This document shows, one piece after another, positions 1-64,000 of a stretch of 64,000 nucleotides of DNA. The DNA comes from Actinomycetota bacterium (lineage in GTDB: Bacteria > Actinomycetota > Actinomycetes > Nanopelagicales > Nanopelagicaceae). A program made the translations under genes and the position numbers. The notes beneath the pieces are model-generated. The model saw only the letters and a list, made by a program, of their open reading frames with translations, did no database searches and was not told the DNA's origin. Position 1 is the first letter of the stretch, and each line of letters opens with the position of its first letter. The stretch is from NCBI GenBank assembly GCA_005800815.1, contig SYEK01000013.1, forward strand, positions 19-64,018, given 5' to 3'.

Positions 1-155
1 GATTCGGACGGACCCGCGATGACCAGCCAATCACCGGGGGTCACGTTCAGGCTGACGTCGTCCAGCACCTTGTTGCTTCCGAATGACTTGTGGACGCCCT
101 CGATCGAGACGATGGGTGCCGCGGCGCCCAACCCTGCCCCAGCGCCCGCGGTCAT
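1..155 (-). CDS. ABC transporter ATP-binding protein, N-terminal fragment (runs off window start)
   Basis: Reverse translation from ATG (cat 153-155) gives MTAGAGAGLGAAAPIVSIEGVHKSFGSNKVLDDVSLNVTPGDWLVIAGPS..., a typical ABC ATPase N-terminus up to the Walker A loop. ATGA overlap with the stop of the upstream gene (152-155). Absent from the ORF track because it is truncated. Confidence 0.7.
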   Translation of the reverse strand, partial: MTAGAGAGLGAAAPIVSIEGVHKSFGSNKVLDDVSLNVTPGDWLVIAGPSE

Positions 156-1339
156 GCCCCGCAGGCTCCCCAAATGGCCGTGACCACCTCGGCCACCTCG
201 TCGTCGGCAAGCGCGTCGGGGTAGAAGCCGACCATGCCCTTGAACGCCTTGCCCTCGTACGTGCAGACCATGGGGTCCGCCGCCTGGAGCCGATTCACGA
301 GGTCCGTAGCGGTCAATCCGGCAATCGCGGCATCCAGCCACACCTCCACATGCGGGCCCGGCCGGCCCATCGCGCCGTGGGCGGGGTCCACGCGCACCGC
401 GCGCAGGCCGCGGATGCCCGCGACGCCCACCACGATCTCATCCGCGTGGCCCGCCAGTCGCGCAGCCTCCGCGATGAAGTCGCGGACCACGTAGGCCCGC
501 AGCGCCGCGATGAGACCGCAGGCCTCCTCCTTGCCCACCTTGAACCCACGACCCACGCCGTGATGCGGCGGCCCCACCACCACGTGCTCCGAGATCAGCC
601 CGCGCGCCGGCCACGTCTCGGGGTAGACGTCCATGTCCTGGTGTTGGAGCGCGACCGACGTGATGAGGTCGCGCCGGCCAGCCAAGATGCCCGATGCCTG
701 CGGCCCCTGGATGTGCTTGCCGCCGGAGAAGCTCACGAGGTCCGCGCCGATGTCGAAGAAGCGGCGCAGGTTGGACACGGGCGGCAGCGTGATGGAGCCG
801 TCCACGATGACTGGCACGCCCTTGGCGTGGGCGATCGCGATGACCTCCTCGATGGGCAGATTGGCGTCCAAGTCGCTACCCAAGTAGAACACCGCGACGG
901 TCTGCGGCCCGATCGCCTCTTCGATCTCGTACGCGAAGGTCCAGTCGTGGAAACCCACCTCCACGAGCTTCGCGCCCGCCAGCCGCAGCGCATGGTCGTA
1001 GTCGTTGCGGTGGCGCCGGAGCATCACGATCTCGTTCGGCATGCCGGTCGTGTCCGGGAGGCGGTTCATGCGCCCCGGATCGAGCCGCGCCAAGGCCGCC
1101 GCGGCGGCCATAGTCAGGCCCGCGGACGCGCCCGCCGTGACGTAGCCCGCTTCGGCGCCCGTGAGCTCTACGATCACCTGACCGGCCGCCGCCTGGAGGT
1201 CCTCGATGCGCGCGAAGAAGCCGGACGCCTCCACCATGGCATCCATCACGTCACGCGACGGGCGCGAGCCGCCGACCTTGGTGGAGTAGCCGCGCGCGTT
1301 GATGACGCGCCGCCCCCGGAGCTCCGTCGCGATGCCCAT
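152..1339 (-). CDS. SelA-like / DgaE-like PLP-dependent enzyme (L-seryl-tRNA selenium transferase family fold)
   Basis: ORF 152..1450. The likely start is the internal ATG at 1339 (MGIATELRGRRVINARG...), preceded by AAGGAGGA. It carries the SFSGGKHIQGPQASGI motif (PLP-lysine region of the SelA/DgaE family). About 68% GC. Confidence 0.7.
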   Translation of the reverse strand: MGIATELRGRRVINARGYSTKVGGSRPSRDVMDAMVEASGFFARIEDLQAAAGQVIVELTGAEAGYVTAGASAGLTMAAAAALARLDPGRMNRLPDTTGMPNEIVMLRRHRNDYDHALRLAGAKLVEVGFHDWTFAYEIEEAIGPQTVAVFYLGSDLDANLPIEEVIAIAHAKGVPVIVDGSITLPPVSNLRRFFDIGADLVSFSGGKHIQGPQASGILAGRRDLITSVALQHQDMDVYPETWPARGLISEHVVVGPPHHGVGRGFKVGKEEACGLIAALRAYVVRDFIAEAARLAGHADEIVVGVAGIRGLRAVRVDPAHGAMGRPGPHVEVWLDAAIAGLTATDLVNRLQAADPMVCTYEGKAFKGMVGFYPDALADDEVAEVVTAIWGACGA

Positions 1340-1663
1340 TGGTGTCTGATCCTCCTTGTGGCGCCCCGCCGGGACGCGCGATGCGCCGAGTGAGCCCCAG
1401 CCTTTCACGAAACGATCGGGGAGCGCCACACGCTCCGGATCCGGTTTCATGGTCGCCAGCGGCGGAACGCATCATGCGCGGACCCTCGGGCCCCCATGAT
1501 ACGGTGTTGACGCGCACACCCCTGACGTGCCCCGAGCGGTGGAGGCCTGCGCTCGAGGCGTCCTGCCGGGAGCCGTTGGTTTTGACAGGCAAAGAGCATG
1601 TCATCCATGTGAAGCCATCTGGGATGCCAGATATCAGGCATCTCGAAGCGTGTAGGTGACGCG

Positions 1664-2590
1664 ATGGGTCGGTTCGTGCGCCCGTTGACGGGGAATGTGC
1701 CGCCGAGCGCCCTGGGCGCGACGCTCATCCATGAGCACCTGTCGGTGGACTGGTGGGAGATGCTGGGGCGCCCCAAAAAGGTCGACTTCGACCGCGCGGA
1801 TATGGCCGACCGTATGGCCGCCAAGCTGACCGACCTGGCCGCCGTGGGCATCGGTGCCATGACCTAGTTCACCCCGTACCGCTGCGGTCGCTACGTGGAC
1901 CTGTTCAAGGAGGTCGCCGACCGCTCTCCGGTCAGGATCATCGGCAGCACCGGCTTTTTCCACGAGAGCTGGTGCCCAATCCACCCGGTCGCGGCGGCAC
2001 TTGACCCAGACGGGGTCACGGATCTCATCACGCGCGAGATCACCGAGGGGATGGGCGGCAAGCTCGTCCGAGCCGGGCTCATCAAGGTCGCCACCAAGGA
2101 GGGCCGCATCAGCGCGCAGGGTGAGAAGGTGCTGCGCCCCGCCGCCCGCGCCCGGCGTGCCACCGGCTGCCCGATCATCACCTACATCACCGATTCAAAG
2201 AGCCAGAGGCAGCTCGCCGTGTTCGCCTCGGAGGGGGTGGGCGCGGAGGTGATCATCAGCCACGTGGGCTTCACCGCGGATCCCGTGGCGGAGCCGGACG
2301 TGCTCTTCCGGACCGGTGCCAAGGTCAGCTTAGACCGCATCGGCTCCTAGGTATTTTTTTTCGACGAGCACTGGATCGCGCTCATCGAGAATCGACCGGC
2401 CACCTAAGCCAAGTCCTCCTGAGCAACGACGCGGCCACGTTAGCGTATGGCTTTGAGATAGCCTCGGGTGAGAACCTGTGGGACGACTACACGTACATCT
2501 CGCGCGTCTTCCTGCCCCGCCTGCGGGCGGAGACGAACGTGACCGAGGAGGACATCCACCAGATGCTCGTGACCAACCCGCAGCGACGGA
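1664..2590 (+). pseudogene. Phosphotriesterase-family (PTE/PHP, amidohydrolase) gene, disrupted
   Basis: The N-terminus has the family motif TLIHEHL. There are in-frame TAG stops at 1865-1867 and 2348-2350, followed by a T8 run. A frameshift near 2385-2400 is needed to reach the C-terminal part GHLSQVLLSNDAAT...EEDIHQMLVTNPQRR. Confidence 0.75.
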
Positions 2591-2880
2591 TAGGAAATCC
2601 AAGCTCTGCTGCACCTCTACATATTACACCTTGTTCTTCCGAAAGTCAAGCACCACTTTGTGCAAGACTTTGCCCCCACATCATCTATTGGCCATAGACC
2701 ACTAATGTCATTTTTTATAGTTACTGAGGTATGAGCTGGGTAATCAATACAAATTGCACTATTTATTCAAAACAGCATCGGCAGACTGAACGCTCAGTAT
2801 GCTCCGCAAGCGGATGCACCACGCCTACCTATGCCCCGCCGCATGTGCCATTCCCGCAGCGCAGGATGAGCAACCGCAAC
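2581..2880 (+). repeat. Bipartite direct repeat, copy A (35-bp left block 2581-2615, 130-bp right block 2751-2880)
   Basis: Left block cagcgacggataggaaatccaagctctgctgcacc matches 5684-5717. Right block aaattgcac...cagcatcggcag...gcaccacgcctacctatgccccgccgcatgtgccatt...caacc matches 5848-5977 at about 75% identity. Block spacing is the same in both copies (170 vs 164 nt). Confidence 0.8.
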
Positions 2881-2926
2881 TCCGCTACAGCGGCCGACGT
2901 TGGTACACCAGCACCGTTGCACATAA

Positions 2927-3900
2927 TCAGGGCTCCAACTGAAATTCCAGCAGCCGGACCCGATCTTCAATAACCTCACCCACGCCCGCTTTGACGGAGA
3001 CGCGCACCTGAGTTGCCGGCAAGTACATACCCATCCAAACTGCATACCTGCCCGCTTGCAGGTTCGCAATACTTATTTGCACGTGGTCCTCCACCACCTC
3101 ACCGGCAGACCACACCGTCGGCGGGTAGGCGTGGGCAGTGATTGCCTAGTCCATCTGCCCAAGTAACTCCCGTTCATCGCTTACTGGTGTGAGGTGAGAG
3201 AAAGGTGTCAATCCTTGGCTGCCGGCCGCACGCCCCGCCACCACACCGTCAGCTGCAGCGGCCGGCTGACAGCCGGTAATGCATCCACCCGGTAGCCAAT
3301 CAGCTCCAGTTCCCCCGCCAGCATGATCTTCACCGGCACAGAGTCGGCTGGCAGCTTTATAGCCGGGCGCCGCACCTTCACCGGCCCAAAAAGAATTCGG
3401 TCGCCGTTGACTTCCTTGTCTGCGCCAATGTTTGGCACGCTCTCAAAATCGTACGCTAGAAACATTCCCAGCTCAAAACTGTAAGCCGCGGGCGCAAAGC
3501 TGGCTGGGACATCCAGTTTGGTGCTACTGATTATTGTTTCTCCCGGCTGCCATTCATAGGTGCGGTAAGCATGCTCCAGCGGGTAGGCATTCACTCCCGA
3601 AACTGACTGGCCGTCGTCATCCAAAAGGTGGATAAACAAAATAAAGTCATCAGCCACTGGCTGCTGCACTGTCCAGTGCAAATCCACCGCAAAGGGTTCA
3701 ACCGGTGCGAGCAGCGGGAGGTGATAGCTGACGGCCTTGAGGCAAATGCCATTCAACCTGGACCGCATCTTCGAGTGTCGCCTCCGAGCCGATCACTTCA
3801 ACATAGGAGCCTTTTTCAGCCAGTATGTGATGAACCGTCAATCACGCCTCCCGATCGGCTTTGCAGTTTCTGACTGTCAATGCGTGAACGGTGCCCGTGG
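2927..3900 (-). pseudogene. Remnant of a repeated C-terminal extracytoplasmic domain of a GT39/ArnT-like glycosyltransferase (Chloroflexi-type architecture), multiply frameshifted
   Basis: Three tandem homologous segments lie in different frames: ...GSYVEVIGSEATLEDAVQVEWHL; AVDLHWTVQQPVADDFILFIHLLDDDGQS...YEWQPGETI...LELIGYRV...LQLTVWWRG; TPFSHLTPVSDERELLGQMD*AITAHAYPPTVWSAGEVVEDHVQISIANLQAGRYAVWMGMY. There is an in-frame TAG, and no N-terminal membrane domain is present. Confidence 0.5.
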
Positions 3901-4155
3901 TTCAGACGCAGCACAGGGGATTCCGGTCAGCTGCGACAGGGCAGCAATCACGATCATCAGCAAAAGCGTCCAAAAGCAGCACCCAATGTGACTGCTGAAA
4001 ATCTGTTTTGTTGAGGGAAAAAAAGAATTGACTTTGAAAGCGTTCTTGTCGCCAAACGGGAGCCTGACGTGCAGCGTGTTCTCCCAAATCTCATGAAACA
4101 CCTCGGATGGACTTTGATTTTAGCGGCAACGGCACTATATTCTTAAAAAGGCCCG

Positions 4156-5258
4156 TCAGCGCGCCCCATGCCCGAGCCATAGCGCAAACACGCCTGCGCC
4201 GGTCAGTAAGGGCACGATGAGATAGCCGACAAACAGTCCGAAATTGTCTGCCAAGGCTCCCAGAACCAGTGGCGTGCAAATAATGGCAGACCCCGTCGCC
4301 ACCGACATGCGCGCTGCGGCCCGGTCTTGATTGTCGGGCGCAGCCGCAAGCGCCAAGGTCATCACGGTCGCATACAGATTTGCAATGCCGAGCCCCGTCA
4401 CCCCGAGCCCAACAAGAGTTAGCCACGCCTGCAGCGAAAGCCAGAAGATGAAAATTCCGGCTAACGTCAGACACAGCGACATCAAGGCAAGGCGGAATTC
4501 CCCGATGCGACGGATCAGAACGGTTCTGGCAATCCGGCCCGACAACATGCCGATGGCAAAACTGATCGACCCAAGAACGGCGCTGTCCCGCTCGAACCCG
4601 CTGACTTTCACCAAAAAACTCGCGCTCCAAACGCCAAAGCAGAACTCGATCCCGACAGACAGGCACAGCAGCGCCCAATACGCCCAATAGGCCTTGCCGA
4701 GCGGGGCCGACAATTGTTGCGCGGTCGATTGACTGGTGCGCAACGTGACGCCGCGAAAGGCGACCGCTGAGCCCAGAACAATCAGCCAGGCAACCAGACC
4801 GACGCCGCGCCGACCTACGGTAGAGGCCGCCACCCAAACCAGAAGCGGAGTAGCAAGCGCACCGAGATAGCTGAACATGTTCGACTCGGCAATCGCCTGA
4901 CTGCGCCGTTCACCATGAATCTCCGAGTGGATAAGCGGCACATAGACCACAATCATCGAGCCTATCAGCCCCATGAACCCCGCCGCGAGAATGCTTGCAA
5001 TCGCAACGGTCGCAAGCACTATGAGCGAAAAGCCCACTGCCAGACCCAGCGCCGATAGACTGATAGCGGCCTTACGCCCGAATTTCCTCTCGGCAGGGCC
5101 GCATATAAACCCGCCGCCATCATGCCAATTGCAAATACACTGGTGTGCAAAGCACCCTCGGAATAGCTCAACCCCATCTCGGCGCGCAAAAAAGGCATAA
5201 TCGGGCCAATCAGCGTAACCTGCAGCGTCAGCAGCGCAACCATGACATCAGACCCCAT
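4156..5258 (-). pseudogene. MFS transporter with a single frameshift near 5,090-5,100
   Basis: ORFs 5019..5258 and 4156..5037 are the N- and C-parts of one MFS protein. The frame changes inside the loop 2-3 motif (AIGMMA|GGFICGPAERKFGRK when re-framed). The 248-aa ORF at 4091..4837 is an out-of-frame shadow. Confidence 0.65.
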
Positions 5259-5469
5259 GTCACGCGATCACGTCGGAACGGGACTTGAGGCTTTGTCATG
5301 GTGACGTCATCCGGGAGCGCCTCCCCTCTGCTAGGCGAAAGACACAAAGAGTCAAGGGCGGAGCAGACTCAATGATTACCGCGATGTGGACGATTCGGAT
5401 AAGTAGCCACAATAATATTAACTGAATAAGCCCAATCTGATTCCTATTTTTAAAAAGTGTGAGAAAATC

Positions 5470-5604
5470 TAGCACGATCCCGTGCCCATTGATCTCATCG
5501 AAACGCTTGCAACGCGCTAAACCAGTTACAACATGTCCGAATGCTTTCTGACGCGCAGCATACAAACTCCCCAGCACACCAGTCCCATACACAAGTATTT
5601 TCAT
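5470..5604 (-). pseudogene. N-terminal ~45 codons of a 2-dehydropantoate 2-reductase (PanE/ApbA)-like gene; the rest is lost
   Basis: MKILVYGTGVLGSLYAARQKAFGHVVTGLARCKRFDEINGHGIVLD matches the Rossmann N-terminus of the ApbA/PanE family. The remainder of ORF 5296..5604 is low-complexity nonsense. Confidence 0.5.
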
Positions 5605-5683
5605 CTCATCTCTTTTTCCTTGCTTAAACTTTTTTTCGTTAGAATTAATTACTAGGGGCTACCCTTCAGGATTAGTCCACTTT

Positions 5684-5977
5684 CAGGACGAATAGGAAAT
5701 TCAAGCCCTCCTGCACCCGCAAACGGTAAGCGCTGGCCCCGCAGTGGTCAAGTTCCACCCTGCACTACTTCCGCTCCAGCAATGGCTGAATGTCAATCAA
5801 TCACTTTTGTTCGGTATTCCGAGAAATATGACCCGCGTAACATATGCAGATTGCACATTGTCTTCAATCCAGCATCGGCAGTCGTGAACATTCAGGGCAT
5901 TCTGCAAGCAGCTGCACCACGACTACATATGCTCCGCCGCACGTACCATTGCTGCAGAGCAGAATTACCAACCCAAT
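5684..5977 (+). repeat. Bipartite direct repeat, copy B (left block 5684-5717, right block 5848-5977)
   Basis: caggacgaataggaaattcaagccctcctgcacc and agattgcac...cagcatcggcag...gcaccacgactacatatgctccgccgcacgtaccatt...caacc are in the same order and orientation as copy A. Confidence 0.8.
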
Positions 5978-6064
5978 GTCTGATCGAACTCTAGCTCCGG
6001 GATTGGCTCTGCATGCGCGCCCGCGTCAGCCACGAACCTATTGTGCAGGCTTCCGCTGCCTGGT

Positions 6065-6313
6065 TTGATGTCTAATCATCAACACCTTCAGCCTTCCAAA
6101 GGGCACGTGCTGCGAGACCGAAGTCATCAGGACCAATTGACGTGAGAAAACTAACTTCCGCACCAAGGCTGGCTGCTCCGATCGCTTGATTGGAGCCTTT
6201 GCCCCCAGGTATGGCGTCAAAAATTTCACTCATGAGAGTTTCAACTGAGTGAGGAAATTGGGTAGAACGAATGGCATTCCGACACCGTAACTACCTACCA
6301 CTGCAATCCTCAT
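6065..6313 (-). pseudogene. PfkB/ribokinase-family sugar kinase, N-terminal fragment, frameshifted and truncated
   Basis: MRIAVVGSYGVGM... is followed after a frameshift near 6,250 by VETLMSEIFDAIPGGKGSNQAIGAASLGAEVSFLTSIGPDDFGLAARALWKAEGVDD* (the GGKGxNQ motif). The gene stops about 80 codons in, where the low-GC block ends. Confidence 0.65.
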
Positions 6314-7120
6314 CTAACTCCATGGCCGAGAATCCACTGGGTCATCCCAACTTGGAATCGGTGCTTGGAGAGGTTCACGGATCCACAAAAAGCGCCCGTT
6401 AATGTAATCGTGTGATGATGAAATGATTTCAAGCACAAGTTCGCCCACCCTCTTGGGATCATCTCCCCCAGTCTCTTCAACCCAATTTACCCAAGCAGTG
6501 TAGTCGGAACCCACATCACCAAGTGCAAGTGCCTTTTTCTTGATATCGGCCCACATTTGCGTTTGCACATCACCAGGGTGAATGACATTTGCCGTTACTC
6601 CAGAGCCTGAAATCTCGGCAGCAAGATGACGAGTTAATTGATTGAGTGCAACTTTTGAGGTTCCATACGCGCTGTTTAGGGCTCCAGGTGGATGGAGAGC
6701 GGCGGCAGAACTCACATTGATAATTCGACCCCAGCGCATCTCCAACATGCCAGAGAGAAAAGCGCGGGTGGTAAAGTAAGGGGCCAACAAGTCGATTAAA
6801 ACTGTCTTCGCCCATTGATCCGGATCAGTGTTTTGAATCAAGTCAATAGGCCCAAAGACTCCAGCCGCATTCACGAGAATTTGAACAGCCCCATGCTCAC
6901 TTCTCACCCGAGCAGCCAAATCCTCAATATTTCTGTATTCACTCACATCGGCTTCGTAGCCAAAGATTGAACCCTGGTTTTGATTAATGAGTGAATCAAG
7001 CCCGGATTGACTCCGCGCAACAGCAAGCACCGTGTGACCTGACTTGGCCAGAGCGATGGCTATCTCTCGACCCAAACCTTTGCTAGCGCCAGTTACGAGC
7101 GCAACCGTGGCTTCGGGCAT
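6314..7120 (-). CDS. SDR family oxidoreductase
   Basis: 268-aa ORF with TGASKGLG Rossmann motif and YGTSK catalytic motif. Confidence 0.85.
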   Translation of the reverse strand: MPEATVALVTGASKGLGREIAIALAKSGHTVLAVARSQSGLDSLINQNQGSIFGYEADVSEYRNIEDLAARVRSEHGAVQILVNAAGVFGPIDLIQNTDPDQWAKTVLIDLLAPYFTTRAFLSGMLEMRWGRIINVSSAAALHPPGALNSAYGTSKVALNQLTRHLAAEISGSGVTANVIHPGDVQTQMWADIKKKALALGDVGSDYTAWVNWVEETGGDDPKRVGELVLEIISSSHDYINGRFLWIREPLQAPIPSWDDPVDSRPWS

Positions 7121-7125
7121 TGTCT

Positions 7126-7449
7126 CTAACTACCGGCTTTTGTATACAGATTAAATACTTCGCGAACTTCGCTGGAATCAACAATTCCATCGGATTTGAA
7201 CTCCATTAATGGAGCCATGAACTCACTCCATTTATCGTGAATCTCACTTTTCCAAAGGCGATCCCATGCCTCTGGATCAGAAATCTCCGAATAGAGAAAG
7301 AGAACCGGGTCATTCTCAAAAATAGAAATTTGTGCGATTCCTTGACGTTCAATCTCAGCGACCATCTCAGGCCAGATACTGTCATGTAGGCGTTTGTACT
7401 CTGCAAGCCCACCTGGCTTTAACTTCATTGTGAATGCTCTTTTTATCAT
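7126..7449 (-). CDS. rhaM: L-rhamnose mutarotase
   Basis: 107 aa. MIKRAFTMKLKPGGLAEYKRLHDSIWPEM...EVFNL aligns along its length with the RhaM/YiiL family (as recalled from E. coli YiiL). Confidence 0.8.
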   Translation of the reverse strand: MIKRAFTMKLKPGGLAEYKRLHDSIWPEMVAEIERQGIAQISIFENDPVLFLYSEISDPEAWDRLWKSEIHDKWSEFMAPLMEFKSDGIVDSSEVREVFNLYTKAGS

Positions 7450-7480
7450 TTTTTCCTCTTTATCTTAGTTAGTTTTGTAT

Positions 7481-8986
7481 TTATTCGTTTATTAGCTTGA
7501 TGAGCTGTGCCTCATCAACATCAGATACTTCACAAACACTGACTCCATCTTTAATGACATAAATTCGATCACAAAAACTTGTTAACTCTGATATTTCGGT
7601 CGATCGAAAGAGGACTCCTTTCCCTTCATCTGCAATCTCACGGACCAATCTAAATAATTCAGATTTTGCCCCGATATCAACACCTCTCGTAGGATCATCA
7701 AGGAGAACAAGTCGTGGATTTATCTCAAGCCACTTCCCAATAACAACTTTCTGCTGGTTACCTCCCGAAAGATTTCCGACTCGAATCTCAACCTTCTCCG
7801 TCTTAACACCAAAGCGCTCAATAAGACGTGTTGCGCGGTTGTCCAAACTGGCACGAGTCACGATGGCGCTTCCGTGAGTGTGGCCACCCACAGCAACAAG
7901 ACTTAAATTGTCGGCAACGCTGCGTTCCATCATCAAACCCAAACGCTTTCGATCTGCTGGGATAAGAGCGATCTGATCACGCACAGAGTTTTGTGGCGAT
8001 AGAGAAGGTTTACTTTTACCCTCAATAATCACCTCCCCTGATTTCCTCTGTTTTGCACCAAATAGAGTCTCAAGCAACTCATCTGCACCTGATCCAATTA
8101 GCCCAGCAATACCTACGATTTCACCCACACTAACTTGAAGAGAGATATCCTTAATTTGACTGTAATTACTCAATTTAGAGACTTCAAGTATATTCCTTTC
8201 ATTTGCAGCACCGTTCAATTTTTTAGTGACACGACCGATACGTCCAGATTTTTCTTCTCCGACAATTCCCTCAATTACTGTCTCCCGGTCAAGACTTGAG
8301 GTCGGACGAGAAAAGACAAGCGAGCCATTTCGCATTACTGAAATTTGATCTGCCACCGCAAAAACCTCATCAAGGCGATGAGAAACATAGAAAACTGTTG
8401 TACCTTGCGTAGGCAGCTGTCTGACTAAGTCAAGAAGACGATCACTTTCACCAGCATTGAGTGCAGATGTTGGCTCATCTAAAATTAGAAGTTTTGGCTT
8501 TTCGATTATCACACGAGCTAATTCGATTAATTGTTGATCAGAGATAGATAAGTCGCTCAAGATTGAATCAAGGTCAACTTGAAGTCCTATTGACTCTAAT
8601 ACTGGAGAGGCAATTTCTGCCATTTGCTTACGTGCAATAAAAATACCTCGTCGAATTTCCCGATCAGGGAAGAGATTTGTAAGTACATTTCGATGTTGAA
8701 AGAGCCGTAATTCCTGGTACATAATTCCGATTCCAAGTTTTTTTGCTAAAGAGACTGAAATTTCAGGATAACTCTCTCCATTAATTTCTATACTACCTGA
8801 ATCTGGTGAGACTCCACCTGACAAAATCTTCATGAATGTCGATTTTCCAGCACCATTTTCACCGACAATTGCGTGAACGAGATTTTGTTCTAAATCTAAA
8901 TCAAGGCAATTTAACGCCTGAACCCCACCATAACGTTTTGAGAGTGAGCGTACGGAGATCACGTTATGAGATTGTGTATTGACCAC
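7481..8986 (-). CDS. Sugar ABC transporter ATP-binding protein (tandem ABC domains, RbsA-like)
   Basis: 501 aa. Walker A GENGAGKST, signature LSISDQQ / LSGGNQQK, two nucleotide-binding domains. Confidence 0.9.
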   Translation of the reverse strand: MVNTQSHNVISVRSLSKRYGGVQALNCLDLDLEQNLVHAIVGENGAGKSTFMKILSGGVSPDSGSIEINGESYPEISVSLAKKLGIGIMYQELRLFQHRNVLTNLFPDREIRRGIFIARKQMAEIASPVLESIGLQVDLDSILSDLSISDQQLIELARVIIEKPKLLILDEPTSALNAGESDRLLDLVRQLPTQGTTVFYVSHRLDEVFAVADQISVMRNGSLVFSRPTSSLDRETVIEGIVGEEKSGRIGRVTKKLNGAANERNILEVSKLSNYSQIKDISLQVSVGEIVGIAGLIGSGADELLETLFGAKQRKSGEVIIEGKSKPSLSPQNSVRDQIALIPADRKRLGLMMERSVADNLSLVAVGGHTHGSAIVTRASLDNRATRLIERFGVKTEKVEIRVGNLSGGNQQKVVIGKWLEINPRLVLLDDPTRGVDIGAKSELFRLVREIADEGKGVLFRSTEISELTSFCDRIYVIKDGVSVCEVSDVDEAQLIKLINE

Positions 8987-9039
8987 ACCGTGACCTCCGT
9001 CCCCTCGTTGCTATTTACCGACAGCTGATTTTCTGAATA

Positions 9040-10146
9040 TCAGCTTGATTCCTCAGAAATAGGCTTCAGATTTGATTGCCAGTCTTTGATATAGCCAGAG
9101 ACGACTGGCTCGTAATAAGCACGAGTCTTCTCTTTTGACAATGCCATTGCTTGGAGATCTGCAAATGTCAATGCTGGTAGACCAAAAGGCTCTGTAACAG
9201 AAGTTGCAGTTACGATCTCAGTTCCCGCATCGACAAAACCTGGCTTATTGATTGCAATCTTATTACGGATGCTATCAACCAACATATACACTGGGAGATA
9301 ACCTTGAATAAATGGAGTTTGCCCTAGTGAAATGTGTGCAGTTCCATTGGCAAGTGCTTCAAGGTTTCCAGTTGTAAGGTCATAACCCCCACCAATTGCT
9401 TTGGTATTATTGGCTGCCTTGTTGACCTTTCCAATGCTCTCTACATCAGGTGCGCAAAGACCAACCATTGCAAGTGCATCTGCATTTGCAGCTAGAAGAC
9501 CCTGCCAAGCTGCAAAATTTGCTGCTGCATCAACCTTGACATCTGAAGGCCCGACTATTTTGACTCCAGCTGCCTTTGCAAGGCTTTCGAGAACGCCTTT
9601 TTGGCGGTTCTCAAGGACTGGAAATCCTGGAAAGCAATTACCAACAATTACTTTGCCTTGGGCACTAGGTCCACCAATTTTTTCAAGAACCATATCTCCC
9701 AAGATACGTCCTGATGCAACTGACTTCTCTCCTACATATGGGGCATTTACCCCTACACCAAGTCCATTGAATTGAACGATTGGCATTCCTGATTCAATAA
9801 TTTCGTTTAAACCATTGACCATTGAGGCAGAAGGCACTGAGGTTGCGATTCCATCAACTCCAGATGCAGCCATGTTTTGAACCGCAGTCAACTGGGCATC
9901 ACCCTCTGCACCTGCAGGACCCACAACCTTGATAGTCACGCCAAGGTCGGCCGCGGCCATCTCTGCACCATCGATTATCTGCTGAATAAATGGGTTACCA
10001 ATGACATGCACAACAAAGCCAATAGTGATGTCTTCTTTTGCTGCTTCTTCACTGCTACAAGCTGTGAGACTACTTCCGGTGATTATTAAGACAGCGGCAA
10101 GTGCAAACACTCGAAGCCGTCTGCTGTACTTTTTTATCATCTTCAT
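9040..10146 (-). CDS. Sugar ABC transporter substrate-binding lipoprotein (RbsB/PBP1 type)
   Basis: 368 aa. Signal peptide plus lipobox LTAC; PBP type-I pattern. Confidence 0.8.
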   Translation of the reverse strand: MKMIKKYSRRLRVFALAAVLIITGSSLTACSSEEAAKEDITIGFVVHVIGNPFIQQIIDGAEMAAADLGVTIKVVGPAGAEGDAQLTAVQNMAASGVDGIATSVPSASMVNGLNEIIESGMPIVQFNGLGVGVNAPYVGEKSVASGRILGDMVLEKIGGPSAQGKVIVGNCFPGFPVLENRQKGVLESLAKAAGVKIVGPSDVKVDAAANFAAWQGLLAANADALAMVGLCAPDVESIGKVNKAANNTKAIGGGYDLTTGNLEALANGTAHISLGQTPFIQGYLPVYMLVDSIRNKIAINKPGFVDAGTEIVTATSVTEPFGLPALTFADLQAMALSKEKTRAYYEPVVSGYIKDWQSNLKPISEESS

Positions 10147-10197
10147 ATCCTCTCAATTTTCAACAATTATCCCGGTTGGATATAGTTGAAACCTTTT

Positions 10198-11187
10198 TTA
10201 ACTTACTCGTTTTTTTCGAACTCGAACAATTTGATCTACACCAATTGCAAATAAAATCACGAGTCCAGTCACCAGAGTTCCCCACACGGCATTGATACCG
10301 ATAAAAACAACTCCCACGCCAATAGCTCCAACAATCATTGCGCCATATAGTGAGCCCCACACTGTTCCGGCTCCACCCGAGAGAGGAGTTCCACCAATTA
10401 TCGCTGCAGCCACAACAGGCAAGAGTAATTGTCCGCCTGTAGAAGGATCAACTGCACCACGAAAGCCTAGAAAGAGAACCCCACCTACACCAGAGACTGC
10501 ACCCATAAGTGCACACACTTGAATCTTAATTTTCTTTGTTGGAATACCTGCAAGACGTGCTGCCTCTGGATTACTTCCAATTGCAAGTATGCGATATCCA
10601 AATCGTGTCTTATGAAGAGTCAAATGAAGAATAAAGAAAGCCACTATAACAATGATCAAAATAATTGGGACGGGTGAATCAATATCCCCACCAAGCGCAC
10701 GGAAAAAAAGATGTCCTGTAATTTTCTCATCTGTGGGGACGACCGACCCAGATTTATTGGAGATAAGTGATATCCCTTGAAAGACAGAGGCAGTACCTAG
10801 GGTGATGATGATGAGCGGTAATCGCATCACTACAGTCAAAAGACCGTTGAGAGCCCCCATTATCGTGCCTGCCCCTATCCCTAACATAACCGATATCCAG
10901 ATAGGCACTCCAGCAATCATTGCAAGTCCTGCAAGGACTGCAGATAAGTTAAGGATCCATCCAAATGAGAGGTCAATCTCACCCATAGACAGCAGGAAGA
11001 CGATACAGCCGGCAAGCAAGGCTGTTATCGCATAGCTCGCACCAAGATTAAGTAAATTTGTTGGTTTAAGAAAGGTTGGGCGAAGAGCACCAATGATTCC
11101 GATTAGAACGATGAGTGCGACTACAACGCTTGTCTCTTCTGGCAACTTGAAACGCTTTTTTCTGCTGCCTTTAGCTACCGAAGACAA
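10198..11187 (-). CDS. Sugar ABC transporter permease (RbsC/AraH type)
   Basis: 329 aa, polytopic. Typical RbsC-like sequence (GEIDLS..., GGTPLSGG). Confidence 0.85.
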   Translation of the reverse strand: MSSVAKGSRKKRFKLPEETSVVVALIVLIGIIGALRPTFLKPTNLLNLGASYAITALLAGCIVFLLSMGEIDLSFGWILNLSAVLAGLAMIAGVPIWISVMLGIGAGTIMGALNGLLTVVMRLPLIIITLGTASVFQGISLISNKSGSVVPTDEKITGHLFFRALGGDIDSPVPIILIIVIVAFFILHLTLHKTRFGYRILAIGSNPEAARLAGIPTKKIKIQVCALMGAVSGVGGVLFLGFRGAVDPSTGGQLLLPVVAAAIIGGTPLSGGAGTVWGSLYGAMIVGAIGVGVVFIGINAVWGTLVTGLVILFAIGVDQIVRVRKKRVS

Positions 11188-11377
11188 TGATGAGCTCCTA
11201 ACAGAGGCTGGAAATGATTCCAGGAATCACTAGTCAAATCTCCTTTCCGATGAATGTCAAGACCCCCTGGTAACTACTTCCACAGTCTGCCTGAGGCGAA
11301 TGCAGCTATGAAAATCCGCGGTAGGACAGTGAGGCGGGGTTAGGGTGGGTTCTCACTGCGGAAAAATCCAAGGAGGG

Positions 11378-12511
11378 CTAAAACCTCTGACGATACTTAT
11401 CGATAACCTCATCTACTATCTCGATTCCAAGACCCGGCTTATTAACTGGCGGATAGACCCAGCCCTGAGAATGAGTAAATGGCTCGGTAATGAGATCGTT
11501 TTGCATGGGATTGGGCAGTGGCTTGAACTCAAAGAGCCTAAATGCCGAGCTACTAAAAGAGACCGCAAGGCTTGCCGCTGAGATGATTGCTGATGACCAC
11601 GCATGGGCATTAGCAGTTCTCTTGTAAGCCTCCACTCGACCAACCACTCTCTTAAAGCCAGTAATTCCCTCTGCACGACCAGGGTCGATTCCAAAGACGT
11701 CGCATGTTCCAGTCTTAAGAATCTCTTCAAAACCAGCTTCTTGCCATTCTCTTTCACCGTAGGCAATAGAAGTCTTAGTTTTTGCTCGAAGATCTGCATA
11801 GCCTTGAGGATTCCAAGCGCCAAGAGGCTCCTCAATCCAATCAATATTGTAATCATCAAATGCTTGAACACGCTTTATAGCAGTTGCAATATTCCATTTT
11901 ATCGCATACCCAAGGTCAATCATGATCATTTTCTCTTCACCGAGAGTCTCACGCATGGTTTTTACGTAACTGACGTCCCGGTTGTGCTCGTAACCAAGAT
12001 GCGCATCGCCTCGCTTGCCAAAGCCAACTTTCATTCCCTGCAAACCTTGATCCATCCAAGTCTTAGCCTCTTCTGCCATTTTCAAAATGTCAGAATCATG
12101 TGCATGTCCCGAGGCAATAGCAGGGAGTCGATCATGTACTGCACCTCCAAGAAGTTCCAAGACGCTTGTATTAAGAGCTTTACCTTTTAGATCCCAAAGT
12201 GCGATATCGATTGCTGAGATAGCATAAGAAGCAATACCACCTCGGTATCCGTACCACCACGCACGCTCTTTGAGTGAGTGCCAGATTGCAATATTGTTAA
12301 TCGGATTTTTGCCAATTAAGTAGTCCTCAGCCAGTCCTGCGATTAAAGCCGCTACTGGAGCGTTTGCCTCTCTAAATTGGGTTATTGATTCACCCCAACC
12401 TACAAGACCATCATCCGTTGTAATCTTTACCAGGCACAGATATCGCTCGGCATTAAAATCATTTGGCTCTGGATAGGCCACAGGAATAGGTTCGACCTTG
12501 ATAATTTTCAT
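11378..12511 (-). CDS. Enolase-superfamily (mandelate racemase/muconate lactonizing) acid-sugar dehydratase
   Basis: 377 aa. AIDIALWDLKGK, and metal-ligand contexts MIDLG, IEEPL and YGERE. Confidence 0.85.
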   Translation of the reverse strand: MKIIKVEPIPVAYPEPNDFNAERYLCLVKITTDDGLVGWGESITQFREANAPVAALIAGLAEDYLIGKNPINNIAIWHSLKERAWWYGYRGGIASYAISAIDIALWDLKGKALNTSVLELLGGAVHDRLPAIASGHAHDSDILKMAEEAKTWMDQGLQGMKVGFGKRGDAHLGYEHNRDVSYVKTMRETLGEEKMIMIDLGYAIKWNIATAIKRVQAFDDYNIDWIEEPLGAWNPQGYADLRAKTKTSIAYGEREWQEAGFEEILKTGTCDVFGIDPGRAEGITGFKRVVGRVEAYKRTANAHAWSSAIISAASLAVSFSSSAFRLFEFKPLPNPMQNDLITEPFTHSQGWVYPPVNKPGLGIEIVDEVIDKYRQRF

Positions 12512-12541
12512 AGAAATTGTCCCTTCATAGAAATTGTCCCT
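12508..12541 (-). repeat. Perfect 17-bp tandem duplication covering the RBS and start codon of the dehydratase gene
   Basis: tcatagaaattgtccct occurs twice (12508-12524, 12525-12541). On the coding strand this reads AGGGACAATTTCTATGA twice, which creates a 6-codon uORF (MKGQFL) whose TGA overlaps the real ATG. Confidence 0.9.
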
Positions 12542-12657
12542 AACTTAGCCATGTCTCAGAGATGACTAAGTTTTTTTATATCATTCTAACTCCGAAAACT
12601 ACCCATTAACACTAAAAATGAGTATTTCTTAATCACACGCCTAAAACCAATTTTAAG

Positions 12658-13422
12658 CTAATACATCAACTGTCCACCAGATACGTTAGCGACTGTTCCA
12701 GTGACAAAACTGGATGCTTGTGATGCAAGAAAAATGACAGGACCCACCATCTCTTCTGGCGTCGCAAGTCGTCCTAACGGAATCATTGAGACAAAAGATG
12801 CGAGCTGCTCGGCAGATTGGTTGCCAGTCATCATCAGGGTGTCTACACCACCTGGTGAGACGGCATTGACTCGAATCCCATCAGGAGCAAATGAACGAGC
12901 AAGGCCTTTTGTCATAGAGACGACACCGCCCTTGCTACCTGCATACACGACTGAGCCACCAAAGCCACCCGTCCACCAACCTTGAGAGGAGAAGTTAACA
13001 ATCGAGCCTTTCGTTCCATTCTTTTTGAAATGATCGCGTGCTGTACGATTCAAGAAAAAAGTTGCCTTCATATTGACATCAATCTGAACATCCCAATCCT
13101 CTTCTGTCACCTCATCCACAGTTGAACGGCGGCGAAGAACTGCAGCACAATGAGCAAGTGCAACAACTTCTGCCGCTTCTGCTGCTTTCTTAAATATCTC
13201 GTGTTGATTAGAAAAATTTAAAAGGTCAAAAGGAAAAATTTTATGACCTGATCCACTTAATGTCGCCAAAGTCTGTTCCAGAGGCGCACTCGGTGTATCA
13301 ACAAGGAGAACCTTAGAGCCAGCTTCGGCAAAGCCGCGTGCAACCGCGCTACCAATCCCCCCCGCCCCTCCCGTGACAACGACAGACTTTCCAATTAAAC
13401 CTGAATCGTTTCGCCAATTCAT
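12658..13422 (-). CDS. SDR family oxidoreductase
   Basis: 254 aa with TGGAGGIG and YAGSK motifs. Confidence 0.85.
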   Translation of the reverse strand: MNWRNDSGLIGKSVVVTGGAGGIGSAVARGFAEAGSKVLLVDTPSAPLEQTLATLSGSGHKIFPFDLLNFSNQHEIFKKAAEAAEVVALAHCAAVLRRRSTVDEVTEEDWDVQIDVNMKATFFLNRTARDHFKKNGTKGSIVNFSSQGWWTGGFGGSVVYAGSKGGVVSMTKGLARSFAPDGIRVNAVSPGGVDTLMMTGNQSAEQLASFVSMIPLGRLATPEEMVGPVIFLASQASSFVTGTVANVSGGQLMY

Positions 13423-13555
13423 TTTTACACCTTACTCTTAAGAAGGACTATTTCTCTTTATATTAGGGTAAAATCTGGGAATAGTAAAACTTTTTGGGGA
13501 AAATAATAGATAAGTAAAAATTAGGCACAAAAAAATTATTCTTTTTGCGCTACTT

Positions 13556-14791
13556 TTATGTCGATTTTAGGAGTTTCTCAAGCTGTGACCAACCAATTTC
13601 ATCTATTTTCCCTTGGACAATCTCGTGAGCTAATTGGGCAATTATCTCCCACTCGCTGCCAACCATCGCACTCCACTTTCTTTGACGCCAACTAATTTCA
13701 GTAGACTTAAATAGTTCTAGTCCAGGGGCATCTGATATATAGAGCTCAAAATCTCCCTTTGTTGTAGATCCAGTGATACGAGTACTGCCAAGAGGTATGT
13801 CACTGCCTACGACCGTTACAAATTTTTCAAATTCCGGCGCTGGAGTAAGAATCATGGGATCTTTTGAGGCCCAAGCAGCAGCAGAGTTTAACTGAAGATT
13901 CCACCAACGATCTCTACTTGAATCGCTTAGTATTGGATAGACCCCAGCATTTGTTTCAACTGTAAGATTTTTCAATAAACCCGAATTTTCCTTAGATAAT
14001 TGGCTCACACCAAGTAGTGCGCTTTGGATAAAACCAGAAGCCGGAAATGTTCGGACTCGGACTGATTGGATGCCATTCTTAATGAGTTGATTCTCAGTAA
14101 TAACAGCTTCAATATCAAAAATCTCAATGAGACCCCGACTACCTGTCCACAAATTTGTAACTGTTGGAATATTTTCAAAGGCACCTGCCGCTGCTATCAA
14201 TCCAAGGGTGGCGGCAGAGGCACGATTAAATCGAGGCTTTCCTTGAAGCTCAAGAGAAACCTGTCCAATTCCACCCATATTTGCTCCAGCCAGGTGAAAA
14301 GCATGCCTCGTTTTTGTTTTATCTAATCCAATACCTGCCGCCGCCGCTGCCGCCGCTCCAAAAGTTCCTGCTGTTGCAGTTATGTGCCAGCGTTTTCTGT
14401 GGCTTGCTCCAAAAAAATGAGCAATAGAGGCGCTTGCTCTCATACCTGCCAGAGCAGATACCAGAAAATTTGGTCTAAACCTAGAATAAGAAATTAAGGT
14501 CGCCAGACTTGCGGCAAAAACTACAGAACCAGGATGATTCACCGCCGACCAATCAAGATCATCCTTATCCTCGAAGGCAGACTGGCTGGCAAGTCTTGCG
14601 GCCAATCCCACTGCCCCATCATGTGCAAGAAGAGATTGTGAATTTGATTTGAAATTGGCACTAAGAACGCAAATTATAAAATCAGAGAGTAAGACTTCGA
14701 GGCGATTCAAGATATCCTCAGAATAATCGAGAGTAGAGAAATCACTCAATTTCTCAATTAATTCATTTGCTAACTCTTCTTTTTTTACCAT
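13556..14791 (-). CDS. MmgE/PrpD family protein
   Basis: 411 aa. Family-typical N-terminal helix region and alanine-rich core (GAAAAAAAGIG). The specific function cannot be called. Confidence 0.7.
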   Translation of the reverse strand: MVKKEELANELIEKLSDFSTLDYSEDILNRLEVLLSDFIICVLSANFKSNSQSLLAHDGAVGLAARLASQSAFEDKDDLDWSAVNHPGSVVFAASLATLISYSRFRPNFLVSALAGMRASASIAHFFGASHRKRWHITATAGTFGAAAAAAAGIGLDKTKTRHAFHLAGANMGGIGQVSLELQGKPRFNRASAATLGLIAAAGAFENIPTVTNLWTGSRGLIEIFDIEAVITENQLIKNGIQSVRVRTFPASGFIQSALLGVSQLSKENSGLLKNLTVETNAGVYPILSDSSRDRWWNLQLNSAAAWASKDPMILTPAPEFEKFVTVVGSDIPLGSTRITGSTTKGDFELYISDAPGLELFKSTEISWRQRKWSAMVGSEWEIIAQLAHEIVQGKIDEIGWSQLEKLLKST

Positions 14792-15037
14792 CTTGGTGAG
14801 ACCCTAACTCTCGTTGCCTCGGATCTAATAGGAACACTAATCACCTGAGTGCCCATGAGATAAATCTAAGGCAAGATTCTCTGGAGGTGAAATCTAACAC
14901 GAAATCTCTATATCACTTCAGGGCATAAACTATCCGTACTGGAAAGCACCGTGTTATGAGGCGGATAATCCCTGAAAATGAGTGTACAAAATCTTAAAAA
15001 GGAGGGGTAAAGTGAGAGAAACGACCAAAGGAGTGAA

Positions 15038-15790
15038 ATGCAGAAAACTGAAGACTTGAAAAAAAAGAAGAGTGCAATCATAACTGGGGCTTCTCGTGGG
15101 ATTGGCTTTAGTATAGCGATGCGACTGGCGCAAGAAGGTTTTAGATGTGCGATTATTGGAAGAGAGCGGTCAAAAATCGAGCAAGCAGCGAAAGAAATTT
15201 TCGCTTCCACTAATTCTGATGTACTACCACTAGTTGCCGATGTGTCGGAATGGCTCGAGTGCGAGAATGCCGCTAAAAGTGTTTTGCATGAGTTTGGTTC
15301 TATCGACGTTTTAGTGCCTAACGCTGGAATTGGAATAATTGGTTCAGTTGAGGAGGCGAACCCTTTAGACTGGGCGAGAATGATTCAAATAAATTATTTA
15401 GGTACTGCTCATATTATTAAAGCGGTTCTACCAGTGATGAAAAGACAGGGTGAAGGAGACATCATTGCAATAGTTTCAGCTGGTGCTACAAAAGGATACC
15501 CGGAATGGTCTGGTTATTGCGCAGCAAAGTGGGCTGTAATGGGCTTTATGGATAGTTTTGCGCAAGAAGTTATCTCGCAAGGGATTCGCGTTACGACTTT
15601 GTGCCCTGGTGGCGTGGACACATCTTTTTGGGATGATCTCAATAAAGAAATAAATAGGACAGGCTCAGAGGGAAGGAGTAAGTTGATGGCCCCAGCAGAT
15701 GTTGCAGAGCTGGTCGCTCTTCAGATCAACTTGCCTAGGAACGTAATGTTGAAATCTGCATTGTTTTTTCCTACTAACGAGTGGCACTAA
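15038..15790 (+). CDS. SDR family oxidoreductase
   Basis: 250 aa with TGASRGIG and YCAAK motifs. Confidence 0.85.
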   Translation: MQKTEDLKKKKSAIITGASRGIGFSIAMRLAQEGFRCAIIGRERSKIEQAAKEIFASTNSDVLPLVADVSEWLECENAAKSVLHEFGSIDVLVPNAGIGIIGSVEEANPLDWARMIQINYLGTAHIIKAVLPVMKRQGEGDIIAIVSAGATKGYPEWSGYCAAKWAVMGFMDSFAQEVISQGIRVTTLCPGGVDTSFWDDLNKEINRTGSEGRSKLMAPADVAELVALQINLPRNVMLKSALFFPTNEWH

Positions 15791-15992
15791 TCAGGTACTT
15801 TTTCGATATTATCAGATCAAAAAGTAATTTATACCTGACTTTTGATATTTTTATCTCTTGATATTAAGGACTATTGGATGATAACCTTGTCCTAATCAAG
15901 AATTTTTTTTAAAGGCTATTACTAAAATAAGAAATTGACTTCTTAATCAAGATCTGTTCGAGCTTGTGTCTTATTTAGAAAGAGAATTTTAT

Positions 15993-16820
15993 ATGAGCGA
16001 TGTTGCCGTAGTAACTGGTGGGGCATCGGGTATCGGTCGTGCTATCGCAACTAAGTTGGCTGAGAACCATATTGTTATACTCATTGATATCAATCCTGAT
16101 GGACTTCAAGAAGTAGAGAAGGATGTTGCAAACAAAGGGGGTGAGATTATTAGCGTACTTGGAGATGTCTCATCTCGGCAAACGCATGTGAGAGCACGAG
16201 CAATAGCTGAAGAAAAAGGTAGACTGATTGCTTGGGTAAATTGTGCTGGACTCACGCGAGAAGCCCCTCTGCATGATTTTCCAAACGATTCAATATTCAT
16301 GGAAAATATAATTGGGATTAATCAAGTGGGCTCTTTGTGGGGCTGCGCCGAAGCGGTTGCATCTTTCACTGCAGGAAAGGTCCCGGGATCAATTGTAAAT
16401 ATTTCATCCGTGCATGGACGCCGAGCATGGCGCGGTCACGCGGTCTATGAGATGACAAAAAGTGCAGTTGATGCACTTACGAGAAATATCGCGGTTACAT
16501 ACGGACCATATGGAATTCGTGCAAACGCTGTGGCTCCAGGGGCAGTATTGACTCCAGCGTTGAAGCAGGCTTTTCTTGATGCTACAGATCCACATGAGCG
16601 CAGGGAGGTATTAGAGCGATTGACACCTCTAAAAAGATTAGCCGAACCAAGCGAAATTGCAGAAGTAGTTGTTTTTTTACTCTCACCCAAGGCCTCTTAT
16701 GTATCTGGACAAAGCATAGGAGTTGAAGGAGGCTGGACTTCAGCACTAGGCGTGGGCGACTTAGATACTGATCTTGCAAAGAGATATGGATTAAGGCCTG
16801 AGAATGGTCTGCCTATTTAA
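15993..16820 (+). CDS. SDR family oxidoreductase
   Basis: ORF 15966..16820. The likely start is the ATG at 15993 (MSDVAVVTGGASGIG). YEMTK catalytic motif. Confidence 0.8.
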   Translation: MSDVAVVTGGASGIGRAIATKLAENHIVILIDINPDGLQEVEKDVANKGGEIISVLGDVSSRQTHVRARAIAEEKGRLIAWVNCAGLTREAPLHDFPNDSIFMENIIGINQVGSLWGCAEAVASFTAGKVPGSIVNISSVHGRRAWRGHAVYEMTKSAVDALTRNIAVTYGPYGIRANAVAPGAVLTPALKQAFLDATDPHERREVLERLTPLKRLAEPSEIAEVVVFLLSPKASYVSGQSIGVEGGWTSALGVGDLDTDLAKRYGLRPENGLPI

Positions 16821-16855
16821 AGATTACAAAGTCAATACACTTTTGAAGTAAGATT

Positions 16856-17767
16856 TTGACCACTACAAGAAATGAGGCAATTATGACAACTTACGAGGCA
16901 ATTCCTATTCCGGATTCACTATGTGATTTGGGTGAGGGAACACTTTGGGATGAGAGAAGTAAATGCTTCGTTTGGGTGGATGTATTTGATGGGTTGGTCA
17001 AGACTTATGATCCCACAAGTGGTGACATTAAAGAGCATGTCTACAAATCGATGGTGACATATGTTGGTAAACGAGCCTCGGGTGGCTTTGTTTTGGCCTT
17101 GGGTGACTCAATTGCTCTCACAGACAGCAATTTCAAGATTCAACGAGAAATCCCATTGGGACTTGACCTTAAGGTAGTAAGAACCAATGATGGAAATATC
17201 GATCCATCTGGTTGTCTGTGGGTCGGTGGTGCAGAAAGTATTGAGGGAAGTGCAAGTGGTGATCTATTCAAGATTGATAAAAATTTCAATAAAAGTATTC
17301 ACCGAAAAAATATTCATATCGCTAATGGTATAGATTGGTCACTTGATGGGAAAATGATGTTTTATATTGATTCTGCGACACGAAAAATATCTCGCTATCA
17401 ATTCAATTCACAAACAAGTGAGATAGTAAGCGAATTGACCCCAATTGATGTTAGCGATGTAACCGGACTTCCAGATGGAATGTGCACCGATAGTCTAAGC
17501 AATATCTGGGTGGCTTTTTACGGATGTGGTCAAGTCCGCAACTACTCTCCTGATGGCGAGCTTCTCAACATTGTGCAGGCACCAACAGCCTTGACTACTT
17601 GTGCCTCATTTGGTGGAAAGGATTTAAAAACCCTGTTTATCACATCAGTGAAAGATTACCGAAGTCCAGAGTTTGCTTTTGATTCAAAAAATGACCCATA
17701 CGGTGGAATGTGTTTTGAAGTGGATCTACCCATTTCAGGCAAGTTGGATTTCTTTTTTAACGCCTGA
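16856..17767 (+). CDS. SMP-30/gluconolactonase/LRE family sugar lactonase
   Basis: 303 aa. LGEGTLWDE..., NDGNIDPSG, PDGMCTD beta-propeller lactonase motifs. Start uncertain (alternative ATG at 16883). Confidence 0.8.
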   Translation: MTTTRNEAIMTTYEAIPIPDSLCDLGEGTLWDERSKCFVWVDVFDGLVKTYDPTSGDIKEHVYKSMVTYVGKRASGGFVLALGDSIALTDSNFKIQREIPLGLDLKVVRTNDGNIDPSGCLWVGGAESIEGSASGDLFKIDKNFNKSIHRKNIHIANGIDWSLDGKMMFYIDSATRKISRYQFNSQTSEIVSELTPIDVSDVTGLPDGMCTDSLSNIWVAFYGCGQVRNYSPDGELLNIVQAPTALTTCASFGGKDLKTLFITSVKDYRSPEFAFDSKNDPYGGMCFEVDLPISGKLDFFFNA

Positions 17768-17874
17768 GCGAAAGAAATGACCTCTTTTTATACTCAAGCC
17801 ATACTACTGAACCAGTTGATGTGCTCCTTTGCAAAAATTCAAGACTCTCAGGCAAATCGGGTTTGGTCCATTCT

Positions 17875-18663
17875 ATGAGTAGGCCTATGCTTGAATCTAT
17901 GAATCTGACTGGAATGCATATCTTTGTGACAGGTGGTGCTCAAGGCATTGGAGCGGCAATCGTCAAGAGTGCCGCTGAATGTGGAGGGCGAGTAAGTTTT
18001 GGAGATATTAAAGATGATCTTGGCAAGGATTATGCAAGTTCGCTCAAGGAATCCGGCTTAGATGTCACATATGTCCACTGTGATGTCGGCAATCTTGAAA
18101 GCGTTGAACAAGCACATAAAGAGATTGTTACTCGCTACGGAATGGTAAATGGATTAGTCAATAATGCCGGCGTAAGTTCAAATGCCGATCCAGTAGAGAT
18201 GACTTCTGCAGAGTGGGATTATTTTTTCTCAATTGATCTGAAATCTGTTTGGCACACGGCTTGGTGTGTCCTCCCAGCAATGAGAGCAGTAAAAAAAGGT
18301 TCAATCGTCAATATCGCCTCTATTCATGCTCGAATGACATTCCCAAAATTTTTCCCATATGCTGCTGCAAAATCTGGTGTTATAGGACTGACTCGGAATT
18401 TAGCCCTTGATGAGGGTGAACATAACATCCGAACAAATGCAGTCTCCCCGGGATATACAATGACTCCGATACTTGCCGCATGGTTTGACTCAGTAATACC
18501 TGAGCAACAAAAACTTTCTTTAGATGCGCAACCACTCAAGCGCTTTGCTCATCCTTCTGAGATTGCTCAGGTCGTCACATTTTTATTGTCAGATGCTGCA
18601 AGTTTTGTAAACGGAGCAGATTGGATCGTTGATGGAGGATTACACGCTCGCTTTGCTAATTAG
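17875..18663 (+). CDS. SDR family oxidoreductase
   Basis: ORF 17821..18663 with TGGAQGIG and YAAAK motifs. The start is ambiguous among ATGs at 17875, 17887 and 17899. Confidence 0.8.
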   Translation: MSRPMLESMNLTGMHIFVTGGAQGIGAAIVKSAAECGGRVSFGDIKDDLGKDYASSLKESGLDVTYVHCDVGNLESVEQAHKEIVTRYGMVNGLVNNAGVSSNADPVEMTSAEWDYFFSIDLKSVWHTAWCVLPAMRAVKKGSIVNIASIHARMTFPKFFPYAAAKSGVIGLTRNLALDEGEHNIRTNAVSPGYTMTPILAAWFDSVIPEQQKLSLDAQPLKRFAHPSEIAQVVTFLLSDAASFVNGADWIVDGGLHARFAN

Positions 18664-18718
18664 AAAACTTAGTTTATAGATATTCTCGACTAATCAAGTA
18701 CCGGATAAATTCTGATTG

Positions 18719-19309
18719 TTAACCAATTACCTTGAGTATCTTGCTCATCAATTCGATCTCTGCGCTTTGAGAGGCGAGTATCTCATTACCTAACCCCTTG
18801 ACATCGGCATTGGTTGTCTTCTCTATCATGGAGAGCATCTCAACTGCTCCATCGTGATGGGCAATCATCCCAGTTAGAAATAATCTATCAAACTCTTTGC
18901 CCGTTGCACTCGTGAGAGAGGCTAATTCATCCTCTGTGAGCATCCCCTTCATTGAGCTCATCGAATGGCCAGGATCCTCACCCAGACCCGCCGCAATGAG
19001 CCAGCTCCTCATCGCGGTGATCTCAGGACCCTGTGCATCTCTAATTTGCTTAGCAAGGGCGATGACCTCAGGGTTTGAAGAGTTCTTCATAGCGAGCTCA
19101 GAGATGAGTACGGCTTGCTGGTGATGGGGAATCATCATCTGCAAAAACATGGCATCACTGCTGCTCATCTGATCACTCGATACACCGTGCTTCATCGAGC
19201 CCATATCGTGGCCACTATCTGTGGATTTACCGCCCGACAAACTCACATATCCAATGCCAATGAGCAAGAGTCCGAGTATCGCGATGCCTAATTTTCGATC
19301 GAGCTTCAC
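18719..19309 (-). CDS. DUF305 family protein (four-helix, His-rich; membrane anchored or secreted)
   Basis: 196 aa. N-terminal TM segment and duplicated MIPHHQQAV / MIAHHDGAV motifs characteristic of DUF305. Confidence 0.75.
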   Translation of the reverse strand: MKLDRKLGIAILGLLLIGIGYVSLSGGKSTDSGHDMGSMKHGVSSDQMSSSDAMFLQMMIPHHQQAVLISELAMKNSSNPEVIALAKQIRDAQGPEITAMRSWLIAAGLGEDPGHSMSSMKGMLTEDELASLTSATGKEFDRLFLTGMIAHHDGAVEMLSMIEKTTNADVKGLGNEILASQSAEIELMSKILKVIG

Positions 19310-19366
19310 CTGGACTCTCTTTCTCGGAGCACACCTGCACCTATAACGATGGTACCCCCAGTATAT

Positions 19367-19819
19367 TTAAGAGTAGGCGGGGTCGCCCTCTGAAGAGATG
19401 ACAGATGCAGCATCTACTCCCCAGCTCGTGCCTATCAGCGAGAGGGTGTACTCCATGGTGTAAGCCTGGCCATTACTATCAATTAGGCTCACTGCAAAGA
19501 GATAGAAATCCCCCTGCTTTGAACACCCATCCACTGTGTATGAGTCAAGGTTGAGCAGGAACTCATAGTTTGTGGTGATGATTGCGATGAACTGCTCAAG
19601 ACTGTTACGGGCTTTAAATGAGCTCGATGCAAATGTATAGGCCGCCTCTGGATCTGAGCCACTAAAGGCATCTAATTGAGCCTTCACCCAGGCCTTGCCA
19701 TCACTTGTCTGGATGCTCGAACAGGCGAAGGGGTTTTGTGGGCTCTGCTGCTGTGCCTTTGGGCTAGCAGATGTCGAGCAGCCCGCTATGAGCATGGCAA
19801 AGAGAAGTGAGAGGGCCAA
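19367..19819 (-). CDS. Lipoprotein, DUF4864/NTF2-like (tentative)
   Basis: 150 aa with lipobox LIAGC. The family assignment is from memory of DUF4864-type sequences and is weak. Confidence 0.5.
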   Translation of the reverse strand: MALSLLFAMLIAGCSTSASPKAQQQSPQNPFACSSIQTSDGKAWVKAQLDAFSGSDPEAAYTFASSSFKARNSLEQFIAIITTNYEFLLNLDSYTVDGCSKQGDFYLFAVSLIDSNGQAYTMEYTLSLIGTSWGVDAASVISSEGDPAYS

Positions 19820-19839
19820 GTGCGAGGGCTTGAGGATAT

Positions 19840-20604
19840 TTATGGCATTACCAATCCACCATCAACAGGCACGGTGATGCCTGTGACATAACTTGATGCA
19901 TCACTTACTAACCAGATCAATGTTGCCGCCAACTCTTCGGGATCGCCCAGACGCCCAGCAGGTGCGAACATCTTGACCATCTCGACCATCTCTGGGGAGA
20001 GATCATCGGTCATCTCTGATGGGAAAAATCCTGGTGCAAGTGCGTTGACCCGGATGTTTTTGCGCCCTGTCCACTGTGTTGCAAGGTCGCGTGTCAATCC
20101 GATAAGCCCTGCCTTACTGGATGCATAGGCAGCTTGTGGCAGGCCCTGTGGTTTGATACCTAAGATGCTGGAGATGTTCACGATCACTCCACCGTTCTTG
20201 TTTGCCTTTGCAAATGCCTGAGACATCCAATAGGCACCGAAGAGATTGACATCGATGACAGATTTGAACTGTTGTGGTGTCTCACGAGTTGCAGGCACGG
20301 CAGTTCCAACACCTGCGTTATTGACCAAGATATCCACATGGCCAAATTTCTCAATAGCGAATGCGATGAGTGCATCACACTGATCCGGGTCGGTGACATC
20401 GCTCTGCTTTGCTGCAAATTTGCGGCCCGCCGCCTCCACTAAGGCACCAGTATCTGCTAGGCGCTCAAAGCGGCGAGCGCCAAGAACCACGTCTGCACCG
20501 GCCTCTGCAAGTGCTTTAGCAAATGCAACCCCAAGGCCAGATGATGCGCCAGTGACTACTGCGACCTTTCCATCCAAACGAAAGCGCTCAAGAACACTCA
20601 TCAT
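19840..20604 (-). CDS. SDR family oxidoreductase
   Basis: ORF to 20616 starts with TTG. ATGs at 20604 and 20601 follow GAGGAGAGAG. TGASSGLG and YASSK motifs. Confidence 0.85.
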   Translation of the reverse strand: MMSVLERFRLDGKVAVVTGASSGLGVAFAKALAEAGADVVLGARRFERLADTGALVEAAGRKFAAKQSDVTDPDQCDALIAFAIEKFGHVDILVNNAGVGTAVPATRETPQQFKSVIDVNLFGAYWMSQAFAKANKNGGVIVNISSILGIKPQGLPQAAYASSKAGLIGLTRDLATQWTGRKNIRVNALAPGFFPSEMTDDLSPEMVEMVKMFAPAGRLGDPEELAATLIWLVSDASSYVTGITVPVDGGLVMP

Positions 20605-20644
20605 CTCTCTCCTCAATCAGGGTAACTGTGCGTAAGGTAGTGGC

Positions 20645-21856
20645 ATGGATTTTAGCCCTAGCGATAAGACACGTGAATATGCCAGCAGATTACAGGCCTT
20701 CATGGATAACGAGATCCTTCCCGCTGAGAGTCTTTATCATAGGCAGCGCCACGAGTTAGCGCAGGCTGGGCAGCCTCATGGGCGCCCGGCGGTGATCGAG
20801 GAGTTGAAGCTCAAGGCTAAGGCGCTGGGTCTATGGAATCTTTTTCTGCCTCACTATGGACATGGATTGAGTGTGAGTGATTATGCAACACTTGCAGAGA
20901 TAACAGGGTGGTCACCTCAGATCGCACCCGAGGTCATCAACTGCGCAGCCCCTGATACAGGCAACATGGAGCTTTTGGATATGTTCGGGAGCGCCGCGCA
21001 AAAGAGTCAATGGCTAGAGCCACTGCTAGATGGTCGGATCCGATCTGGCTTTGCAATGACCGAGCCCGATGTTGCATCTAGTGATGCGCGAAATATCAAG
21101 ACATCGATGATCAAAGATGGTGATCACTTCATTATCAACGGTAGGAAGTGGTGGACAACGGGTGCATTAGATGCACGCTGTGAGATTTTGATCGTGATGG
21201 GAAAGACAGATCCCGATGCAGAGGAGCATTGCCAGCAATCCATGATCCTTGTCCCCATAAATACACCAGGTGTGAAGGTTATCCGTAACCTGACAGTCTT
21301 TGGTTATGTGGATCAACATGGCCATGCTGAGATCACATTCACCGATGTGCGAGTACCTGCTAGCAATCTTCTAGGCGCCCAAGGTGAGGGCTTTGCACTG
21401 GCACAGGCTCGACTTGGCCCAGGTCGAATCCATCACTGTATGCGCGCGATAGGAATGGCAGAGCGTGCGCTCTCACTCATGATCCAACGATCATTGGTAC
21501 GCAGCCCCTTTGGAAAAGAGTTAGCTCAGCAGGGAGTTGTTCAGCAGTGGATAGCCCAAGGGCGTATCGATATAGAGCAGGCCCGCCTGCTGGTCCTCAA
21601 GGCGGCCTGGATGATCGATACGGTGGGGGCAAAGGCTGCGCGCAAAGAGATCGCAGCGATCAAGGTCGCAGTACCTGCAATGGCAGAGCGCATCATTGAT
21701 AAGGCTATTCAGAGCTTTGGTGGCGCTGGAGTCAGTCAGGACACACCTTTGGCCGCGATGTATGCAGGGATACGGACCCTTCGCATTGTCGATGGACCCG
21801 ATGAGGTCCACCTTCGAGATATCGCGCGATTAGAGATCAAGCCCTATCTTTCATGA
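20645..21856 (+). CDS. Acyl-CoA dehydrogenase, ACAD10/11-LvaC-like
   Basis: 403 aa with the ACAD fold pattern ([20 protein letters not shown], catalytic-base region DGPDEVH). ATGA-coupled to the downstream phosphotransferase. Confidence 0.85.
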
Positions 21857-22878
21857 TCGAGCTCAGTGCGGTCCGGCAAGAGGATCGCTTCGATGTTGCA
21901 CGGATGCATCAGTGGTTATCACCCTTGATCGATCAGAGCAGTGCCCCAGAGGTCGAACAGTTTCGAAGCGGTGCCTCCAATCTGACATATCTTCTGCGTT
22001 ATCCAAATCTTGAGTTAGTCCTTCGCAGACCTCCTGTGGGCACAAAGGCGATATCGGCCCATGACATGCGCCGTGAATTTTTGATTCAATCTCGATTAAA
22101 ACCTGCCTATGGATGGGTCCCACAGATGATCGCCCTCTGCGATGACCACTCGGTTCTAGGCTCTGATTTCTATGTGATGGAGCGGGTCGTGGGTCAGATT
22201 TTTCGACGAGATGTGCCGCAGGGTTTGGGTGCAGATGATGTCTCTGTGATGGCACAGAGACTGATCTCGGGTTTAGTGCAGTTGCATGCAGTTGATTCAT
22301 CGCTTCTTAGTGAGCTTAACAAGGGAAGTGGTTATGTCGCCCGACAAGTTGCGGGATGGTCAGAGCGCTATCGCAACGCATTGACCGATGATGTGCCCAA
22401 AGCGCACGAGCTCATCAGATGGCTCGATACGAACAAGCCATCTGATGTTGGCTCGTGCATCATCCATGGGGATTGGCGCATCGACAATATGGTCTTTGAT
22501 CTCCAGAACAAACGTCTGGCCGGTGTGCTGGACTGGGAGCTTGCAACGGTGGGAGATCCTTTGATGGATCTGGGATCTGCCCTTGCCTACTGGGTGGATT
22601 CAGATGATGATCCCGCCTTTGCATCACTGCGCAGACAGCCAAGTAATGTGCAAGGTATGCCCTCACGAAAAGAGTTTGTCTCCTCATATCTTAAGTTGAG
22701 TAATCGCCAGTGTGATGATTTCACCTTCTATGAGGTCTTTGGTCTCTTTCGTTTAGCAGTGATCATCCAACAGATCTGGGCGCGCTATCGGGCAGGTGCC
22801 ACGACCAATCCGGCCTTTGCAGGATTTGGTGGCGCCGTTAATACATTGATCGATCGTGCGCAGGCATTGGCCTTATGA
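21853..22878 (+). CDS. Phosphotransferase (APH/choline-kinase-like) family protein
   Basis: 341 aa. IHGDWRIDN (HxDxxxxN catalytic loop) and VLDWE (DxE). Start overlaps the ACAD stop (ATGA). Confidence 0.85.
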
Positions 22879-23858
22879 GAGCCGGTCGCATCAGAGTATC
22901 GACCCGAGAATTTGAGGTCATCGAAATTCCGACACCGAGTGCGGGAGCTGGACAGGTGCGCATCAAAGTCGCTGCAGCCGGTGTGTGTCTCTCTGATGTG
23001 CATCTCCTGGATGGAACTCTCACACCTGGCTATCTCATCGGTGATCAGGTCACGCTCGGTCATGAGGTTGCAGGAACAATCGATCAAATAGGTGCAGGCG
23101 TTGATACATGTGCGCTCGGTGATCGGGTGGTTCTCATCGCCGGAGAGCGCAACGATAAGAATCAGGTAACGACATTGGGCTTTGATTATGACGGTGGTTA
23201 CGCCGAGTACGTGCTCACCAAGGCCTCGCTCGTCGTGAAGATCCCTGATGGCCTCACCTTCGAGCAGGCTGCAATCATTCCCGATGCAGTATCGACTCCA
23301 TGGGCTGCGATCTCATCGACTGCAAAGATCCAAGCAGGAGAGAGTGTTGCCGTCTTTGGTATCGGCGGATTAGGCATTCACGCCGTGCAGTTGTTGAAGA
23401 TGATTGGCTGCACCAAGATCCTTGCCATCGATCCGCGCGCAGATGCACGGGCAAATGCATTGAAAGTAGGTGCAGATTTCGCATTCGCACCCGATGATGC
23501 ACAGCTTAAAGACCATCGAGGATTAAATGCCGCCTTCGACTTTGCTGGGGTCTCATCCGTGCGAAAGCAGGGGCTCTCCTTGCTCGGTGAGCAGGGACGA
23601 TTAGTGATCGTTGGGATCGCCAATGAGCCCATCGTGATCCCCAGTGATATGGCCTTTACATATATGCGCACCCAGATACTCGGACATTACGGCTCAGAGC
23701 CTGAACATATCCATCAACTACTCGAGTTCACTCGGGTGCAAAGATTGGATCTCTCGCACTCGATTTCAGAGATAGTGCCCCTAGATCAAGCAGGTGATGC
23801 TCTAGAAAGACTCTCGAAGAAGATAGGCAATCCCATCCGTATCGTTTTGAAACCTTAG
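22875..23858 (+). CDS. Zinc-type medium-chain alcohol dehydrogenase/reductase
   Basis: 327 aa. GVCLSDVH, GHEVAG, GIGGLG motifs. ATGA overlap with the upstream gene. Confidence 0.85.
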   Translation: MRAGRIRVSTREFEVIEIPTPSAGAGQVRIKVAAAGVCLSDVHLLDGTLTPGYLIGDQVTLGHEVAGTIDQIGAGVDTCALGDRVVLIAGERNDKNQVTTLGFDYDGGYAEYVLTKASLVVKIPDGLTFEQAAIIPDAVSTPWAAISSTAKIQAGESVAVFGIGGLGIHAVQLLKMIGCTKILAIDPRADARANALKVGADFAFAPDDAQLKDHRGLNAAFDFAGVSSVRKQGLSLLGEQGRLVIVGIANEPIVIPSDMAFTYMRTQILGHYGSEPEHIHQLLEFTRVQRLDLSHSISEIVPLDQAGDALERLSKKIGNPIRIVLKP

Positions 23859-23865
23859 GAAGCCA

Positions 23866-24264
23866 CTACTTCGTTCGTACGACGATGTTGACAATGGCCT
23901 CAGGGGTTGCGCCATCACCAAGCTCTGCCTTCACGTTCGTAGGAATCCCATTTATCTGGGCGGCGGCCAAAATCGAGAGTTGTGCTGCGATCTCACTCAT
24001 CCAGTAAAACGATGCCGGACCGGCACGATCTAAGATCCGCTGTGCTTGGGCGATACGAGCATCAGAGAATTTCTCTAGGTCATTTTTATCATCGTTGATG
24101 ACATCGAGAAGAAAGGATTTGATCTCGGTGCCGATAGCAGATGATTCGTTGGACTCTTGGATGAGGGCTTTGAGTTCGGCATCTAGGCCCCGAGGTTTGC
24201 CTTTTTTCTTTTTGCGGTTGAGAAAGAGATAGATCACAAAGGTCAGCAGAATGAGTTCAAACAT
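23866..24264 (-). CDS. Hypothetical membrane-anchored protein
   Basis: 132 aa. One N-terminal TM helix followed by a KKKKGK stop-transfer. No recognisable family. Confidence 0.5.
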   Translation of the reverse strand: MFELILLTFVIYLFLNRKKKKGKPRGLDAELKALIQESNESSAIGTEIKSFLLDVINDDKNDLEKFSDARIAQAQRILDRAGPASFYWMSEIAAQLSILAAAQINGIPTNVKAELGDGATPEAIVNIVVRTK

Positions 24265-24297
24265 GTGAATAGGCTACACATGCTCACCGAGAAATCT

Positions 24298-24543
24298 CTA
24301 GCCTTTGAGAGCGGCTAACTTCTCTACAACCTGCTTGGCAGAGGGATTAGTCATCGCAGCGCCATCGGTGAAGACCAGTGTTGGGACCGTGCGATTGCCA
24401 CCATTTACTCTCTCGACGATTTCGGCTGTACCAGGTACCTCTTCGATGTTGATCTCTTCAAAGCTGACGCCCAGCTCGGCTAACGCGGATTTAAGGCGCT
24501 TGCAGTAACCGCACCAGGTCGTTGAATACATGATGAAAGACAT
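24298..24543 (-). CDS. Mycoredoxin / NrdH-like glutaredoxin
   Basis: 81 aa. The CGYC active site in the YSTTWCGYCKRLK context and the TVPT cis-Pro loop are typical of actinobacterial mycoredoxin. Confidence 0.8.
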   Translation of the reverse strand: MSFIMYSTTWCGYCKRLKSALAELGVSFEEINIEEVPGTAEIVERVNGGNRTVPTLVFTDGAAMTNPSAKQVVEKLAALKG

Positions 24544-24546
24544 GAG

Positions 24547-24924
24547 TTACCGCTCTCTCTTTAAAAACGAGTTATTGCTCAACTTTAACACTCTGGTCAT
24601 CATTGTGACCGGGATTGAGTTTCTGTTGGATGCGACTGCGCGATAAGCGCCACGGCCAAGCTCTCCCGAGACTCTGATAAGACGGGCGAGCAGGGTATTG
24701 CCGCGATGGTGAAGCAGAAGTGCGATCGCATCTGCTCCCCCATACTGCCCGCCCTCTGTGATAGCCCATACCTGTTTGGCACATTGCTCGAGAGTGAGAT
24801 TAAATGGGGCTAGGTCACTGCTTTGAAAAGGTAGGGCTCGCACTTTGAGTTTGTGTTGGAGCCAGGTCAGCGACTGCTTGCAGAACTCACACTCACCGTC
24901 ATAGATGACCGTAATTTTACTCAT
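24547..24924 (-). CDS. Thiol-disulfide oxidoreductase DCC family (DUF393)
   Basis: 125 aa. The N-terminal YDGECEFC motif defines the DCC family. Confidence 0.8.
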   Translation of the reverse strand: MSKITVIYDGECEFCKQSLTWLQHKLKVRALPFQSSDLAPFNLTLEQCAKQVWAITEGGQYGGADAIALLLHHRGNTLLARLIRVSGELGRGAYRAVASNRNSIPVTMMTRVLKLSNNSFLKRER

Positions 24925-25646
24925 GATAATGACAAGTCAATCTCTTGAGCATCGTGCAAGACCTGCTTGGGCAGTCCCTTCAGTACGTGCACTGTGGCCT
25001 CTCCGGCTACGACCCAGCGCTGGGTACCTGACCGGTTGACGATCGCCGTCATCTCATCGATACCGATCAAAATTGCATCGTTAGGTGCGTGCATGAGAAC
25101 TTTGGCTGCGCTATCTGGGATCCATTTGAAGAACTTATTAAAGTGTGGGATCACCCGGATATCGGGGAGTAGATTCAAACCCAGTGTGGGTGGACTCTTA
25201 GTGAAGCGAAAATTTGGGATATGGGAGCTGAGCACCATCGCACCTGCGCTACAGCCAGCAAGTGAGGCACCACTAGTCCAATTATTGACGATGGCAGACC
25301 ACACGGGTGTACCGATCAACGTTCTGGCAAGATAGTGTGGATCTCCACCAGAGATGTACATCAGAGCACTGTCATGGATGGCATCGACATGTTCTTGCTT
25401 GAATGCATCATCGCGGCTGTAAATAGGCAGATGTACTGATTGCACGCCGATGCGTTGGGCCTGGGCTTGACCGAGCTCTCTCCAGAAATCTAATCTGCCA
25501 TCACTCTCGCGCCCGGCTGCAGTCGGGATCTGTATGTATCTGGGTTGTTTGCCGTGTGAAAGGCCATCATCGATTAATGATCGCTCAAGGCTGGCCATTG
25601 CAGGCAGGTATTCACCTGAACCAACAAGTGCCAGAGAGCCATTCAC
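24921..25646 (-). CDS. Peptidase S51 / class-I glutamine-amidotransferase-like (cyanophycinase / dipeptidase E family)
   Basis: 241 aa. ISGGDP and GCSAGAM nucleophile-elbow motifs. Stop overlaps the start of the DCC gene. Confidence 0.7.
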   Translation of the reverse strand: MNGSLALVGSGEYLPAMASLERSLIDDGLSHGKQPRYIQIPTAAGRESDGRLDFWRELGQAQAQRIGVQSVHLPIYSRDDAFKQEHVDAIHDSALMYISGGDPHYLARTLIGTPVWSAIVNNWTSGASLAGCSAGAMVLSSHIPNFRFTKSPPTLGLNLLPDIRVIPHFNKFFKWIPDSAAKVLMHAPNDAILIGIDEMTAIVNRSGTQRWVVAGEATVHVLKGLPKQVLHDAQEIDLSLS

Positions 25647-25710
25647 TTGATTAGTCTAGTTTCAAACCCACATACCTCTTAACTCTGGGTCATACAGGTA
25701 CGATGCGCAA

Positions 25711-26475
25711 ATGAGTAAATCTATTACTGCCCAAAGCCTTCGAAAGATCAATATCTTTGCCGGAGTTCTGCACCTTTCTCAGATGGCGGCCGTGCTGGCC
25801 CTGAGCAATGACTTTGCTCTACCCGTCACGGCTACGTATATGGCAGGTCCACCTGGGACGACATTTGCAGCCCCAATAGTTCTCTTTAATACCCCCATAG
25901 GTTTGACCGTTGCGATTTTTCTGGGGCTCTCTGCCCTTGCACACTTCATCGTGGCCAGTCCTACCTTCTTTCCTCGCTACAGCGCAGGTATTGCTGCACA
26001 GAGAAACTACTTCCGCTGGGTCGAGTACTCGATCAGCTCTTCAGTGATGATCGTCTTGATCGCACAAGTCACAGGTGTTGCCGAGATCTCAGCGATCATC
26101 TCCATCTTCGGTGTGAACGCATCGATGATCCTCTTTGGTTGGTTACAGGAGAAGTACGAGACCCCCGGTAATGGCGGCTGGCTACCCTTCATCTTCGGCT
26201 GTATCACCGGCTTTGTGCCATGGATCGTTCTGGCGTTCTACGTCCTATCTATCGGAGGAGTCGGTGATACATCGGCGCCAGCATTTGTCTATGGCATCGT
26301 CTTTACCATCTTTCTCTTCTTTAACTCATTCGCACTCGTGCAGTGGTTGCAGTACAAAAAAGTCGGTAAGTGGAGTGAGTACATCCGTGGTGAGCGCACC
26401 TACATCACGCTCTCACTCATCGCTAAATCAGCTCTGGCGTGGCAGATCTTTGCCAATACACTCATTCCCACCTAG
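25711..26475 (+). CDS. Heliorhodopsin
   Basis: 254 aa, 7 TM. From memory it is near-collinear with the prototype heliorhodopsin 48C12. Matching segments are AGVLHLSQMAAVLALSNDFALP, NYFRWVEYSISSSVMIVLIAQ (counterion Glu), FGVNASMILFGWLQEKY, LFFNSFALVQWLQYK and SLIAKSALAWQIF. The retinal Schiff-base Lys codon AAA is at 26425-26427. Confidence 0.9.
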   Translation: MSKSITAQSLRKINIFAGVLHLSQMAAVLALSNDFALPVTATYMAGPPGTTFAAPIVLFNTPIGLTVAIFLGLSALAHFIVASPTFFPRYSAGIAAQRNYFRWVEYSISSSVMIVLIAQVTGVAEISAIISIFGVNASMILFGWLQEKYETPGNGGWLPFIFGCITGFVPWIVLAFYVLSIGGVGDTSAPAFVYGIVFTIFLFFNSFALVQWLQYKKVGKWSEYIRGERTYITLSLIAKSALAWQIFANTLIPT

Positions 26476-26529
26476 ATTCAGGTTCATCCCCCGGTTATGG
26501 GTCGCAGAGATTAGGAGCAGACTAGGACA

Positions 26530-27192
26530 ATGGGCTTTTGGGCTGATAGAAAAGCTAAGCGTGCATTAGCGCGGGCAAGGCATGACTATGACTTTGCGCA
26601 TGCAAAGTGGAGCCGTGATATGGAGATCTTCAATAAGATTAAAACTGCATTCGAACTCGCAATCAAAGGTGAGGATGCAGCCTCTAATCTAGCGGTGCAA
26701 AAATCCGGTGAGATAGTCATCTGGAGCGGTCAGGGCCAGTACCACGAGGCCGGGCGTGCGCCGGGACAGTATGTGGGTGGCACTCAAGGATTGAGTATTC
26801 CAATCGTTGCCGGCATCAGATATCGCGTCGGTGCGATGAAGGGAAGCTTTGTCCCAGGAGATGCGATACAAGTGTATAAAGAGGTGGGAAACGTTGTGCT
26901 GAGCACTGATCGCATCATGTTCAACGGGATGTATAACACCAAAGAATGGGCCTTTGCCAAGTGGAACGGGGCGGCTACATCAGATGATGAGAGTGATTAC
27001 ATTTTTCACGTCAGTAATCGCCAGAAGACTTCGGGTATTTTATTTCACGCCAGCGTCGGTAGAGAGTTCAACAGGTTCCTAGCCCAAGCCATCAACGCTG
27101 CAGAAAATGGTATTGAGAGCGTTCTGCCAGTTGTGAAAGAGCATATGGCCGCCTTGAAAAAAGATGAGCCAAAGATGCCGGTGCTCACCTGA
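26530..27192 (+). CDS. Hypothetical soluble protein, co-directional with and 54 nt downstream of heliorhodopsin
   Basis: 220 aa. AGGAG-like RBS upstream and no TM segment. The central beta-rich region (GEIVIWSGQGQYHEAGR...GIRYRVGAMKGSFVPGD...VVLSTDRIMFNG) may be bacterial-PH-like. No confident family. Confidence 0.55.
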   Translation: MGFWADRKAKRALARARHDYDFAHAKWSRDMEIFNKIKTAFELAIKGEDAASNLAVQKSGEIVIWSGQGQYHEAGRAPGQYVGGTQGLSIPIVAGIRYRVGAMKGSFVPGDAIQVYKEVGNVVLSTDRIMFNGMYNTKEWAFAKWNGAATSDDESDYIFHVSNRQKTSGILFHASVGREFNRFLAQAINAAENGIESVLPVVKEHMAALKKDEPKMPVLT

Positions 27193-27195
27193 TCC

Positions 27196-28593
27196 TTATC
27201 GCTTGAAGCTAGGTTGCAAAACTCCGATATCCAATATCTGCTCAATCTGAGCAAGAGCCGTCACTAAGAGCGTTTCATCATCTGCCTTTGCCACAACTCC
27301 TAGACCAACGGGTAGGCCCTGAACTATTCCCATGGGAACAGTGCCAATCGGTGTACCTGCAATTGCCGGAGCCATCGTGATCCAACTGTTATCACCGTAA
27401 GCATCACCTTCACCCAATGTACTGATCCAGGCCGGTGAATAGGTAGCACCTATTAACACATCAACATCGGTGAAGCCCTTGGTGAGAGTTCTTTGGGCCC
27501 AGGCTAAGTTGCGTGCACGCTTAACCTTATAAGCGTTGTTACGTCCACCTAGTTTTATAGCCTTATCAAATAACTCTTGTGCGAAGTATTTGAGCTCTGC
27601 CTCTTTATGTGCGCTGTTATAGGCAACGAGTTGGGCCAAGGAGCGCAGTGATGTATCGGCGCGCACGCTCAGATAAGAGCCCATCTCATCGAATAATTCA
27701 TGCAGCAAGACCTCGTACTCATCAGCCCCGACATCCTCTCCGGGTGCCTTAAGAGCAACCTCTACCAATCTCATCCCCGCCTTGGCTAGTTGTGAGAGCA
27801 CAGAGTCAAAGAGAGAATCTGTTGCACTGTGGCCTGTGAGCCATGATCGGACCACACCGACCTTGAGTGCACGCGAGTCATCGCAGGCCGCGACCAGGCC
27901 AGTTGTTGCGCTCATGATCTCCAACAAAATCGCGGCATCTTTGATAGAGCGCGCCATCGGGCCAGGTGCATCTTGGTTGGCACTGATCGGAACGATGCCC
28001 TGTGTGGGGACAAGACCGACTGTGGGCTTGATACCCACGCAACCGTTCAAAGATGCAGGACAGATGATTGAGCCATCAGTCTCAGTACCAACAGCTAATG
28101 TGACTAGCCCTGCAGCGATCGCTGCTCCCGATCCAGATGATGAGCCACCTGCGCTGTGTTTGTGTATCCAAGGATTAGCGGTCAATCCCCCCAGGCCAGA
28201 CCATCCACTCGTTGATGATGAGGATCGAATATTTGCCCACTCAGAGAGATTTGTCGATGCAATGATGTTGGCACCGCCTGCGCGTAATCTGCGTACTAGC
28301 TCGCTATCTGTACTCACCGGGTGATCAAGTAGCGCGGTTGATCCTGCGGTACCGGGCAGACCAATCGCCTCAATATTATCTTTGATCAGAATTGGCAGCC
28401 CTGCAAGGGGTGAATCTAAATCAAAGTTTTTCTCATCTGAGTTTGGGGCAAGTGCAAGAATTGAGTTGAGCTCATAGCCCGTTGCATCGATCTGATTTAT
28501 ACGGTCGAGGGCTTGCTCGGCTAGGAGCGATGGCGTTGTTGCTCCCGAGCGTAAATCATGGATTGAATCAACGGCCGAGCTCATCGCTGTCAT
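27196..28593 (-). CDS. Amidase (amidase-signature family)
   Basis: 465 aa with the GGSSSGSGAAIAAG signature. Confidence 0.85.
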   Translation of the reverse strand: MTAMSSAVDSIHDLRSGATTPSLLAEQALDRINQIDATGYELNSILALAPNSDEKNFDLDSPLAGLPILIKDNIEAIGLPGTAGSTALLDHPVSTDSELVRRLRAGGANIIASTNLSEWANIRSSSSTSGWSGLGGLTANPWIHKHSAGGSSSGSGAAIAAGLVTLAVGTETDGSIICPASLNGCVGIKPTVGLVPTQGIVPISANQDAPGPMARSIKDAAILLEIMSATTGLVAACDDSRALKVGVVRSWLTGHSATDSLFDSVLSQLAKAGMRLVEVALKAPGEDVGADEYEVLLHELFDEMGSYLSVRADTSLRSLAQLVAYNSAHKEAELKYFAQELFDKAIKLGGRNNAYKVKRARNLAWAQRTLTKGFTDVDVLIGATYSPAWISTLGEGDAYGDNSWITMAPAIAGTPIGTVPMGIVQGLPVGLGVVAKADDETLLVTALAQIEQILDIGVLQPSFKR

Positions 28594-28662
28594 ATGGCAA
28601 GGTTAGCCTGAGAGCAATGGGGCTACCAATGCGGATTGGGCCATAACTAGTACATTATCGCA

Positions 28663-30231
28663 GTGAAGAGACTAGTACTCCTACTCATTGGAGCTGCCCT
28701 GCTCGTACAATCTCCTTCGATGGCGGCAAACGATAAGTTCGCCGATGCTCAGACATCCCTGAGTTACACCATCTACAAACCAGGCAAGACCCTAGGTTTG
28801 GGTACAAACAAGTTTGAGTTGATCCCATGTACAGATCAGAACGAGCCATGGCTGTATACAAAATTCGGTGGCTCAGTTCGCTACCTAGAGATCATGCAAA
28901 GCAAAGCTGGGGTCACATGCTCTGATCCAGCTCCATCTAAAGAGCTTCGAGGCATCACAATTAATGGCGCAAAGGCCAAAGTACATGTCTATTGTGATCC
29001 GGCAAAGCCTGCATCATTTGCGAAGTGCACAAGCGCCGATATCACTCGGGTGGGTGGTTACTTAAAATTTACGAATAAGGGTGTGAAAAAACTCTCCCCC
29101 ACCGAGATTCAGGTTCAGGCCTTTGGTGGGATCACATATGCCCAACTCTTGGATGTGGCAAGATCTTTGAAGTCTGTCACTGCTAGTGGCAACACTCTGG
29201 TCGCGCCTTACTCATCAGATGTAATCCTTGCAACTCCTGCCTATGTGCCCAGTCCACCGGCAGGAGGAAGCGATGAGTATCGCTGTTTCTTACTCGATCC
29301 AGAGTTCACAGTGGATTCATACCTACAGTCGGTGAGGATCACTCCAGATAATTTGAAGCTCTCACACCACGGCATTCTCTACAAAGTACCGGCGGCTAGT
29401 GTCGAGGCAACCAAATTAGTCGACACACAAGCACCTGGTCTTGGATGGCCATGCTTTGGTGATACCGGTATCCCCGGAGCAGGTGCTTTCTCTGCCGCCT
29501 CTGCATCGAGTTGGATCTCCTTTTGGGCTCCTGGAGGAAATTTCAGGGCCTATCCAGTGGGTGTAGGGATGAAGATTGCAACGGGTGATCAATTTGTTCT
29601 GCAGGCCCACTTTCACACGAGTAGCCAGACAAGCGCCCAAGACACGAAGGCATCGATGCAGGTCACCCTCAAACTTGCCTCATCTGCAGTGAGTGAGTTA
29701 AAGACGCTTCTTGTTGCAGCACCGATCGAGATCGCTTGCGCGCCCAATGAGTCAGGACCTTTGTGTGTGCGCTCTGCTGCACTACTTGATCTGGCCAATC
29801 GCACCTCGGCAAAGGCGGCGTTCCAAGAGACAGGCCTGCTCTTAATATGCGGCAAAGATCCCATCAGACCTGTGCCGAGCCCCATCTCAGATTGCTCGAA
29901 TACTCTGCGCTCGCCTATGAAGATATATGGGGCAACTGGTCATATGCATCAGCTCGGAAGATCCATCACCATCACTCACCAGAGTGCGTTGACTTCAAAG
30001 GTAACTACTCTCTCGACTCGGCCTATATGGGACTTTGATAATCAAAGTACCGATTGGCAAAGCCAGCCCATCCAGGCGATGCCCGGTGATAGTGTGAAAG
30101 TGAGTTGTTCCTTTGATATCGGACTGCGTGCGCGCCTGCCAGAGTTTAAGAACCTCTCCCCTAATTACGTGGTCTGGGGTGAGGGAACGCGTGATGAGAT
30201 GTGCCTTGCCATTATCAACTACACCGATTGA
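28663..30231 (+). CDS. Secreted copper type-II ascorbate-dependent monooxygenase-like protein (PHM/DBH fold) with an unassigned ~200-aa N-terminal domain
   Basis: 522 aa, GTG start, signal peptide ...SPSMAAN. CuH-type ligands LSHHGILY and LQAHFH. CuM-type ligands GHMHQLG and RDEMCLAIINY. Confidence 0.75.
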   Translation: MKRLVLLLIGAALLVQSPSMAANDKFADAQTSLSYTIYKPGKTLGLGTNKFELIPCTDQNEPWLYTKFGGSVRYLEIMQSKAGVTCSDPAPSKELRGITINGAKAKVHVYCDPAKPASFAKCTSADITRVGGYLKFTNKGVKKLSPTEIQVQAFGGITYAQLLDVARSLKSVTASGNTLVAPYSSDVILATPAYVPSPPAGGSDEYRCFLLDPEFTVDSYLQSVRITPDNLKLSHHGILYKVPAASVEATKLVDTQAPGLGWPCFGDTGIPGAGAFSAASASSWISFWAPGGNFRAYPVGVGMKIATGDQFVLQAHFHTSSQTSAQDTKASMQVTLKLASSAVSELKTLLVAAPIEIACAPNESGPLCVRSAALLDLANRTSAKAAFQETGLLLICGKDPIRPVPSPISDCSNTLRSPMKIYGATGHMHQLGRSITITHQSALTSKVTTLSTRPIWDFDNQSTDWQSQPIQAMPGDSVKVSCSFDIGLRARLPEFKNLSPNYVVWGEGTRDEMCLAIINYTD

Positions 30232-30237
30232 GAGCCA

Positions 30238-31722
30238 CTATTTCTTAGGGTGGGCCACAAACCAATCCAGGACCTGTGATGCAAAGTTCTCATCTAACTC
30301 TGGATTGTGTGCTCCGCCATTGATACTCCAGAGTTCGACTGAACTACTAGGACATGAGTAAGTAGATGCAACGCTCTCTGTGCCAGCAATACTCATCACC
30401 AAATCAAATTCTTTTCCATTAACTGGATTCATCACACATTTATCTATCTCAGCCCAGCGCTGGACACTTTGAACTGCGCTGGTATAAGAGTTTTGGAGTA
30501 GATTTCCACCGCTATAGCTGATGACCCCATCGGCCATCCCATGGATGTGCAGGATATTGAGGGCAGATTTGGCTGAACATGAGTCTGGGTCGATATCCAT
30601 CGCACCTGCAAGACCTGCAATTGCAGCGAGTGTTTGTGGATACATACAGGCGAAGGCATAGCTCATGAAATGGCCATTGGAGTGTCCAAAGAGATAGATA
30701 CGTTTGGAATCTACCGATGAACGCTCTGAGATCTCCTCGATCAAGGATTTGATGTAGGCGATATCATCGACTGGATTGGCATTGAAGTTACAGCAGGCCA
30801 CAGATGCATTCCAGAATTGATTGCCTTGGCTATCTTTGAGGCCATCAGGGGCTGCATAGATGAACCCTTGCCCATAAGCAGCTCTCTGTAAAAAAGTAAA
30901 TTTACTCTGACTGGTGCTATCACCGCTATAGCCATGAAGATCGATAAGAAGTGGGGCTGGGCTCTGTGCTGAAAAAGCAGCAGGTAGGACAACAGTGACT
31001 GGACGGTCACCACCTGCAATAAATGTTGCACTTGATTCAAATTCAATTGAGCTAAGATCTTTGCTTACTGGGCTGTTCATGAAAACTAGAGCAGCGGTAA
31101 TAACAAGTACAAGTGCAATGACAGTTGACTTTGCCGCACCCATGCGCTGAGGAAGCCCTGCGATGTTGCTCTCTCGGTCTGCCTTGAGATCTTTCAGTAC
31201 GTTGGCAAAGTGAAAGGCGATGCCAAGTAGAGACCCGGCCATCAATACCCAAGCAGGTGGTGTGCGATTGGTTGCAAAGAAGATACTTGCAGGAAGAGCT
31301 GCGCATGCGATCGCATAAGGCAGTGGTGACAGAGGTGAGAACTTGAAGTAGAAGTTATATGCGATCCCACAGCCGACTCCGAGCAGATAGACCGCACCAC
31401 CTTTAAGGCCCAGGGGGCCCAGTAAGTTAGCGATAATGGCGATAGGTAGGAGGATGAAAGTGGCCCTGCGTAGTTGGGCCGTGGAGATCGTTGCAGCAAC
31501 TAATGGTTTATTGCCTCTTGCGTGTTTGAGATCATCCTTAAAGTCATAGAGATCATTGCTCCATCCGATGATTAACTGGCCCAGAAAGACGGTGAAGGCG
31601 ATGAGATATGCAGGTCCTTGCCACCACAGCCGCGTGGCCAGTACGAATGAGATCGTGGTGATAAGCATGGTGGGGCCAAAGTGAGCCGCCTTTGCATAGG
31701 CACCGAGGCCTTTGAGAGACAT
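30238..31722 (-). CDS. Fusion protein: UbiA-family prenyltransferase (N-terminal, polytopic) plus LpqC/PHB-depolymerase-type esterase (C-terminal)
   Basis: 494 aa. SNDLYDFKDD (NDxxDxxxD) and KDLKADRE motifs across about 8 TM helices. This is followed by an alpha/beta-hydrolase domain with LFGHSNGHFMS (GxSxG) and HIHGMADG. Confidence 0.7.
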   Translation of the reverse strand: MSLKGLGAYAKAAHFGPTMLITTISFVLATRLWWQGPAYLIAFTVFLGQLIIGWSNDLYDFKDDLKHARGNKPLVAATISTAQLRRATFILLPIAIIANLLGPLGLKGGAVYLLGVGCGIAYNFYFKFSPLSPLPYAIACAALPASIFFATNRTPPAWVLMAGSLLGIAFHFANVLKDLKADRESNIAGLPQRMGAAKSTVIALVLVITAALVFMNSPVSKDLSSIEFESSATFIAGGDRPVTVVLPAAFSAQSPAPLLIDLHGYSGDSTSQSKFTFLQRAAYGQGFIYAAPDGLKDSQGNQFWNASVACCNFNANPVDDIAYIKSLIEEISERSSVDSKRIYLFGHSNGHFMSYAFACMYPQTLAAIAGLAGAMDIDPDSCSAKSALNILHIHGMADGVISYSGGNLLQNSYTSAVQSVQRWAEIDKCVMNPVNGKEFDLVMSIAGTESVASTYSCPSSSVELWSINGGAHNPELDENFASQVLDWFVAHPKK

Positions 31723-31738
31723 ATGAGATGAGCCGAAT

Positions 31739-33622
31739 TTATGGAGCTACATCCATGGCAGGAGTACGCCGAAAGAATCCACTGGGCTTGAGGTGAAAGC
31801 CCGTGCGCTCAACTGGCATGACAGGCCAATCTTCGGTGCGTGGAATGTGATTGGTCCCAAATACATACCACATCACAACATCGGTATTTTCGATTGGACG
31901 ATCCCTCTTCGTCCACTCAGGTAGGCCCGCCCCGCCCTCATGTTGGAATGGGTAATCCCCTGCCGGATAGCGCTCTGCATCGACATTCGCTGTCACCCAT
32001 AGGTGGCTGTACATAAAGCCGGCGCGCTTTCCCAATACCGACTCTGGATGGGCCAATGGATATGTGGTGTGACCAGGAATCAATTTATATCCGACGCTAT
32101 GCCCCACATGGTTTTGCTTATTTGGATTGATGATCTTCCAAAATCTGCTCGTGATTGGATTTATAAGCCGCTGTGCCATACTCTCACTCTTAAATACGCT
32201 CTCTGAGGTCTCATAGGCTCCCCCATATGGATTTTTCTCACCCATAGGATGGGCAAAGGACTCAATCTCAACGACCGTGTTGTTTGGACCATCGATATCT
32301 AAATCCATGCGCGCACATAAAATATGTTGGTGATAGGGCGCCCATAATCCCGGCTCTATCTCTGTGGCAGATGGATGATGGGCACCTGGTGTATCGGCCA
32401 AGGTCAAGATGATTCCCGTCAACTTTGCCTCAAACTCTATGGATCCATCCTGGTAGAAATACCAGAAATATCCATATTCATAGTTGTTGATAGTCACGAT
32501 CGAGGATGCGACAAAGCGGCGTCCTCTTCGCACTTCAACATGTCCATCTGCATCGACATGCTTCCACAGGATGCCAACATCCTCTTCATGCACACAGATA
32601 GCGTTTTTGATACTGCGCACAGTGCCATCACCCTCGGTGACTGCCGTATCTAAATACAGGATCTCACCCAGGCAATCACAGCCAAGGGTCAGGGAGTTGG
32701 TGAAATTACCGAGACCATACTCACCTGTATCGAAGGCATTCTTTCGATAGGCACCCTGGGCTCGATCCCCATAGGGGATGACGAGTTCGGCGATCGACAA
32801 ACGGTGGGCGATCTTGCGAGATACTCCCTGATCATTGAAATGCACATCGTGGATGAGTAGTCCCTCGCGCTGATCAAAGCCGATACGAAAGCTCCATCTC
32901 TCCCATGTGAACTTCCAGCCCTGTCTCTGAAAGGATGCACCCTCAGGTTGGTGGATCATCAACTCTTTCAACTCGATAGTGGCCCCTGTCTGGGATTGGC
33001 GATAGGGACCGGGAGTCTGTGGAATGGGGACATCGTCGTTATCTTCCAGAGCAACGACCTCTTCAGCATCTAGATCAACTATGGCATGCAGGCCATTGAT
33101 GGGATGTGCGTAAAAATTCGCCTTTGGTGTGGGTGTGTGCCACATGGGTGTCCAAATCAAACGTCGACCATCATCTAGATATCGTGGGATCTGTGCGCCT
33201 ATTGGCCAGGTCTCCATGTGCACACTCATGATGTCGAAGATCCCTCTGCGAGCTAAAGCATCCTTGACCGATTGATCCCTGCGAACGACATCTAATGCGA
33301 TTGCCGACTCGATGACAGTGACCGGCGCCTTGGCACCTGCAATCTCTCGATAATCCTTGACGTGGCCTTGGGTGGTGATCAGCCCTTCAGTGACCAGAGC
33401 CTTCTTGCGATCCCATAGAGTGATGCGTGCGGTGCGATCCAATCTCTTATCTGATGCAAGCTCGCTTTTTGTAGGCTCATGCAGCTGCACCATGGCAAAG
33501 ATGTGGTGCTCACTGAGATTCCAGGCCGCTCGGGCATGGGCCACGATTAACTCCTGTTCTTGGTGGCTGAGCGGATCTAATGGATGAATCTCTGACATTT
33601 GCCGAGTATAGGGGTGGCTCAT
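31739..33622 (-). CDS. Copper-containing primary amine oxidase (topaquinone enzyme)
   Basis: 627 aa. HPLDPLS N-terminus, TPQ consensus TINNYEYG, His copper ligands (YHQHIL...). Confidence 0.9.
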   Translation of the reverse strand: MSHPYTRQMSEIHPLDPLSHQEQELIVAHARAAWNLSEHHIFAMVQLHEPTKSELASDKRLDRTARITLWDRKKALVTEGLITTQGHVKDYREIAGAKAPVTVIESAIALDVVRRDQSVKDALARRGIFDIMSVHMETWPIGAQIPRYLDDGRRLIWTPMWHTPTPKANFYAHPINGLHAIVDLDAEEVVALEDNDDVPIPQTPGPYRQSQTGATIELKELMIHQPEGASFQRQGWKFTWERWSFRIGFDQREGLLIHDVHFNDQGVSRKIAHRLSIAELVIPYGDRAQGAYRKNAFDTGEYGLGNFTNSLTLGCDCLGEILYLDTAVTEGDGTVRSIKNAICVHEEDVGILWKHVDADGHVEVRRGRRFVASSIVTINNYEYGYFWYFYQDGSIEFEAKLTGIILTLADTPGAHHPSATEIEPGLWAPYHQHILCARMDLDIDGPNNTVVEIESFAHPMGEKNPYGGAYETSESVFKSESMAQRLINPITSRFWKIINPNKQNHVGHSVGYKLIPGHTTYPLAHPESVLGKRAGFMYSHLWVTANVDAERYPAGDYPFQHEGGAGLPEWTKRDRPIENTDVVMWYVFGTNHIPRTEDWPVMPVERTGFHLKPSGFFRRTPAMDVAP

Positions 33623-35287
33623 TTACTTTGCATGGCGATAGAATTCAGTCCTTTGTGGTGCTAGAGGCGTATTTCCTAAGATGAGATCTGCAGCTTTCTC
33701 AGCGACCATCATCACCGGTGCATATATATTTCCATTGGGCACATAAGGAAAGACTGATGCATCACAGATACGAAGACCATCAACGCCATACACCTTCATC
33801 GTTTCCGGATCCACCACAGACATCGCATCGCTACCCATCTTGGCTGTGCAGGATGGGTGCAGCGCAGTTTCGGCATCCTTGCGCACCCACTCCAGAATCT
33901 GCTCATCACTTGCAACGGATGCACCAGGAGATGACTCACCAGCGTTGTAATCACTCATAGCGGGCTGGGTCAAGATGGTTCGTGCAGTTTTCACAGCCTC
34001 AACCCACTCGCGGCGATCCTGGTCGGTAGATAAGTAATTGAATTGAATCGCCGGTTTTTCAAAGGGATCTGCGCTCCTTATCTTCAACCAACCACGAGAA
34101 TCAGAGTACATAGGACCGACGTGGACTTGATAGCCATGTCCACGAGTATCACCTGTGCCGTCATAGCGGATGGCCAGAGGCAGGAAGTGAAACATCAAAT
34201 TGGGATAGGCGACATCATCATTGCTCCTTGTGAAACCCCCAGCCTCAAATTGATTGGTGGCACCTGGGCCCCTGCGAAAGAAGAGCCAGGCAGCTCCGAT
34301 AAATGGCCGGCGCCAGAGCTGTGTGATCGGTTGCTGTGTCACCGGCTGTTTACACTTGTACTGGACATAGACCTCGAGGTGGTCTTGGAGATTTGCGCCA
34401 ACTCCAGGCAGATGATGCACCATCTTGATCCCAAGTGGGGCAAGATCCCTCTCATTTCCAATTCCCGATAACTGCAAAATCTGTGGCGTATTGAAGGCGC
34501 CCCCACAGAGTATGACTTCACGTGAATAGAAGATGTGCTTCTTGCCTCTAATCATGGCCTCAACTCCCGTTGCAGTTGTGCCATCAAATAAGACTTTCGT
34601 GACATGAGCACGTGTCTTCACGCTCAAGTTGGCGCGTTTGATCACTGGATAGAGATATGCGCGAGCAGCACTCAAGCGCCGGCCGCGGTAGAGATTTCGA
34701 TCAAAGGCGGCAAAGCCCTCTTGGCGATAGCCATTGACATCATCTGTGCGTTCATAACCAGCCTGTTCGGTTGCTTTGAAGAAGGCTGCAAACAAAGGGC
34801 CCTTGACTGGTCCACGCTCCAGCTTGAGCGGGCCACTGTTTCCACGAAAGACACTGCTCTGATCTGCCAAACAGTTCTCCATCTTTTTAAAGTAGGGCAG
34901 GCAGTGTGCAAAATCCCAACTACTCATCCCCTCATCCTTTGACCATCGCTCATAATCCAAGGGGTTACCGCGTTGCCAAATCTGTCCATTAATCGATGAG
35001 GAGCCACCTAGGACTTTGCCGCGTGCATGATAGATCCGGCGATTATTCATATGTGGCTCGGGCTCAGACTCATACTTCCAGTCATAGAACCTGCTGCCGA
35101 TTGGAAAGGCCAAGGCCGCAGGCATATGGATGAACACATCCCACTTGTAATCCGGGCGACCTGCCTCAAGAACTAATACTTGATGCGCAGGGTTCTGACT
35201 CAATCGATTAGCCAGAGCGCTCCCGGCTGAGCCACCACCAACAATGATGTAGTCATACCGCTTGTTCATGCCCGAAATACTACTCAA
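33623..35287 (-). CDS. betA: Choline dehydrogenase (GMC oxidoreductase)
   Basis: 554 aa. [33 protein letters not shown]-terminal HPSCTAKMG. Context with betaine aldehyde dehydrogenase and a betaine/choline transporter. Confidence 0.85.
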
Positions 35288-35349
35288 TAAGTAACGCCCT
35301 TACCCAGTGGTTTCTCACCGGGTAAGGGCGTTATTTGATTACTAATTAA

Positions 35350-36312
35350 TTACTTGCCGAGCCAGGCTTTGACTTGATCGGCATGGGCATCAATCCACTT
35401 CTGGGCCGCTGCCTCTGGTGTTGTTCCGTTTTCAATGTCAAGAGCAACCATGTTCTGATCATCATTTGTCCACTTGAAGTTCTTGATCAAAGTCGTAAAT
35501 GATGAATTACTATCATTTAACTTCTTAGAGATTAACTTGATCAGTGGAGTCGATGGATAATCAGTGAGTCCACTAGCTTGGGCTGCATCGGTCCAATCAT
35601 TTGCAGGGAACTTGACATGTCCCTTCTCAAGATTGGGCATCTTGGCGTGAAGAGTCCATGGCTGCCAGGCATAACCAATAAATGGCGTCTTATTAGCCTC
35701 AGCCTTGGTGAAACCATCGATGAGAGCGACCTCTGAACCTGCGAAGATGACCTTGAAGTTCAACTTGTTAGCAGAGACCATCTTTTCACCGATTGTTGTG
35801 TATCCCGGAGGACCTTCATACCAGGCGCCCTTACCACCTGAATCTGCGTTCTTAAAGAGATCGGCATACTTTCCAAGGTTCTTGGAGTCGACGATATCTG
35901 GATACTTCTCGACCATCCACGGTGCAACATAGACGCCGATGAGGCCAACGTTTCCACCATCTCCGACATCAATGACAGCGCCTCTATCACTCCACTCTTT
36001 CCAACGTCCACCGCCCCAATCTTCGATGAGCACATCGATTGTTCCGGCCTCCATGGCATCATAAGTAATCGGACCTTCATCCAATGTGGTCTGAGTGATC
36101 GTGCAACCTAACTCCTTCTTAGCAATCTCGGCAACTACCTGTGCCGATGCTGTGTAACCATTCCATGCATGCATGGCAATTGCCCAGGATCCGCAGTCGC
36201 CCGATGCCTCGCCGGCAGAGTCATTAACACTGCTGCTGCACCCTGAAACAACCAAGGCAGCTGCGATAACAGCACTAAGTACTGCAGAGCTAGGCCTAAA
36301 TAATGACTTCAT
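35350..36312 (-). CDS. proX: Glycine betaine/choline ABC transporter substrate-binding lipoprotein
   Basis: 320 aa with lipobox VSGC. OpuAC/ProX-type sequence with an aromatic-box Trp-rich region. Confidence 0.8.
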   Translation of the reverse strand: MKSLFRPSSAVLSAVIAAALVVSGCSSSVNDSAGEASGDCGSWAIAMHAWNGYTASAQVVAEIAKKELGCTITQTTLDEGPITYDAMEAGTIDVLIEDWGGGRWKEWSDRGAVIDVGDGGNVGLIGVYVAPWMVEKYPDIVDSKNLGKYADLFKNADSGGKGAWYEGPPGYTTIGEKMVSANKLNFKVIFAGSEVALIDGFTKAEANKTPFIGYAWQPWTLHAKMPNLEKGHVKFPANDWTDAAQASGLTDYPSTPLIKLISKKLNDSNSSFTTLIKNFKWTNDDQNMVALDIENGTTPEAAAQKWIDAHADQVKAWLGK

Positions 36313-36407
36313 TAACCCTCCTCAGAGTTTGAATTTGACCTTAGCCTAGGGTGTAAACCGAGTTCGAGGTAGATGGCGCAGGGTTCAAGGGCCACTTTTT
36401 CCCTGGC

Positions 36408-38339
36408 TTAACTGGAGCGATGGGCCCTGGCCTGCATGATCCGATCAAAAATTACCCCCAGAAGCAGGATGCAGGCACCGGCTATGAGGCCCTTTCCCTG
36501 GAGCTCTGGCTTTGAATTTCCCACGATCACCAGATAGCCCAACCCGCCTCCACCTACAAAACCACCGATAACCACGACGGAGAGCACATAGATTAGACCT
36601 TGATTGGTCGCCAGCACGATAGTTTTCCTGGCTGCCGGCAGTTGAACCTTCGTGATGATCTGTCGAGTCGTCGATCCCGCTGCAGTTGCCGCCTCAATAA
36701 GTGTTGGCGGTACCGCGCGAATCCCCTCACTCACAAGCTTGACGACAACAGGGGTTGCATAGATGACGCCGGTAAGGATTGCAGTAAATCGAGTGGGACC
36801 AAAAAGTCCCAAGATCGGCACGAGATATACGAAGGCTGGAAGGGTCTGAGCAGCATCTAAGAGGGGCCGTAAAGAGCGCTGCGCCCTATCACTGCGCCCC
36901 ACCCAGATTCCCAGTGCCATTCCAAAGATCATCGTAAGTAAAGTGCCGACAATGGTTTGGGTCAGGGTCAGCATCGCCTCAAACCAGAGACCTGAAAGGA
37001 CGATACACATGGCCAACACACCGGCGAGAACTCCTGTGCGCACTCCACCCATTACTAGAGCCAGACAAATGATCATCGAGACCGTCAAATACCAGGGAGA
37101 TTGAGAGAGAATAGTCTCCAGAGGGTTAAGAATCGAGTATGAGATCAGATCTTTCAATCCATCGGTAAAGATAAAGAGATTACCTAATATCCAAGCCGTT
37201 ACATTATTGGTCAGCTCTTGGACTTGTCGGGCAACCATGAACTCTTGAGGCCAGATAGCGGCCCAAAGAAGGGTGCGGGAGATCACGACACTTATAATCG
37301 CAAGGACTCCTGCGATCACTAAGGTCAGGCGCTTTCGCTTTATATCCTGGGCCGTTGGGGGGATAAATGACTCTTGACGCTTTGCCGCCGCACTCGTGCT
37401 GCGATCCATCAAAATTGCCAGGAAAACCACGGCAATTCCAGCTACAAAGCCTTGGCCTACGTTTCGAATAATAAGTGCTGAGACCACCGGGTTGCCAAGT
37501 CCAGGGGCCCCAATAAGGGCTGCGATAACCACAAAGGAGAGAGCGGCCATCACCGTTTGATTGATCCCAACGACGATCATCTGCTTTGCCATGGGCACCT
37601 GTACTTTTCGCAGCGTCTGGCTTGAGCTCGAACCCATGGAGACAGATGCCTCTACAGGTGCAGGATTGAGAGTTCTGATGGCATGGGAAGTGATGCGTAT
37701 ACAGATTGGAATCGCATAAATCATCGTCGCAATCGTCGCCGATGCCGCTCCAATCATGAACACGAGTGCGATTGGTGCCATATAGACAAGCGTGGGTAAA
37801 ATCTGAGCGAGATCTAAAAATGGAGTCATCACTTTCAATGCACGATCAGATAGCCCTGCCCAAATACCCAAAGGCAGACCAAAGGCCAATGAGAGCAGGA
37901 CCGCTGCAAGAGTAAGGGCGATCGAATCCATCGTGAACTGCCACATACCCAATGCTCCGCAACCCAGAAGAAGACAGACAGATAAAAGAGCGGTCTGCCA
38001 CTGGCTTGTCGCAAAGACTACGAAGGCGACTATCCCCACAACGCCAAGCCAGCCAATGATTGGTATAACCGAATTGGGGGCTGGAACAGCGATGAGATCT
38101 CTTATGGCTTGGACAAAACCATCAATCACTCCACGGATAGGATTGAAAAAATAGATGAAGACTGTACTCTCCGTGCGATTACCCCGGATCGATAAGGCCC
38201 TCTCTCCAACAAAGGATGTAAAAGAGGTGTTCTCATAGGTGGCGATTTGTAATGTATGCCTGCCATTGAGAATGCGAGCCAAGAAAATCCAGAGTACTAC
38301 CGAACCCAAAAGTAGATAGGATTTTCTAACACGCATCAA
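36408..38339 (-). CDS. proW: Glycine betaine/choline ABC transporter permease (tandem fused ProW/OpuAB domains)
   Basis: 643 aa containing two BPD-type permease modules. Confidence 0.85.
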
Positions 38340-39364
38340 GTGACTCCGGCAATCAAGCGCAATACATCCTCACTGGAGACAACGCCCAAGGCCTTTCCAT
38401 TATCGCTCACACGTACGGGCTTATGTGTCTGCAGTATGACCTCTGCAGCATCGCGGATAATCATGGTCGCTGCCAGCTCTGGGCCATCTAGAGCCTCACC
38501 TGAGTGCGATTTCCGAGCCAGATATTTGAGTGTGAGAACGTGGGACTTCGGGATGTCACGCACAAAGTTGGCAACGTAATCATCGATAGGATTTGCCACC
38601 AAATCCTCGGGGGTCCCCGTCTGGACAATGGCTCCATCGCGCATGATTGCGATGCGATCTCCGACTTTTACCGCCTCAGATAGATCATGGGTGATAAAGA
38701 CCATGGTCTTTCCCAACTCATGGTGCAGGCGGATGATCTCCTGTTGCATATCCCTTCGGATCAAGGGATCAAGTGCGCTAAAGGGCTCATCCAAGAAGAG
38801 AACCTGTGGGTCAACGGCCAATGCACGGGCAAGTCCAACGCGCTGTTGCATTCCACCTGATAACTGCTCCGGATATGCATGTGAATATCCCTGTAGTCCA
38901 ACCAGTTCGATGACCTCATTGGCACGGCCATGGCGCTCGGCTTTTTTCACCCCATTGATCTCCAGGGAGTATGCGATGTTATCGATTACCTTACGGTGTG
39001 GCAGTAAGCCAAAGTGCTGAAAGACCATTGAGAAACGGCTCTTACGAAGTTCGCGCAGACGTGCTGCATCAACGCTGAGCACATCCTCACCCTCAAAGGT
39101 CAGGGTCCCAGCGGTGGGTTCGATCAAGCGGGTCATACAGCGCACGAGAGTTGATTTACCTGAGCCAGATAGCCCCATGACAACGAAGACCTCACCAGGG
39201 GCGACATCGAATGAGACATCACGAACTGCGATCGTGTTTCCGGTTTGGGCGCGCAGCTCTGATCGCGTCAAATCGGCCAGGGAAGAGCCCATAACTTTCT
39301 CGGGATTGCTACCAAAGACCTTCCAGAGATTTTTTACCGAGATCATAGGTGCCTCAGTGCCCAC
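38336..39364 (-). CDS. proV: Glycine betaine/proline ABC transporter ATP-binding protein
   Basis: 342 aa. [25 protein letters not shown]-terminal CBS-like tail. 4-nt overlap with the permease gene. Confidence 0.9.
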
Positions 39365-39381
39365 TCAGCTCGCCCCTTCAC

Positions 39382-40857
39382 TTAGAGATCTTTGAACCAC
39401 CCAGATCGACTAGGAGCATTGTTGGTCCAAATGTGCTTGATTTCAAGGTACTCACCCAGGCCATGCTCACCCAATTCACGGCCGATCCCTGACTGCTTGT
39501 ATCCGCCCCACTCTGCCGCCGGGCGGTAAGGCCCAAAGTCATTGACCCAGATAGTGCCGTGGCGAAGAGCGCTAGCCACGCGGGCACACTTTTGAGAATC
39601 ACCGCTCCAGAGCCCACCTGATAATCCAAAGACGGTGTCGTTGCCGATTGCGATCGCCTGAGCCTCGGTATCAAAGACCTCTACCGTCATGATGGGACCG
39701 AAGGACTCATCTTGGACACATGACATAGCACCCGTGCAGTTATCAAAGACGGTAGGCAAGAAATACCAGCCCTTGGCATGCTCTGCGCTCTGACTTCGCT
39801 CTCCACCGACTAATAATGTGGCGCCCTCTGCAATTGCCTTCTCGACATATCTCAAGACGTTGGCCAAGTGCGCCTTGCTGATGAGTGGACCAGTCTCTGC
39901 CTGGTGATCATGAGGACCACCGAGTCTGATTTTTCCAGCCCGACGCACGATCTCCTTGACTACCTGATCGTGCACTGATCGCTCAACTATTAATCGGGTA
40001 CCGGCTGAACAGACTTGGCCTGAGTGTAGAAATGCCGCGGTGACTGCATTATCGATTGCAGCATCGAGGTCGGCATCGGCAAAGATAATATGTGGATTTT
40101 TACCACCAAGTTCGAGTGCTAACTTCTTAATAGTGCTGGCAGCTGCCTTCATGATGGTCTGACCTGTTGTTAACCCCCCGGTAAATGAGATCAGATCGAT
40201 GCGGGGATCATTGATCAGTAAGCTCCCGAGAACTGAGCCAGGACCAAGGATTAAGTTGGCAACTCCTTTGGGGGTGCCGGCCTCTTCGATGATCTTGGTC
40301 AAGGCGATAGCACTCTGTGGTGTTAACTCACTTGGTTTGATGATGAAGGAGCAGCCTGCCGCTAAGGCCGGTGCGACCTTCCAGGCGATCTGCAGCAGCG
40401 GATAGTTCCAGGGACCTATCAAGCAGGCAACACCCAAGGGCTCATGAACGATCCGGCTTGAGACATGAGCCATACCCACATCCACGCTACGCCCATGCTC
40501 TCTTGCCCCCAGGGCTGCAAAATGCCTAAAAGTTGCAACGACATCGGCCACGTCGTACTGAGCTTCGATCAAACGCTTGCCCGTATCATCACTTTCTTTA
40601 CGGGCTATCACATCGGCATCGCGCTCTAATAGATCGGCGATCTTTGCAACTAACTCACTACGCTGCTTGAAACTCCAGGAGGTAAATACTCCTGAATCAA
40701 AAGAGGCTCGTGCGGCGGCGATGGCATCAAGCACATCAGTTTGGCTCGCCTGAGAGACGGTGGCGAGGACGCTTTGATCGTGTGGGCTTTGGACATCGTG
40801 AGATCCACCATCTGATGCCTCTTGCCAGAGACCGTTGATGTAGAGCGTTGCGACCAT
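39382..40857 (-). CDS. betB: Aldehyde dehydrogenase, probable betaine-aldehyde dehydrogenase
   Basis: 491 aa with ALDH motifs (ELGGKNP, GQVCSAGTR). The assignment to betaine aldehyde rests on context. Confidence 0.75.
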   Translation of the reverse strand: MVATLYINGLWQEASDGGSHDVQSPHDQSVLATVSQASQTDVLDAIAAARASFDSGVFTSWSFKQRSELVAKIADLLERDADVIARKESDDTGKRLIEAQYDVADVVATFRHFAALGAREHGRSVDVGMAHVSSRIVHEPLGVACLIGPWNYPLLQIAWKVAPALAAGCSFIIKPSELTPQSAIALTKIIEEAGTPKGVANLILGPGSVLGSLLINDPRIDLISFTGGLTTGQTIMKAAASTIKKLALELGGKNPHIIFADADLDAAIDNAVTAAFLHSGQVCSAGTRLIVERSVHDQVVKEIVRRAGKIRLGGPHDHQAETGPLISKAHLANVLRYVEKAIAEGATLLVGGERSQSAEHAKGWYFLPTVFDNCTGAMSCVQDESFGPIMTVEVFDTEAQAIAIGNDTVFGLSGGLWSGDSQKCARVASALRHGTIWVNDFGPYRPAAEWGGYKQSGIGRELGEHGLGEYLEIKHIWTNNAPSRSGWFKDL

Positions 40858-40864
40858 AGGGGAT

Positions 40865-42301
40865 TTAATCTAGTTGGCTTTTGCGCATCGCCACAAACTC
40901 ATCGAGCTCTTGACGCATGCCTGAATCCATATCTGGAGCAACATAATCCTCTAACTTCTTGAGATAGATCTCGGCTGCGCGAGTCTTCGTATCTTTACCA
41001 CCAAGACGTGTCCAACGCTCAAAGTTATCGCTATTGGTCAAGAACGGTCGATAGAAGCAGTTACGAAAGCGCTCCATGGTGTGGGCTGCGCCCAAGAAGT
41101 GGCCACCATGGCCGACCTCCAAATGTGCATCGAAGGCCAATGATTCGACGTTGAACTCTAGAGGGGTGAACTCAGTCATGAGTGATTGCAGGATCTCAAT
41201 ATCTAGAACAAACTTCTCATAACACGATACAAGGCCACCTTCGAGCCAACCTGCCGTATGCATGACCCAGTTGGTGCCAGAGAGGAATGTGGGCATCATC
41301 GTCATCATCGTTTGGTAGGCAGATTGTGCATCAACGGTCTGTGAGGAGTTCAAACCGCCGCCGCCACGAAATGGCAGGTTGAAACTGCGGGCGATCTGAC
41401 CAGTGCATAGCAGCCCAATTCCGGACTCAGGTGTGCCAAATTGAGGAGAGCCAGATTGCATATCTATATTTGAAAGAAAGGAGCCAAAGACGATTGGGCA
41501 TCCCGGGTTCAGTGTCTGTGCAAGTGCAATCCCCGTTAATGCTTCGGCAATCTGCTGAGCTAATGTTGCTGGAATCGTCACTGGACTCATAGCACCCATG
41601 AGCAAGAAAGGAGTGACAACAACTGGCTGACCAGCTAAGACATACTCGCGCATCGAATCCAACATACGATCATCCCAGCGCAGTGGTGAGTTGCAATTTA
41701 CCAGTGAAATTAACGCTGGTGTTTCCACGATCGCACCACGCCCACCGTGAATAATCTCAGCGATCTTGATGACATCTTTCGCGTTATCTGCAGTCACAAC
41801 GTTGCCCATGAAGAACTTATCGGTCAATGTGGCCGCGGCATATGCCATGTCCAAGTGACGCGAATCTAGGGAGAGATCATTGGGTTCGCAGACAACCCCA
41901 CCGACGCTATCAAGTGCCTCAAATGATTGTGAGAGTTTACAAAAGTTCTCATAGTCCTTAAATGTCGCATCACGGCGAAGGTCACCTTCACGAACAAATG
42001 GAGGGCCATAGACGCTACCAAAGACCATTGAGTTACCACCGATGTGGACATTGTTCAAAGGATTGCGAGCGCGCAGGTTGAATTCACTCGGAGCAAGTGC
42101 ACACTGCTTAAGTACCCAATCGGGATCAAACTTCACGTTCTCGCCCTCCACCGTCTGCCCGGCCTGGCGCAAAAGATCGATCGCCCACGGCGACATGAAC
42201 TCGATGCCGATCTCAGAGACGATTCGCCTCCATCCCAGTGTCAATGTGGCCATCGACTCCTGGCTTAAAATCTCATATCGCGGCATCCTATTTTCAAACA
42301 T
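40865..42301 (-). CDS. MttB-superfamily (trimethylamine methyltransferase family) protein, non-pyrrolysine type; probable glycine betaine:corrinoid methyltransferase
   Basis: 478 aa, uninterrupted (no in-frame TAG). MttB family pattern from RYEILSQESM... to FERW. Confidence 0.8.
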   Translation of the reverse strand: MFENRMPRYEILSQESMATLTLGWRRIVSEIGIEFMSPWAIDLLRQAGQTVEGENVKFDPDWVLKQCALAPSEFNLRARNPLNNVHIGGNSMVFGSVYGPPFVREGDLRRDATFKDYENFCKLSQSFEALDSVGGVVCEPNDLSLDSRHLDMAYAAATLTDKFFMGNVVTADNAKDVIKIAEIIHGGRGAIVETPALISLVNCNSPLRWDDRMLDSMREYVLAGQPVVVTPFLLMGAMSPVTIPATLAQQIAEALTGIALAQTLNPGCPIVFGSFLSNIDMQSGSPQFGTPESGIGLLCTGQIARSFNLPFRGGGGLNSSQTVDAQSAYQTMMTMMPTFLSGTNWVMHTAGWLEGGLVSCYEKFVLDIEILQSLMTEFTPLEFNVESLAFDAHLEVGHGGHFLGAAHTMERFRNCFYRPFLTNSDNFERWTRLGGKDTKTRAAEIYLKKLEDYVAPDMDSGMRQELDEFVAMRKSQLD

Positions 42302-42358
42302 GTGAGACTCCTTTGCCCCTTCTGTTCAGGCGACACGCAGCAGGATACTCCTATATAG

Positions 42359-42374
42359 TGGAACGGTGGTTCCA
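42359..42374. promoter_or_regulatory. Candidate IclR operator: inverted repeat TGGAAC-N4-GTTCCA in the mttB/iclR divergent spacer
   Basis: Perfect 6-bp arms at 42359-42364 and 42369-42374, with a third half-site-like ATGGAAT at 42379-42385. It lies in the 93-bp spacer between divergent genes. Confidence 0.4.
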
Positions 42375-42394
42375 TATGATGGAATACTAGAGAG

Positions 42395-43171
42395 ATGAAA
42401 GGTAAGACGATGAGTGAGTTAGTCAATGGAACTCAGGCGATTGATCGCGCGTGTGCCCTTCTTATTCACATCCTTGAGGCAGCCACACCCCCGATTTTAT
42501 CGGATATTGCCCGTGATCACGAGCTGCCAAAGAGCACAACATCGAGAATGTTAAGTGCGCTCGAAAGAGCAGGTCTGATACGCCGAGATCGTACAGGAGC
42601 CTTCATCGCTGGAGATGTTCTCACCCAGTTCGCACGCTCACAAAACCAGGATTCGATATTAGTTGCCCGTATGCGTCCAGTTCTAGAAAAGCTTGCTCTG
42701 AGCACAGGTGAGACTGCAAATTTGGCGATTGCAAGCAATGGTGAGATGAGATTAATCGATCAAGTCGATTCACATTATCTCTTAGGGGCCACCAACTGGG
42801 TCGGCAAGGTGATTCCTTTCCATGCATCGGCCCTGGGCAAGGTCCTTCTAGCAAACGGCGTTGCAACAATTCCGGCTGGTAAGTTGGAACGGCTGACAAG
42901 TAAGACGATTACGACACGTCCTCGCTTATTGGCCGAGTTAGAGGATGTGCGCAAACACGGATATGCCATCATCTGTGACGAGCTTGAAGAGGGCTTGGTT
43001 GCAGTTGCTGCACCTGTTCGTGAAGATGATGGACGTGTAGTCGGGGCAATCTCAATCTCGGGTCCATCTGGGCGATTGAGTGCGCGCGATTTAGCAAGGA
43101 TTGGCGATGTCATAATTGACGAGATTCACACACTCCAGATAAGTACGCATGGAAAGATAGGTGCAGCATGA
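42395..43171 (+). CDS. IclR family transcriptional regulator
   Basis: 258 aa with an N-terminal wHTH (LPKSTTSRMLSALERAGLI) and an IclR effector domain. Confidence 0.85.
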   Translation: MKGKTMSELVNGTQAIDRACALLIHILEAATPPILSDIARDHELPKSTTSRMLSALERAGLIRRDRTGAFIAGDVLTQFARSQNQDSILVARMRPVLEKLALSTGETANLAIASNGEMRLIDQVDSHYLLGATNWVGKVIPFHASALGKVLLANGVATIPAGKLERLTSKTITTRPRLLAELEDVRKHGYAIICDELEEGLVAVAAPVREDDGRVVGAISISGPSGRLSARDLARIGDVIIDEIHTLQISTHGKIGAA

Positions 43172-43833
43172 CTCATGATGAAATCATCAAGGGCCTCTTT
43201 GATGAAACTTTAGTTGGGAACGCTCCTGCAGTTCTAGCCCTGACCAACCAAGGGATTGCCGATGGAATGACCCCTGGCACGATCCTCTTTGATGCACTCA
43301 TTCCCGCGCTGGAAGAGGTCGGTGCGCGCTTTGAACGCGGAGATTTCTTCGTTCCCGAGATGCTCGTTTCAGGTAAGGCGATGTCAGGGGCTCTGAACGT
43401 GCTTCGCCCTCTTCTGGCTGAGACTGGCGCCGAAACAGTTGGTACCTATCTGATGGGCACAGTCAAAGGCGATGTGCACGATATCGGTAAGAATTTGGTC
43501 AACATCATGCTTGAGGGCGCTGGCTTTGACGTCATTGATCTTGGCGTACAGGTTTCACCTGAAAAGTTCATCGCTGGAATCCTTGAACACAAGCCAGATA
43601 TCGTCGGCATGTCAGCATTCTTAACGACAACTATGCCGATGTTCAAAGTAAATATTCATGAGATTACCAAGGCTGGTCTGCGTGATCAGGTATTCATTAT
43701 GGTGGGCGGGGCACCTGTGACACAAGAGTATGCCGATGTCGTGGGCGCAGATGGTTTTGCCGCCGATGCATCGACCGCTGTGCGTGTTGCCAAAGATCTC
43801 ATCGCCAAAAAACGATCATCGGTCTCTGTTTAA
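43168..43833 (+). CDS. Cobalamin-binding corrinoid protein (methyltransferase cognate, MtgC/MttC-like)
   Basis: 221 aa. B12-binding DxHxxG motif GDVHDIGKN plus an N-terminal helical cap domain. ATGA overlap with iclR. Confidence 0.85.
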   Translation: MTHDEIIKGLFDETLVGNAPAVLALTNQGIADGMTPGTILFDALIPALEEVGARFERGDFFVPEMLVSGKAMSGALNVLRPLLAETGAETVGTYLMGTVKGDVHDIGKNLVNIMLEGAGFDVIDLGVQVSPEKFIAGILEHKPDIVGMSAFLTTTMPMFKVNIHEITKAGLRDQVFIMVGGAPVTQEYADVVGADGFAADASTAVRVAKDLIAKKRSSVSV

Positions 43834-43842
43834 GGCGTTCTC

Positions 43843-44223
43843 ATGTTGAAAAAACTTCTCCCTTTAGTCGAACATGCTCTGAAGGCTCCTGTTTGGGACT
43901 GTCGCATGTGTGGTCAGTGCGTTTTGCACTCCACGGGAATGACCTGTCCGATGACCTGTCCTAAGACTCTGCGCAACGGTCCGTGTGGTGGTGTGCGAGA
44001 GAATGGGAACTGTGAAGTAAAACCTGAGATGAAGTGCATCTGGGTAAAGGCTTACGATCGCACCATCTCACTTCCACTACCAAAAGTGTGGAAAGAGCAT
44101 TACAACGATATACGCCCACCTGTTGACATGCGGCTTGAAGGCTCATCATCCTGGATTAACTTAGTCACCAAGCGCGATCAACAGACCCCGGCTGGTTGGT
44201 CCTTAAAAGATGGAAGCCACTAA
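43843..44223 (+). CDS. Methylenetetrahydrofolate reductase C-terminal-like (MetV-like) Cys-rich protein
   Basis: 126 aa. CRMCGQCVLHSTGMTCPMTCPKTLRNGPCGG is typical of the MTHFR_C / MetV family. Its stop shares one nucleotide with the metF ATG. Confidence 0.75.
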   Translation: MLKKLLPLVEHALKAPVWDCRMCGQCVLHSTGMTCPMTCPKTLRNGPCGGVRENGNCEVKPEMKCIWVKAYDRTISLPLPKVWKEHYNDIRPPVDMRLEGSSSWINLVTKRDQQTPAGWSLKDGSH

Positions 44224-45119
44224 TGTCAGTTCTGCGTGAGAAATTAGAGCATACAGATGATTTGGTCTTTACTGCTGAGTTTCCATCCATCGATGGTGGT
44301 GGGATGGCAGCTGTTGAGAAAAACGCTGCACGGTTAGCGCCTTGGTTTGATGCGGTCAATGCAACTGATAATCCAGCTGCCCATGCCCACGCCTCAAACA
44401 CAACGACTGCGATTGCGATGAAAATGCATGGCTTGGAGCCGATTATGCAGATCGTCTGTCGTGACAAAAATCGCCTTGCCATCCAATCCGACATGATGGG
44501 TGCATCCCTGCATGGCATCACCAATATCTCCCTACTCACTGGAGATGATGTGACGGCAGGTGACGAACCTCAGGCTCGCAGGGTCTTTGACGTCGATGGT
44601 ATTCAAGCCATCAATATCGCTCGGGGAATGGCCACTGGGAGCTATCTATCGGGGAGAAAGATCGATCCAGCCCCTGACTTTTATATCGGGGCAGTTGAAA
44701 ATGCAGGGGCTCCACCTTTTGATTATCGAATCCAAAGGGCACTGAAGAAGTACCGTGCCGGTGCCAACTTCTTACAACTTCAAATCTGTTATCACCCCGA
44801 TCGCCTTGAGGCTTTTTGTAAAGGTGCCGCAGAGCTCGTACCCGACCTCAAACTCATTCCAGCCGTAGCGTTGGTCAAAAGCGCCAAGTCATTAAACTTC
44901 ATGAATGATAAGATTGCAGGCATCGATGTACCTGCAGCCTCAATAGCTCGCATACAAAGTGCTAGTGACCAAAGAGAGGAGGTCTATCAGCTAACTCTTG
45001 AACTAGCCAAGCACGCGCTATCACTGCCCGGTGTCCGTGGACTCCACATAACAGATTTTCGCCATGATGATTCCCTAGCGCAATTCATGTCAGATCTTGC
45101 CAGAGTACCAAGTTACTAA
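44223..45119 (+). CDS. metF: Methylenetetrahydrofolate reductase
   Basis: ORF 44196..45119. The likely start is the ATG at 44223 (MSVLREKLEHTDDLVFTAEF). MetF TIM-barrel pattern. Confidence 0.8.
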   Translation: MSVLREKLEHTDDLVFTAEFPSIDGGGMAAVEKNAARLAPWFDAVNATDNPAAHAHASNTTTAIAMKMHGLEPIMQIVCRDKNRLAIQSDMMGASLHGITNISLLTGDDVTAGDEPQARRVFDVDGIQAINIARGMATGSYLSGRKIDPAPDFYIGAVENAGAPPFDYRIQRALKKYRAGANFLQLQICYHPDRLEAFCKGAAELVPDLKLIPAVALVKSAKSLNFMNDKIAGIDVPAASIARIQSASDQREEVYQLTLELAKHALSLPGVRGLHITDFRHDDSLAQFMSDLARVPSY

Positions 45120-45133
45120 TAAGGAGCCTTGAA

Positions 45134-46009
45134 ATGCATACAGTTTTATCATCACCAGGCAAGACGGTCACAATCGGGCATGATCAACCCTTTTGTATTA
45201 TCGGAGAGCGCATCAATCCAACGGGTCGTAAAAAGTTTCAACTACAGCTGCGCGCTGGTGATCTAAGTGCAATTGAAAAAGATGTCCATGACCAGATTGC
45301 CGGGGGTGCAGACGTACTAGATGTCAATATGGGCGTGCCTCTGACCGATGAGCCTGCACTCCTAGGTAAAGCCATCACCCTGATCCAAAGTATTACCGAT
45401 ACCCCCATCTGTATCGACTCTTCGATCATTGAGGCCTTACAAGTAGGCCTTGAGACATATCAGGGCAAAGCCCTGGTCAATAGCGTCACCGGCGAAGATG
45501 ATCGTATGGAGTTAGTCCTTCCTCTCATAAAAAAGCATGGCGCTGGCATCATCGCACTTCCCAATGATGAGACTGGGATTCCGGCAACGGCCGCTGAGCG
45601 GATGGTGATTACTGAAAAGATCGTCCGCACCGTTGAGAGGCATGGTATTCCTCTTGAGGATTTAGTGATTGATCCCTTGGCAATGACCGTCGGGGCAGAT
45701 CCTGAAGCGGTGAAAATTACCCTTGAGACAATCTATTTAATCCGTGAAAAATGGGGGCTGAATATGACGCTCGGTGCATCAAATATCTCTTTTGGTCTGC
45801 CCTACCGCCATGCTCTCAATGCTGCTTTCTTGCCTGCTGCCATGTCACATGGCTTAACAAGTGCGGTGATGGATGCTCGAACTCCGATGATCGTCGAGTC
45901 CGTTCGCGCCACAGACTTGCTCCTTGGACTAGATCCATGGGGATCAAACTGGATCACACGCTTTAGAGCGATGGAGGCCGCCAAAGCGGCGGCAGGAACC
46001 AGTGCATAA
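45134..46009 (+). CDS. Methyltetrahydrofolate:corrinoid methyltransferase (pterin-binding, MtgA/AcsE/MtrH-like)
   Basis: 291 aa. IIGERINPTG and DVNMG pterin-binding barrel motifs. Confidence 0.8.
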   Translation: MHTVLSSPGKTVTIGHDQPFCIIGERINPTGRKKFQLQLRAGDLSAIEKDVHDQIAGGADVLDVNMGVPLTDEPALLGKAITLIQSITDTPICIDSSIIEALQVGLETYQGKALVNSVTGEDDRMELVLPLIKKHGAGIIALPNDETGIPATAAERMVITEKIVRTVERHGIPLEDLVIDPLAMTVGADPEAVKITLETIYLIREKWGLNMTLGASNISFGLPYRHALNAAFLPAAMSHGLTSAVMDARTPMIVESVRATDLLLGLDPWGSNWITRFRAMEAAKAAAGTSA

Positions 46010-46041
46010 AAATTACTAAAAAGGAGCTCGATCCATCCCTT

Positions 46042-47916
46042 GTGCCCAATCACGATGGCACCGGCAGGGTCAAACTTGCCTTCAGATCCCTTGAGAAAGA
46101 TAACTCCGTCTCATCTGAGAAGACAATCACTGTACCAACTGGTGTGAGTGCATTTGATGCTGCCTCCTGGAACGGTATTGCGATCGATTCGACGTGTGGA
46201 GGATATGGAACCTGTAAAAAGTGCCGGATTAAAATTACCGGTGGAGATGTCTCACCATCGAAGTTAGATTTTCGTGCCTTTTCAGAGAGTGAGATCAAAG
46301 AGGGCTGGCGATTGGCATGCTTGGTGCGTACCAGCACAGATGTATCTATCGACGTACCACCACTGACTACTCGCCCTAAAGCTGCAACTGTCGGAGTCGG
46401 CCGCCAGGTCATCTTGCGTCCTGCCGTGCAGAAGCGATATGTCGAGTTAGAAGAGCCGACTTTGCATGATCAACGCACTGATCTCGTGCGCCTCTTCGAT
46501 GCGATCGAGGATATTGAGGGCACCGCATCACTTGCCGCTATGCGAAATATCTCTCGAGTGATGCGTAGCTCAGATTTTAAGGTCACAGCAGTCTTTGTCG
46601 ATCAGGATTTTATCGATCTCGAACCTGGCGATACCACTGCCTTTCGTTACGGCATCGCCTACGACTTGGGAACAACTACCGTCGTTGCCACTCTCTTAGA
46701 TTTAAATACTGGTACTCCCCTGAGTGTTAAATCGATTCTCAACAAACAGCAGCCATTCGGTGCCGATGTGATCACGCGTATCAGTGCCACCATGCTCGAT
46801 CCTGCAGCCCTTGAGAAACTCTCGGCTTTGGCCCAAGAAACGCTCAATCAGCTCACCCAAGAGGTCTGTAGTGAGGCTGGTATCGATCCACTTCATGTCT
46901 ATGAGATTGCCATCGCTGGAAATGCGACGATGATGCATCTGCTGCTCGGTATAGATCCAGAGCCATTGGGCGTCGCCCCATTTATTATGTCGGCGGCCGG
47001 CTTTCCAGATGTTGATGCCCATGAGATTGGGATCGCTATCCATCCACGGGCAAAGGTGGTTATTTTTCCATCACTTGGTGCCTATGTTGGCGGTGACATC
47101 ATCGCTGGGGCTTTGGCATCTGGCATGGATCGTGACAAGAGATTGCGCCTCTTCATCGATGTTGGGACTAACTGTGAAATCATCCTTGGAGATGGTGACA
47201 AAATTTTGGCAACTGCCGCTCCGGCTGGTCCCGCCTTTGAGGCGGCAAGCATCAAGTGTGGGGTGCGCGCGGCATCTGGTGCGATCGAGACCATCAAGAT
47301 TCAAGATGGAGAGTTAATAATCGGAACGATCGATGACGCTCCTGCAATTGGTATATGCGGCTCTGGTTTGGTCGATGCATGTGCCGCTCTTTTTGCTATC
47401 GGTCTTCTTGATCACTCGGGAAAGTTCGTGGATGAAGAGAGGGCACAACGAGTCGCACCGACTCTAGCCGATCGGCTGGTCCTGCGTGAAGATGAGCGGG
47501 TATTCGTCCTATCATGGAGCAAGCAGGTGGGAGATTCCTCAGACTGCGTCTTTTTGACTCAGCGTGATGTGCGTGAGCTCCAATTCGCCAAGGCGGCGAT
47601 CGCAACTGGTTGGGCGCTACTACTCGAAGAGTTCGATGTTGCAGAGTCTGAGATTCAACAGGTCCTACTCGCCGGCTCCTTCGGCTCTTATCTCTCCCCC
47701 GCCTCTGCGATCAAGATCGGTCTCGTACCTAAAATCTCAGTTATGCGGATCTTATCGGCTGGAAATGTGGCAGGAGAGGGGGCAAAGATGGTTCTGCTCT
47801 CGGCCCCAGAGCGTAACGGTGCAGCCGCACTTCTTGATGGGATTGATTATGTGGAGCTATCTGATCGCGCAGATTTTAACGATAAGTTTGTGGATCGCCT
47901 AGCCTTCCCGGCATGA
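46042..47916 (+). CDS. Corrinoid reductive activase (RACE/RamA-like: 2Fe-2S ferredoxin domain plus ASKHA ATPase domain)
   Basis: 624 aa, GTG start. N-terminal CGGYGTCKKC...LAC cluster and a C-terminal DLGTTT ASKHA phosphate motif. Confidence 0.8.
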   Translation: MPNHDGTGRVKLAFRSLEKDNSVSSEKTITVPTGVSAFDAASWNGIAIDSTCGGYGTCKKCRIKITGGDVSPSKLDFRAFSESEIKEGWRLACLVRTSTDVSIDVPPLTTRPKAATVGVGRQVILRPAVQKRYVELEEPTLHDQRTDLVRLFDAIEDIEGTASLAAMRNISRVMRSSDFKVTAVFVDQDFIDLEPGDTTAFRYGIAYDLGTTTVVATLLDLNTGTPLSVKSILNKQQPFGADVITRISATMLDPAALEKLSALAQETLNQLTQEVCSEAGIDPLHVYEIAIAGNATMMHLLLGIDPEPLGVAPFIMSAAGFPDVDAHEIGIAIHPRAKVVIFPSLGAYVGGDIIAGALASGMDRDKRLRLFIDVGTNCEIILGDGDKILATAAPAGPAFEAASIKCGVRAASGAIETIKIQDGELIIGTIDDAPAIGICGSGLVDACAALFAIGLLDHSGKFVDEERAQRVAPTLADRLVLREDERVFVLSWSKQVGDSSDCVFLTQRDVRELQFAKAAIATGWALLLEEFDVAESEIQQVLLAGSFGSYLSPASAIKIGLVPKISVMRILSAGNVAGEGAKMVLLSAPERNGAAALLDGIDYVELSDRADFNDKFVDRLAFPA

Positions 47917-48497
47917 GCATCGGGATAGTGGCCTGTGGGGCCCTAGCCACCCATATCGGCGATATCGTAGAAGAGAACTCTCTTGATGTGGTTATCTATC
48001 CCCTTCCGCCACTTCTGCATAACCGTCCTGAAAAAATCGCAGGTGAGGTGGATGCTCTCTTACATCAGATCAAAGATAGGCACAGTATCTGTGCCGTGGC
48101 ATATGCCGACTGTGGAACGTATGGGGCTCTCGATGAGGTCATTGAGCGACACCATGTGAAGCGTCTTGATGGAAACCACTGCTATGACATCTTTGCCGGA
48201 AAGAGTGAGATAGAGCGCTTGATGGCCCAAGAGGCTGGGACCTATTTCTTGACTGATTTCCTAGTCAAATCCTTTCATCGAAGCGTCATCGTGGAGCTTG
48301 GTCTAGATAGATTCCCGCATCTTCGTGATGATTACTTCAAGAACTACACACGCATCATCTGGCTGGCCCAAGTGCGCACCCCAGAGTTGGAGTTAGCCGC
48401 TATGGAAGTGGCCAAGGAGATTGGACTCCCACTTGAGATTCAATCTGCCAGCTACAGTGCTCTTACTACACAGGTGCTAGAGCTGATCTCAAATTAA
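47913..48497 (+). CDS. DUF1638 domain-containing protein
   Basis: 194 aa, ATGA-coupled to the activase gene. The sequence pattern (ACGAL...YADCGTYGALD...NHCYD) matches DUF1638 as I recall it. Confidence 0.65.
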   Translation: MSIGIVACGALATHIGDIVEENSLDVVIYPLPPLLHNRPEKIAGEVDALLHQIKDRHSICAVAYADCGTYGALDEVIERHHVKRLDGNHCYDIFAGKSEIERLMAQEAGTYFLTDFLVKSFHRSVIVELGLDRFPHLRDDYFKNYTRIIWLAQVRTPELELAAMEVAKEIGLPLEIQSASYSALTTQVLELISN

Positions 48498-48513
48498 CAC
48501 AATGCCCGTCTAG

Positions 48514-50178
48514 CTAGAACAGGCCAACGACCTTTCCATCTACATAATCAATTCGCTCGGCCGCAGGAGTTTTAGGTAGGCCAGGCATCGTCATGACATC
48601 TCCGCAGATCATGACGATGAACTGGGCACCTGCGCAGAGTTTTACCTCGCGAATATCGATGGTGTGATCACTTGGTGCCCCTCGAAGGCTGGCATCGGTA
48701 CTGAAGGAGTACTGGGTCTTTGCCACACAGATCGGAAAGTGGCCATAACCAGATGCCTCGAACTCCTTCAACTTATTGATCACCTTGGCATCAGCGCTGA
48801 CCTGCTTTGCTCCATAGATTTTCATCGCAACGGCAGTGAGCTTCTCCCACAGACTCATACCATCCTCATAGACAAAGTTCATCTGATTCTCTTGCTCACA
48901 GAGCTCAACGACGGCATGAGCCAGATCCGCTGCTCCTGGGCCTCCATCGGCCCAGTGCGTTGCAAGAACGATCTTGACACCCATCGCCTCCACACGAGAT
49001 CGTAGAAGATCTATCTCAGCTTTGCTATCACTTGTGAAGTGATTAATCGATACGACTAAAGGCAGATTGTAGACACTCGTAATATTCTTGACATGTCGCT
49101 CCAAATTGACGATACCAGCCTCAAGGGCGGCTAAATTCTCCGTGGTGATGCTCTTGAGATCAGCGCCACCGTGATATTTGATTGCTCGCACTGTAGCAAC
49201 GAGCACACAGGCAGAGGGGCGAAGCCCCGACTTGCGACATTTGATATCGATGAATTTCTCAGCACCTAGATCGGCCCCAAAGCCAGCCTCGGTCACGACA
49301 TAATCAGCTAACTTCATAGCCGATTTTGTTGCAACGACTGAGTTACAGCCATGTGCGATATTTGCAAAGGGTCCCCCATGGATGAAGGCTGGAGTACTCT
49401 CCAGGCTTTGAACAAGATTTGGCTGAAAGGCATCTTTGAGAATGACCGTCATCGCACCCTGGGCATTGAGATCACTGGCCAAAACTGCAGTCTTATCACT
49501 CTTATAGCCAACAACAATCCTTCCAATCCTCTCTTTCAAGTCCTCAATGGATGTGGCAAGGCAGAAGATAGCCATAATCTCTGATGCAACAACGATGTCA
49601 AAGCCATCACTTCGAGGATAGCCATTACCGACGCCACCGATTGATTGAATGATTTCACGAAGAGCACGATCGTTCATATCGATAACACGCTTCCACACCA
49701 CCCGGCGAATATCGATTGCGAGCTCGTTACCGTGGTGAATATGGTTATCAAGAAGGGCTGCAAGGAGGTTGTTGGCAAGGGCTATGGCGTTGAAATCCCC
49801 AGTGAAGTGCAGATTGATATCCTCCATAGGGACAACTTGGGCAAAGCCACCACCGGCGGCCCCACCCTTCATACCAAAGACAGGACCCAGAGATGGCTCG
49901 CGCAGGGCAATCATGGCGTTTTTACCGATATGACGCAGTGCATCACCTAGGCCGACTGTGGTCGTTGTCTTTCCCTCCCCTGCAGGAGTAGGGCTGATTG
50001 CAGTAACGAGAATTAGCTTTGATCCTTTGCGCTCTGGGAGTGCATCGAGGTACTTCACATTTACCTTGGCCTTGTACCTGCCATAGGCCTCAAGATTCTC
50101 ACTATCAATCCCAAGTGCTGCAGCAATTTCGTTGATGGGCTTGATTCTTGCAGCCTGTGCAATTTCGATATCAGACAT
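48514..50178 (-). CDS. fhs: Formate--tetrahydrofolate ligase
   Basis: 554 aa. [16 protein letters not shown]-loop and full-length FTHFS family similarity. Confidence 0.95.
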
Positions 50179-50180
50179 CT

Positions 50181-51140
50181 CTATCCCTTGGCTACACGGA
50201 TTGCGCTAGTCAGTGCAGGAATGACTTGGTGCAGATCCCCGATAATCGCATAATCGGCATAACGTAGGATGGGGGCCTCAGGATCGGTATTGATGACAAC
50301 AATCGTCTTACTATTCTTCATCCCAGCGATATGTTGCATCGCCCCTGAAATTCCGGCGGCTATGTATAGATCGGGCGCAACTTTCGTACCGGTCTGACCC
50401 ACTTGCTCTGCATGCGGGCGCCATCCTGAGCTAGTCACCACGCGCGAGCATCCCACTGTCCCACCAAGAAGGGTTGCAAGCTCCTCTAAATTTCCAAAGC
50501 CATCGGGCCCTCCCACACCACGACCACCTGAGACGATGACCTTTGCATCATTGAGGCTTACTCCACCCTTTGATTCCCCAGCATCGCGGCTGAGGATCTT
50601 TACTACAGAGTCTGCCGGCTCGAGTGCAGGCTCGAACTGCACAACCGATGCGACTGGCCCACCCAATGATTGTGGCTCAGTGGAAAAACTTAGGATCGTT
50701 GCAACCAATAGTTGTGAGTGAACGAGTGCTGACTCAATCAAGTTGCCGGCCCATCGTGCCCGGAGCACGTTGTGAGGCCTGCCCAATGTGATCTCTGAAC
50801 ACTCGGCGGCCATTGGAATATCAAGGAAGGCGGCAAGGTGGGCTAACTGTTCATTGCCGCGTGGGCTTCCAGCGGCCAAGACTGCAGCCGGGTTGAGCTT
50901 TGCAACAAGATCTTTGAGTGCCCGGCCTGAGGCCATGGGTGTGTAATCACCAATTTCACTATGGGATGCAACGTGGAGCACCTTTGCCCCATATTCACCG
51001 GCGATACCAGCGAGTATTGCGCCATCGCCTCCAATGACCACTGCCTGGACATCCTGGTCTAATTTTTGAGCTGCAGTCAATGCACGCAGTGATAGAGGAT
51101 CTATCTCTCCACGATCGTGATCGATCAAAACTAGAATCAT
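50181..51140 (-). CDS. etfA: Electron transfer flavoprotein subunit alpha
   Basis: 319 aa with the C-terminal FAD-binding motif [15 protein letters not shown]. Confidence 0.9.
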
Positions 51141-51895
51141 CTCAGGGCTCCAATCTGCCTCAAGACATCGACTAAGGCAGGTACTGCATCTGCACCTTTT
51201 CCAAGAATCTGTGCGCTCTTATCTTTTGATGGAGCAAGGGCCAGTGTCACTTTTTCCAGCTTGGGGACACGCACCTCAGCTTTTTTCATATCTACAATCT
51301 TTTTTCGTGCCTGCATTCGTCCTGGTACCGAAGGGTAACGGGGGATATTCAGGCCATCTCGCACGGTGACAATCGCCGGAAGCGGAGCCTGATAACGCTC
51401 ACGCCCGTTTGCAACGACACGATCACACGTGACCCTTCCATTCTCAACTTTCATAGATTTTACATTCGTGACGATGGGTAGAGCCAAGGCATGAGCCATA
51501 CGAATATGGATTTGATAACCTGCACTATCTGCCGACTCTGCACCAAAAATAATCAGATCGAACTTCGTCTCCTCAGCCTTGATCGCATCCACCAAGGCAG
51601 CTGCCGTCCCCTGCGGATCCCACTCTTGCCCATCAGTCTCAATGAGCACTGCGCGTGTAGCACCGATCGCCAATTGAGAGCGCAACTGCTCTTCAGCCTC
51701 ACTTGGGCCAAGAGTCAAAAGAGTAAGAGTGCCACCCATCTGCTCGACTAACTGAACTCCAGCTTCAACAGCGTTCTCCTCATGTGGACTGATACCAAAA
51801 CCCAGATGTTTAGTCTCGATATCACGTGCATCTGGGGTAAGGATCAGAGTTCCTCCTGCGAGAGGGACTCTTTTCAAGCAGACAAGAACATCCAT
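51137..51895 (-). CDS. etfB: Electron transfer flavoprotein subunit beta
   Basis: 252 aa. MDVLVCLKRV... ETF beta pattern. ATGA overlap with etfA. Confidence 0.9.
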   Translation of the reverse strand: MDVLVCLKRVPLAGGTLILTPDARDIETKHLGFGISPHEENAVEAGVQLVEQMGGTLTLLTLGPSEAEEQLRSQLAIGATRAVLIETDGQEWDPQGTAAALVDAIKAEETKFDLIIFGAESADSAGYQIHIRMAHALALPIVTNVKSMKVENGRVTCDRVVANGRERYQAPLPAIVTVRDGLNIPRYPSVPGRMQARKKIVDMKKAEVRVPKLEKVTLALAPSKDKSAQILGKGADAVPALVDVLRQIGALR

Positions 51896-54414
51896 TAGGC
51901 CATAATCCGTTCATTTGAGGGATCAAAGACCGATGTGGCACCGACCTCGGTGATCGAGCACGGGTAGTGCTCGCCCAGATACTCCACGAGGAACTTGTTA
52001 CCGGCAACGGCGAGCTGTGTGGGAAGGTAGGACATCAAAATATGCTTACCCAGAGATGGTGCAGATCCGGCACTTGTGACATATGAGCGGCGACCATGAG
52101 CATCGATAATCGGCTGCTTATCCAAAGTCAGGATCGGTTCATTACCCATCATGTAGCGCTTCTCCCCACTCGATGATCTGTGATCATCAACAAATAGCGT
52201 ACAGAGCATCGTGACGGGTTTTTCACTGCGATGCTTGATATGTGCGGCTTTGCCGATAAAGTCGGCCTCTTTCAACTTAGGCGATTGCATCCCGGCCTCG
52301 ATGACTGTGTACTCGGTCTCAAGCTCTGGACCATAGGCGCGATAGCACTTCTCAAGTCGACCCGTTGTGCCATAGACACCAATTCCGACTGGGATCATCT
52401 CGTGTGCCCTTCCAGCCTCCCATAACATCTGCCATAACCTTGCGCCCTGTTCGATTGGGATATAGAACTCCCAGCCAAGATCTCCGACATAAGAGATACG
52501 TGATGCCAGGAGGCGTAGTGGACCTATCTCGATTACTTTGCAGGTGCTGAACTTGAATGCCTCATGGTTCATATCATTTGTGGTGATGGATTGGATGATC
52601 TGACGGGCTTTAGGACCCCAGAGTCCAATCGTTGTGTAACTCGATGTCAGGTCTGAGATCTGTGCAGAGCCATCTTCGGGTAATAGGTCTTTGAACCACT
52701 TCTTATCGGCCATTCCATGGGCCCCACCCGTGACCACACGGAAATGGTTGGTATCTAGGCGCATGATCGTAAGATCCGATTTGAATCCACCATTGGGACC
52801 TAATACAGGTGTGTAGACCACTCGTCCGATTGCAACATCCATCTGACGTAGCGCGGCTCTCTGGACGAGGGCCAGGGCCGATGGTCCAGTCACATCAAAG
52901 ATGGTGAAGGCCGAAAGATCCACGATCCCTGCACTCTCACGCATTTGAAGGTGCTCTGCATTGATAATCGGTGACCACCAACGTGACTCCCATTCAGCAG
53001 TGCGTGGCATCACTTTGTCACCAAACTTTGCCAGCAGATTCTTATTTGATTCATACCAAAATGGACGCTCCCAGCCAGCGGTCTCATAGAAGACAGCACC
53101 AAGCTCTTTCTCTAATTCATAGAATGGGGAGAGACGGACATTTCGATTGGATGCATACTGCTCGAGTGGGTGCACAATCCCGTAAGTCTTGTTGAAGCTC
53201 TCATTGACACGTGATTTGATGTGGAACTGCGCCTTCTGGTGCTCATGAAAGCGTGCGATATTTGATGCATGCAGGTCGATGTGTGAATCACCAAGGACCA
53301 TCCACTCAGCTACCGACTTTGAGGTTCCTGGGCCCTCTTTGATCCAAACAGCGGCTACCGACCATAGCCCCTTGACCTCCGGAGTCTCTCCAAGAATCGG
53401 CATCCCATCGGGGGTGTACGAGAGAATTCCATTGCATGCATATTTTTCGCGAACATTCTCATCGCCAACGATTGAGGGCATGAGCTCGTAAGAGTGCTCA
53501 TCTTGAATATCAAAATCTGCTTGAGTGAAGGCAAACTCCGTTGGAGACAAGGTTGCTGTGGCGTTGGAAGGGATATCTTCGGGAGTGTAGAGGATCGGAC
53601 GGTGAGCATAAGATCCGATCTCAAGTCCAGTCCCGTGTTGGCGCTCATACATGAATACATCCATATCACGCACAATCGGCCACTCGATATCCCCCTTGGT
53701 TTGGGCAAAGAAAGGCACGGGCCCAATATCTTTCATCTGGTGCACTGCAGGAGTCAATGGAATATGCGCCCCAGCCATGGCTGCAAGCTTGGGTGACCAG
53801 CATCCAGTTGCAATCACCACATAATCTGCCTCGATGGTGCCTTGATCGGTCACAACCCCAGTGACTCGGCCGTTAGCAACAGAGATATCTACTACTTCAA
53901 TATTTGCAAAGGACTGGGCAGCTCCCATCTGTGCAGCCTCTTCACGCATCAGAGTTCCCGTGCGCAGTGAGTCAACAACGCCTACCGTGGGCTGGTAATA
54001 ACCCCCCAAGATGATCTTCTCGTCAATGTAGGGAACTAACTCTTTGACCTGAGCAGGTGTGAGGATGCGAGCGCCCTCAACGCCCCATGACTTTGCCGAT
54101 GTTATACGTCGGGCGAGCTCTTGCATGCGCTCGGGTGTACGAGCAACTTCAATTCCACCTGACTGGGTAAATGTCCCAAACTCTCTATATTGGCGCATAC
54201 TCTCAGCCGTAATTGCTGTCATCTCTTTCGAATGATCAACTGGAAATATAAAGTTTGAAGCGTGTCCTGTAGATCCGCCAGGGTTTGGCAGGGGTCCCTT
54301 ATCAATCTGGACGATATCTTTCCAACCTAGTTTAGCAAGGTGATAGACCATGCCATTTCCGACGATACCTGCGCCGATGACTACACACTTTGCCTTTGTT
54401 GGTAACTTGCTCAT
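51895..54414 (-). CDS. Dimethylglycine/sarcosine dehydrogenase family protein (FAD DAO domain plus GcvT folate-binding domain)
   Basis: 839 aa. VIGAGIVG, the covalent-FAD His context STGHASN, and C-terminal aminomethyltransferase domains. Confidence 0.85.
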   Translation of the reverse strand: MSKLPTKAKCVVIGAGIVGNGMVYHLAKLGWKDIVQIDKGPLPNPGGSTGHASNFIFPVDHSKEMTAITAESMRQYREFGTFTQSGGIEVARTPERMQELARRITSAKSWGVEGARILTPAQVKELVPYIDEKIILGGYYQPTVGVVDSLRTGTLMREEAAQMGAAQSFANIEVVDISVANGRVTGVVTDQGTIEADYVVIATGCWSPKLAAMAGAHIPLTPAVHQMKDIGPVPFFAQTKGDIEWPIVRDMDVFMYERQHGTGLEIGSYAHRPILYTPEDIPSNATATLSPTEFAFTQADFDIQDEHSYELMPSIVGDENVREKYACNGILSYTPDGMPILGETPEVKGLWSVAAVWIKEGPGTSKSVAEWMVLGDSHIDLHASNIARFHEHQKAQFHIKSRVNESFNKTYGIVHPLEQYASNRNVRLSPFYELEKELGAVFYETAGWERPFWYESNKNLLAKFGDKVMPRTAEWESRWWSPIINAEHLQMRESAGIVDLSAFTIFDVTGPSALALVQRAALRQMDVAIGRVVYTPVLGPNGGFKSDLTIMRLDTNHFRVVTGGAHGMADKKWFKDLLPEDGSAQISDLTSSYTTIGLWGPKARQIIQSITTNDMNHEAFKFSTCKVIEIGPLRLLASRISYVGDLGWEFYIPIEQGARLWQMLWEAGRAHEMIPVGIGVYGTTGRLEKCYRAYGPELETEYTVIEAGMQSPKLKEADFIGKAAHIKHRSEKPVTMLCTLFVDDHRSSSGEKRYMMGNEPILTLDKQPIIDAHGRRSYVTSAGSAPSLGKHILMSYLPTQLAVAGNKFLVEYLGEHYPCSITEVGATSVFDPSNERIMA

Positions 54415-54447
54415 ATCTGTGTTCCTCGTTCTTTTTTTAGTGGTGGA

Positions 54448-55110
54448 TTATAAGGATTTCCGAATCGATGCTTCAAAGCCCTCAATGTGATCACGCATCG
54501 CCTTTGCCGCGGCCTTAGCATCGGCGCTGGCGATTGCCTCTAGTAGCACCTGATGTTCAATGACAGCCTCAGTCAAACCCGCGACGCGCTCAAGTGCTAA
54601 GAACCAGATTCGTAACGCATGTGCATAATAATTATCTAAAGCGGCAGCCAGAAAGTCATTGTGAGTGCACTGATAGATGTGATGATGAATCCGCTGATCA
54701 AGACCGATCAGTGTGGCCATATCAAGATTGCCCTTGAGAGCCTTTATCTCGGCAATAAGAGCCTGGGTGATAATGTGATCTGCTGCGCTCGATCGTGTGG
54801 CCGCAAGTTCGGCTGCTTTGATCTCAAGGACTGCCCGCGTCTCAGAGAGTGCAGAGAGATTGTGCACATCCACGCGAGAGACGAACATTCCACGACGTGG
54901 ATAGACCTCGACTAACTTCTCATTTGCAAGCAGGCGCAACGCCTCACGAATGGGGGTACGACCCACTCCGAGTGTGCTGATCAACTCACTCTCACTAATG
55001 AGAGAGCCGGGCTCAAGCTCTAAGGTGATGATCATGGAGCGAATCTGGCTGTAGGCCTGCTCTGAGAGCGAGGAGCTCTCACGGCCAAGAATGGGGATGA
55101 CCTGACTCAT
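54448..55110 (-). CDS. GntR family (FadR/FCD subfamily) transcriptional regulator
   Basis: 220 aa with a wHTH (GVGRTPIREALRLLANEKLV) and an FCD domain. Confidence 0.85.
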   Translation of the reverse strand: MSQVIPILGRESSSLSEQAYSQIRSMIITLELEPGSLISESELISTLGVGRTPIREALRLLANEKLVEVYPRRGMFVSRVDVHNLSALSETRAVLEIKAAELAATRSSAADHIITQALIAEIKALKGNLDMATLIGLDQRIHHHIYQCTHNDFLAAALDNYYAHALRIWFLALERVAGLTEAVIEHQVLLEAIASADAKAAAKAMRDHIEGFEASIRKSL

Positions 55111-55118
55111 GGAGGAGA

Positions 55119-55138
55119 TGATATATCAGTGATATACA
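55119..55138. promoter_or_regulatory. Candidate GntR operator / promoter element: perfect 10-bp palindrome TGATATATCA followed by GTGATATACA
   Basis: It lies 9 nt upstream of the GntR ATG. On the coding strand a TATCAT hexamer ends 7 nt before the ATG and there is no Shine-Dalgarno sequence. Confidence 0.35.
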
Positions 55139-55165
55139 GATTGATAGCCCGTGGGGCCCTAGCTC

Positions 55166-55900
55166 CTAGGCCAGATAGTACTTATGAAAGAGCCAGAGAG
55201 ATGCTCCCAGGCCCACGACAATGATCAGTAAGCGATAGAGCAGGTGAGGAAGATGCCCAGCCAAGCGCCCGCCACCTGTTCCCCCAATACTTGCACCAAG
55301 CAACAGGGCGATCACAAATGGCCAATCGGCACGCCCGCTGAAGATATAAATGAAGTTTGAGACCAGAGAGGTGCCACCAACGATGAGATTTTTGGCAGTG
55401 TTGAGAGTTTGAGGATCCCGGCGAGTGTCTCGCGCCAGAGCTGCAATAACCATCACTCCCTGGCCTGGGCCAAAGTATCCACAGTAGAGCCCACTTGCTC
55501 CAATTCCCACTTGTTCAACGAGCTGGTGGTGGGCACCACGGACGGGTTTAGCTTTGATGAGGAAAGATAGACTGGCAAAGAGAAGTAGGAAGGGCACCAT
55601 CTTTTCAAAGACACCTGGTGGAACTGTGAGTAAAAGGACTGCTCCGATCGATGCGCTAATGATAGAGATAAAAATGAGTTTTCTATACTCTTGAAAAAAC
55701 GAGCGTATCTCATCTCGCACTGGAATAAGAGCAAAAAAATTTGCCGGGGTTACACCCAGGGCATTTGTGATTGCAGCATTGACCGGCGACATTCCTGTGG
55801 CGAGCAAAACTGGATAAGAGATGACTGATGCTCCCCCTGCCATTCCATTTATTGCACCTACAAGTATGCCTACAGCAAAGATAAGTAGATACTCAACCAC
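55166..55900 (-). CDS. TauE/SafE family sulfite/anion exporter
   Basis: 244 aa, polytopic, with TauE-type duplicated 4-TM repeats. Confidence 0.75.
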   Translation of the reverse strand: MVEYLLIFAVGILVGAINGMAGGASVISYPVLLATGMSPVNAAITNALGVTPANFFALIPVRDEIRSFFQEYRKLIFISIISASIGAVLLLTVPPGVFEKMVPFLLLFASLSFLIKAKPVRGAHHQLVEQVGIGASGLYCGYFGPGQGVMVIAALARDTRRDPQTLNTAKNLIVGGTSLVSNFIYIFSGRADWPFVIALLLGASIGGTGGGRLAGHLPHLLYRLLIIVVGLGASLWLFHKYYLA

Positions 55901-55971
55901 AAGGCAAGTATACGTGAGTTTTTTGAATAAGTGGTGAGATAAATACTTTATTATTGGTTAGACTTTGCGCC

Positions 55972-57528
55972 ATGGCCTATATCAGGGGTGAAGCGAATGC
56001 TTTAGGATGGCGCAACCTTGTCAAGGATAAGGATAAATCTCATATCGGACATGAGTTTCCGCAAGTAAGCACTCCTCTGCTTGTCATGCATCACCTATCA
56101 GATCTGCATGTATGTGATGCCCAGTCACCCACGCGTCCGGAGCATCTAGATCGATGGGCCGATCCTGATAGCCCCATCCGTGAGAAAGTAGGAACTATCG
56201 GTACCTATCGACCACACTCGATGCTCTCACCACATGTTGTCGAGGCGATGATCCAATCTCTCAATACCATTACCGTTGGCCCACTATCGGGGTATCCCAT
56301 TGATGGTGCGATTATTACGGGAGATACGACTGATAACGCCCAGTTAAATGAAGTCAGCTGGTACTTAGCCTTATTAGATGGTTTGGAGTTTCGCCCTGAC
56401 TCGGGAGATCACAACACGTATGAGGGTGTTATAGATGATGGGGCAGGACATTACGACACACGTTACTGGCACCCCCATGGCACCCCGGTGGGAAAAAAAG
56501 ATGATGACGCGCGGGCCAAATATGGCTTTCCTGTAGTGCCCAATCTTTTGAACTCCTGCCGCAGAGCTTTCAAAGCTACAGGGCTGAGATTCCCTTGGTA
56601 TGCAGTGCATGGCAATCACGATGCTCTACTGCAAGGCACGGTCGCCCCTGAGCCGCAGATAAATTCAGAGCTCATCGCTGGTAAACGCTACGTCGGGCTG
56701 CCAACGAATGTAAGTCTTGAGGATGTACTGAGCAATTTTCAGGAGGTCGGACCTGCAAGTTATCCTGCATCTAGCGATGCGCCCTTCATAGAAGTCACTG
56801 CGGATTTAGAACGACGTGCAGTTGAGCGCGGCGAATACGCTGCAATGCACCTTGCATCCCCTGGTCTACCCAAGGGTCATGGCTTTACCCAAGCTCACGT
56901 TGAAAATAAACATATGTATTATTCAACTCATGTTGGAGCAGTCAAACTCATTGTGATAGATAGTGTCAATCACTTTGGGGGTTGGCAGGGCTCTCTTGAT
57001 GTCGAACAGTTTGAGTGGCTCGAAGGCGAGATTGCCGATAGCAACAGACTAGTCGTTCTGGCCTCCCACCATCCATTAAGCACCATGTTCAATGATTATG
57101 CTCCAATTGGAAGACGCGTCTGTATCAAAGAGATACGAGGGATGCTCCTGAAATATCCACAACTCATCGCTTGGTTTGCTGGGCATGAACACCGCCATCA
57201 TATTGAGTGGGTCGGAACCAAGGAGGAGGTCGATGGATTTTGGCACATAGAGACCGCCTCCCATGCCGATTGGCCGCAGCAGTCACGCACAATCGAGATC
57301 GTGAGCGATTCTTCGGGTGATATTTACTTTGGACTCAGTGTCATCGATCACGCAGGTGGCATAGATTATGGTGATGCTATAACTCCTGTTGAAATAGCGG
57401 GGCTGTCTCGGGTAATTAGTGCCAATGTCTGGCAAAAGCGATCAGAGCTTGGCGCTAAGCACGATGTGAGTTGGGCCGATGGACAGGCAAAAGATCGCAA
57501 CGTAATTCTCAAAATTAGTAAACGTTAA
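55972..57528 (+). CDS. Metallophosphoesterase (calcineurin-like; large actinobacterial-type)
   Basis: ORF from 55954, likely ATG at 55972. Motifs SDLHV, GDTTDN, GNHD, SHHP, GHEHRH. Confidence 0.75.
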   Translation: MAYIRGEANALGWRNLVKDKDKSHIGHEFPQVSTPLLVMHHLSDLHVCDAQSPTRPEHLDRWADPDSPIREKVGTIGTYRPHSMLSPHVVEAMIQSLNTITVGPLSGYPIDGAIITGDTTDNAQLNEVSWYLALLDGLEFRPDSGDHNTYEGVIDDGAGHYDTRYWHPHGTPVGKKDDDARAKYGFPVVPNLLNSCRRAFKATGLRFPWYAVHGNHDALLQGTVAPEPQINSELIAGKRYVGLPTNVSLEDVLSNFQEVGPASYPASSDAPFIEVTADLERRAVERGEYAAMHLASPGLPKGHGFTQAHVENKHMYYSTHVGAVKLIVIDSVNHFGGWQGSLDVEQFEWLEGEIADSNRLVVLASHHPLSTMFNDYAPIGRRVCIKEIRGMLLKYPQLIAWFAGHEHRHHIEWVGTKEEVDGFWHIETASHADWPQQSRTIEIVSDSSGDIYFGLSVIDHAGGIDYGDAITPVEIAGLSRVISANVWQKRSELGAKHDVSWADGQAKDRNVILKISKR

Positions 57529-57983
57529 TCTCCCGAGTGCTTTTTTGTTTTTTCAATGACATGTGTCGAGCGCAAAACAGTTAATATGATCAGGGTCAGA
57601 CCAGCACCAAGAAGTTGAAAACCAAGACCCACTGCAACGCCAACTGCCGCTGCGGCAAAGACAGTTGCCGCTGTAGTGACACCTTGAATTCCAGATGCCT
57701 GCTTATCAGTAAAGATTAAGCCAGCACCAAGAAAGCCAATTCCAGTCATGATGGCATGCAGGGCTCGAGTGGGATCTCCAAATTCAGCTTGGGCCCCAAC
57801 GACTGCTCCTATCCCCACAATGGCCGCTGATGCGGTTCCAACCAAAGCCATAGTGCGTGGACCGGCTGATTTGCCTGCACGATCTCGCTCCCAGCCGATC
57901 AAAGAACCTAATACTGCTGCAATAAATGAGTTTATCATTACGGAAAACTGCTGCCACGCATCGATTGTCTCTAGAGAAAGCAT
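57525..57983 (-). CDS. MgtC/SapB family membrane protein
   Basis: 152 aa with the GWERDRAGKSAGPRT motif. Confidence 0.8.
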   Translation of the reverse strand: MLSLETIDAWQQFSVMINSFIAAVLGSLIGWERDRAGKSAGPRTMALVGTASAAIVGIGAVVGAQAEFGDPTRALHAIMTGIGFLGAGLIFTDKQASGIQGVTTAATVFAAAAVGVAVGLGFQLLGAGLTLIILTVLRSTHVIEKTKKHSGD

Positions 57984-58044
57984 TTGGTTATGTTACAACT
58001 CTTTAACGTTAAAAGCCAGAATTTCACCATGTAGAGTATGTGTT

Positions 58045-58341
58045 GTGAGTCAATATCAAATCATGCGCTGGCGTGATATCCCCTCAATGGTGATCGCACG
58101 GGAAGGCGAGACGACTATCAAGGTCATGCTGGCAGCACGGTTTCAAGAGGCAATTGATGAGGCGGCAATGCGCTTGGGTCAGATCGATGCCGATGCCTAT
58201 ACCGCTGGCTGGAATCGCGATCCATGGGTTGAAGCAAGTGATAGACCCGATCTTCTTGCAGCACGTATCGTTAGTGAATTAGAGAGTGATTTGAGTGCTG
58301 AAAAATTAGAGGCCTTACTTGAGAGTATGGGAGAGAAATAA
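58045..58341 (+). CDS. Small 'virulence factor' domain protein (PF13769-like) coupled to homocysteine methyltransferase
   Basis: The 57748 ORF is mostly antisense to mgtC. The real start is probably the GTG at 58045 or the ATG at 58063 (MRWRDIPSMVIAREGE...). Its stop TAA shares one nucleotide with the next ATG. Confidence 0.55.
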   Translation: MSQYQIMRWRDIPSMVIAREGETTIKVMLAARFQEAIDEAAMRLGQIDADAYTAGWNRDPWVEASDRPDLLAARIVSELESDLSAEKLEALLESMGEK

Positions 58342-59219
58342 TGTCAGCTATCTATGAGGCACTTGAAAAGGGAGTACTTACATCCGATGGTGCGATGGGA
58401 ACAATGTTGCAAGATCGTGGATTAACTGATGGTGGCGCTCCTGAACTCTGGAACGTAGATAAACCTGGCGAAATTGAGGCAGTGCTCGAGGCATATGCTG
58501 CCGCTGGTGCTCGCTTCATCACCACTAATACTTTTGGTGGCACACGTGGGCGCCTTGGGATGCATGGCCTGGAAGATCGCCTCTTTGAACTCAACAAAGC
58601 TGGTGCACAGATTGCACGCAAGGTCGCCGATCGACATCTAGGCTGTTTTGTCATGGGTGATATTGGACCATCGGGAGATTTGATGGAGCCAATGGGTACG
58701 ATGACACTCGAAAGCGGGCAGGCTCTCTTTGCCGAACAGATTAGCGGACTTGTTGCAGGCGGAATTGATGCGATTCTCATTGAGACCATGTCTGATTTGA
58801 GTGAGGTTGAGGCTGCAATCAATGCTGCAAAAGAGGTTGCACCCGATCTTCCGATCATCGCCACAATGAGTTTTGATACGAACTTGCGGACCATGATGGG
58901 TGTTAAGCCGGGAATGGCCATCACTCACCTGGCGGGATTGGGTGTTCGTATTATTGGAGCCAACTGCGGCCGGGGCACAGATGAGATGACGCTCATCGCG
59001 CAAGAGATGGTGAATGCACGCCCAGATGGCATATTTATAATTGCGCAGTCAAATGCAGGGCTACCAAAACTCCAAGGTGATGAGTTTGTCTACGATGGAA
59101 CACCAGAAGAGATGGCTAAATGGGCAGTGAAGATGAAGACTATGGGCGTCAATATCGTCGGTTCATGTTGTGGCTCATCCCCGACTCATACAGCGGCAAT
59201 TACGGCATCTATTAAGTAG
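58341..59219 (+). CDS. Homocysteine S-methyltransferase family protein (betaine-homocysteine methyltransferase-like)
   Basis: 292 aa. Pfam S-methyl_trans pattern with Zn ligands GANCG and GSCCGSSP. Confidence 0.85.
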   Translation: MSAIYEALEKGVLTSDGAMGTMLQDRGLTDGGAPELWNVDKPGEIEAVLEAYAAAGARFITTNTFGGTRGRLGMHGLEDRLFELNKAGAQIARKVADRHLGCFVMGDIGPSGDLMEPMGTMTLESGQALFAEQISGLVAGGIDAILIETMSDLSEVEAAINAAKEVAPDLPIIATMSFDTNLRTMMGVKPGMAITHLAGLGVRIIGANCGRGTDEMTLIAQEMVNARPDGIFIIAQSNAGLPKLQGDEFVYDGTPEEMAKWAVKMKTMGVNIVGSCCGSSPTHTAAITASIK

Positions 59220-59228
59220 AGGTTAGGC

Positions 59229-60137
59229 ATGAATTTCAATAGAGTCATTTTATTTTATTGCTTTGTGCCCATATCAGATCCGCAAGTAGTAAAGTTATGG
59301 CAGAAAACTCTCTGTGAGTCCCTCAACATCAAGGGACGCATTCTAATTGCCCCGCACGGAATTAACGGGACACTCGGTGGCAATATGAATGATATAAAAA
59401 AATACATCAAAAATACACGCCAATACCCTGGCTTTGAGAGAATCGACTTCAAATGGTCCAAGGGAACAGGAAATGATTTTCCTAAGTTGAGAGTCAAAGT
59501 TAAAAACGAGCTAGTGGCTTTTGGTATTCCTGATGAGATTCAAGTCCTTGAAGACGGTGTGGTCGGTGGTGGGGTGCATCTTTCCCCAGAGGAAGTCAAT
59601 AAGTTAGTACAAGAGCGTGGCGATGATGTCTTCTTTTTTGATGGCCGCAACGCATTTGAAGCCAAAATCGGTAAGTTTAAAAAAGCAGTTATCCCTGAAA
59701 GCACAACATCACGAAGTTTTGTGGCCGAGATTGAAAGTGGTAAGTACGATTATATGAAAGAAAAGCCAATCATTACTTATTGTACGGGCGGTATCCGTTG
59801 CGAGATTTTGTCAGTTATAATGAAAAACCGTGGCTTCATGGAGGTTTATCAGATCAAGGGTGGCATCATTCGCTATGGCAATGTCTTTGGTGATGATGGT
59901 CTTTGGGAGGGCTCACTCTTTACATTTGATGATCGTTTGACAATAGATTTTAGTGACCACACCAAATTAATTGGAGAGTGCGCTCACTGCAACGGCCCCA
60001 CTAAGAAGTTTAGAAACTGTCAAAAAATCGAGTGTCACAAATTAGTTTTGCTCTGCGATGCTTGCTATGAATCGCATTTAAATCGCCCATGCCAGCATGA
60101 TCAAGAGATTCAGGAAATCTACGAACTGATTGGCTAA
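59229..60137 (+). CDS. trhO: Rhodanese-domain tRNA uridine(34) hydroxylase (UPF0176/YceA family)
   Basis: 302 aa. The rhodanese active-site loop YCTGGIRCE and a C-terminal Cys-rich tail. Confidence 0.8.
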   Translation: MNFNRVILFYCFVPISDPQVVKLWQKTLCESLNIKGRILIAPHGINGTLGGNMNDIKKYIKNTRQYPGFERIDFKWSKGTGNDFPKLRVKVKNELVAFGIPDEIQVLEDGVVGGGVHLSPEEVNKLVQERGDDVFFFDGRNAFEAKIGKFKKAVIPESTTSRSFVAEIESGKYDYMKEKPIITYCTGGIRCEILSVIMKNRGFMEVYQIKGGIIRYGNVFGDDGLWEGSLFTFDDRLTIDFSDHTKLIGECAHCNGPTKKFRNCQKIECHKLVLLCDACYESHLNRPCQHDQEIQEIYELIG

Positions 60138-60563
60138 CTAAATAGTTCTGGTCTGGCGCCAGTGATAGAGATACAAAGGTGCTGCAACGGCGAAGGTGAC
60201 CAATGAGTTCAGCAGGCCTCTGACAGCACGACGTTGCTCATTTGTCTCTTGAGCTGCTAGTGCGGCCTTATCTGGTTTAACCGTATCCGTTGCATATGGG
60301 TCGATGTAGGCAGGCTCTGGTAGAGCAACACCTAAAACTCCATTAACAAAACTAATCACAGAAAAAAGAACAACCATTAAGGTAATCAAACAGACTGCAT
60401 AGAGATAGAGTGATTTCCAGTCGACTCCGATGCGCTCAGGAGTGATAACCGGTCTCTTTGCAACCGCCTTCTTTACCACAGTCTTCTTGGTTGCAGCTAT
60501 GATCTTCTCCCATCTTGAATAAGAGCATCTCTCTTTATGTAATTCTATCTGAAGGATTCTCAT
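60138..60563 (-). CDS. Hypothetical two-TM membrane protein
   Basis: 141 aa with no recognisable family. The start is uncertain because only 13 nt separate it from divergent nagA. Confidence 0.4.
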   Translation of the reverse strand: MRILQIELHKERCSYSRWEKIIAATKKTVVKKAVAKRPVITPERIGVDWKSLYLYAVCLITLMVVLFSVISFVNGVLGVALPEPAYIDPYATDTVKPDKAALAAQETNEQRRAVRGLLNSLVTFAVAAPLYLYHWRQTRTI

Positions 60564-60576
60564 TACAGGTTAAACT

Positions 60577-61686
60577 GTGAGAGTGATTATCCAAGCCAAT
60601 AGCGCGGTCATCAATCATGAACTTGTTGATTCGCTATGGGTCGAGGTGGATAGAGGAAAAATCGCTGCCCTATCCCCCGGCCTGCATCCAGCCCCACACA
60701 CTGTGCTCACCGGAACCCTCATCCCCGGCTTCATCGACATCCACTGTCATGGTGGTGGTGGCCATTACTTCTCAGCATCAAGTGATGATGAGATCAGAGC
60801 TGTGATTTCTACACACAGGGCACTTGGCACAACCGGAGTCATGGCATCACTTGTCACCGAGTCAATAGAGGATCTGAAGCAACAGATTAGGCGCTTGGTC
60901 CCGTTTTTTCATCGTAATGAGATCATAGGAGTCCATTTAGAGGGCCCCTACCTCTCACATGCACAATGTGGTGCCCATGAACCTTCGTTGCTGCGCGAGC
61001 CAGATCTAGAACAGATAAAAGAACTCTTGGTTGTGGGTGATGGAGCTATTGCAATGATCACGATGGCCCCTGAACTAAGGGGTGCGCAGGAGGCAATCAC
61101 ATACATCATCTCTCAAGGAGTTAAAGTGGCCATGGGTCACACCAATGCCGATTTCAAAGAGGCGGCGGCAGGGGCAAATGCTGGAGCAACAGTGGTTACT
61201 CACTTTATGAACGCCATGAACAAAGAGTTAAGCAGCGATAGCTTCTCCGCCTTTATCTTGGCCGATGAACGCCTCATGCCTGAATTGATTCTAGATGGTC
61301 ACCACCTTTCATTTGCGGTTGCGAGAGATATCCTTGAGACAATTGGGAGCAGGTGCATGCTCATCTCAGATGCCATGGCCGCTGCTGGCTCAATTGATGG
61401 CGATTATACGATCGGTAAATTACCCGTAATTGTGCAGGAAGGAGTCGCCCGTCTTGCACACAATAAGAGGTTGGCAGGAAGCACCTTGAGCATCTCACAG
61501 GCCTTCATAAACGCCATAGAGCACTGTGGTATCTCACTAGTAGATGCCGTTGCTCTCTCATCTACAAATCCTGCGAAGGCGATTTCGATCACTGATCGAG
61601 GCTCTATCGCTGTTGGGATGAGGGCTGATTTACTCGATTATGACAGTGCCAGACAGACTCTCACAGTTGTTAATTTGTCAGGCTGA
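60577..61686 (+). CDS. nagA: N-acetylglucosamine-6-phosphate deacetylase
   Basis: 369 aa. PGFIDIHCHGGGG, HLEGPY, HTNA, THFMNAM amidohydrolase motifs. Confidence 0.9.
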   Translation: MRVIIQANSAVINHELVDSLWVEVDRGKIAALSPGLHPAPHTVLTGTLIPGFIDIHCHGGGGHYFSASSDDEIRAVISTHRALGTTGVMASLVTESIEDLKQQIRRLVPFFHRNEIIGVHLEGPYLSHAQCGAHEPSLLREPDLEQIKELLVVGDGAIAMITMAPELRGAQEAITYIISQGVKVAMGHTNADFKEAAAGANAGATVVTHFMNAMNKELSSDSFSAFILADERLMPELILDGHHLSFAVARDILETIGSRCMLISDAMAAAGSIDGDYTIGKLPVIVQEGVARLAHNKRLAGSTLSISQAFINAIEHCGISLVDAVALSSTNPAKAISITDRGSIAVGMRADLLDYDSARQTLTVVNLSG

Positions 61687-61772
61687 CTTTGCTCAAACCT
61701 GCTGCACCTGAGAACTCCAAGGCAAATCTCTCGGTCACGATCTCATCGACAATGGTTGAGACAATCTCATCA

Positions 61773-62267
61773 TCACAAGCTGAGCCTGGCGGCAACTAGG
61801 AGATATGAGATTAACAGCTGTGCGTTATACGACTTAGTAGCCGCCACTGCCAGCCCAGGACCAGCAAGAAGAGCGATATGGTGATGAGCCGTAGCTACTA
61901 GTGGGGAGTTCAAATCATTTGTGATGGCAATCAGATAGGCCTGAGCATTGCGCGCGGCCATGGCAAACTTCACCAGATCAGGTGAGTGAGCACTTTGACT
62001 GATTGCAATGACAAGTGTGTTGGCAAAGCGCAGCCTAGAGTCATATATCCTCACCGAGGAGGGTGAGGTCTATCCAACGGGTAATCCGATCTGGGTCTCA
62101 ATCAAATACTTTAAAAAATGTGCAGCATTATCTTAGGTACCTCGAGCCAAAATAAGCACCGACTGGAATTTCTCTTGCGTCAATACATCCTCAATCGACT
62201 CAAAGGCTGACAAATCACTGAGAATATTGGAGAAAATATGTAGGGTTTGCGCGATTTCCGAAGACAT
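61773..62267 (-). pseudogene. SIS-domain sugar-phosphate isomerase/deaminase (NagB-II/AgaS-like), inactivated
   Basis: A single frame from the ATG at 62267 is interrupted by TAA (62133-62135, within ARGT*DNAAHF) and TAG (62070-62072, within PVG*TSPS). It then ends in a double TGA at 61773. The second SIS domain is absent. Motifs IAISQSAHSPD and ATKSY are present. Confidence 0.75.
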
Positions 62268-62329
62268 AACTTCCCCAAATTTCCTCACACTCCTATTATC
62301 TTATAGGAAAATAAACTATTGTTTAATCC

Positions 62330-63217
62330 ATGGTGCTTACAGTTGATTTAGGCCAATCTGGGACACGTATTCGCTTGAATGATCTCTCTATTAATAGTAG
62401 GAGAGGCAAGTTAGCTGGTGAGTTGCCACTTCCAGCATTACACGCAGTCTTTGACTCAATTCAGAGATTATCGGCCGATGTTGTCTCTCTCTCATGCACT
62501 GGCTTTGGTGGACTTGTGAGTGATCCGGCTCCCTTTGCGCTGCTGTGTCGAGAGTATTTTGGTGCTAAAGAGGTTGCAGTGATCGATGATGGTTTGGCTG
62601 GATTCATTGGAGCACTCCATGGTCGTGATGGAGTAGTCCTGTCTATCGGTGGGGGTGTTGTATCTGTTGGTGGGCGTTATGGAAAGTTTGCCCACCGTGA
62701 TGGACTCGGGAGCACCTTTGGCGATGAGGGCAGCGGATTCTGGCTTGGAAAATTGGGGATTACCAAAGCTCTTGCAGTTAGGCAAGGGCGAGAGGGTGAT
62801 ACTCGATTACTCAAAGCTTTTCAATCCCAGGTCAGTGCATATGACGCACTTGAATCGAAAAATGGTGCAGATGCTGCAACGCTAGCCATAACATCGGCGC
62901 AGACACTCTTAGATGCCGCAGATGAGGGGATTGTCACAGCGATTAAAATCCGTGACGAGGGTGCTTATTTATTAGCACAGACAGTGATTGCTACATGGCT
63001 GGGTACCAACGGTTCCAGTGATGAAGCCCCAGAGATTGCTATTCAGGGTGGACCATCAGCAAATGCGAGTTACGTCAGAGCAATTCAAAGATTTATAACT
63101 GTATCTTTACCGAACACTCGGTTTGTGGGTACCAGTGGTGATAACTTAGATGGAGCGGCCTGGATCGCAGAGAACATGCTTGAGGATGCCCCTCCACTAC
63201 TCAGGTGGGCTCGATAG
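62330..63217 (+). CDS. BadF/BadG/BcrA/BcrD-type ATPase, probable N-acetylglucosamine kinase
   Basis: 295 aa with VDLGQSGTR and GDEGSGFWLG motifs. Confidence 0.75.
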   Translation: MVLTVDLGQSGTRIRLNDLSINSRRGKLAGELPLPALHAVFDSIQRLSADVVSLSCTGFGGLVSDPAPFALLCREYFGAKEVAVIDDGLAGFIGALHGRDGVVLSIGGGVVSVGGRYGKFAHRDGLGSTFGDEGSGFWLGKLGITKALAVRQGREGDTRLLKAFQSQVSAYDALESKNGADAATLAITSAQTLLDAADEGIVTAIKIRDEGAYLLAQTVIATWLGTNGSSDEAPEIAIQGGPSANASYVRAIQRFITVSLPNTRFVGTSGDNLDGAAWIAENMLEDAPPLLRWAR

Positions 63218-63230
63218 CACTTCGCTTTTA

Positions 63231-63866
63231 CTATCTCGGTGAAGTGAGTAAGAGCGTTACTGCCAGAAAAAGTATCCCAATGGCAGAAAAAGCGGTGAGA
63301 GCACGCCGTACTTTGGGTTTGGCCAGAATAGTTGTTGCTCTACCGATAATATGAACAAGAAATGAGTACCACGACGCTGATGTGAGTGCTTGGACGATGG
63401 AGAGAAGAAAGATACCCCAACCCAAATTGAAATCTGCAGGGACAAATGCAGGGATGAAGGCGACGGCAAAGACTGCTGCTTTCACATTGGTTAAATTCGT
63501 TATCAAGCCTAGGCGAAATGCAGGCATGAAGCCAGCGGTAGTGGCTCCTTCGTAGTCGAACTTCCCAAACTCTCTGCGCAGTGACCACAGTGTCTGCAGG
63601 GCTAGAAAGGTAAGGAATGCAACACCGGTGTACTTGAGCAAGTTATAGGCAGTTTGGGATCGTGCAAATATGGCAGAGAGACCGATTGCAGATGCAGCGC
63701 CCCAGATAATCAGAGCGCCACTTGTGCCAATCAGTGTCGTATAGGCGGTCTTGGTCCCGCCAACGATTGCTTGGCGCAAGATCATGGCAACTGTCTGCCC
63801 CGGTACCAACGCCAATAAAAAGGCGGTAGCGATGAAGGCTGGAAGAACCTGAACCAGAGAGATCAT
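63231..63866 (-). CDS. LysE/RhtB family amino-acid exporter
   Basis: The real start is the ATG at 63866 (MISLVQVLPAFIATAFLLALVPGQ...). The 249-aa track ORF extends spuriously through the tRNA. Confidence 0.8.
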   Translation of the reverse strand: MISLVQVLPAFIATAFLLALVPGQTVAMILRQAIVGGTKTAYTTLIGTSGALIIWGAASAIGLSAIFARSQTAYNLLKYTGVAFLTFLALQTLWSLRREFGKFDYEGATTAGFMPAFRLGLITNLTNVKAAVFAVAFIPAFVPADFNLGWGIFLLSIVQALTSASWYSFLVHIIGRATTILAKPKVRRALTAFSAIGILFLAVTLLLTSPR

Positions 63867-63869
63867 ACG

Positions 63870-63942
63870 TAGCCCCGAAGGGATTCGAACCCTCGTAGCT
63901 GACTTGAGAAGCCAGAGTCCTAGGCCGCTAGACGACGGGGCC
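63870..63942 (-). tRNA. tRNA-Glu (anticodon CUC)
   Basis: The 73-nt reverse-strand sequence GGCCCCGTCGTCTAGCGGCCTAGGACTCTGGCTTCTCAAGTCAGCTACGAGGGTTCGAATCCCTTCGGGGCTA folds into a full cloverleaf by hand. It has a 7-bp acceptor stem with G1-U72, a D stem GTCT/GGAC, an anticodon stem CTGGC/GTCAG with loop TTCTCAA, and a T arm GAGGG-TTCGAAT-CCCTT. No encoded CCA. Confidence 0.9.
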
Positions 63943-64000
63943 GTGCCTTTTTTGGAGCTTATGTAACTAGGACAAAACATATTCAGTTGTAGAGCTGTAC

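Follow-up and report, generated by a model that had tools for sequence, protein, structure and literature searches.

Every cultured strain of the Nanopelagicales has a heliorhodopsin (HeR) (PMC12817590), and the bacterial members of this family do not pump and form long-lived photo-intermediates (PMC11109279). Two described proteins serve as references here: 48C12, from an actinobacterial fosmid of Lake Kinneret (PDB 6su3/6su4/6uh3), and AbHeR of Actinobacteria bacterium IMCC26103, which binds and light-activates glutamine synthetase (GS) via K216/K217/K220 (PMC9529153). Partners of HeRs have so far been proposed mainly from assumed operons, and NadE-GS-HeR clusters are treated as single-promoter operons in two experimental papers. 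In Candidatus Planktophila, class-2 HeR transcripts contain hydrolase, peptidase and DUF393 genes (PMC8612252). We compared these systems with an HeR locus in a 64,000-nucleotide stretch of Nanopelagicaceae DNA (contig SYEK01000013.1), referred to as the window.

The HeR coding sequence occupies positions 25711 to 26475 of the forward strand and encodes 254 amino acids plus a stop codon, as assigned by Pfam, NCBIfam and alignment to 48C12. The match to Pfam PF18761 spans the profile from 1 to 242 of 242 (E = 5.9e-96; 320.9 bits against a cut-off of 26.7), the HeR equivalog NF038020 scores 337.8 bits against a cut-off of 100, and the alignment to the 48C12 structure 6su3 is gapless (E = 1.5e-109). 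Judged from these sequence matches, the identity of the open reading frame as a heliorhodopsin, first proposed in a first-pass annotation of the window, is beyond doubt. That annotation let the feature begin at 25647, which is instead where the 64-nt intergenic region after a divergent S51 peptidase gene begins. The reading frame itself has its earliest start codon past the upstream in-frame stop at 25711; a start at the next in-frame methionine (M25) would remove His21 and half of TM1, and 80 of 80 orthologues begin at an aligned M-[S/A/T]-K. Six substitutions separate the gene from its counterpart in a 99.8%-identical assembly, and all six are synonymous. The window and contig SXJV01000012.1 differ by 15 mismatches in 6.8 kb. 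A shift in GC content lies near position 18017, about where that contig would begin. With more than 6,000 close homologues in public data, the window HeR is an intact and wholly typical gene of freshwater Ca. Planktophila (acI-A, Nanopelagicaceae).

The window HeR is 67.9% identical to 48C12 over 246 gapless residues, its N-terminus being two residues shorter. This alignment, which the first-pass annotation had proposed as a check, keeps the Lys/Glu pair and leaves all key residues identical, and the codon positions agree with each of the lysine, glutamate and histidine assignments made there. The retinal Schiff-base lysine is Lys239 (48C12 Lys241), encoded by the AAA at 26425-26427 within SLIAKSALAWQ, and its counterion is Glu105 (48C12 Glu107), encoded by the GAG at 26023-26025 within RWVEYS. 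CAC codons at 25771-25773 (in VLHLSQ) and 25942-25944 (in LAHFIV), likewise on the forward strand, specify His21 and His78 (48C12 His23 and His80), so that the single TM3 glutamate counterion and the histidine pair are the same as in 48C12. The SxxxK motif of TM7, as defined in PMC12817590, is present, with Ser235 and Lys239 aligning with Ser237 and Lys241. All 19 functional and pocket residues that we compared are identical, and in 48C12 numbering the shared positions include His23, Ser76, His80, Asn101, Arg104, Glu107, Tyr108, Gln213, Ser237 and Lys241; the roughly one third of residues that differ are mainly loop or lipid-facing. Lysines and arginines are found at the N-terminus and in the predicted cytoplasmic loops (89-98, 148 and 216-229), the exceptions being the buried R102 and K239, and the other loops contain none. 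Seven transmembrane helices in the inverted topology, with a cytoplasmic N-terminus, are thus predicted from the sequence.

AbHeR shares both its residue numbering and its family, Nanopelagicaceae, with the window HeR. Codons 216-229 (KKVGKWSEYIRGER; 26356-26397, forward strand) form the positively charged third intracellular loop and are numbered identically in AbHeR. Its GS-binding residues K216, K217, K220 and R226 all recur at identical positions, as do E147, K148, E150 and E228, whereas T151, E223 and W212 stand in place of E151, D223 and Y212. The same loop reads KKVGK in the window HeR and KGKGK in 48C12. Unlike the AbHeR-type arrangement, no GS gene adjoins the window HeR: GS adjoins HeR in 28 related loci, and in the window the place directly upstream is taken by the divergent S51 gene rather than by a GS gene on the same strand.

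This S51 gene (24921-25646, reverse strand) encodes a cyanophycinase-like exopeptidase of 241 amino acids with a GTG start (Pfam Peptidase_S51), and its product matches the "cyanophycinase-like exopeptidase" of PDB 6nqc (E = 2.3e-101) with the same N-terminus. Its stop codon overlaps by 4 nt with the gene of a DCC1-like (formerly DUF393) thiol-disulfide oxidoreductase (24547-24924, reverse strand), a family whose genes accompany HeR in about 10 loci, and 3 nt further on lies the gene of an 81-residue, glutaredoxin-like mycoredoxin (24298-24543, reverse strand; Pfam Glutaredoxin; NCBIfam TIGR02200, 93.8 bits against a cut-off of 89.5). On the other side, 54 nt 3' of HeR, a gene for a 220-residue protein (26530-27192, forward strand) is preceded by an AGGAG-type Shine-Dalgarno (SD) sequence. 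No terminator was found between the two genes and no RNA structure in the gap (folding z +1.29); the 220-aa gene is probably co-transcribed with HeR, and its product has no Pfam, NCBIfam or PDB match. A UbiA prenyltransferase fused to an alpha/beta-hydrolase (esterase) is encoded at 30238-31722 on the reverse strand; it adjoins HeR in six loci and lies directly 5' of HeR in other Planktophila genomes. Searches of the window for Rfam families and tRNAs returned one tRNA-Glu only (63869-63942). In these metagenome-assembled genomes, standard gene callers misplace leaderless GTG starts, as seen in the window for S51 and a copper monooxygenase.

The genes of the class-2 transcripts are thus found within 6 kb of the window HeR (UbiA-hydrolase, S51 and DCC1), together with mycoredoxin, but their arrangement differs: S51, DCC1 and mycoredoxin form an inverted unit that points away from HeR, and the UbiA-hydrolase gene, likewise on the reverse strand, follows 3.8 kb 3' of HeR after three other genes. 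A same-strand arrangement with HeR is seen instead in five other loci (L061, L071, L073, L076 and L078). The neighbourhood, which the first-pass annotation had called informative, does contain linked, recurrent genes; these had already been reported as co-transcribed with HeR (PMC8612252), in an order in which HeR is universal (PMC12817590).

The short region upstream of HeR carries a −10-type hexamer (TANNNT), TACGAT, at 25699-25704 of the forward strand, separated from the ATG by the 6-nt spacer GCGCAA (25705-25710). The coordinates and spacing given in the first-pass annotation are correct, and no SD sequence precedes the ATG, in that neither GGAG, GAGG nor AGGA occurs in the 26 nt 5' of it. 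Under the proposed mechanism, RNA polymerase would recognise TACGAT as a −10-only promoter, with A25711, the first base of the start codon, or a position 1-2 nt away as the predicted transcription start site (TSS). The resulting HeR mRNA would be leaderless and, going by general knowledge of such mRNAs, translation would start on the 5'-terminal AUG without an SD sequence. Position −1, commonly a pyrimidine, is an A in the window, so a leader of 1-2 nt is possible. TACGAT alone proves nothing, given that a TANNNT has a chance of about 1-2% of occurring at one fixed position, and the weight of the argument comes from its conservation among orthologues and from the sharp genome-wide preference for a 6-nt spacer. 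A scan of 24200-28700 for E. coli-type promoters returned fewer sites than shuffled sequence and nothing at the HeR start, which lacks a −35 element and so escapes such a scan. A search for operator-like inverted repeats between the two divergent genes yielded just two 6-nt pairs, at chance level, and the first 60 nt of the HeR mRNA show no RNA structure (folding z −0.43). The divergent S51 gene has its own −10 hexamer, TAGACT (25653-25658, reverse strand), 6 nt before its GTG, and 17 of 19 S51 orthologues retain TAGACT or TACACT at a spacing of 6-7 nt. The intergenic region would therefore hold two back-to-back predicted leaderless promoters, the S51-DCC1-mycoredoxin unit starting from a mirror image of the HeR promoter 40 nt away.

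To assess conservation, we used 80 related genomes, which provided 78 distinct upstream regions of HeR orthologues. The T at −7 is kept in 78 of 78, the A at −11 in 74 and the T at −12 in 62, and −1 is a pyrimidine in 76, while the other upstream positions are unconserved (neighbouring positions below 0.45 bit each). A TANNNT with a spacer of 6 or 7 is found in 70 of the 78 regions and SD-like 4-mers in only five. The hexamer is retained across at least seven different upstream-gene contexts, including 27 of 28 loci in which a GS stop codon lies 24-47 nt 5' of HeR. The same geometry defines a class of genes in these genomes: TANNNT-N6-start precedes 8 of 57 window genes (14%) as against 0.1% of internal start codons, and 184 of 680 genes over all loci as against 0.3%. 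A spacer of exactly 6 is the mode genome-wide, and spacers of 6 or 7 cover about 19% of the window genes; the in-silico leaderless signal reported for actinobacterial genes likewise stands at about 19% (mean 19.2%; PMC3160421). Gene families sort by signal, with HeR (71/79), NadE (23/24), S51 (17/19) and the RecO-like family (18/18) in the leaderless class and LeuA (28/28), PanB (20/21) and Gfo/Idh/MocA (10/10) in the SD class, whereas GS belongs to neither (0/31 leaderless, 3/31 SD). The TSS-mapped −10 motif of Mycobacterium tuberculosis has the same geometry (PMC3898074), and the window HeR shares with the leaderless genes of M. tuberculosis and other actinobacteria a TANNNT at −12 to −7 and the lack of both a −35 consensus and an SD sequence; in contrast to the M. 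tuberculosis maps, the start is here read from sequence, and the host is a low-GC, streamlined actinobacterium. The literature that we searched contains no mention of leaderless genes in this organism. With the hexamer locked at −12 to −7 in the orthologues and its geometry recurring genome-wide, the leaderless HeR mRNA suggested in the first-pass annotation is strongly supported at the level of comparative sequence. Public HeR contigs of 850-943 nt (P0100, P0118 and P0060) were considered as transcripts beginning at the ATG and rejected, as they contain 42-130 nt of upstream DNA; they look like ordinary short metagenome contigs.

A competing explanation is that most HeR translation, independent of an SD sequence, uses an mRNA with a leader or with several genes whose start would lie further 5', for instance within the divergent S51 gene or past it or, in GS loci, at the NadE promoter; the conserved TANNNT would in that case act as a minor internal promoter or have a different function. 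We regard this as unlikely, although there are strand-specific assembled transcripts on which HeR is continuous with glutamine synthetase/NAD synthetase or with hydrolase/peptidase/DUF393 genes (PMC8612252) and a single upstream promoter for NadE-GS-HeR was predicted in two papers. Those predictions were made with tools trained on E. coli or Pseudomonas, and a hexamer that is nucleotide-fixed relative to the ATG in 70 of 78 upstream regions while the other bases drift is what one would expect of a −10 box whose TSS coincides with the start codon. Two more TANNNT strings on the forward strand of the intergenic region, at 25652 and 25657, could mark alternative starts, yet they fall in sequence that is non-homologous even in the 98%-identical relative L001, where homology to the window picks up again only at 25696, 3 nt 5' of TACGAT. 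The lack of either signal in front of GS fits GS, and not HeR, as the internal member of an operon. The metatranscriptome contigs that extend upstream of HeR in related genomes (PMC8612252) indicate that read-through transcripts with an internal, SD-less HeR also occur. We lean towards HeR being an autonomous leaderless unit throughout the Nanopelagicaceae, the NadE-GS-HeR clusters included. In GS loci, the predicted units would be [NadE (leaderless)-GS] and [HeR (leaderless)-Gfo/Idh/MocA (SD-led)], and tightly packed same-strand genes, such as HeR with S51 31 nt later, would each have their own −10-only promoter.

As for the protein, homology suggests that the window HeR would bind all-trans retinal through Lys239, Glu105 serving as counterion, and analogy with 48C12 and AbHeR that it would be a slow-cycling, non-pumping photoreceptor. 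That it is instead a light-driven ion transporter or channel is very improbable: proton transport by some viral heliorhodopsins is mentioned in PMC11109279, but bacterial HeRs, including the 68%-identical 48C12, combine a slow photocycle with an absence of pumping, and the Schiff-base region of 48C12 is identical in every residue. The photoreceptor, once illuminated, would modulate a cytoplasmic partner enzyme via the positive third intracellular loop (K216, K217, K220, R226); the candidates are a GS with its gene at another site in the genome, or the module formed by S51 peptidase, DCC1 and mycoredoxin. The latter choice, by which light would adjust the salvage of peptides or nitrogen or the thiol-redox defence, competes with GS within the same regulatory model and is a tentative proposal that we hold to be rather doubtful. 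In 19 of 81 loci, S51 and HeR are no more than 4 kb apart, in several orientations (S51 directly downstream of HeR in nine, divergent in the window and L028), and S51 is followed by DCC1 and glutaredoxin in the window and several other loci; peptidase and DUF393 are part of the class-2 transcripts, and a glutaredoxin adjoining HeR has been noted in 31 cases. Against this, S51 is absent nearby in about 60 of the 81 loci, the largest group of which has GS instead (32/81); S51 has its own conserved leaderless promoter, so that co-expression with HeR is not obligatory; and the linkage could be residual synteny in a plastic region, where 1.6 kb is inserted between S51 and HeR in L001. In the window, this candidate module lies on the opposite strand. 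The window holds no retinal pathway and no type-1 rhodopsin, judging from a Pfam search of 61 open reading frames (nearly all its likely genes) for polyprenyl synthase, phytoene synthase or desaturase, lycopene cyclase, Blh and bacteriorhodopsin domains; chromophore supply thus rests on the literature on the genus (PMC12817590). A functional HeR photoreceptor made from a leaderless, −10-only promoter is, as one joint explanation drawn from sequence and analogy, the likely account of this locus.

The window HeR is a real but ordinary finding, as its type of neighbourhood has already been published (PMC8612252) and leaderless starts are common in this phylum. What seems mildly new is that HeR keeps its own promoter inside the published "single-promoter" GS operon. 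The comparative data suggest that HeR has a leaderless promoter to itself, irrespective of its upstream gene. If this is true, operon-based "guilt by association" for HeR partners is weaker than has been assumed, and if a TSS map agreed, the "same operon" case for GS and other partners would need rephrasing. The dosage of HeR could then be set independently of its neighbours.

The heliorhodopsin (HeR) gene of the window (25711-26475, +) encodes 254 amino acids, starting from an ATG that is the first start codon past the upstream in-frame stop. Its product matches the whole Pfam profile PF18761 (Heliorhodopsin; E 5.9e-96) and scores 337.8 bits against the NCBIfam equivalog NF038020 (cut-off 100), while its top structure matches are entries of 48C12, the crystallised heliorhodopsin (6su3) from a Lake Kinneret actinobacterial fosmid (E ~1e-109), followed by the heliorhodopsins 6is6/7clj (~5e-57). 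Alignment to 48C12, which the first-pass annotation had proposed as a check, gave 167/246 identical residues (67.9%) with zero gaps, and all 19 functional or pocket residues checked are identical (48C12 numbering: His23, Ser76, His80, Asn101, Arg104, Trp105, Glu107, Tyr108, Ser112, Met141, Glu149, Phe206, Phe209, Gln213, Tyr226, Glu230, Ser237, Lys241 and Trp246). The Schiff-base Lys239 (AAA, 26425-26427, within SLIAKSALAWQ) and counterion Glu105 (GAG, 26023-26025, within RWVEYS) are both kept, and the conserved histidines are His21 (CAC, 25771-25773) and His78 (CAC, 25942-25944), all on the + strand. The family assignment and key residues originally read from the sequence are thus borne out by Pfam, NCBIfam and the 48C12 alignment. 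The coding part of the interval assigned to the gene also stands, but not its left end, since 25647 is the first base of a 64-nt intergenic region following the divergent gene S51, a cyanophycinase-like peptidase. The only lysine and arginine outside the N-terminus and loops 89-98, 148 and 216-229 are Lys239 and Arg102, both buried, as predicted by an inverted topology with the N-terminus inside. In a 99.8% identical public contig (SXJV01000012.1, GCA_005779625.1), all six differences within the HeR gene are synonymous. Overall, the window encodes a real heliorhodopsin, intact and of an ordinary kind.

The hexamer TACGAT (25699-25704, +), followed by GCGCAA and the ATG, lies where the first-pass annotation placed it, and the claim that the start lacks a Shine-Dalgarno (SD) sequence holds, with no GGAG, GAGG or AGGA upstream. 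Since one TANNNT at a fixed position is insignificant by itself, we used orthologue and genome-wide controls. Taking the 60 nt that precede the aligned start in all loci yielded 78 distinct sequences, in which T-7 is invariant (78/78) and A-11 (74/78) and T-12 (62/78) are strongly kept. TANNNT occupies exactly -12 to -7 in 62 of them and is shifted upstream by one base in 8, a pyrimidine stands at -1 in 76, every remaining position carries <0.45 bit, and SD-like 4-mers appear in only 5. This conservation does not follow gene context: HeR may be preceded by glutamine synthetase (GS), a UbiA-hydrolase fusion, S51 on either strand, a gene related to photolyases, or something else. With GS as the close neighbour, its end lying 24-47 nt ahead of HeR in 28 distinct loci (190 nt in one), xANNNT occupies -12 to -7 in 27, the odd one having TACCGT one base further upstream. 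In the related locus L001, whose HeR protein is 98% identical, a 1.6-kb insertion separates S51 from HeR, and nucleotide homology with the window restarts three bases ahead of the hexamer, at 25696.

Within the window, an exact 6-nt spacer separates TANNNT from 8 of 57 long-ORF starts (14%), and a 7-nt spacer adds three more, vs 0.1% and 0.5%, respectively, of internal in-frame start codons; over all loci, the 6-nt spacer is found at 27% of starts vs 0.3% of controls. Gene families separate into a leaderless class (HeR 71/79, NadE 23/24, S51 17/19, RecO-like 18/18) and an SD class (LeuA 28/28, PanB 20/21, Gfo/Idh/MocA 10/10), with GS starts fitting neither (0/31 leaderless, 3/31 SD). The HeR geometry matches both the transcription start site (TSS) mapping in Mycobacterium tuberculosis, where TANNNT is centred 7-12 bp before the TSS and there is no -35 consensus (PMC3898074), and the leaderless signal detected in silico for ~19% of actinobacterial genes (PMC3160421). 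Orthologue conservation, context independence and the genome-wide and family controls therefore uphold the suggestion that the HeR mRNA is very probably leaderless, with a well-supported promoter of the usual actinobacterial leaderless type. As such, HeR is no oddity; it belongs, as an unexceptional case, to a large class.

Two -10 boxes stand back to back between S51 and HeR (25647-25710), TACGAT serving HeR and TAGACT (25653-25658, -), 6 nt ahead of the GTG start of S51 (24921-25646, -). This GTG is supported by a Pfam alignment beginning at residue 7, by the MxGSL N-terminus shared with PDB 6nqc ("cyanophycinase-like exopeptidase", E 2.3e-101) and by TAGACT/TACACT with a 6-7-nt spacer in 17/19 orthologues. 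The public MAG annotation misses it, giving a protein of 225 aa, 16 residues shorter; likewise, the GTG leaderless start of the copper-monooxygenase-like gene (28663-30231, +) is missed (503 aa, 19 residues shorter), and it appears that gene callers assign wrong starts to leaderless genes beginning with GTG in acI MAGs. This second gene and an amidase (27196-28593, -) flank a 69-nt divergent region (28594-28662), both with TANNNT-N6-start, and such paired, divergent leaderless promoters with only a -10 box seem to recur in this streamlined genome. The next gene after S51, overlapping it by 4 nt, encodes a DCC1-like (ex-DUF393) oxidoreductase, and a mycoredoxin gene comes 3 nt after that. No terminator was found directly downstream of HeR, and a 220-aa gene of unassigned family (26530-27192, +) begins 54 nt past it behind AGGAG, so the two are probably co-transcribed. 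The 220-aa protein has no Pfam, NCBIfam or PDB match, and a 132-aa protein (23866-24264, -), whose gene also has leaderless geometry, has no Pfam or NCBIfam match; both are conserved in acI and lie near HeR in 8-11 of 81 loci, at varying positions.

The nearest genome match of the window HeR is a Ca. Planktophila MAG (98% protein identity), the best 80 HeR loci are all Nanopelagicaceae/acI (71-98% identity), and the protein database contains 6,361 or more homologues with E ≤ 1e-60. Being common among relatives and universal in cultured Nanopelagicales, each of which encodes one heliorhodopsin and one actinorhodopsin (PMC12817590), HeR is a standard feature of the lineage. In 32/81 loci, HeR is preceded by a co-oriented GS, itself preceded by NadE. 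In 19, S51 is found no more than 4 kb from HeR; it directly follows HeR in the same direction in 9 and is divergent from it in the window and L028. DCC1, glutaredoxin (Grx) and the UbiA-hydrolase fusion are recurrent companions of S51. Five loci (L061, L071, L073, L076 and L078) have UbiA-hydrolase, HeR, S51, DCC1 and Grx colinear, and the window locus is a rearranged version of this order. Linkage of HeR to these neighbours has been published from strand-specific metatranscriptomes of Ca. Planktophila (PMC8612252), glutaredoxin adjacency has also been noted, and the ten neighbour groups of PMC11109279 include GS, NAD synthetase, photolyase and alpha/beta-hydrolase. A photolyase/cryptochrome-related gene (~490 aa) lies within 4 kb of HeR in 8 loci (e.g. 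L062, L063, L067, L068, L072), directly upstream on the opposite strand in five, echoing within Planktophila the published photolyase-heliorhodopsin pairing. Compared with window 24916-25696, L001 (2287-5901) carries two insertions absent from the window, an NfeD and SPFH/stomatin-like gene pair in the DCC1-S51 gap and a gene for a 517-aa secreted protein in the S51-HeR gap; the HeR locus is a hotspot of gene-content variation among very close strains.

Elsewhere in the window, GC content is 64-71% at 1-2500, 53-60% at 2500-6000, 39-48% at 6000-19000 and ~50% from 19000, with no N runs in 1-19000. At the left end are two ORFs of ~430 aa each, antisense to one another and overlapping almost completely (83-1393, +; 152-1450, -, the latter with weak PLP-enzyme matches), together with fragments of a truncated phosphotriesterase (1895-2350) and an MFS gene (4156-5037). 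Chimeric assembly, mis-binning, foreign DNA or decay could explain region 1-19000, and gene context more than ~19 kb left of HeR is not to be trusted. On the other side, a large island (35350-54414) for quaternary-amine (glycine betaine-type) uptake and demethylation encodes an OpuAC-type ABC transporter, aldehyde dehydrogenase, an MttB-family methyltransferase (40865-42301), an IclR regulator, a corrinoid protein, MTHFR, a pterin-binding methyltransferase, the reductive activase RACo, formate-THF ligase, ETF alpha/beta and a DAO-GCV_T dimethylglycine-oxidase-like enzyme.

At the sequence level, an intact chromophore site and a conserved promoter geometry are established for the window HeR. 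By analogy with characterised relatives, we favour a role as a light-gated regulator of a cytoplasmic enzyme, because bacterial heliorhodopsins are non-pumping proteins with long-lived intermediates (PMC11109279), and because AbHeR of Actinobacteria bacterium IMCC26103 binds GS and makes it more active in light by means of K216, K217 and K220 (PMC9529153), residues that the window HeR keeps, together with R226, under the same numbering. The partner of such a regulator could be a GS encoded elsewhere or the S51/thiol-redox module. A Pfam search of 61 ORFs, which include almost every likely gene in the window, revealed no gene for carotenoids, Blh or type-1 rhodopsins; de novo retinal synthesis is possible in most Planktophila (PMC12817590).

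Our literature search found no publication pairing heliorhodopsin with leaderless, nor leaderless genes with Nanopelagicales names. The NadE-GS-HeR(-oxidoreductase) cluster has been described as a single-promoter unit (PMC11109279, PMC9529153) with E. coli/Pseudomonas-type prediction tools. Our start-site classes instead predict two units in the GS clusters, NadE (leaderless)-GS and HeR (leaderless)-Gfo/Idh/MocA (SD-led), a modest, testable refinement of the single-promoter view that is compatible with read-through transcripts (PMC8612252).

Follow-up and report, generated by a model that had tools for sequence, protein, structure and literature searches.

The DNA analysed here (the window) is a 64-kb stretch of contig SYEK01000013.1. 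It carries two divergent operons in the order BADH-mtgB <> iclR-mtgC-metV-metF-mtgD-RACo-DUF1638, with a choline/betaine flank on one side and a dimethylglycine/C1 flank on the other (see table). A preliminary description of this DNA had listed an MttB homologue, a B12 protein, a methyl-THF methyltransferase, an activase, DUF1638, MetV/MetF and an IclR regulator as a complete set of parts. Each of these gives a strong family match, all ORFs named in that description are intact and uninterrupted at the coordinates listed, and the predicted domain and family assignments are strong across the whole locus.

Features of the window with their coordinates, strand and supporting matches
Coordinates	Strand	Feature	Support
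31739..33622	-	Copper (topaquinone) primary-amine oxidase, O2-dependent	Cu_amine_oxid, E=6.9e-149; PRK11504, 789 (cut-off 651)
33623..35287	-	BetA choline dehydrogenase (GMC family)	TIGR01810, 809.5 (cut-off 732); GMC_oxred_N, GMC_oxred_C
35350..39364	-	OpuA-type ABC transporter (ATPase, fused permease, OpuAC binding protein), betaine or choline	ABC_tran + CBS, BPD_transp_1, OpuAC
39382..40857	-	BADH-like aldehyde dehydrogenase, directly downstream of mtgB	Aldedh, E=3.4e-159
40865..42301	-	mtgB-like, predicted glycine betaine:corrinoid methyltransferase, 478 aa	Non-pyrrolysine MttB superfamily; MTTB PF06253, E=1.7e-178 (Pfam)
42330..42385	.	Divergent control region, predicted IclR operator	Promoter-like site, inverted repeat, third half-site
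42410..43171	+	IclR-family regulator, first operon gene, 253 aa from second ATG	HTH_IclR, IclR_C
43168..43833	+	mtgC-like corrinoid (cobalamin-binding) protein, 221 aa	B12-binding_2, B12-binding; GDVHDIGKN motif
43843..44223	+	MetV-like Cys-rich small methylene-THF reductase subunit	PF12225/DUF5981, E=1.9e-26
44223..45119 (alternative start 44196)	+	MetF, divergent MTHFR, 298 aa	PF02219, E=2.1e-23
45134..46009	+	mtgD-like methyl-THF:corrinoid methyltransferase, pterin-binding TIM barrel	Pterin_bind
46042..47916	+	RACo/RACE-type ATP-dependent reductive activase, N-terminal [2Fe-2S] ferredoxin domain	Fer2, RACo_linker, Raco_middle, RACo_C_ter
47913..48497	+	DUF1638 protein	PF07796, E=1.5e-22
48514..50178	-	Fhs, formate-tetrahydrofolate ligase, exit of THF-linked C1 oxidation	FTHFS, E=3.8e-260; PRK13505, 886 (cut-off 652)
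50181..51895	-	ETF alpha and beta subunits	ETF_alpha, ETF
51895..54414	-	Dimethylglycine oxidase/dehydrogenase homologue, 839 aa	DAO, FAO_M, GCV_T
54448..55110	-	GntR/FCD regulator, head of DMGDH-etfBA-fhs block	GntR, FCD
58063..58341	+	PF13769 ('Virulence_fact') small protein, translationally coupled to mtgE-like gene	53.7 bits, E=2.7e-14
58341..59219	+	MtgE-like homocysteine-binding methyltransferase module	S-methyl_trans, E=3.8e-65

Organisation and conservation of the gene cluster

Overlapping stop and start codons connect plus-strand genes at iclR/mtgC (ATGA), metV/metF (by one base) and RACo/DUF1638. For iclR, the mechanical ORF starts at 42395 and the 253-aa call was taken from a near-identical contig. 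The MtgC-like protein contains the B12-binding DVHDIG motif noted previously. Its best PDB matches are Moorella 1Y80 (176 bits) and then MttC (141 bits), and it is 44-48% identical to corrinoid proteins of alphaproteobacterial clusters and 34% to CmuA. Both this protein (197 bits against a cut-off of 370 for MtgC_2) and the activase score below the NCBIfam equivalog cut-offs. The activase aligns over its full length with Carboxydothermus hydrogenoformans RACo (3ZYY, 338 bits) and has the Cys pattern C-x4-C-x2-C...C, in agreement with its earlier assignment as a RACE-type enzyme with a 2Fe-2S domain. The MtgD-like protein exceeds the cut-off of NCBIfam PRK07535, the methyl-THF:corrinoid/iron-sulfur protein methyltransferase (301.6 against 259), and matches the MetH folate domain (145 bits) and MeTr/AcsE (135 bits) in the PDB. 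MetV carries the Cys motifs CRMCGQC...CPMTCP...NGPCGG, and MetF has no more than a distant relationship (E about 1e-4) to structurally characterised canonical MTHFRs. DUF1638, a presumed helper of corrinoid reactivation, is more abundant in R. pomeroyi on N-osmolytes.

The control region between the two operons includes promoter-like -35/-10 elements (42330-42359), an inverted repeat TGGAAC-N4-GTTCCA (42359-42374), which has no other match in the window, and a third half-site TGGAAT (42380-42385). About 60 of 74 related loci, with MtgB identities down to approximately 70%, keep the motif TGGAAC-N4-GTTCCA-TAT-N2-TGGAAC. We infer that the IclR-family regulator would bind this operator.

The divergent cluster keeps its gene order across about 60 species-level genomes from Nanopelagicales (acI) and related Actinomycetota, over which MtgB identity falls from 97% to 69%, and the adjacency of BADH and mtgB is retained in nearly all related loci. 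Such a recurrence of gene order is far beyond chance. The nearest relatives are Candidatus Planktophila/Nanopelagicaceae MAGs (76-97% identity), which bears out the streamlined actinobacterial context proposed previously, and GCA_005792705.1 holds a 21-kb stretch 99.77% identical to the locus. Gene content, family membership, synteny, operator conservation and binding-site residues (see below) are established directly for this locus.

The O2-linked surroundings that had been pointed out are real: BetA and the copper amine oxidase both exceed their cut-offs, and EtfAB and a dimethylglycine oxidase homologue are present. The best PDB match of the latter is Arthrobacter dimethylglycine oxidase (1PJ5, 515 bits over the full length), followed by mammalian DMGDH (290 bits). 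The best NCBIfam match of the BADH-like protein is the BADH model TIGR01804, below its cut-off (540 bits against 669). The copper amine oxidase gene is the last clearly related member of the minus-strand block. One flank makes glycine betaine and the other consumes dimethylglycine; the only gap, from betaine to dimethylglycine, is the step that an MtgB would catalyse.

The MttB-family protein and its probable substrate

The mtgB-like ORF contains no in-frame stop and is therefore a non-Pyl member of the family, as originally described; its product reaches only 243 bits with TIGR02369, the Pyl trimethylamine methyltransferase model (cut-off 525). Among proteins of known structure it is closest to Sinorhizobium meliloti 4YYC (404 bits) and then to Desulfitobacterium hafniense MtgB (2QNE/9YCE, 387 bits), with 40-42% identity to either (about 40% for D. 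hafniense). Placement within the family was proposed as a check in the preliminary description. Pyl-MttB is far removed (115 bits). In a rough NJ tree, from a comparison set without characterised MtcB, MtpB, MtyB and MthB, the clade of D. hafniense MtgB does not include the protein, which belongs to a superclade with Trp352 and Gly356 shared with 4YYC.

The relevant site residues are Y98, R312, H348, W352 and G356, corresponding to Y97, R312, H348, I352 and F356 of the D. hafniense enzyme. Of the four betaine-binding residues defined by experiment, three (Tyr97, Arg312 and His348) are retained, while the fourth, Phe356, is replaced by Gly with a Trp nearby. The protein differs from the only biochemically characterised MtgB in clade and at positions 356 and 352. 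The Y-R-H-W-G signature is common to 121 of 121 acI-clade sequences and to 4YYC.

We consider it likely that the locus encodes MtgBCD, the aerobic glycine betaine demethylase that depends on cobalamin, in its acI/Candidatus Planktophila form, and that it lies within a region for catabolism of choline through betaine to dimethylglycine. The predicted betaine specificity rests on genomic context and on the three binding residues, not on orthology to a biochemically characterised enzyme. The same corrinoid machinery could serve another methylated amine (choline, proline betaine, carnitine, gamma-butyrobetaine or similar), given that the MttB superfamily has diverged towards many quaternary amines. 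The different superclade, the 40% identity to D. hafniense MtgB and the loss of the betaine-cage Phe356 (in that enzyme F356L raises Km several hundred-fold) could be read in this way, as could the sole NCBIfam match of OpuAC, a weak one to choline-binding proteins (TIGR03414). This is, however, unlikely: Tyr97, Arg312 and His348 are kept, the protein of the S. meliloti cluster has the identical five-residue signature, and in about 60 species mtgB shares an operon with betaine-making genes near a dimethylglycine oxidase homologue. Paralogues differing at position 97, on the other hand, occupy other contexts. In the cluster of paralogues nearest to this protein, at 55% identity, Tyr97 is replaced by Gln and the genomic context is unrelated.

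Proposed route, cobalamin supply and methionine synthesis

In the betaine demethylation pathway proposed for this locus, choline or betaine would be imported by the OpuA-type transporter and glycine betaine formed by BetA and the BADH-like dehydrogenase. MtgB would then transfer one N-methyl group of betaine to Co(I) of MtgC, releasing dimethylglycine, and MtgD would pass the methyl group from CH3-Co(III) to tetrahydrofolate. MetV/MetF are predicted to oxidise methyl-THF to methylene-THF (MetF may also work the other way, to supply methionine synthesis). FolD, which the window lacks, would convert methylene-THF to formyl-THF, from which Fhs would free formate with a gain of ATP. The adjoining oxidase/dehydrogenase would take over dimethylglycine and probably pass its electrons to ETF. 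Oxidation of Co(I) to Co(II), expected to be frequent in an aerobe, would be reversed by the [2Fe-2S]/ASKHA activase with ATP and the help of DUF1638.

This flow of betaine methyl groups through methyl-THF into C1 oxidation, and the cobalamin dependence that it implies, had been proposed at the outset; both are supported by the present evidence and the published aerobic MtgBCD model. Neither folD, which had been suggested as a gene to look for, nor a cobalamin transporter or riboswitch was found within the 64-kb window. According to the literature, acI genomes lack B12 synthesis but have cobalamin riboswitches in front of an ECF module, and cobalamin would presumably be acquired in this lineage also.

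A likely second role of MtgC and MtgD, with the homocysteine module at 58341-59219, was overlooked in the preliminary description. This MtgE-like module resembles the MetH homocysteine domain (166-168 bits) more than human BHMT (54 bits). It scores 272 with PRK07534 (cut-off 338), possesses the zinc-site Cys residues (GANCG, GSCCG) and is 43% identical to S. meliloti 'bmt'. MtgC, MtgD and this module probably also form a split methionine synthase.

It might be supposed that the plus-strand operon is mainly anabolic, with MtgC, MtgD, RACo, DUF1638 and MetVF making up this cobalamin-dependent synthase and a forward MTHFR, and that MtgB feeds methionine in a BHMT-like manner with little C1 oxidation. 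The zinc site of the module is intact, no canonical MetH or MetE was seen within the 64-kb window, and the usual direction of MetF is towards methyl-THF. We regard this as quite improbable. The plus-strand operon stands back to back with the operon for choline/betaine catabolism, and the two are presumably regulated together; beside it lie fhs and DMGDH-etf, not methionine genes; and the mtgE-like gene is not co-operonic, lying about 10 kb from the mtgC/mtgD operon. Moreover, of four complete acI genomes just one is reported to have a betaine/proline ABC transporter, which hints that the locus is accessory and therefore fits poorly with a sole methionine synthase. Anabolic and catabolic roles are not mutually exclusive.

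Although Co(I) corrinoids and Fe-S proteins (RACo, MetV) are oxygen-sensitive and the machinery was known mainly from anaerobes until 2025, a recently transferred or decaying anaerobic relic, unable to work in an oxic cell, is very hard to reconcile with intact, translationally coupled ORFs, proteins 69-97% identical over dozens of species with their operator also kept, a G+C content matching that of the adjoining genes, and a functioning equivalent in aerobic Rhodobacterales.

Comparison with known systems

The MtgB-type architecture had been presented as that of anaerobes. Its parts do agree, but the same system has also been demonstrated in aerobic R. pomeroyi and Phaeobacter inhibens. Mausz et al. 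(PNAS 2025) used genetics in aerobic Ruegeria to show that MtgBCD with RamA, DUF1638 and MetF2 demethylate betaine. In that system MtgC and MtgD also serve a split methionine synthase (MtgE). Mutants of mtgC and of mtgD in R. pomeroyi, and of mtgB1 in P. inhibens, provide the genetic proof in aerobes. The aerobic setting of the pathway is no longer new and, because of this precedent, its surprise value is much lower than was first assumed.

The window corresponds gene for gene to the S. meliloti cluster cited by Mausz et al. and to a Paracoccus plasmid cluster, with identities of 42-44% for MtgB, 44-46% for MtgC, 48% for MetV, 32-35% for MetF, 42-44% for MtgD, 31-32% for RACo, 37-38% for DUF1638 and 43% for MtgE. 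In S. meliloti a homologue of the PF13769 protein (48% identity) is encoded directly upstream of metV. The novelty is therefore that of a new host, an abundant oxygen-breathing lake bacterium, rather than of a new mechanism.

Gene content and organisation of the locus

The preliminary description had identified the core locus as a corrinoid-dependent glycine betaine demethylation module in an apparently aerobic actinobacterium. That finding is real and correctly interpreted, and the system itself was described in 2025. An ORF and Pfam search recovered every gene of the core locus exactly as first listed. The MttB-family protein (predicted MtgB) is encoded on the minus strand by an uninterrupted ORF of 478 aa (PF06253, E=1.7e-178). 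Divergent from it is a plus-strand operon encoding an IclR regulator, a corrinoid protein (MtgC), a DUF5981/MetV-like protein, a divergent MTHFR (MetF), a pterin methyltransferase (MtgD), a RACo-type activase and a DUF1638 protein (PF07796). Stop and start codons overlap in iclR/mtgC, metV/metF and RACo/DUF1638, so that the genes of each pair are translationally coupled.

The corrinoid protein stands alone (221 aa; B12-binding_2 and B12-binding domains) and carries the motif GDVHDIGKN, of the DxHxxG type. It is 44-48% identical to mttB-adjacent counterparts in S. meliloti, Paracoccus, Mesorhizobium and Aminobacter and 34% identical to CmuA, with Moorella 1Y80 as its top PDB match; these comparisons bear on a possible place in the roseobacter/CmuA-related clade, distinct from MetH and from the MtgC of anaerobes. 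The MetV-like protein is Cys-rich, and its gene and that for MTHFR lie directly upstream of mtgD, an order also found in the Paracoccus and S. meliloti Ak57 clusters. The MtgD-like pterin-binding protein scores 301.6 against PRK07535, the NCBIfam model for methyl-THF:corrinoid methyltransferase (cut-off 259). The activase is composed of an N-terminal [2Fe-2S] domain, a linker, a middle domain and a C-terminal ASKHA ATPase; all four Pfam domains exceed the gathering score and the protein aligns over its full length with RACo 3ZYY (338 bits, PDB search).

Downstream of mtgB, on the same strand, are genes for a BADH-like aldehyde dehydrogenase, an OpuA-type ABC transporter, the choline dehydrogenase BetA (above the NCBIfam equivalog cut-off) and a copper primary-amine oxidase (above its own NCBIfam cut-off). 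The last of these is syntenic in some relatives only, according to the synteny table. Past DUF1638, a minus-strand block includes GntR, a DMG oxidase/dehydrogenase homologue (nearest solved relative Arthrobacter 1PJ5, 515 bits), etfB, etfA and fhs. One flank therefore produces glycine betaine and the other uses up dimethylglycine.

An MtgE-like gene, about 10 kb from the operon, encodes a predicted homocysteine module. Its product is 43% identical to the S. meliloti 'bmt' protein, with the zinc-site cysteines in place. In a PDB search it reaches 167 bits with the MetH homocysteine domain and 54 bits with human BHMT, and its score of 272 against PRK07534 is below the cut-off of 338, which does not fit a single-enzyme BHMT. 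The small PF13769 ('Virulence_fact') gene is translationally coupled to it, and a homologue with 48% identity immediately precedes metV in the S. meliloti cluster (locus positions 17918-18220). The PF13769 protein may be an unrecognised accessory component of MtgBCDE systems.

Features of the window, in window positions
Feature	Position	Strand	Remark
Stretch of uneven G+C	1-19000		65-71% at 1-2500, ~53-60% at 2500-5500, ~39-48% at 7000-19000; ~50% elsewhere
Heliorhodopsin gene	25711-26475	+	NF038020, 338 bits (cut-off 100)
Stretch adjoining betA	28663-33622		Includes the copper amine oxidase gene and the next two features
Gene for 522-aa protein	28663-30231	+	Only a weak Cu2-monooxygenase C-terminal match
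UbiA-prenyltransferase/alpha-beta-hydrolase fusion	30238-31722	-	Follows the copper amine oxidase, neighbour of betA
Core locus	40865-48497	mtgB -, others +
Inverted repeat TGGAAC-N4-GTTCCA	42359-42374		Sole match in the window; third half-site follows
PF13769 gene	58063-58341	+
MtgE-like gene	58341-59219
LysE-family ORF	63231-63980		Mechanical ORF
tRNA-Glu(CUC)	63869-63942	-	Overrun by the LysE-family ORF

Host, conservation and a predicted operator

The MttB protein has its nearest homologues, at 76-97% identity, in MAGs that bear the names Candidatus Planktophila, Nanopelagicaceae or Actinomycetes. Scanning a single genome for each GTDB species yielded 591 relatives, and the best 80 of these (69-97% identity) are all labelled Actinomycetota or uncultured, mostly Nanopelagicales. 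In nearly all loci with sufficient flank, from about 60 species, the tblastn synteny table gives the arrangement BADH-mtgB divergent from iclR-mtgC-metV-metF-mtgD-RACo-DUF1638. The nearest representatives of 50%-identity clusters could be named only as Dormibacterota, Alphaproteobacteria and Clostridia. The heliorhodopsin gene and the oxidases are consistent with an aerobic actinobacterial host from sunlit water.

The divergent intergenic region is 93 bp long and contains a promoter-like site. The inverted repeat and the half-site that follows it form a composite motif kept in about 60 of 74 related loci, and this conservation strongly favours it as the candidate IclR operator.

An identical MtgB protein is present in GCA_005792705.1, on a 46-kb contig that is 99.77% identical to the window across 21 kb. 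As identity is not complete over this length, the contig belongs to a sister strain and is not the same record. Its end at window position ~18017 might suggest that the window is a concatenation of MAG contigs, but this was rejected since the two are only 99.77% identical. That end lies near the shift in composition. The low-GC stretch carries genes for a sugar ABC transporter, an enolase-superfamily enzyme, a PrpD-like protein, a gluconolactonase and five SDRs; the uneven stretch as a whole may be an island that varies between strains, may have been acquired horizontally or may reflect a mis-assembly. At the other end of the window, the tRNA-Glu(CUC) gene lies within the LysE-family ORF, whose true start must therefore be further downstream.

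Substrate specificity of the MttB-family protein

The protein is not a pyrrolysine-type (Pyl) MttB, as the preliminary description had already held. It shares PF06253 with the methanogen enzyme (7XCL), but there is no in-frame UAG or other internal stop, the Pyl-MttB PDB match reaches only 115 bits and TIGR02369 gives 243 bits where its cut-off is 525.

Mutagenesis together with a ligand-bound structure has defined how D. hafniense MtgB binds betaine: Tyr97 and Phe356 provide cation-pi contacts while Arg312 and His348 hold the carboxylate (Picking et al., JBC 2026, PMC13080624). Residues were mapped using a PDB alignment and a 98-sequence family alignment. Tyr97, Arg312 and His348 are kept in the window protein as Y98, R312 and H348 and are invariant in 121 sequences of the acI clade (Nanopelagicales/Candidatus Planktophila). 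Phe356 is not kept: the window protein has Gly at 356 and Trp at 352 (HTAGWLEGGL versus HTAGILQYFM in D. hafniense). The signature Y-R-H-W-G is common to all 121 acI-clade sequences and to the S. meliloti and Paracoccus proteins. In none of the 98 family members does Trp352 occur together with an aromatic residue at 356 (31 with Trp and Gly, 40 with a non-aromatic and an aromatic residue, none with Trp and an aromatic residue). This pattern suggests that the second aromatic residue of the cage may have been relocated from position 356 to Trp352 in this branch.

A rough neighbour-joining tree of the 98 sequences, without support values, assigns the window protein to the Trp352/Gly356 superclade. 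The other superclade contains D. hafniense MtgB (DSY3156), along with a Clostridia protein that bears the name 'glycine betaine--corrinoid methyltransferase'. In this tree the window protein lies outside the D. hafniense MtgB clade, which qualifies the likeness to the D. hafniense system drawn in the preliminary description.

The nearest paralogue cluster (55% identity; positions 8001-9446 in its loci, L086 and L087) has Gln in place of Tyr97. Its neighbours encode a peptide-type ABC transporter, a hydrolase and an MFS transporter, not BADH, and there are no corrinoid genes within 8 kb of the paralogue in these two loci. This paralogue probably has a different substrate specificity, with its corrinoid protein encoded elsewhere. 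Its Gln97 in a setting without BADH supports the use of position 97, together with gene context, as a marker for betaine. Plasmid matches to the MttB protein in Leisingera and S. meliloti pSymA were dropped as stand-alone paralogues in unrelated settings.

The MttB protein of the S. meliloti Ak57 cluster (locus positions 11873-13447) is identical to PDB 4YYC, the top solved match of the window protein. The structural-genomics entry 4YYC was deposited as a 'putative trimethylamine methyltransferase'; given its place in an MtgBCDE cluster, an MtgB of the aerobic type was probably solved here for the first time. Proteins with the Trp352/Gly356 signature form a large branch of the MttB superfamily in which 4YYC, a PDB entry without an assigned substrate, is the sole solved structure.

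Proposed route and comparison with known systems

Around the parts, gene order, conservation, coupling and residue pattern established for the locus, a route can be proposed. By homology with proven systems, betaine would methylate MtgC to CH3-Co(III)-MtgC and the methyl group would pass to methyl-THF; Co(II) would be re-reduced by RACo, with DUF1638, at the cost of ATP. Gene context suggests that methyl-THF would be oxidised by MetVF, with onward oxidation and Fhs following. MtgC and MtgD may be shared with MtgE for methionine synthesis, as judged from homology with Rhodobacterales systems. The window encodes no FolD, no MetVF electron acceptor and no cobalamin transporter. Nor does it include a cobalamin riboswitch, only a tRNA having reached the Rfam gathering score. 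The first complete acI genomes carry no B12 synthesis and have an ECF module behind cobalamin riboswitches.

We tentatively put forward, and ourselves consider somewhat doubtful, a reading that links three points: that acI Nanopelagicales, which are B12 auxotrophs and outnumber all other freshwater bacterioplankton, use one MtgC/MtgD core for both betaine/choline catabolism and methionine synthesis; that their MtgB is part of the Trp352/Gly356 superclade, large and for the most part uncharacterised, in which the second aromatic of the quaternary-amine cage has moved from 356 to 352; and that DUF1638 and PF13769 are conserved accessory parts. If true, betaine/choline catabolism and methionine synthesis in lakes would both hinge on external cobalamin. 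What acI feed on is known only in part. A complete, conserved route by which choline and betaine reach the C1 pool would add algal methylated osmolytes to this diet and supply a concrete reason for the dependence of acI on vitamin B12. In lake surface water acI can account for a large proportion of all bacterial cells (PMC3526179). No report of the pathway in acI, Planktophila or Nanopelagicales was found in the searchable literature, which misses most subscription journals, so that the lack of a report counts for little. For reconstitution in vitro, the acI operon offers a compact and convenient minimal set.

An 'anaerobic' module in an aerobe, the surprising point of the preliminary description, had already been published for R. 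pomeroyi. Grown on betaine, this bacterium contains more MtgB-like proteins, MtgC, MtgD, MetF2, RamA-like activase and DUF1638; its mtgC and mtgD mutants are methionine auxotrophs that neither grow on nor consume betaine (Mausz et al., PNAS 2025, PMC12478193). These authors proposed that MtgBCD carries out demethylation and that MtgCDE is a split methionine synthase. They found these genes clustered in S. meliloti, SAR116, SAR324 and SUP05, and their assignment of Tara mtgC reads gave Actinomycetota about 5% (PMC12478193). A 2025 preprint added a P. inhibens mtgB1 knockout (bioRxiv 10.64898/2025.12.19.695462). What is new here is another phylum and a freshwater habitat, which would both be added to the marine finding of 2025, and a compact operon under predicted IclR control; the mechanism is as already proposed for aerobic MtgBCD. 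The locus is ecologically useful and mechanistically expected.

Compared with the Wood-Ljungdahl pathway, the window has an activase of the same four-domain build as RACo of C. hydrogenoformans (3ZYY/4C1N) and an MtgD that matches MeTr/AcsE (Moorella 1F6Y) at 129-135 bits. However, its corrinoid partner is not CoFeSP but a small protein of the MtgC type, the AcsV score is 432 bits (cut-off 800), CODH/ACS genes are absent and the host is aerobic.

Like the predicted system of the window, the D. hafniense MtgB-MtgC-MtgA system passes methyl groups from betaine through a corrinoid protein to THF with three components, and it too has a reductive activase that depends on ATP (Ticak et al. 2014, as cited by later authors; 2QNE/9YCE, PMC13080624). 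The two MtgB proteins share the TIM-barrel MttB-family fold and can be aligned end to end (387 bits), with the three kept residues. They differ in identity (40%), superclade, the Trp352/Gly356 substitution and the aerobic host, and the window cluster adds MetVF, DUF1638 and IclR.

The closest likeness is to aerobic MtgBCD(E) of Ruegeria pomeroyi, Phaeobacter inhibens and Sinorhizobium meliloti, with a PF06253 enzyme, a separate corrinoid protein, MtgD, a RamA/RACo-like activase, DUF1638, a MetF paralogue and a separate MtgE, co-located with genes for DMG demethylation and C1 oxidation in an aerobic host that is perhaps a B12 auxotroph. A search of plasmid and chromid records with the window corrinoid protein recovered two annotated alphaproteobacterial clusters. 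That of Paracoccus methylovorus p1 has mttB divergent from genes for B12-binding, DUF1638, MetV, MetF, methyl-THF:cobalamin methyltransferase and ASKHA proteins; that of S. meliloti Ak57 has bmt and, further on, mttB divergent from genes for a cobalamin-binding protein, DUF1638, formyltransferase, 'virulence factor', MetV, MetF, methyltransferase and an ASKHA protein. The correspondence is gene for gene, including MetV and the PF13769 protein, and the Y-R-H-W-G pattern is that of 4YYC. Every window protein is matched in these clusters, but at only 31-48% identity, and the host, in which the function is predicted, is a freshwater actinobacterium and not a marine or soil proteobacterium. In addition, the window has a single operon (all but mtgE) headed by IclR with its conserved predicted operator, mtgB in an operon with BADH, opuA and betA, and an adjacent Fhs where S. 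meliloti has the formyltransferase.
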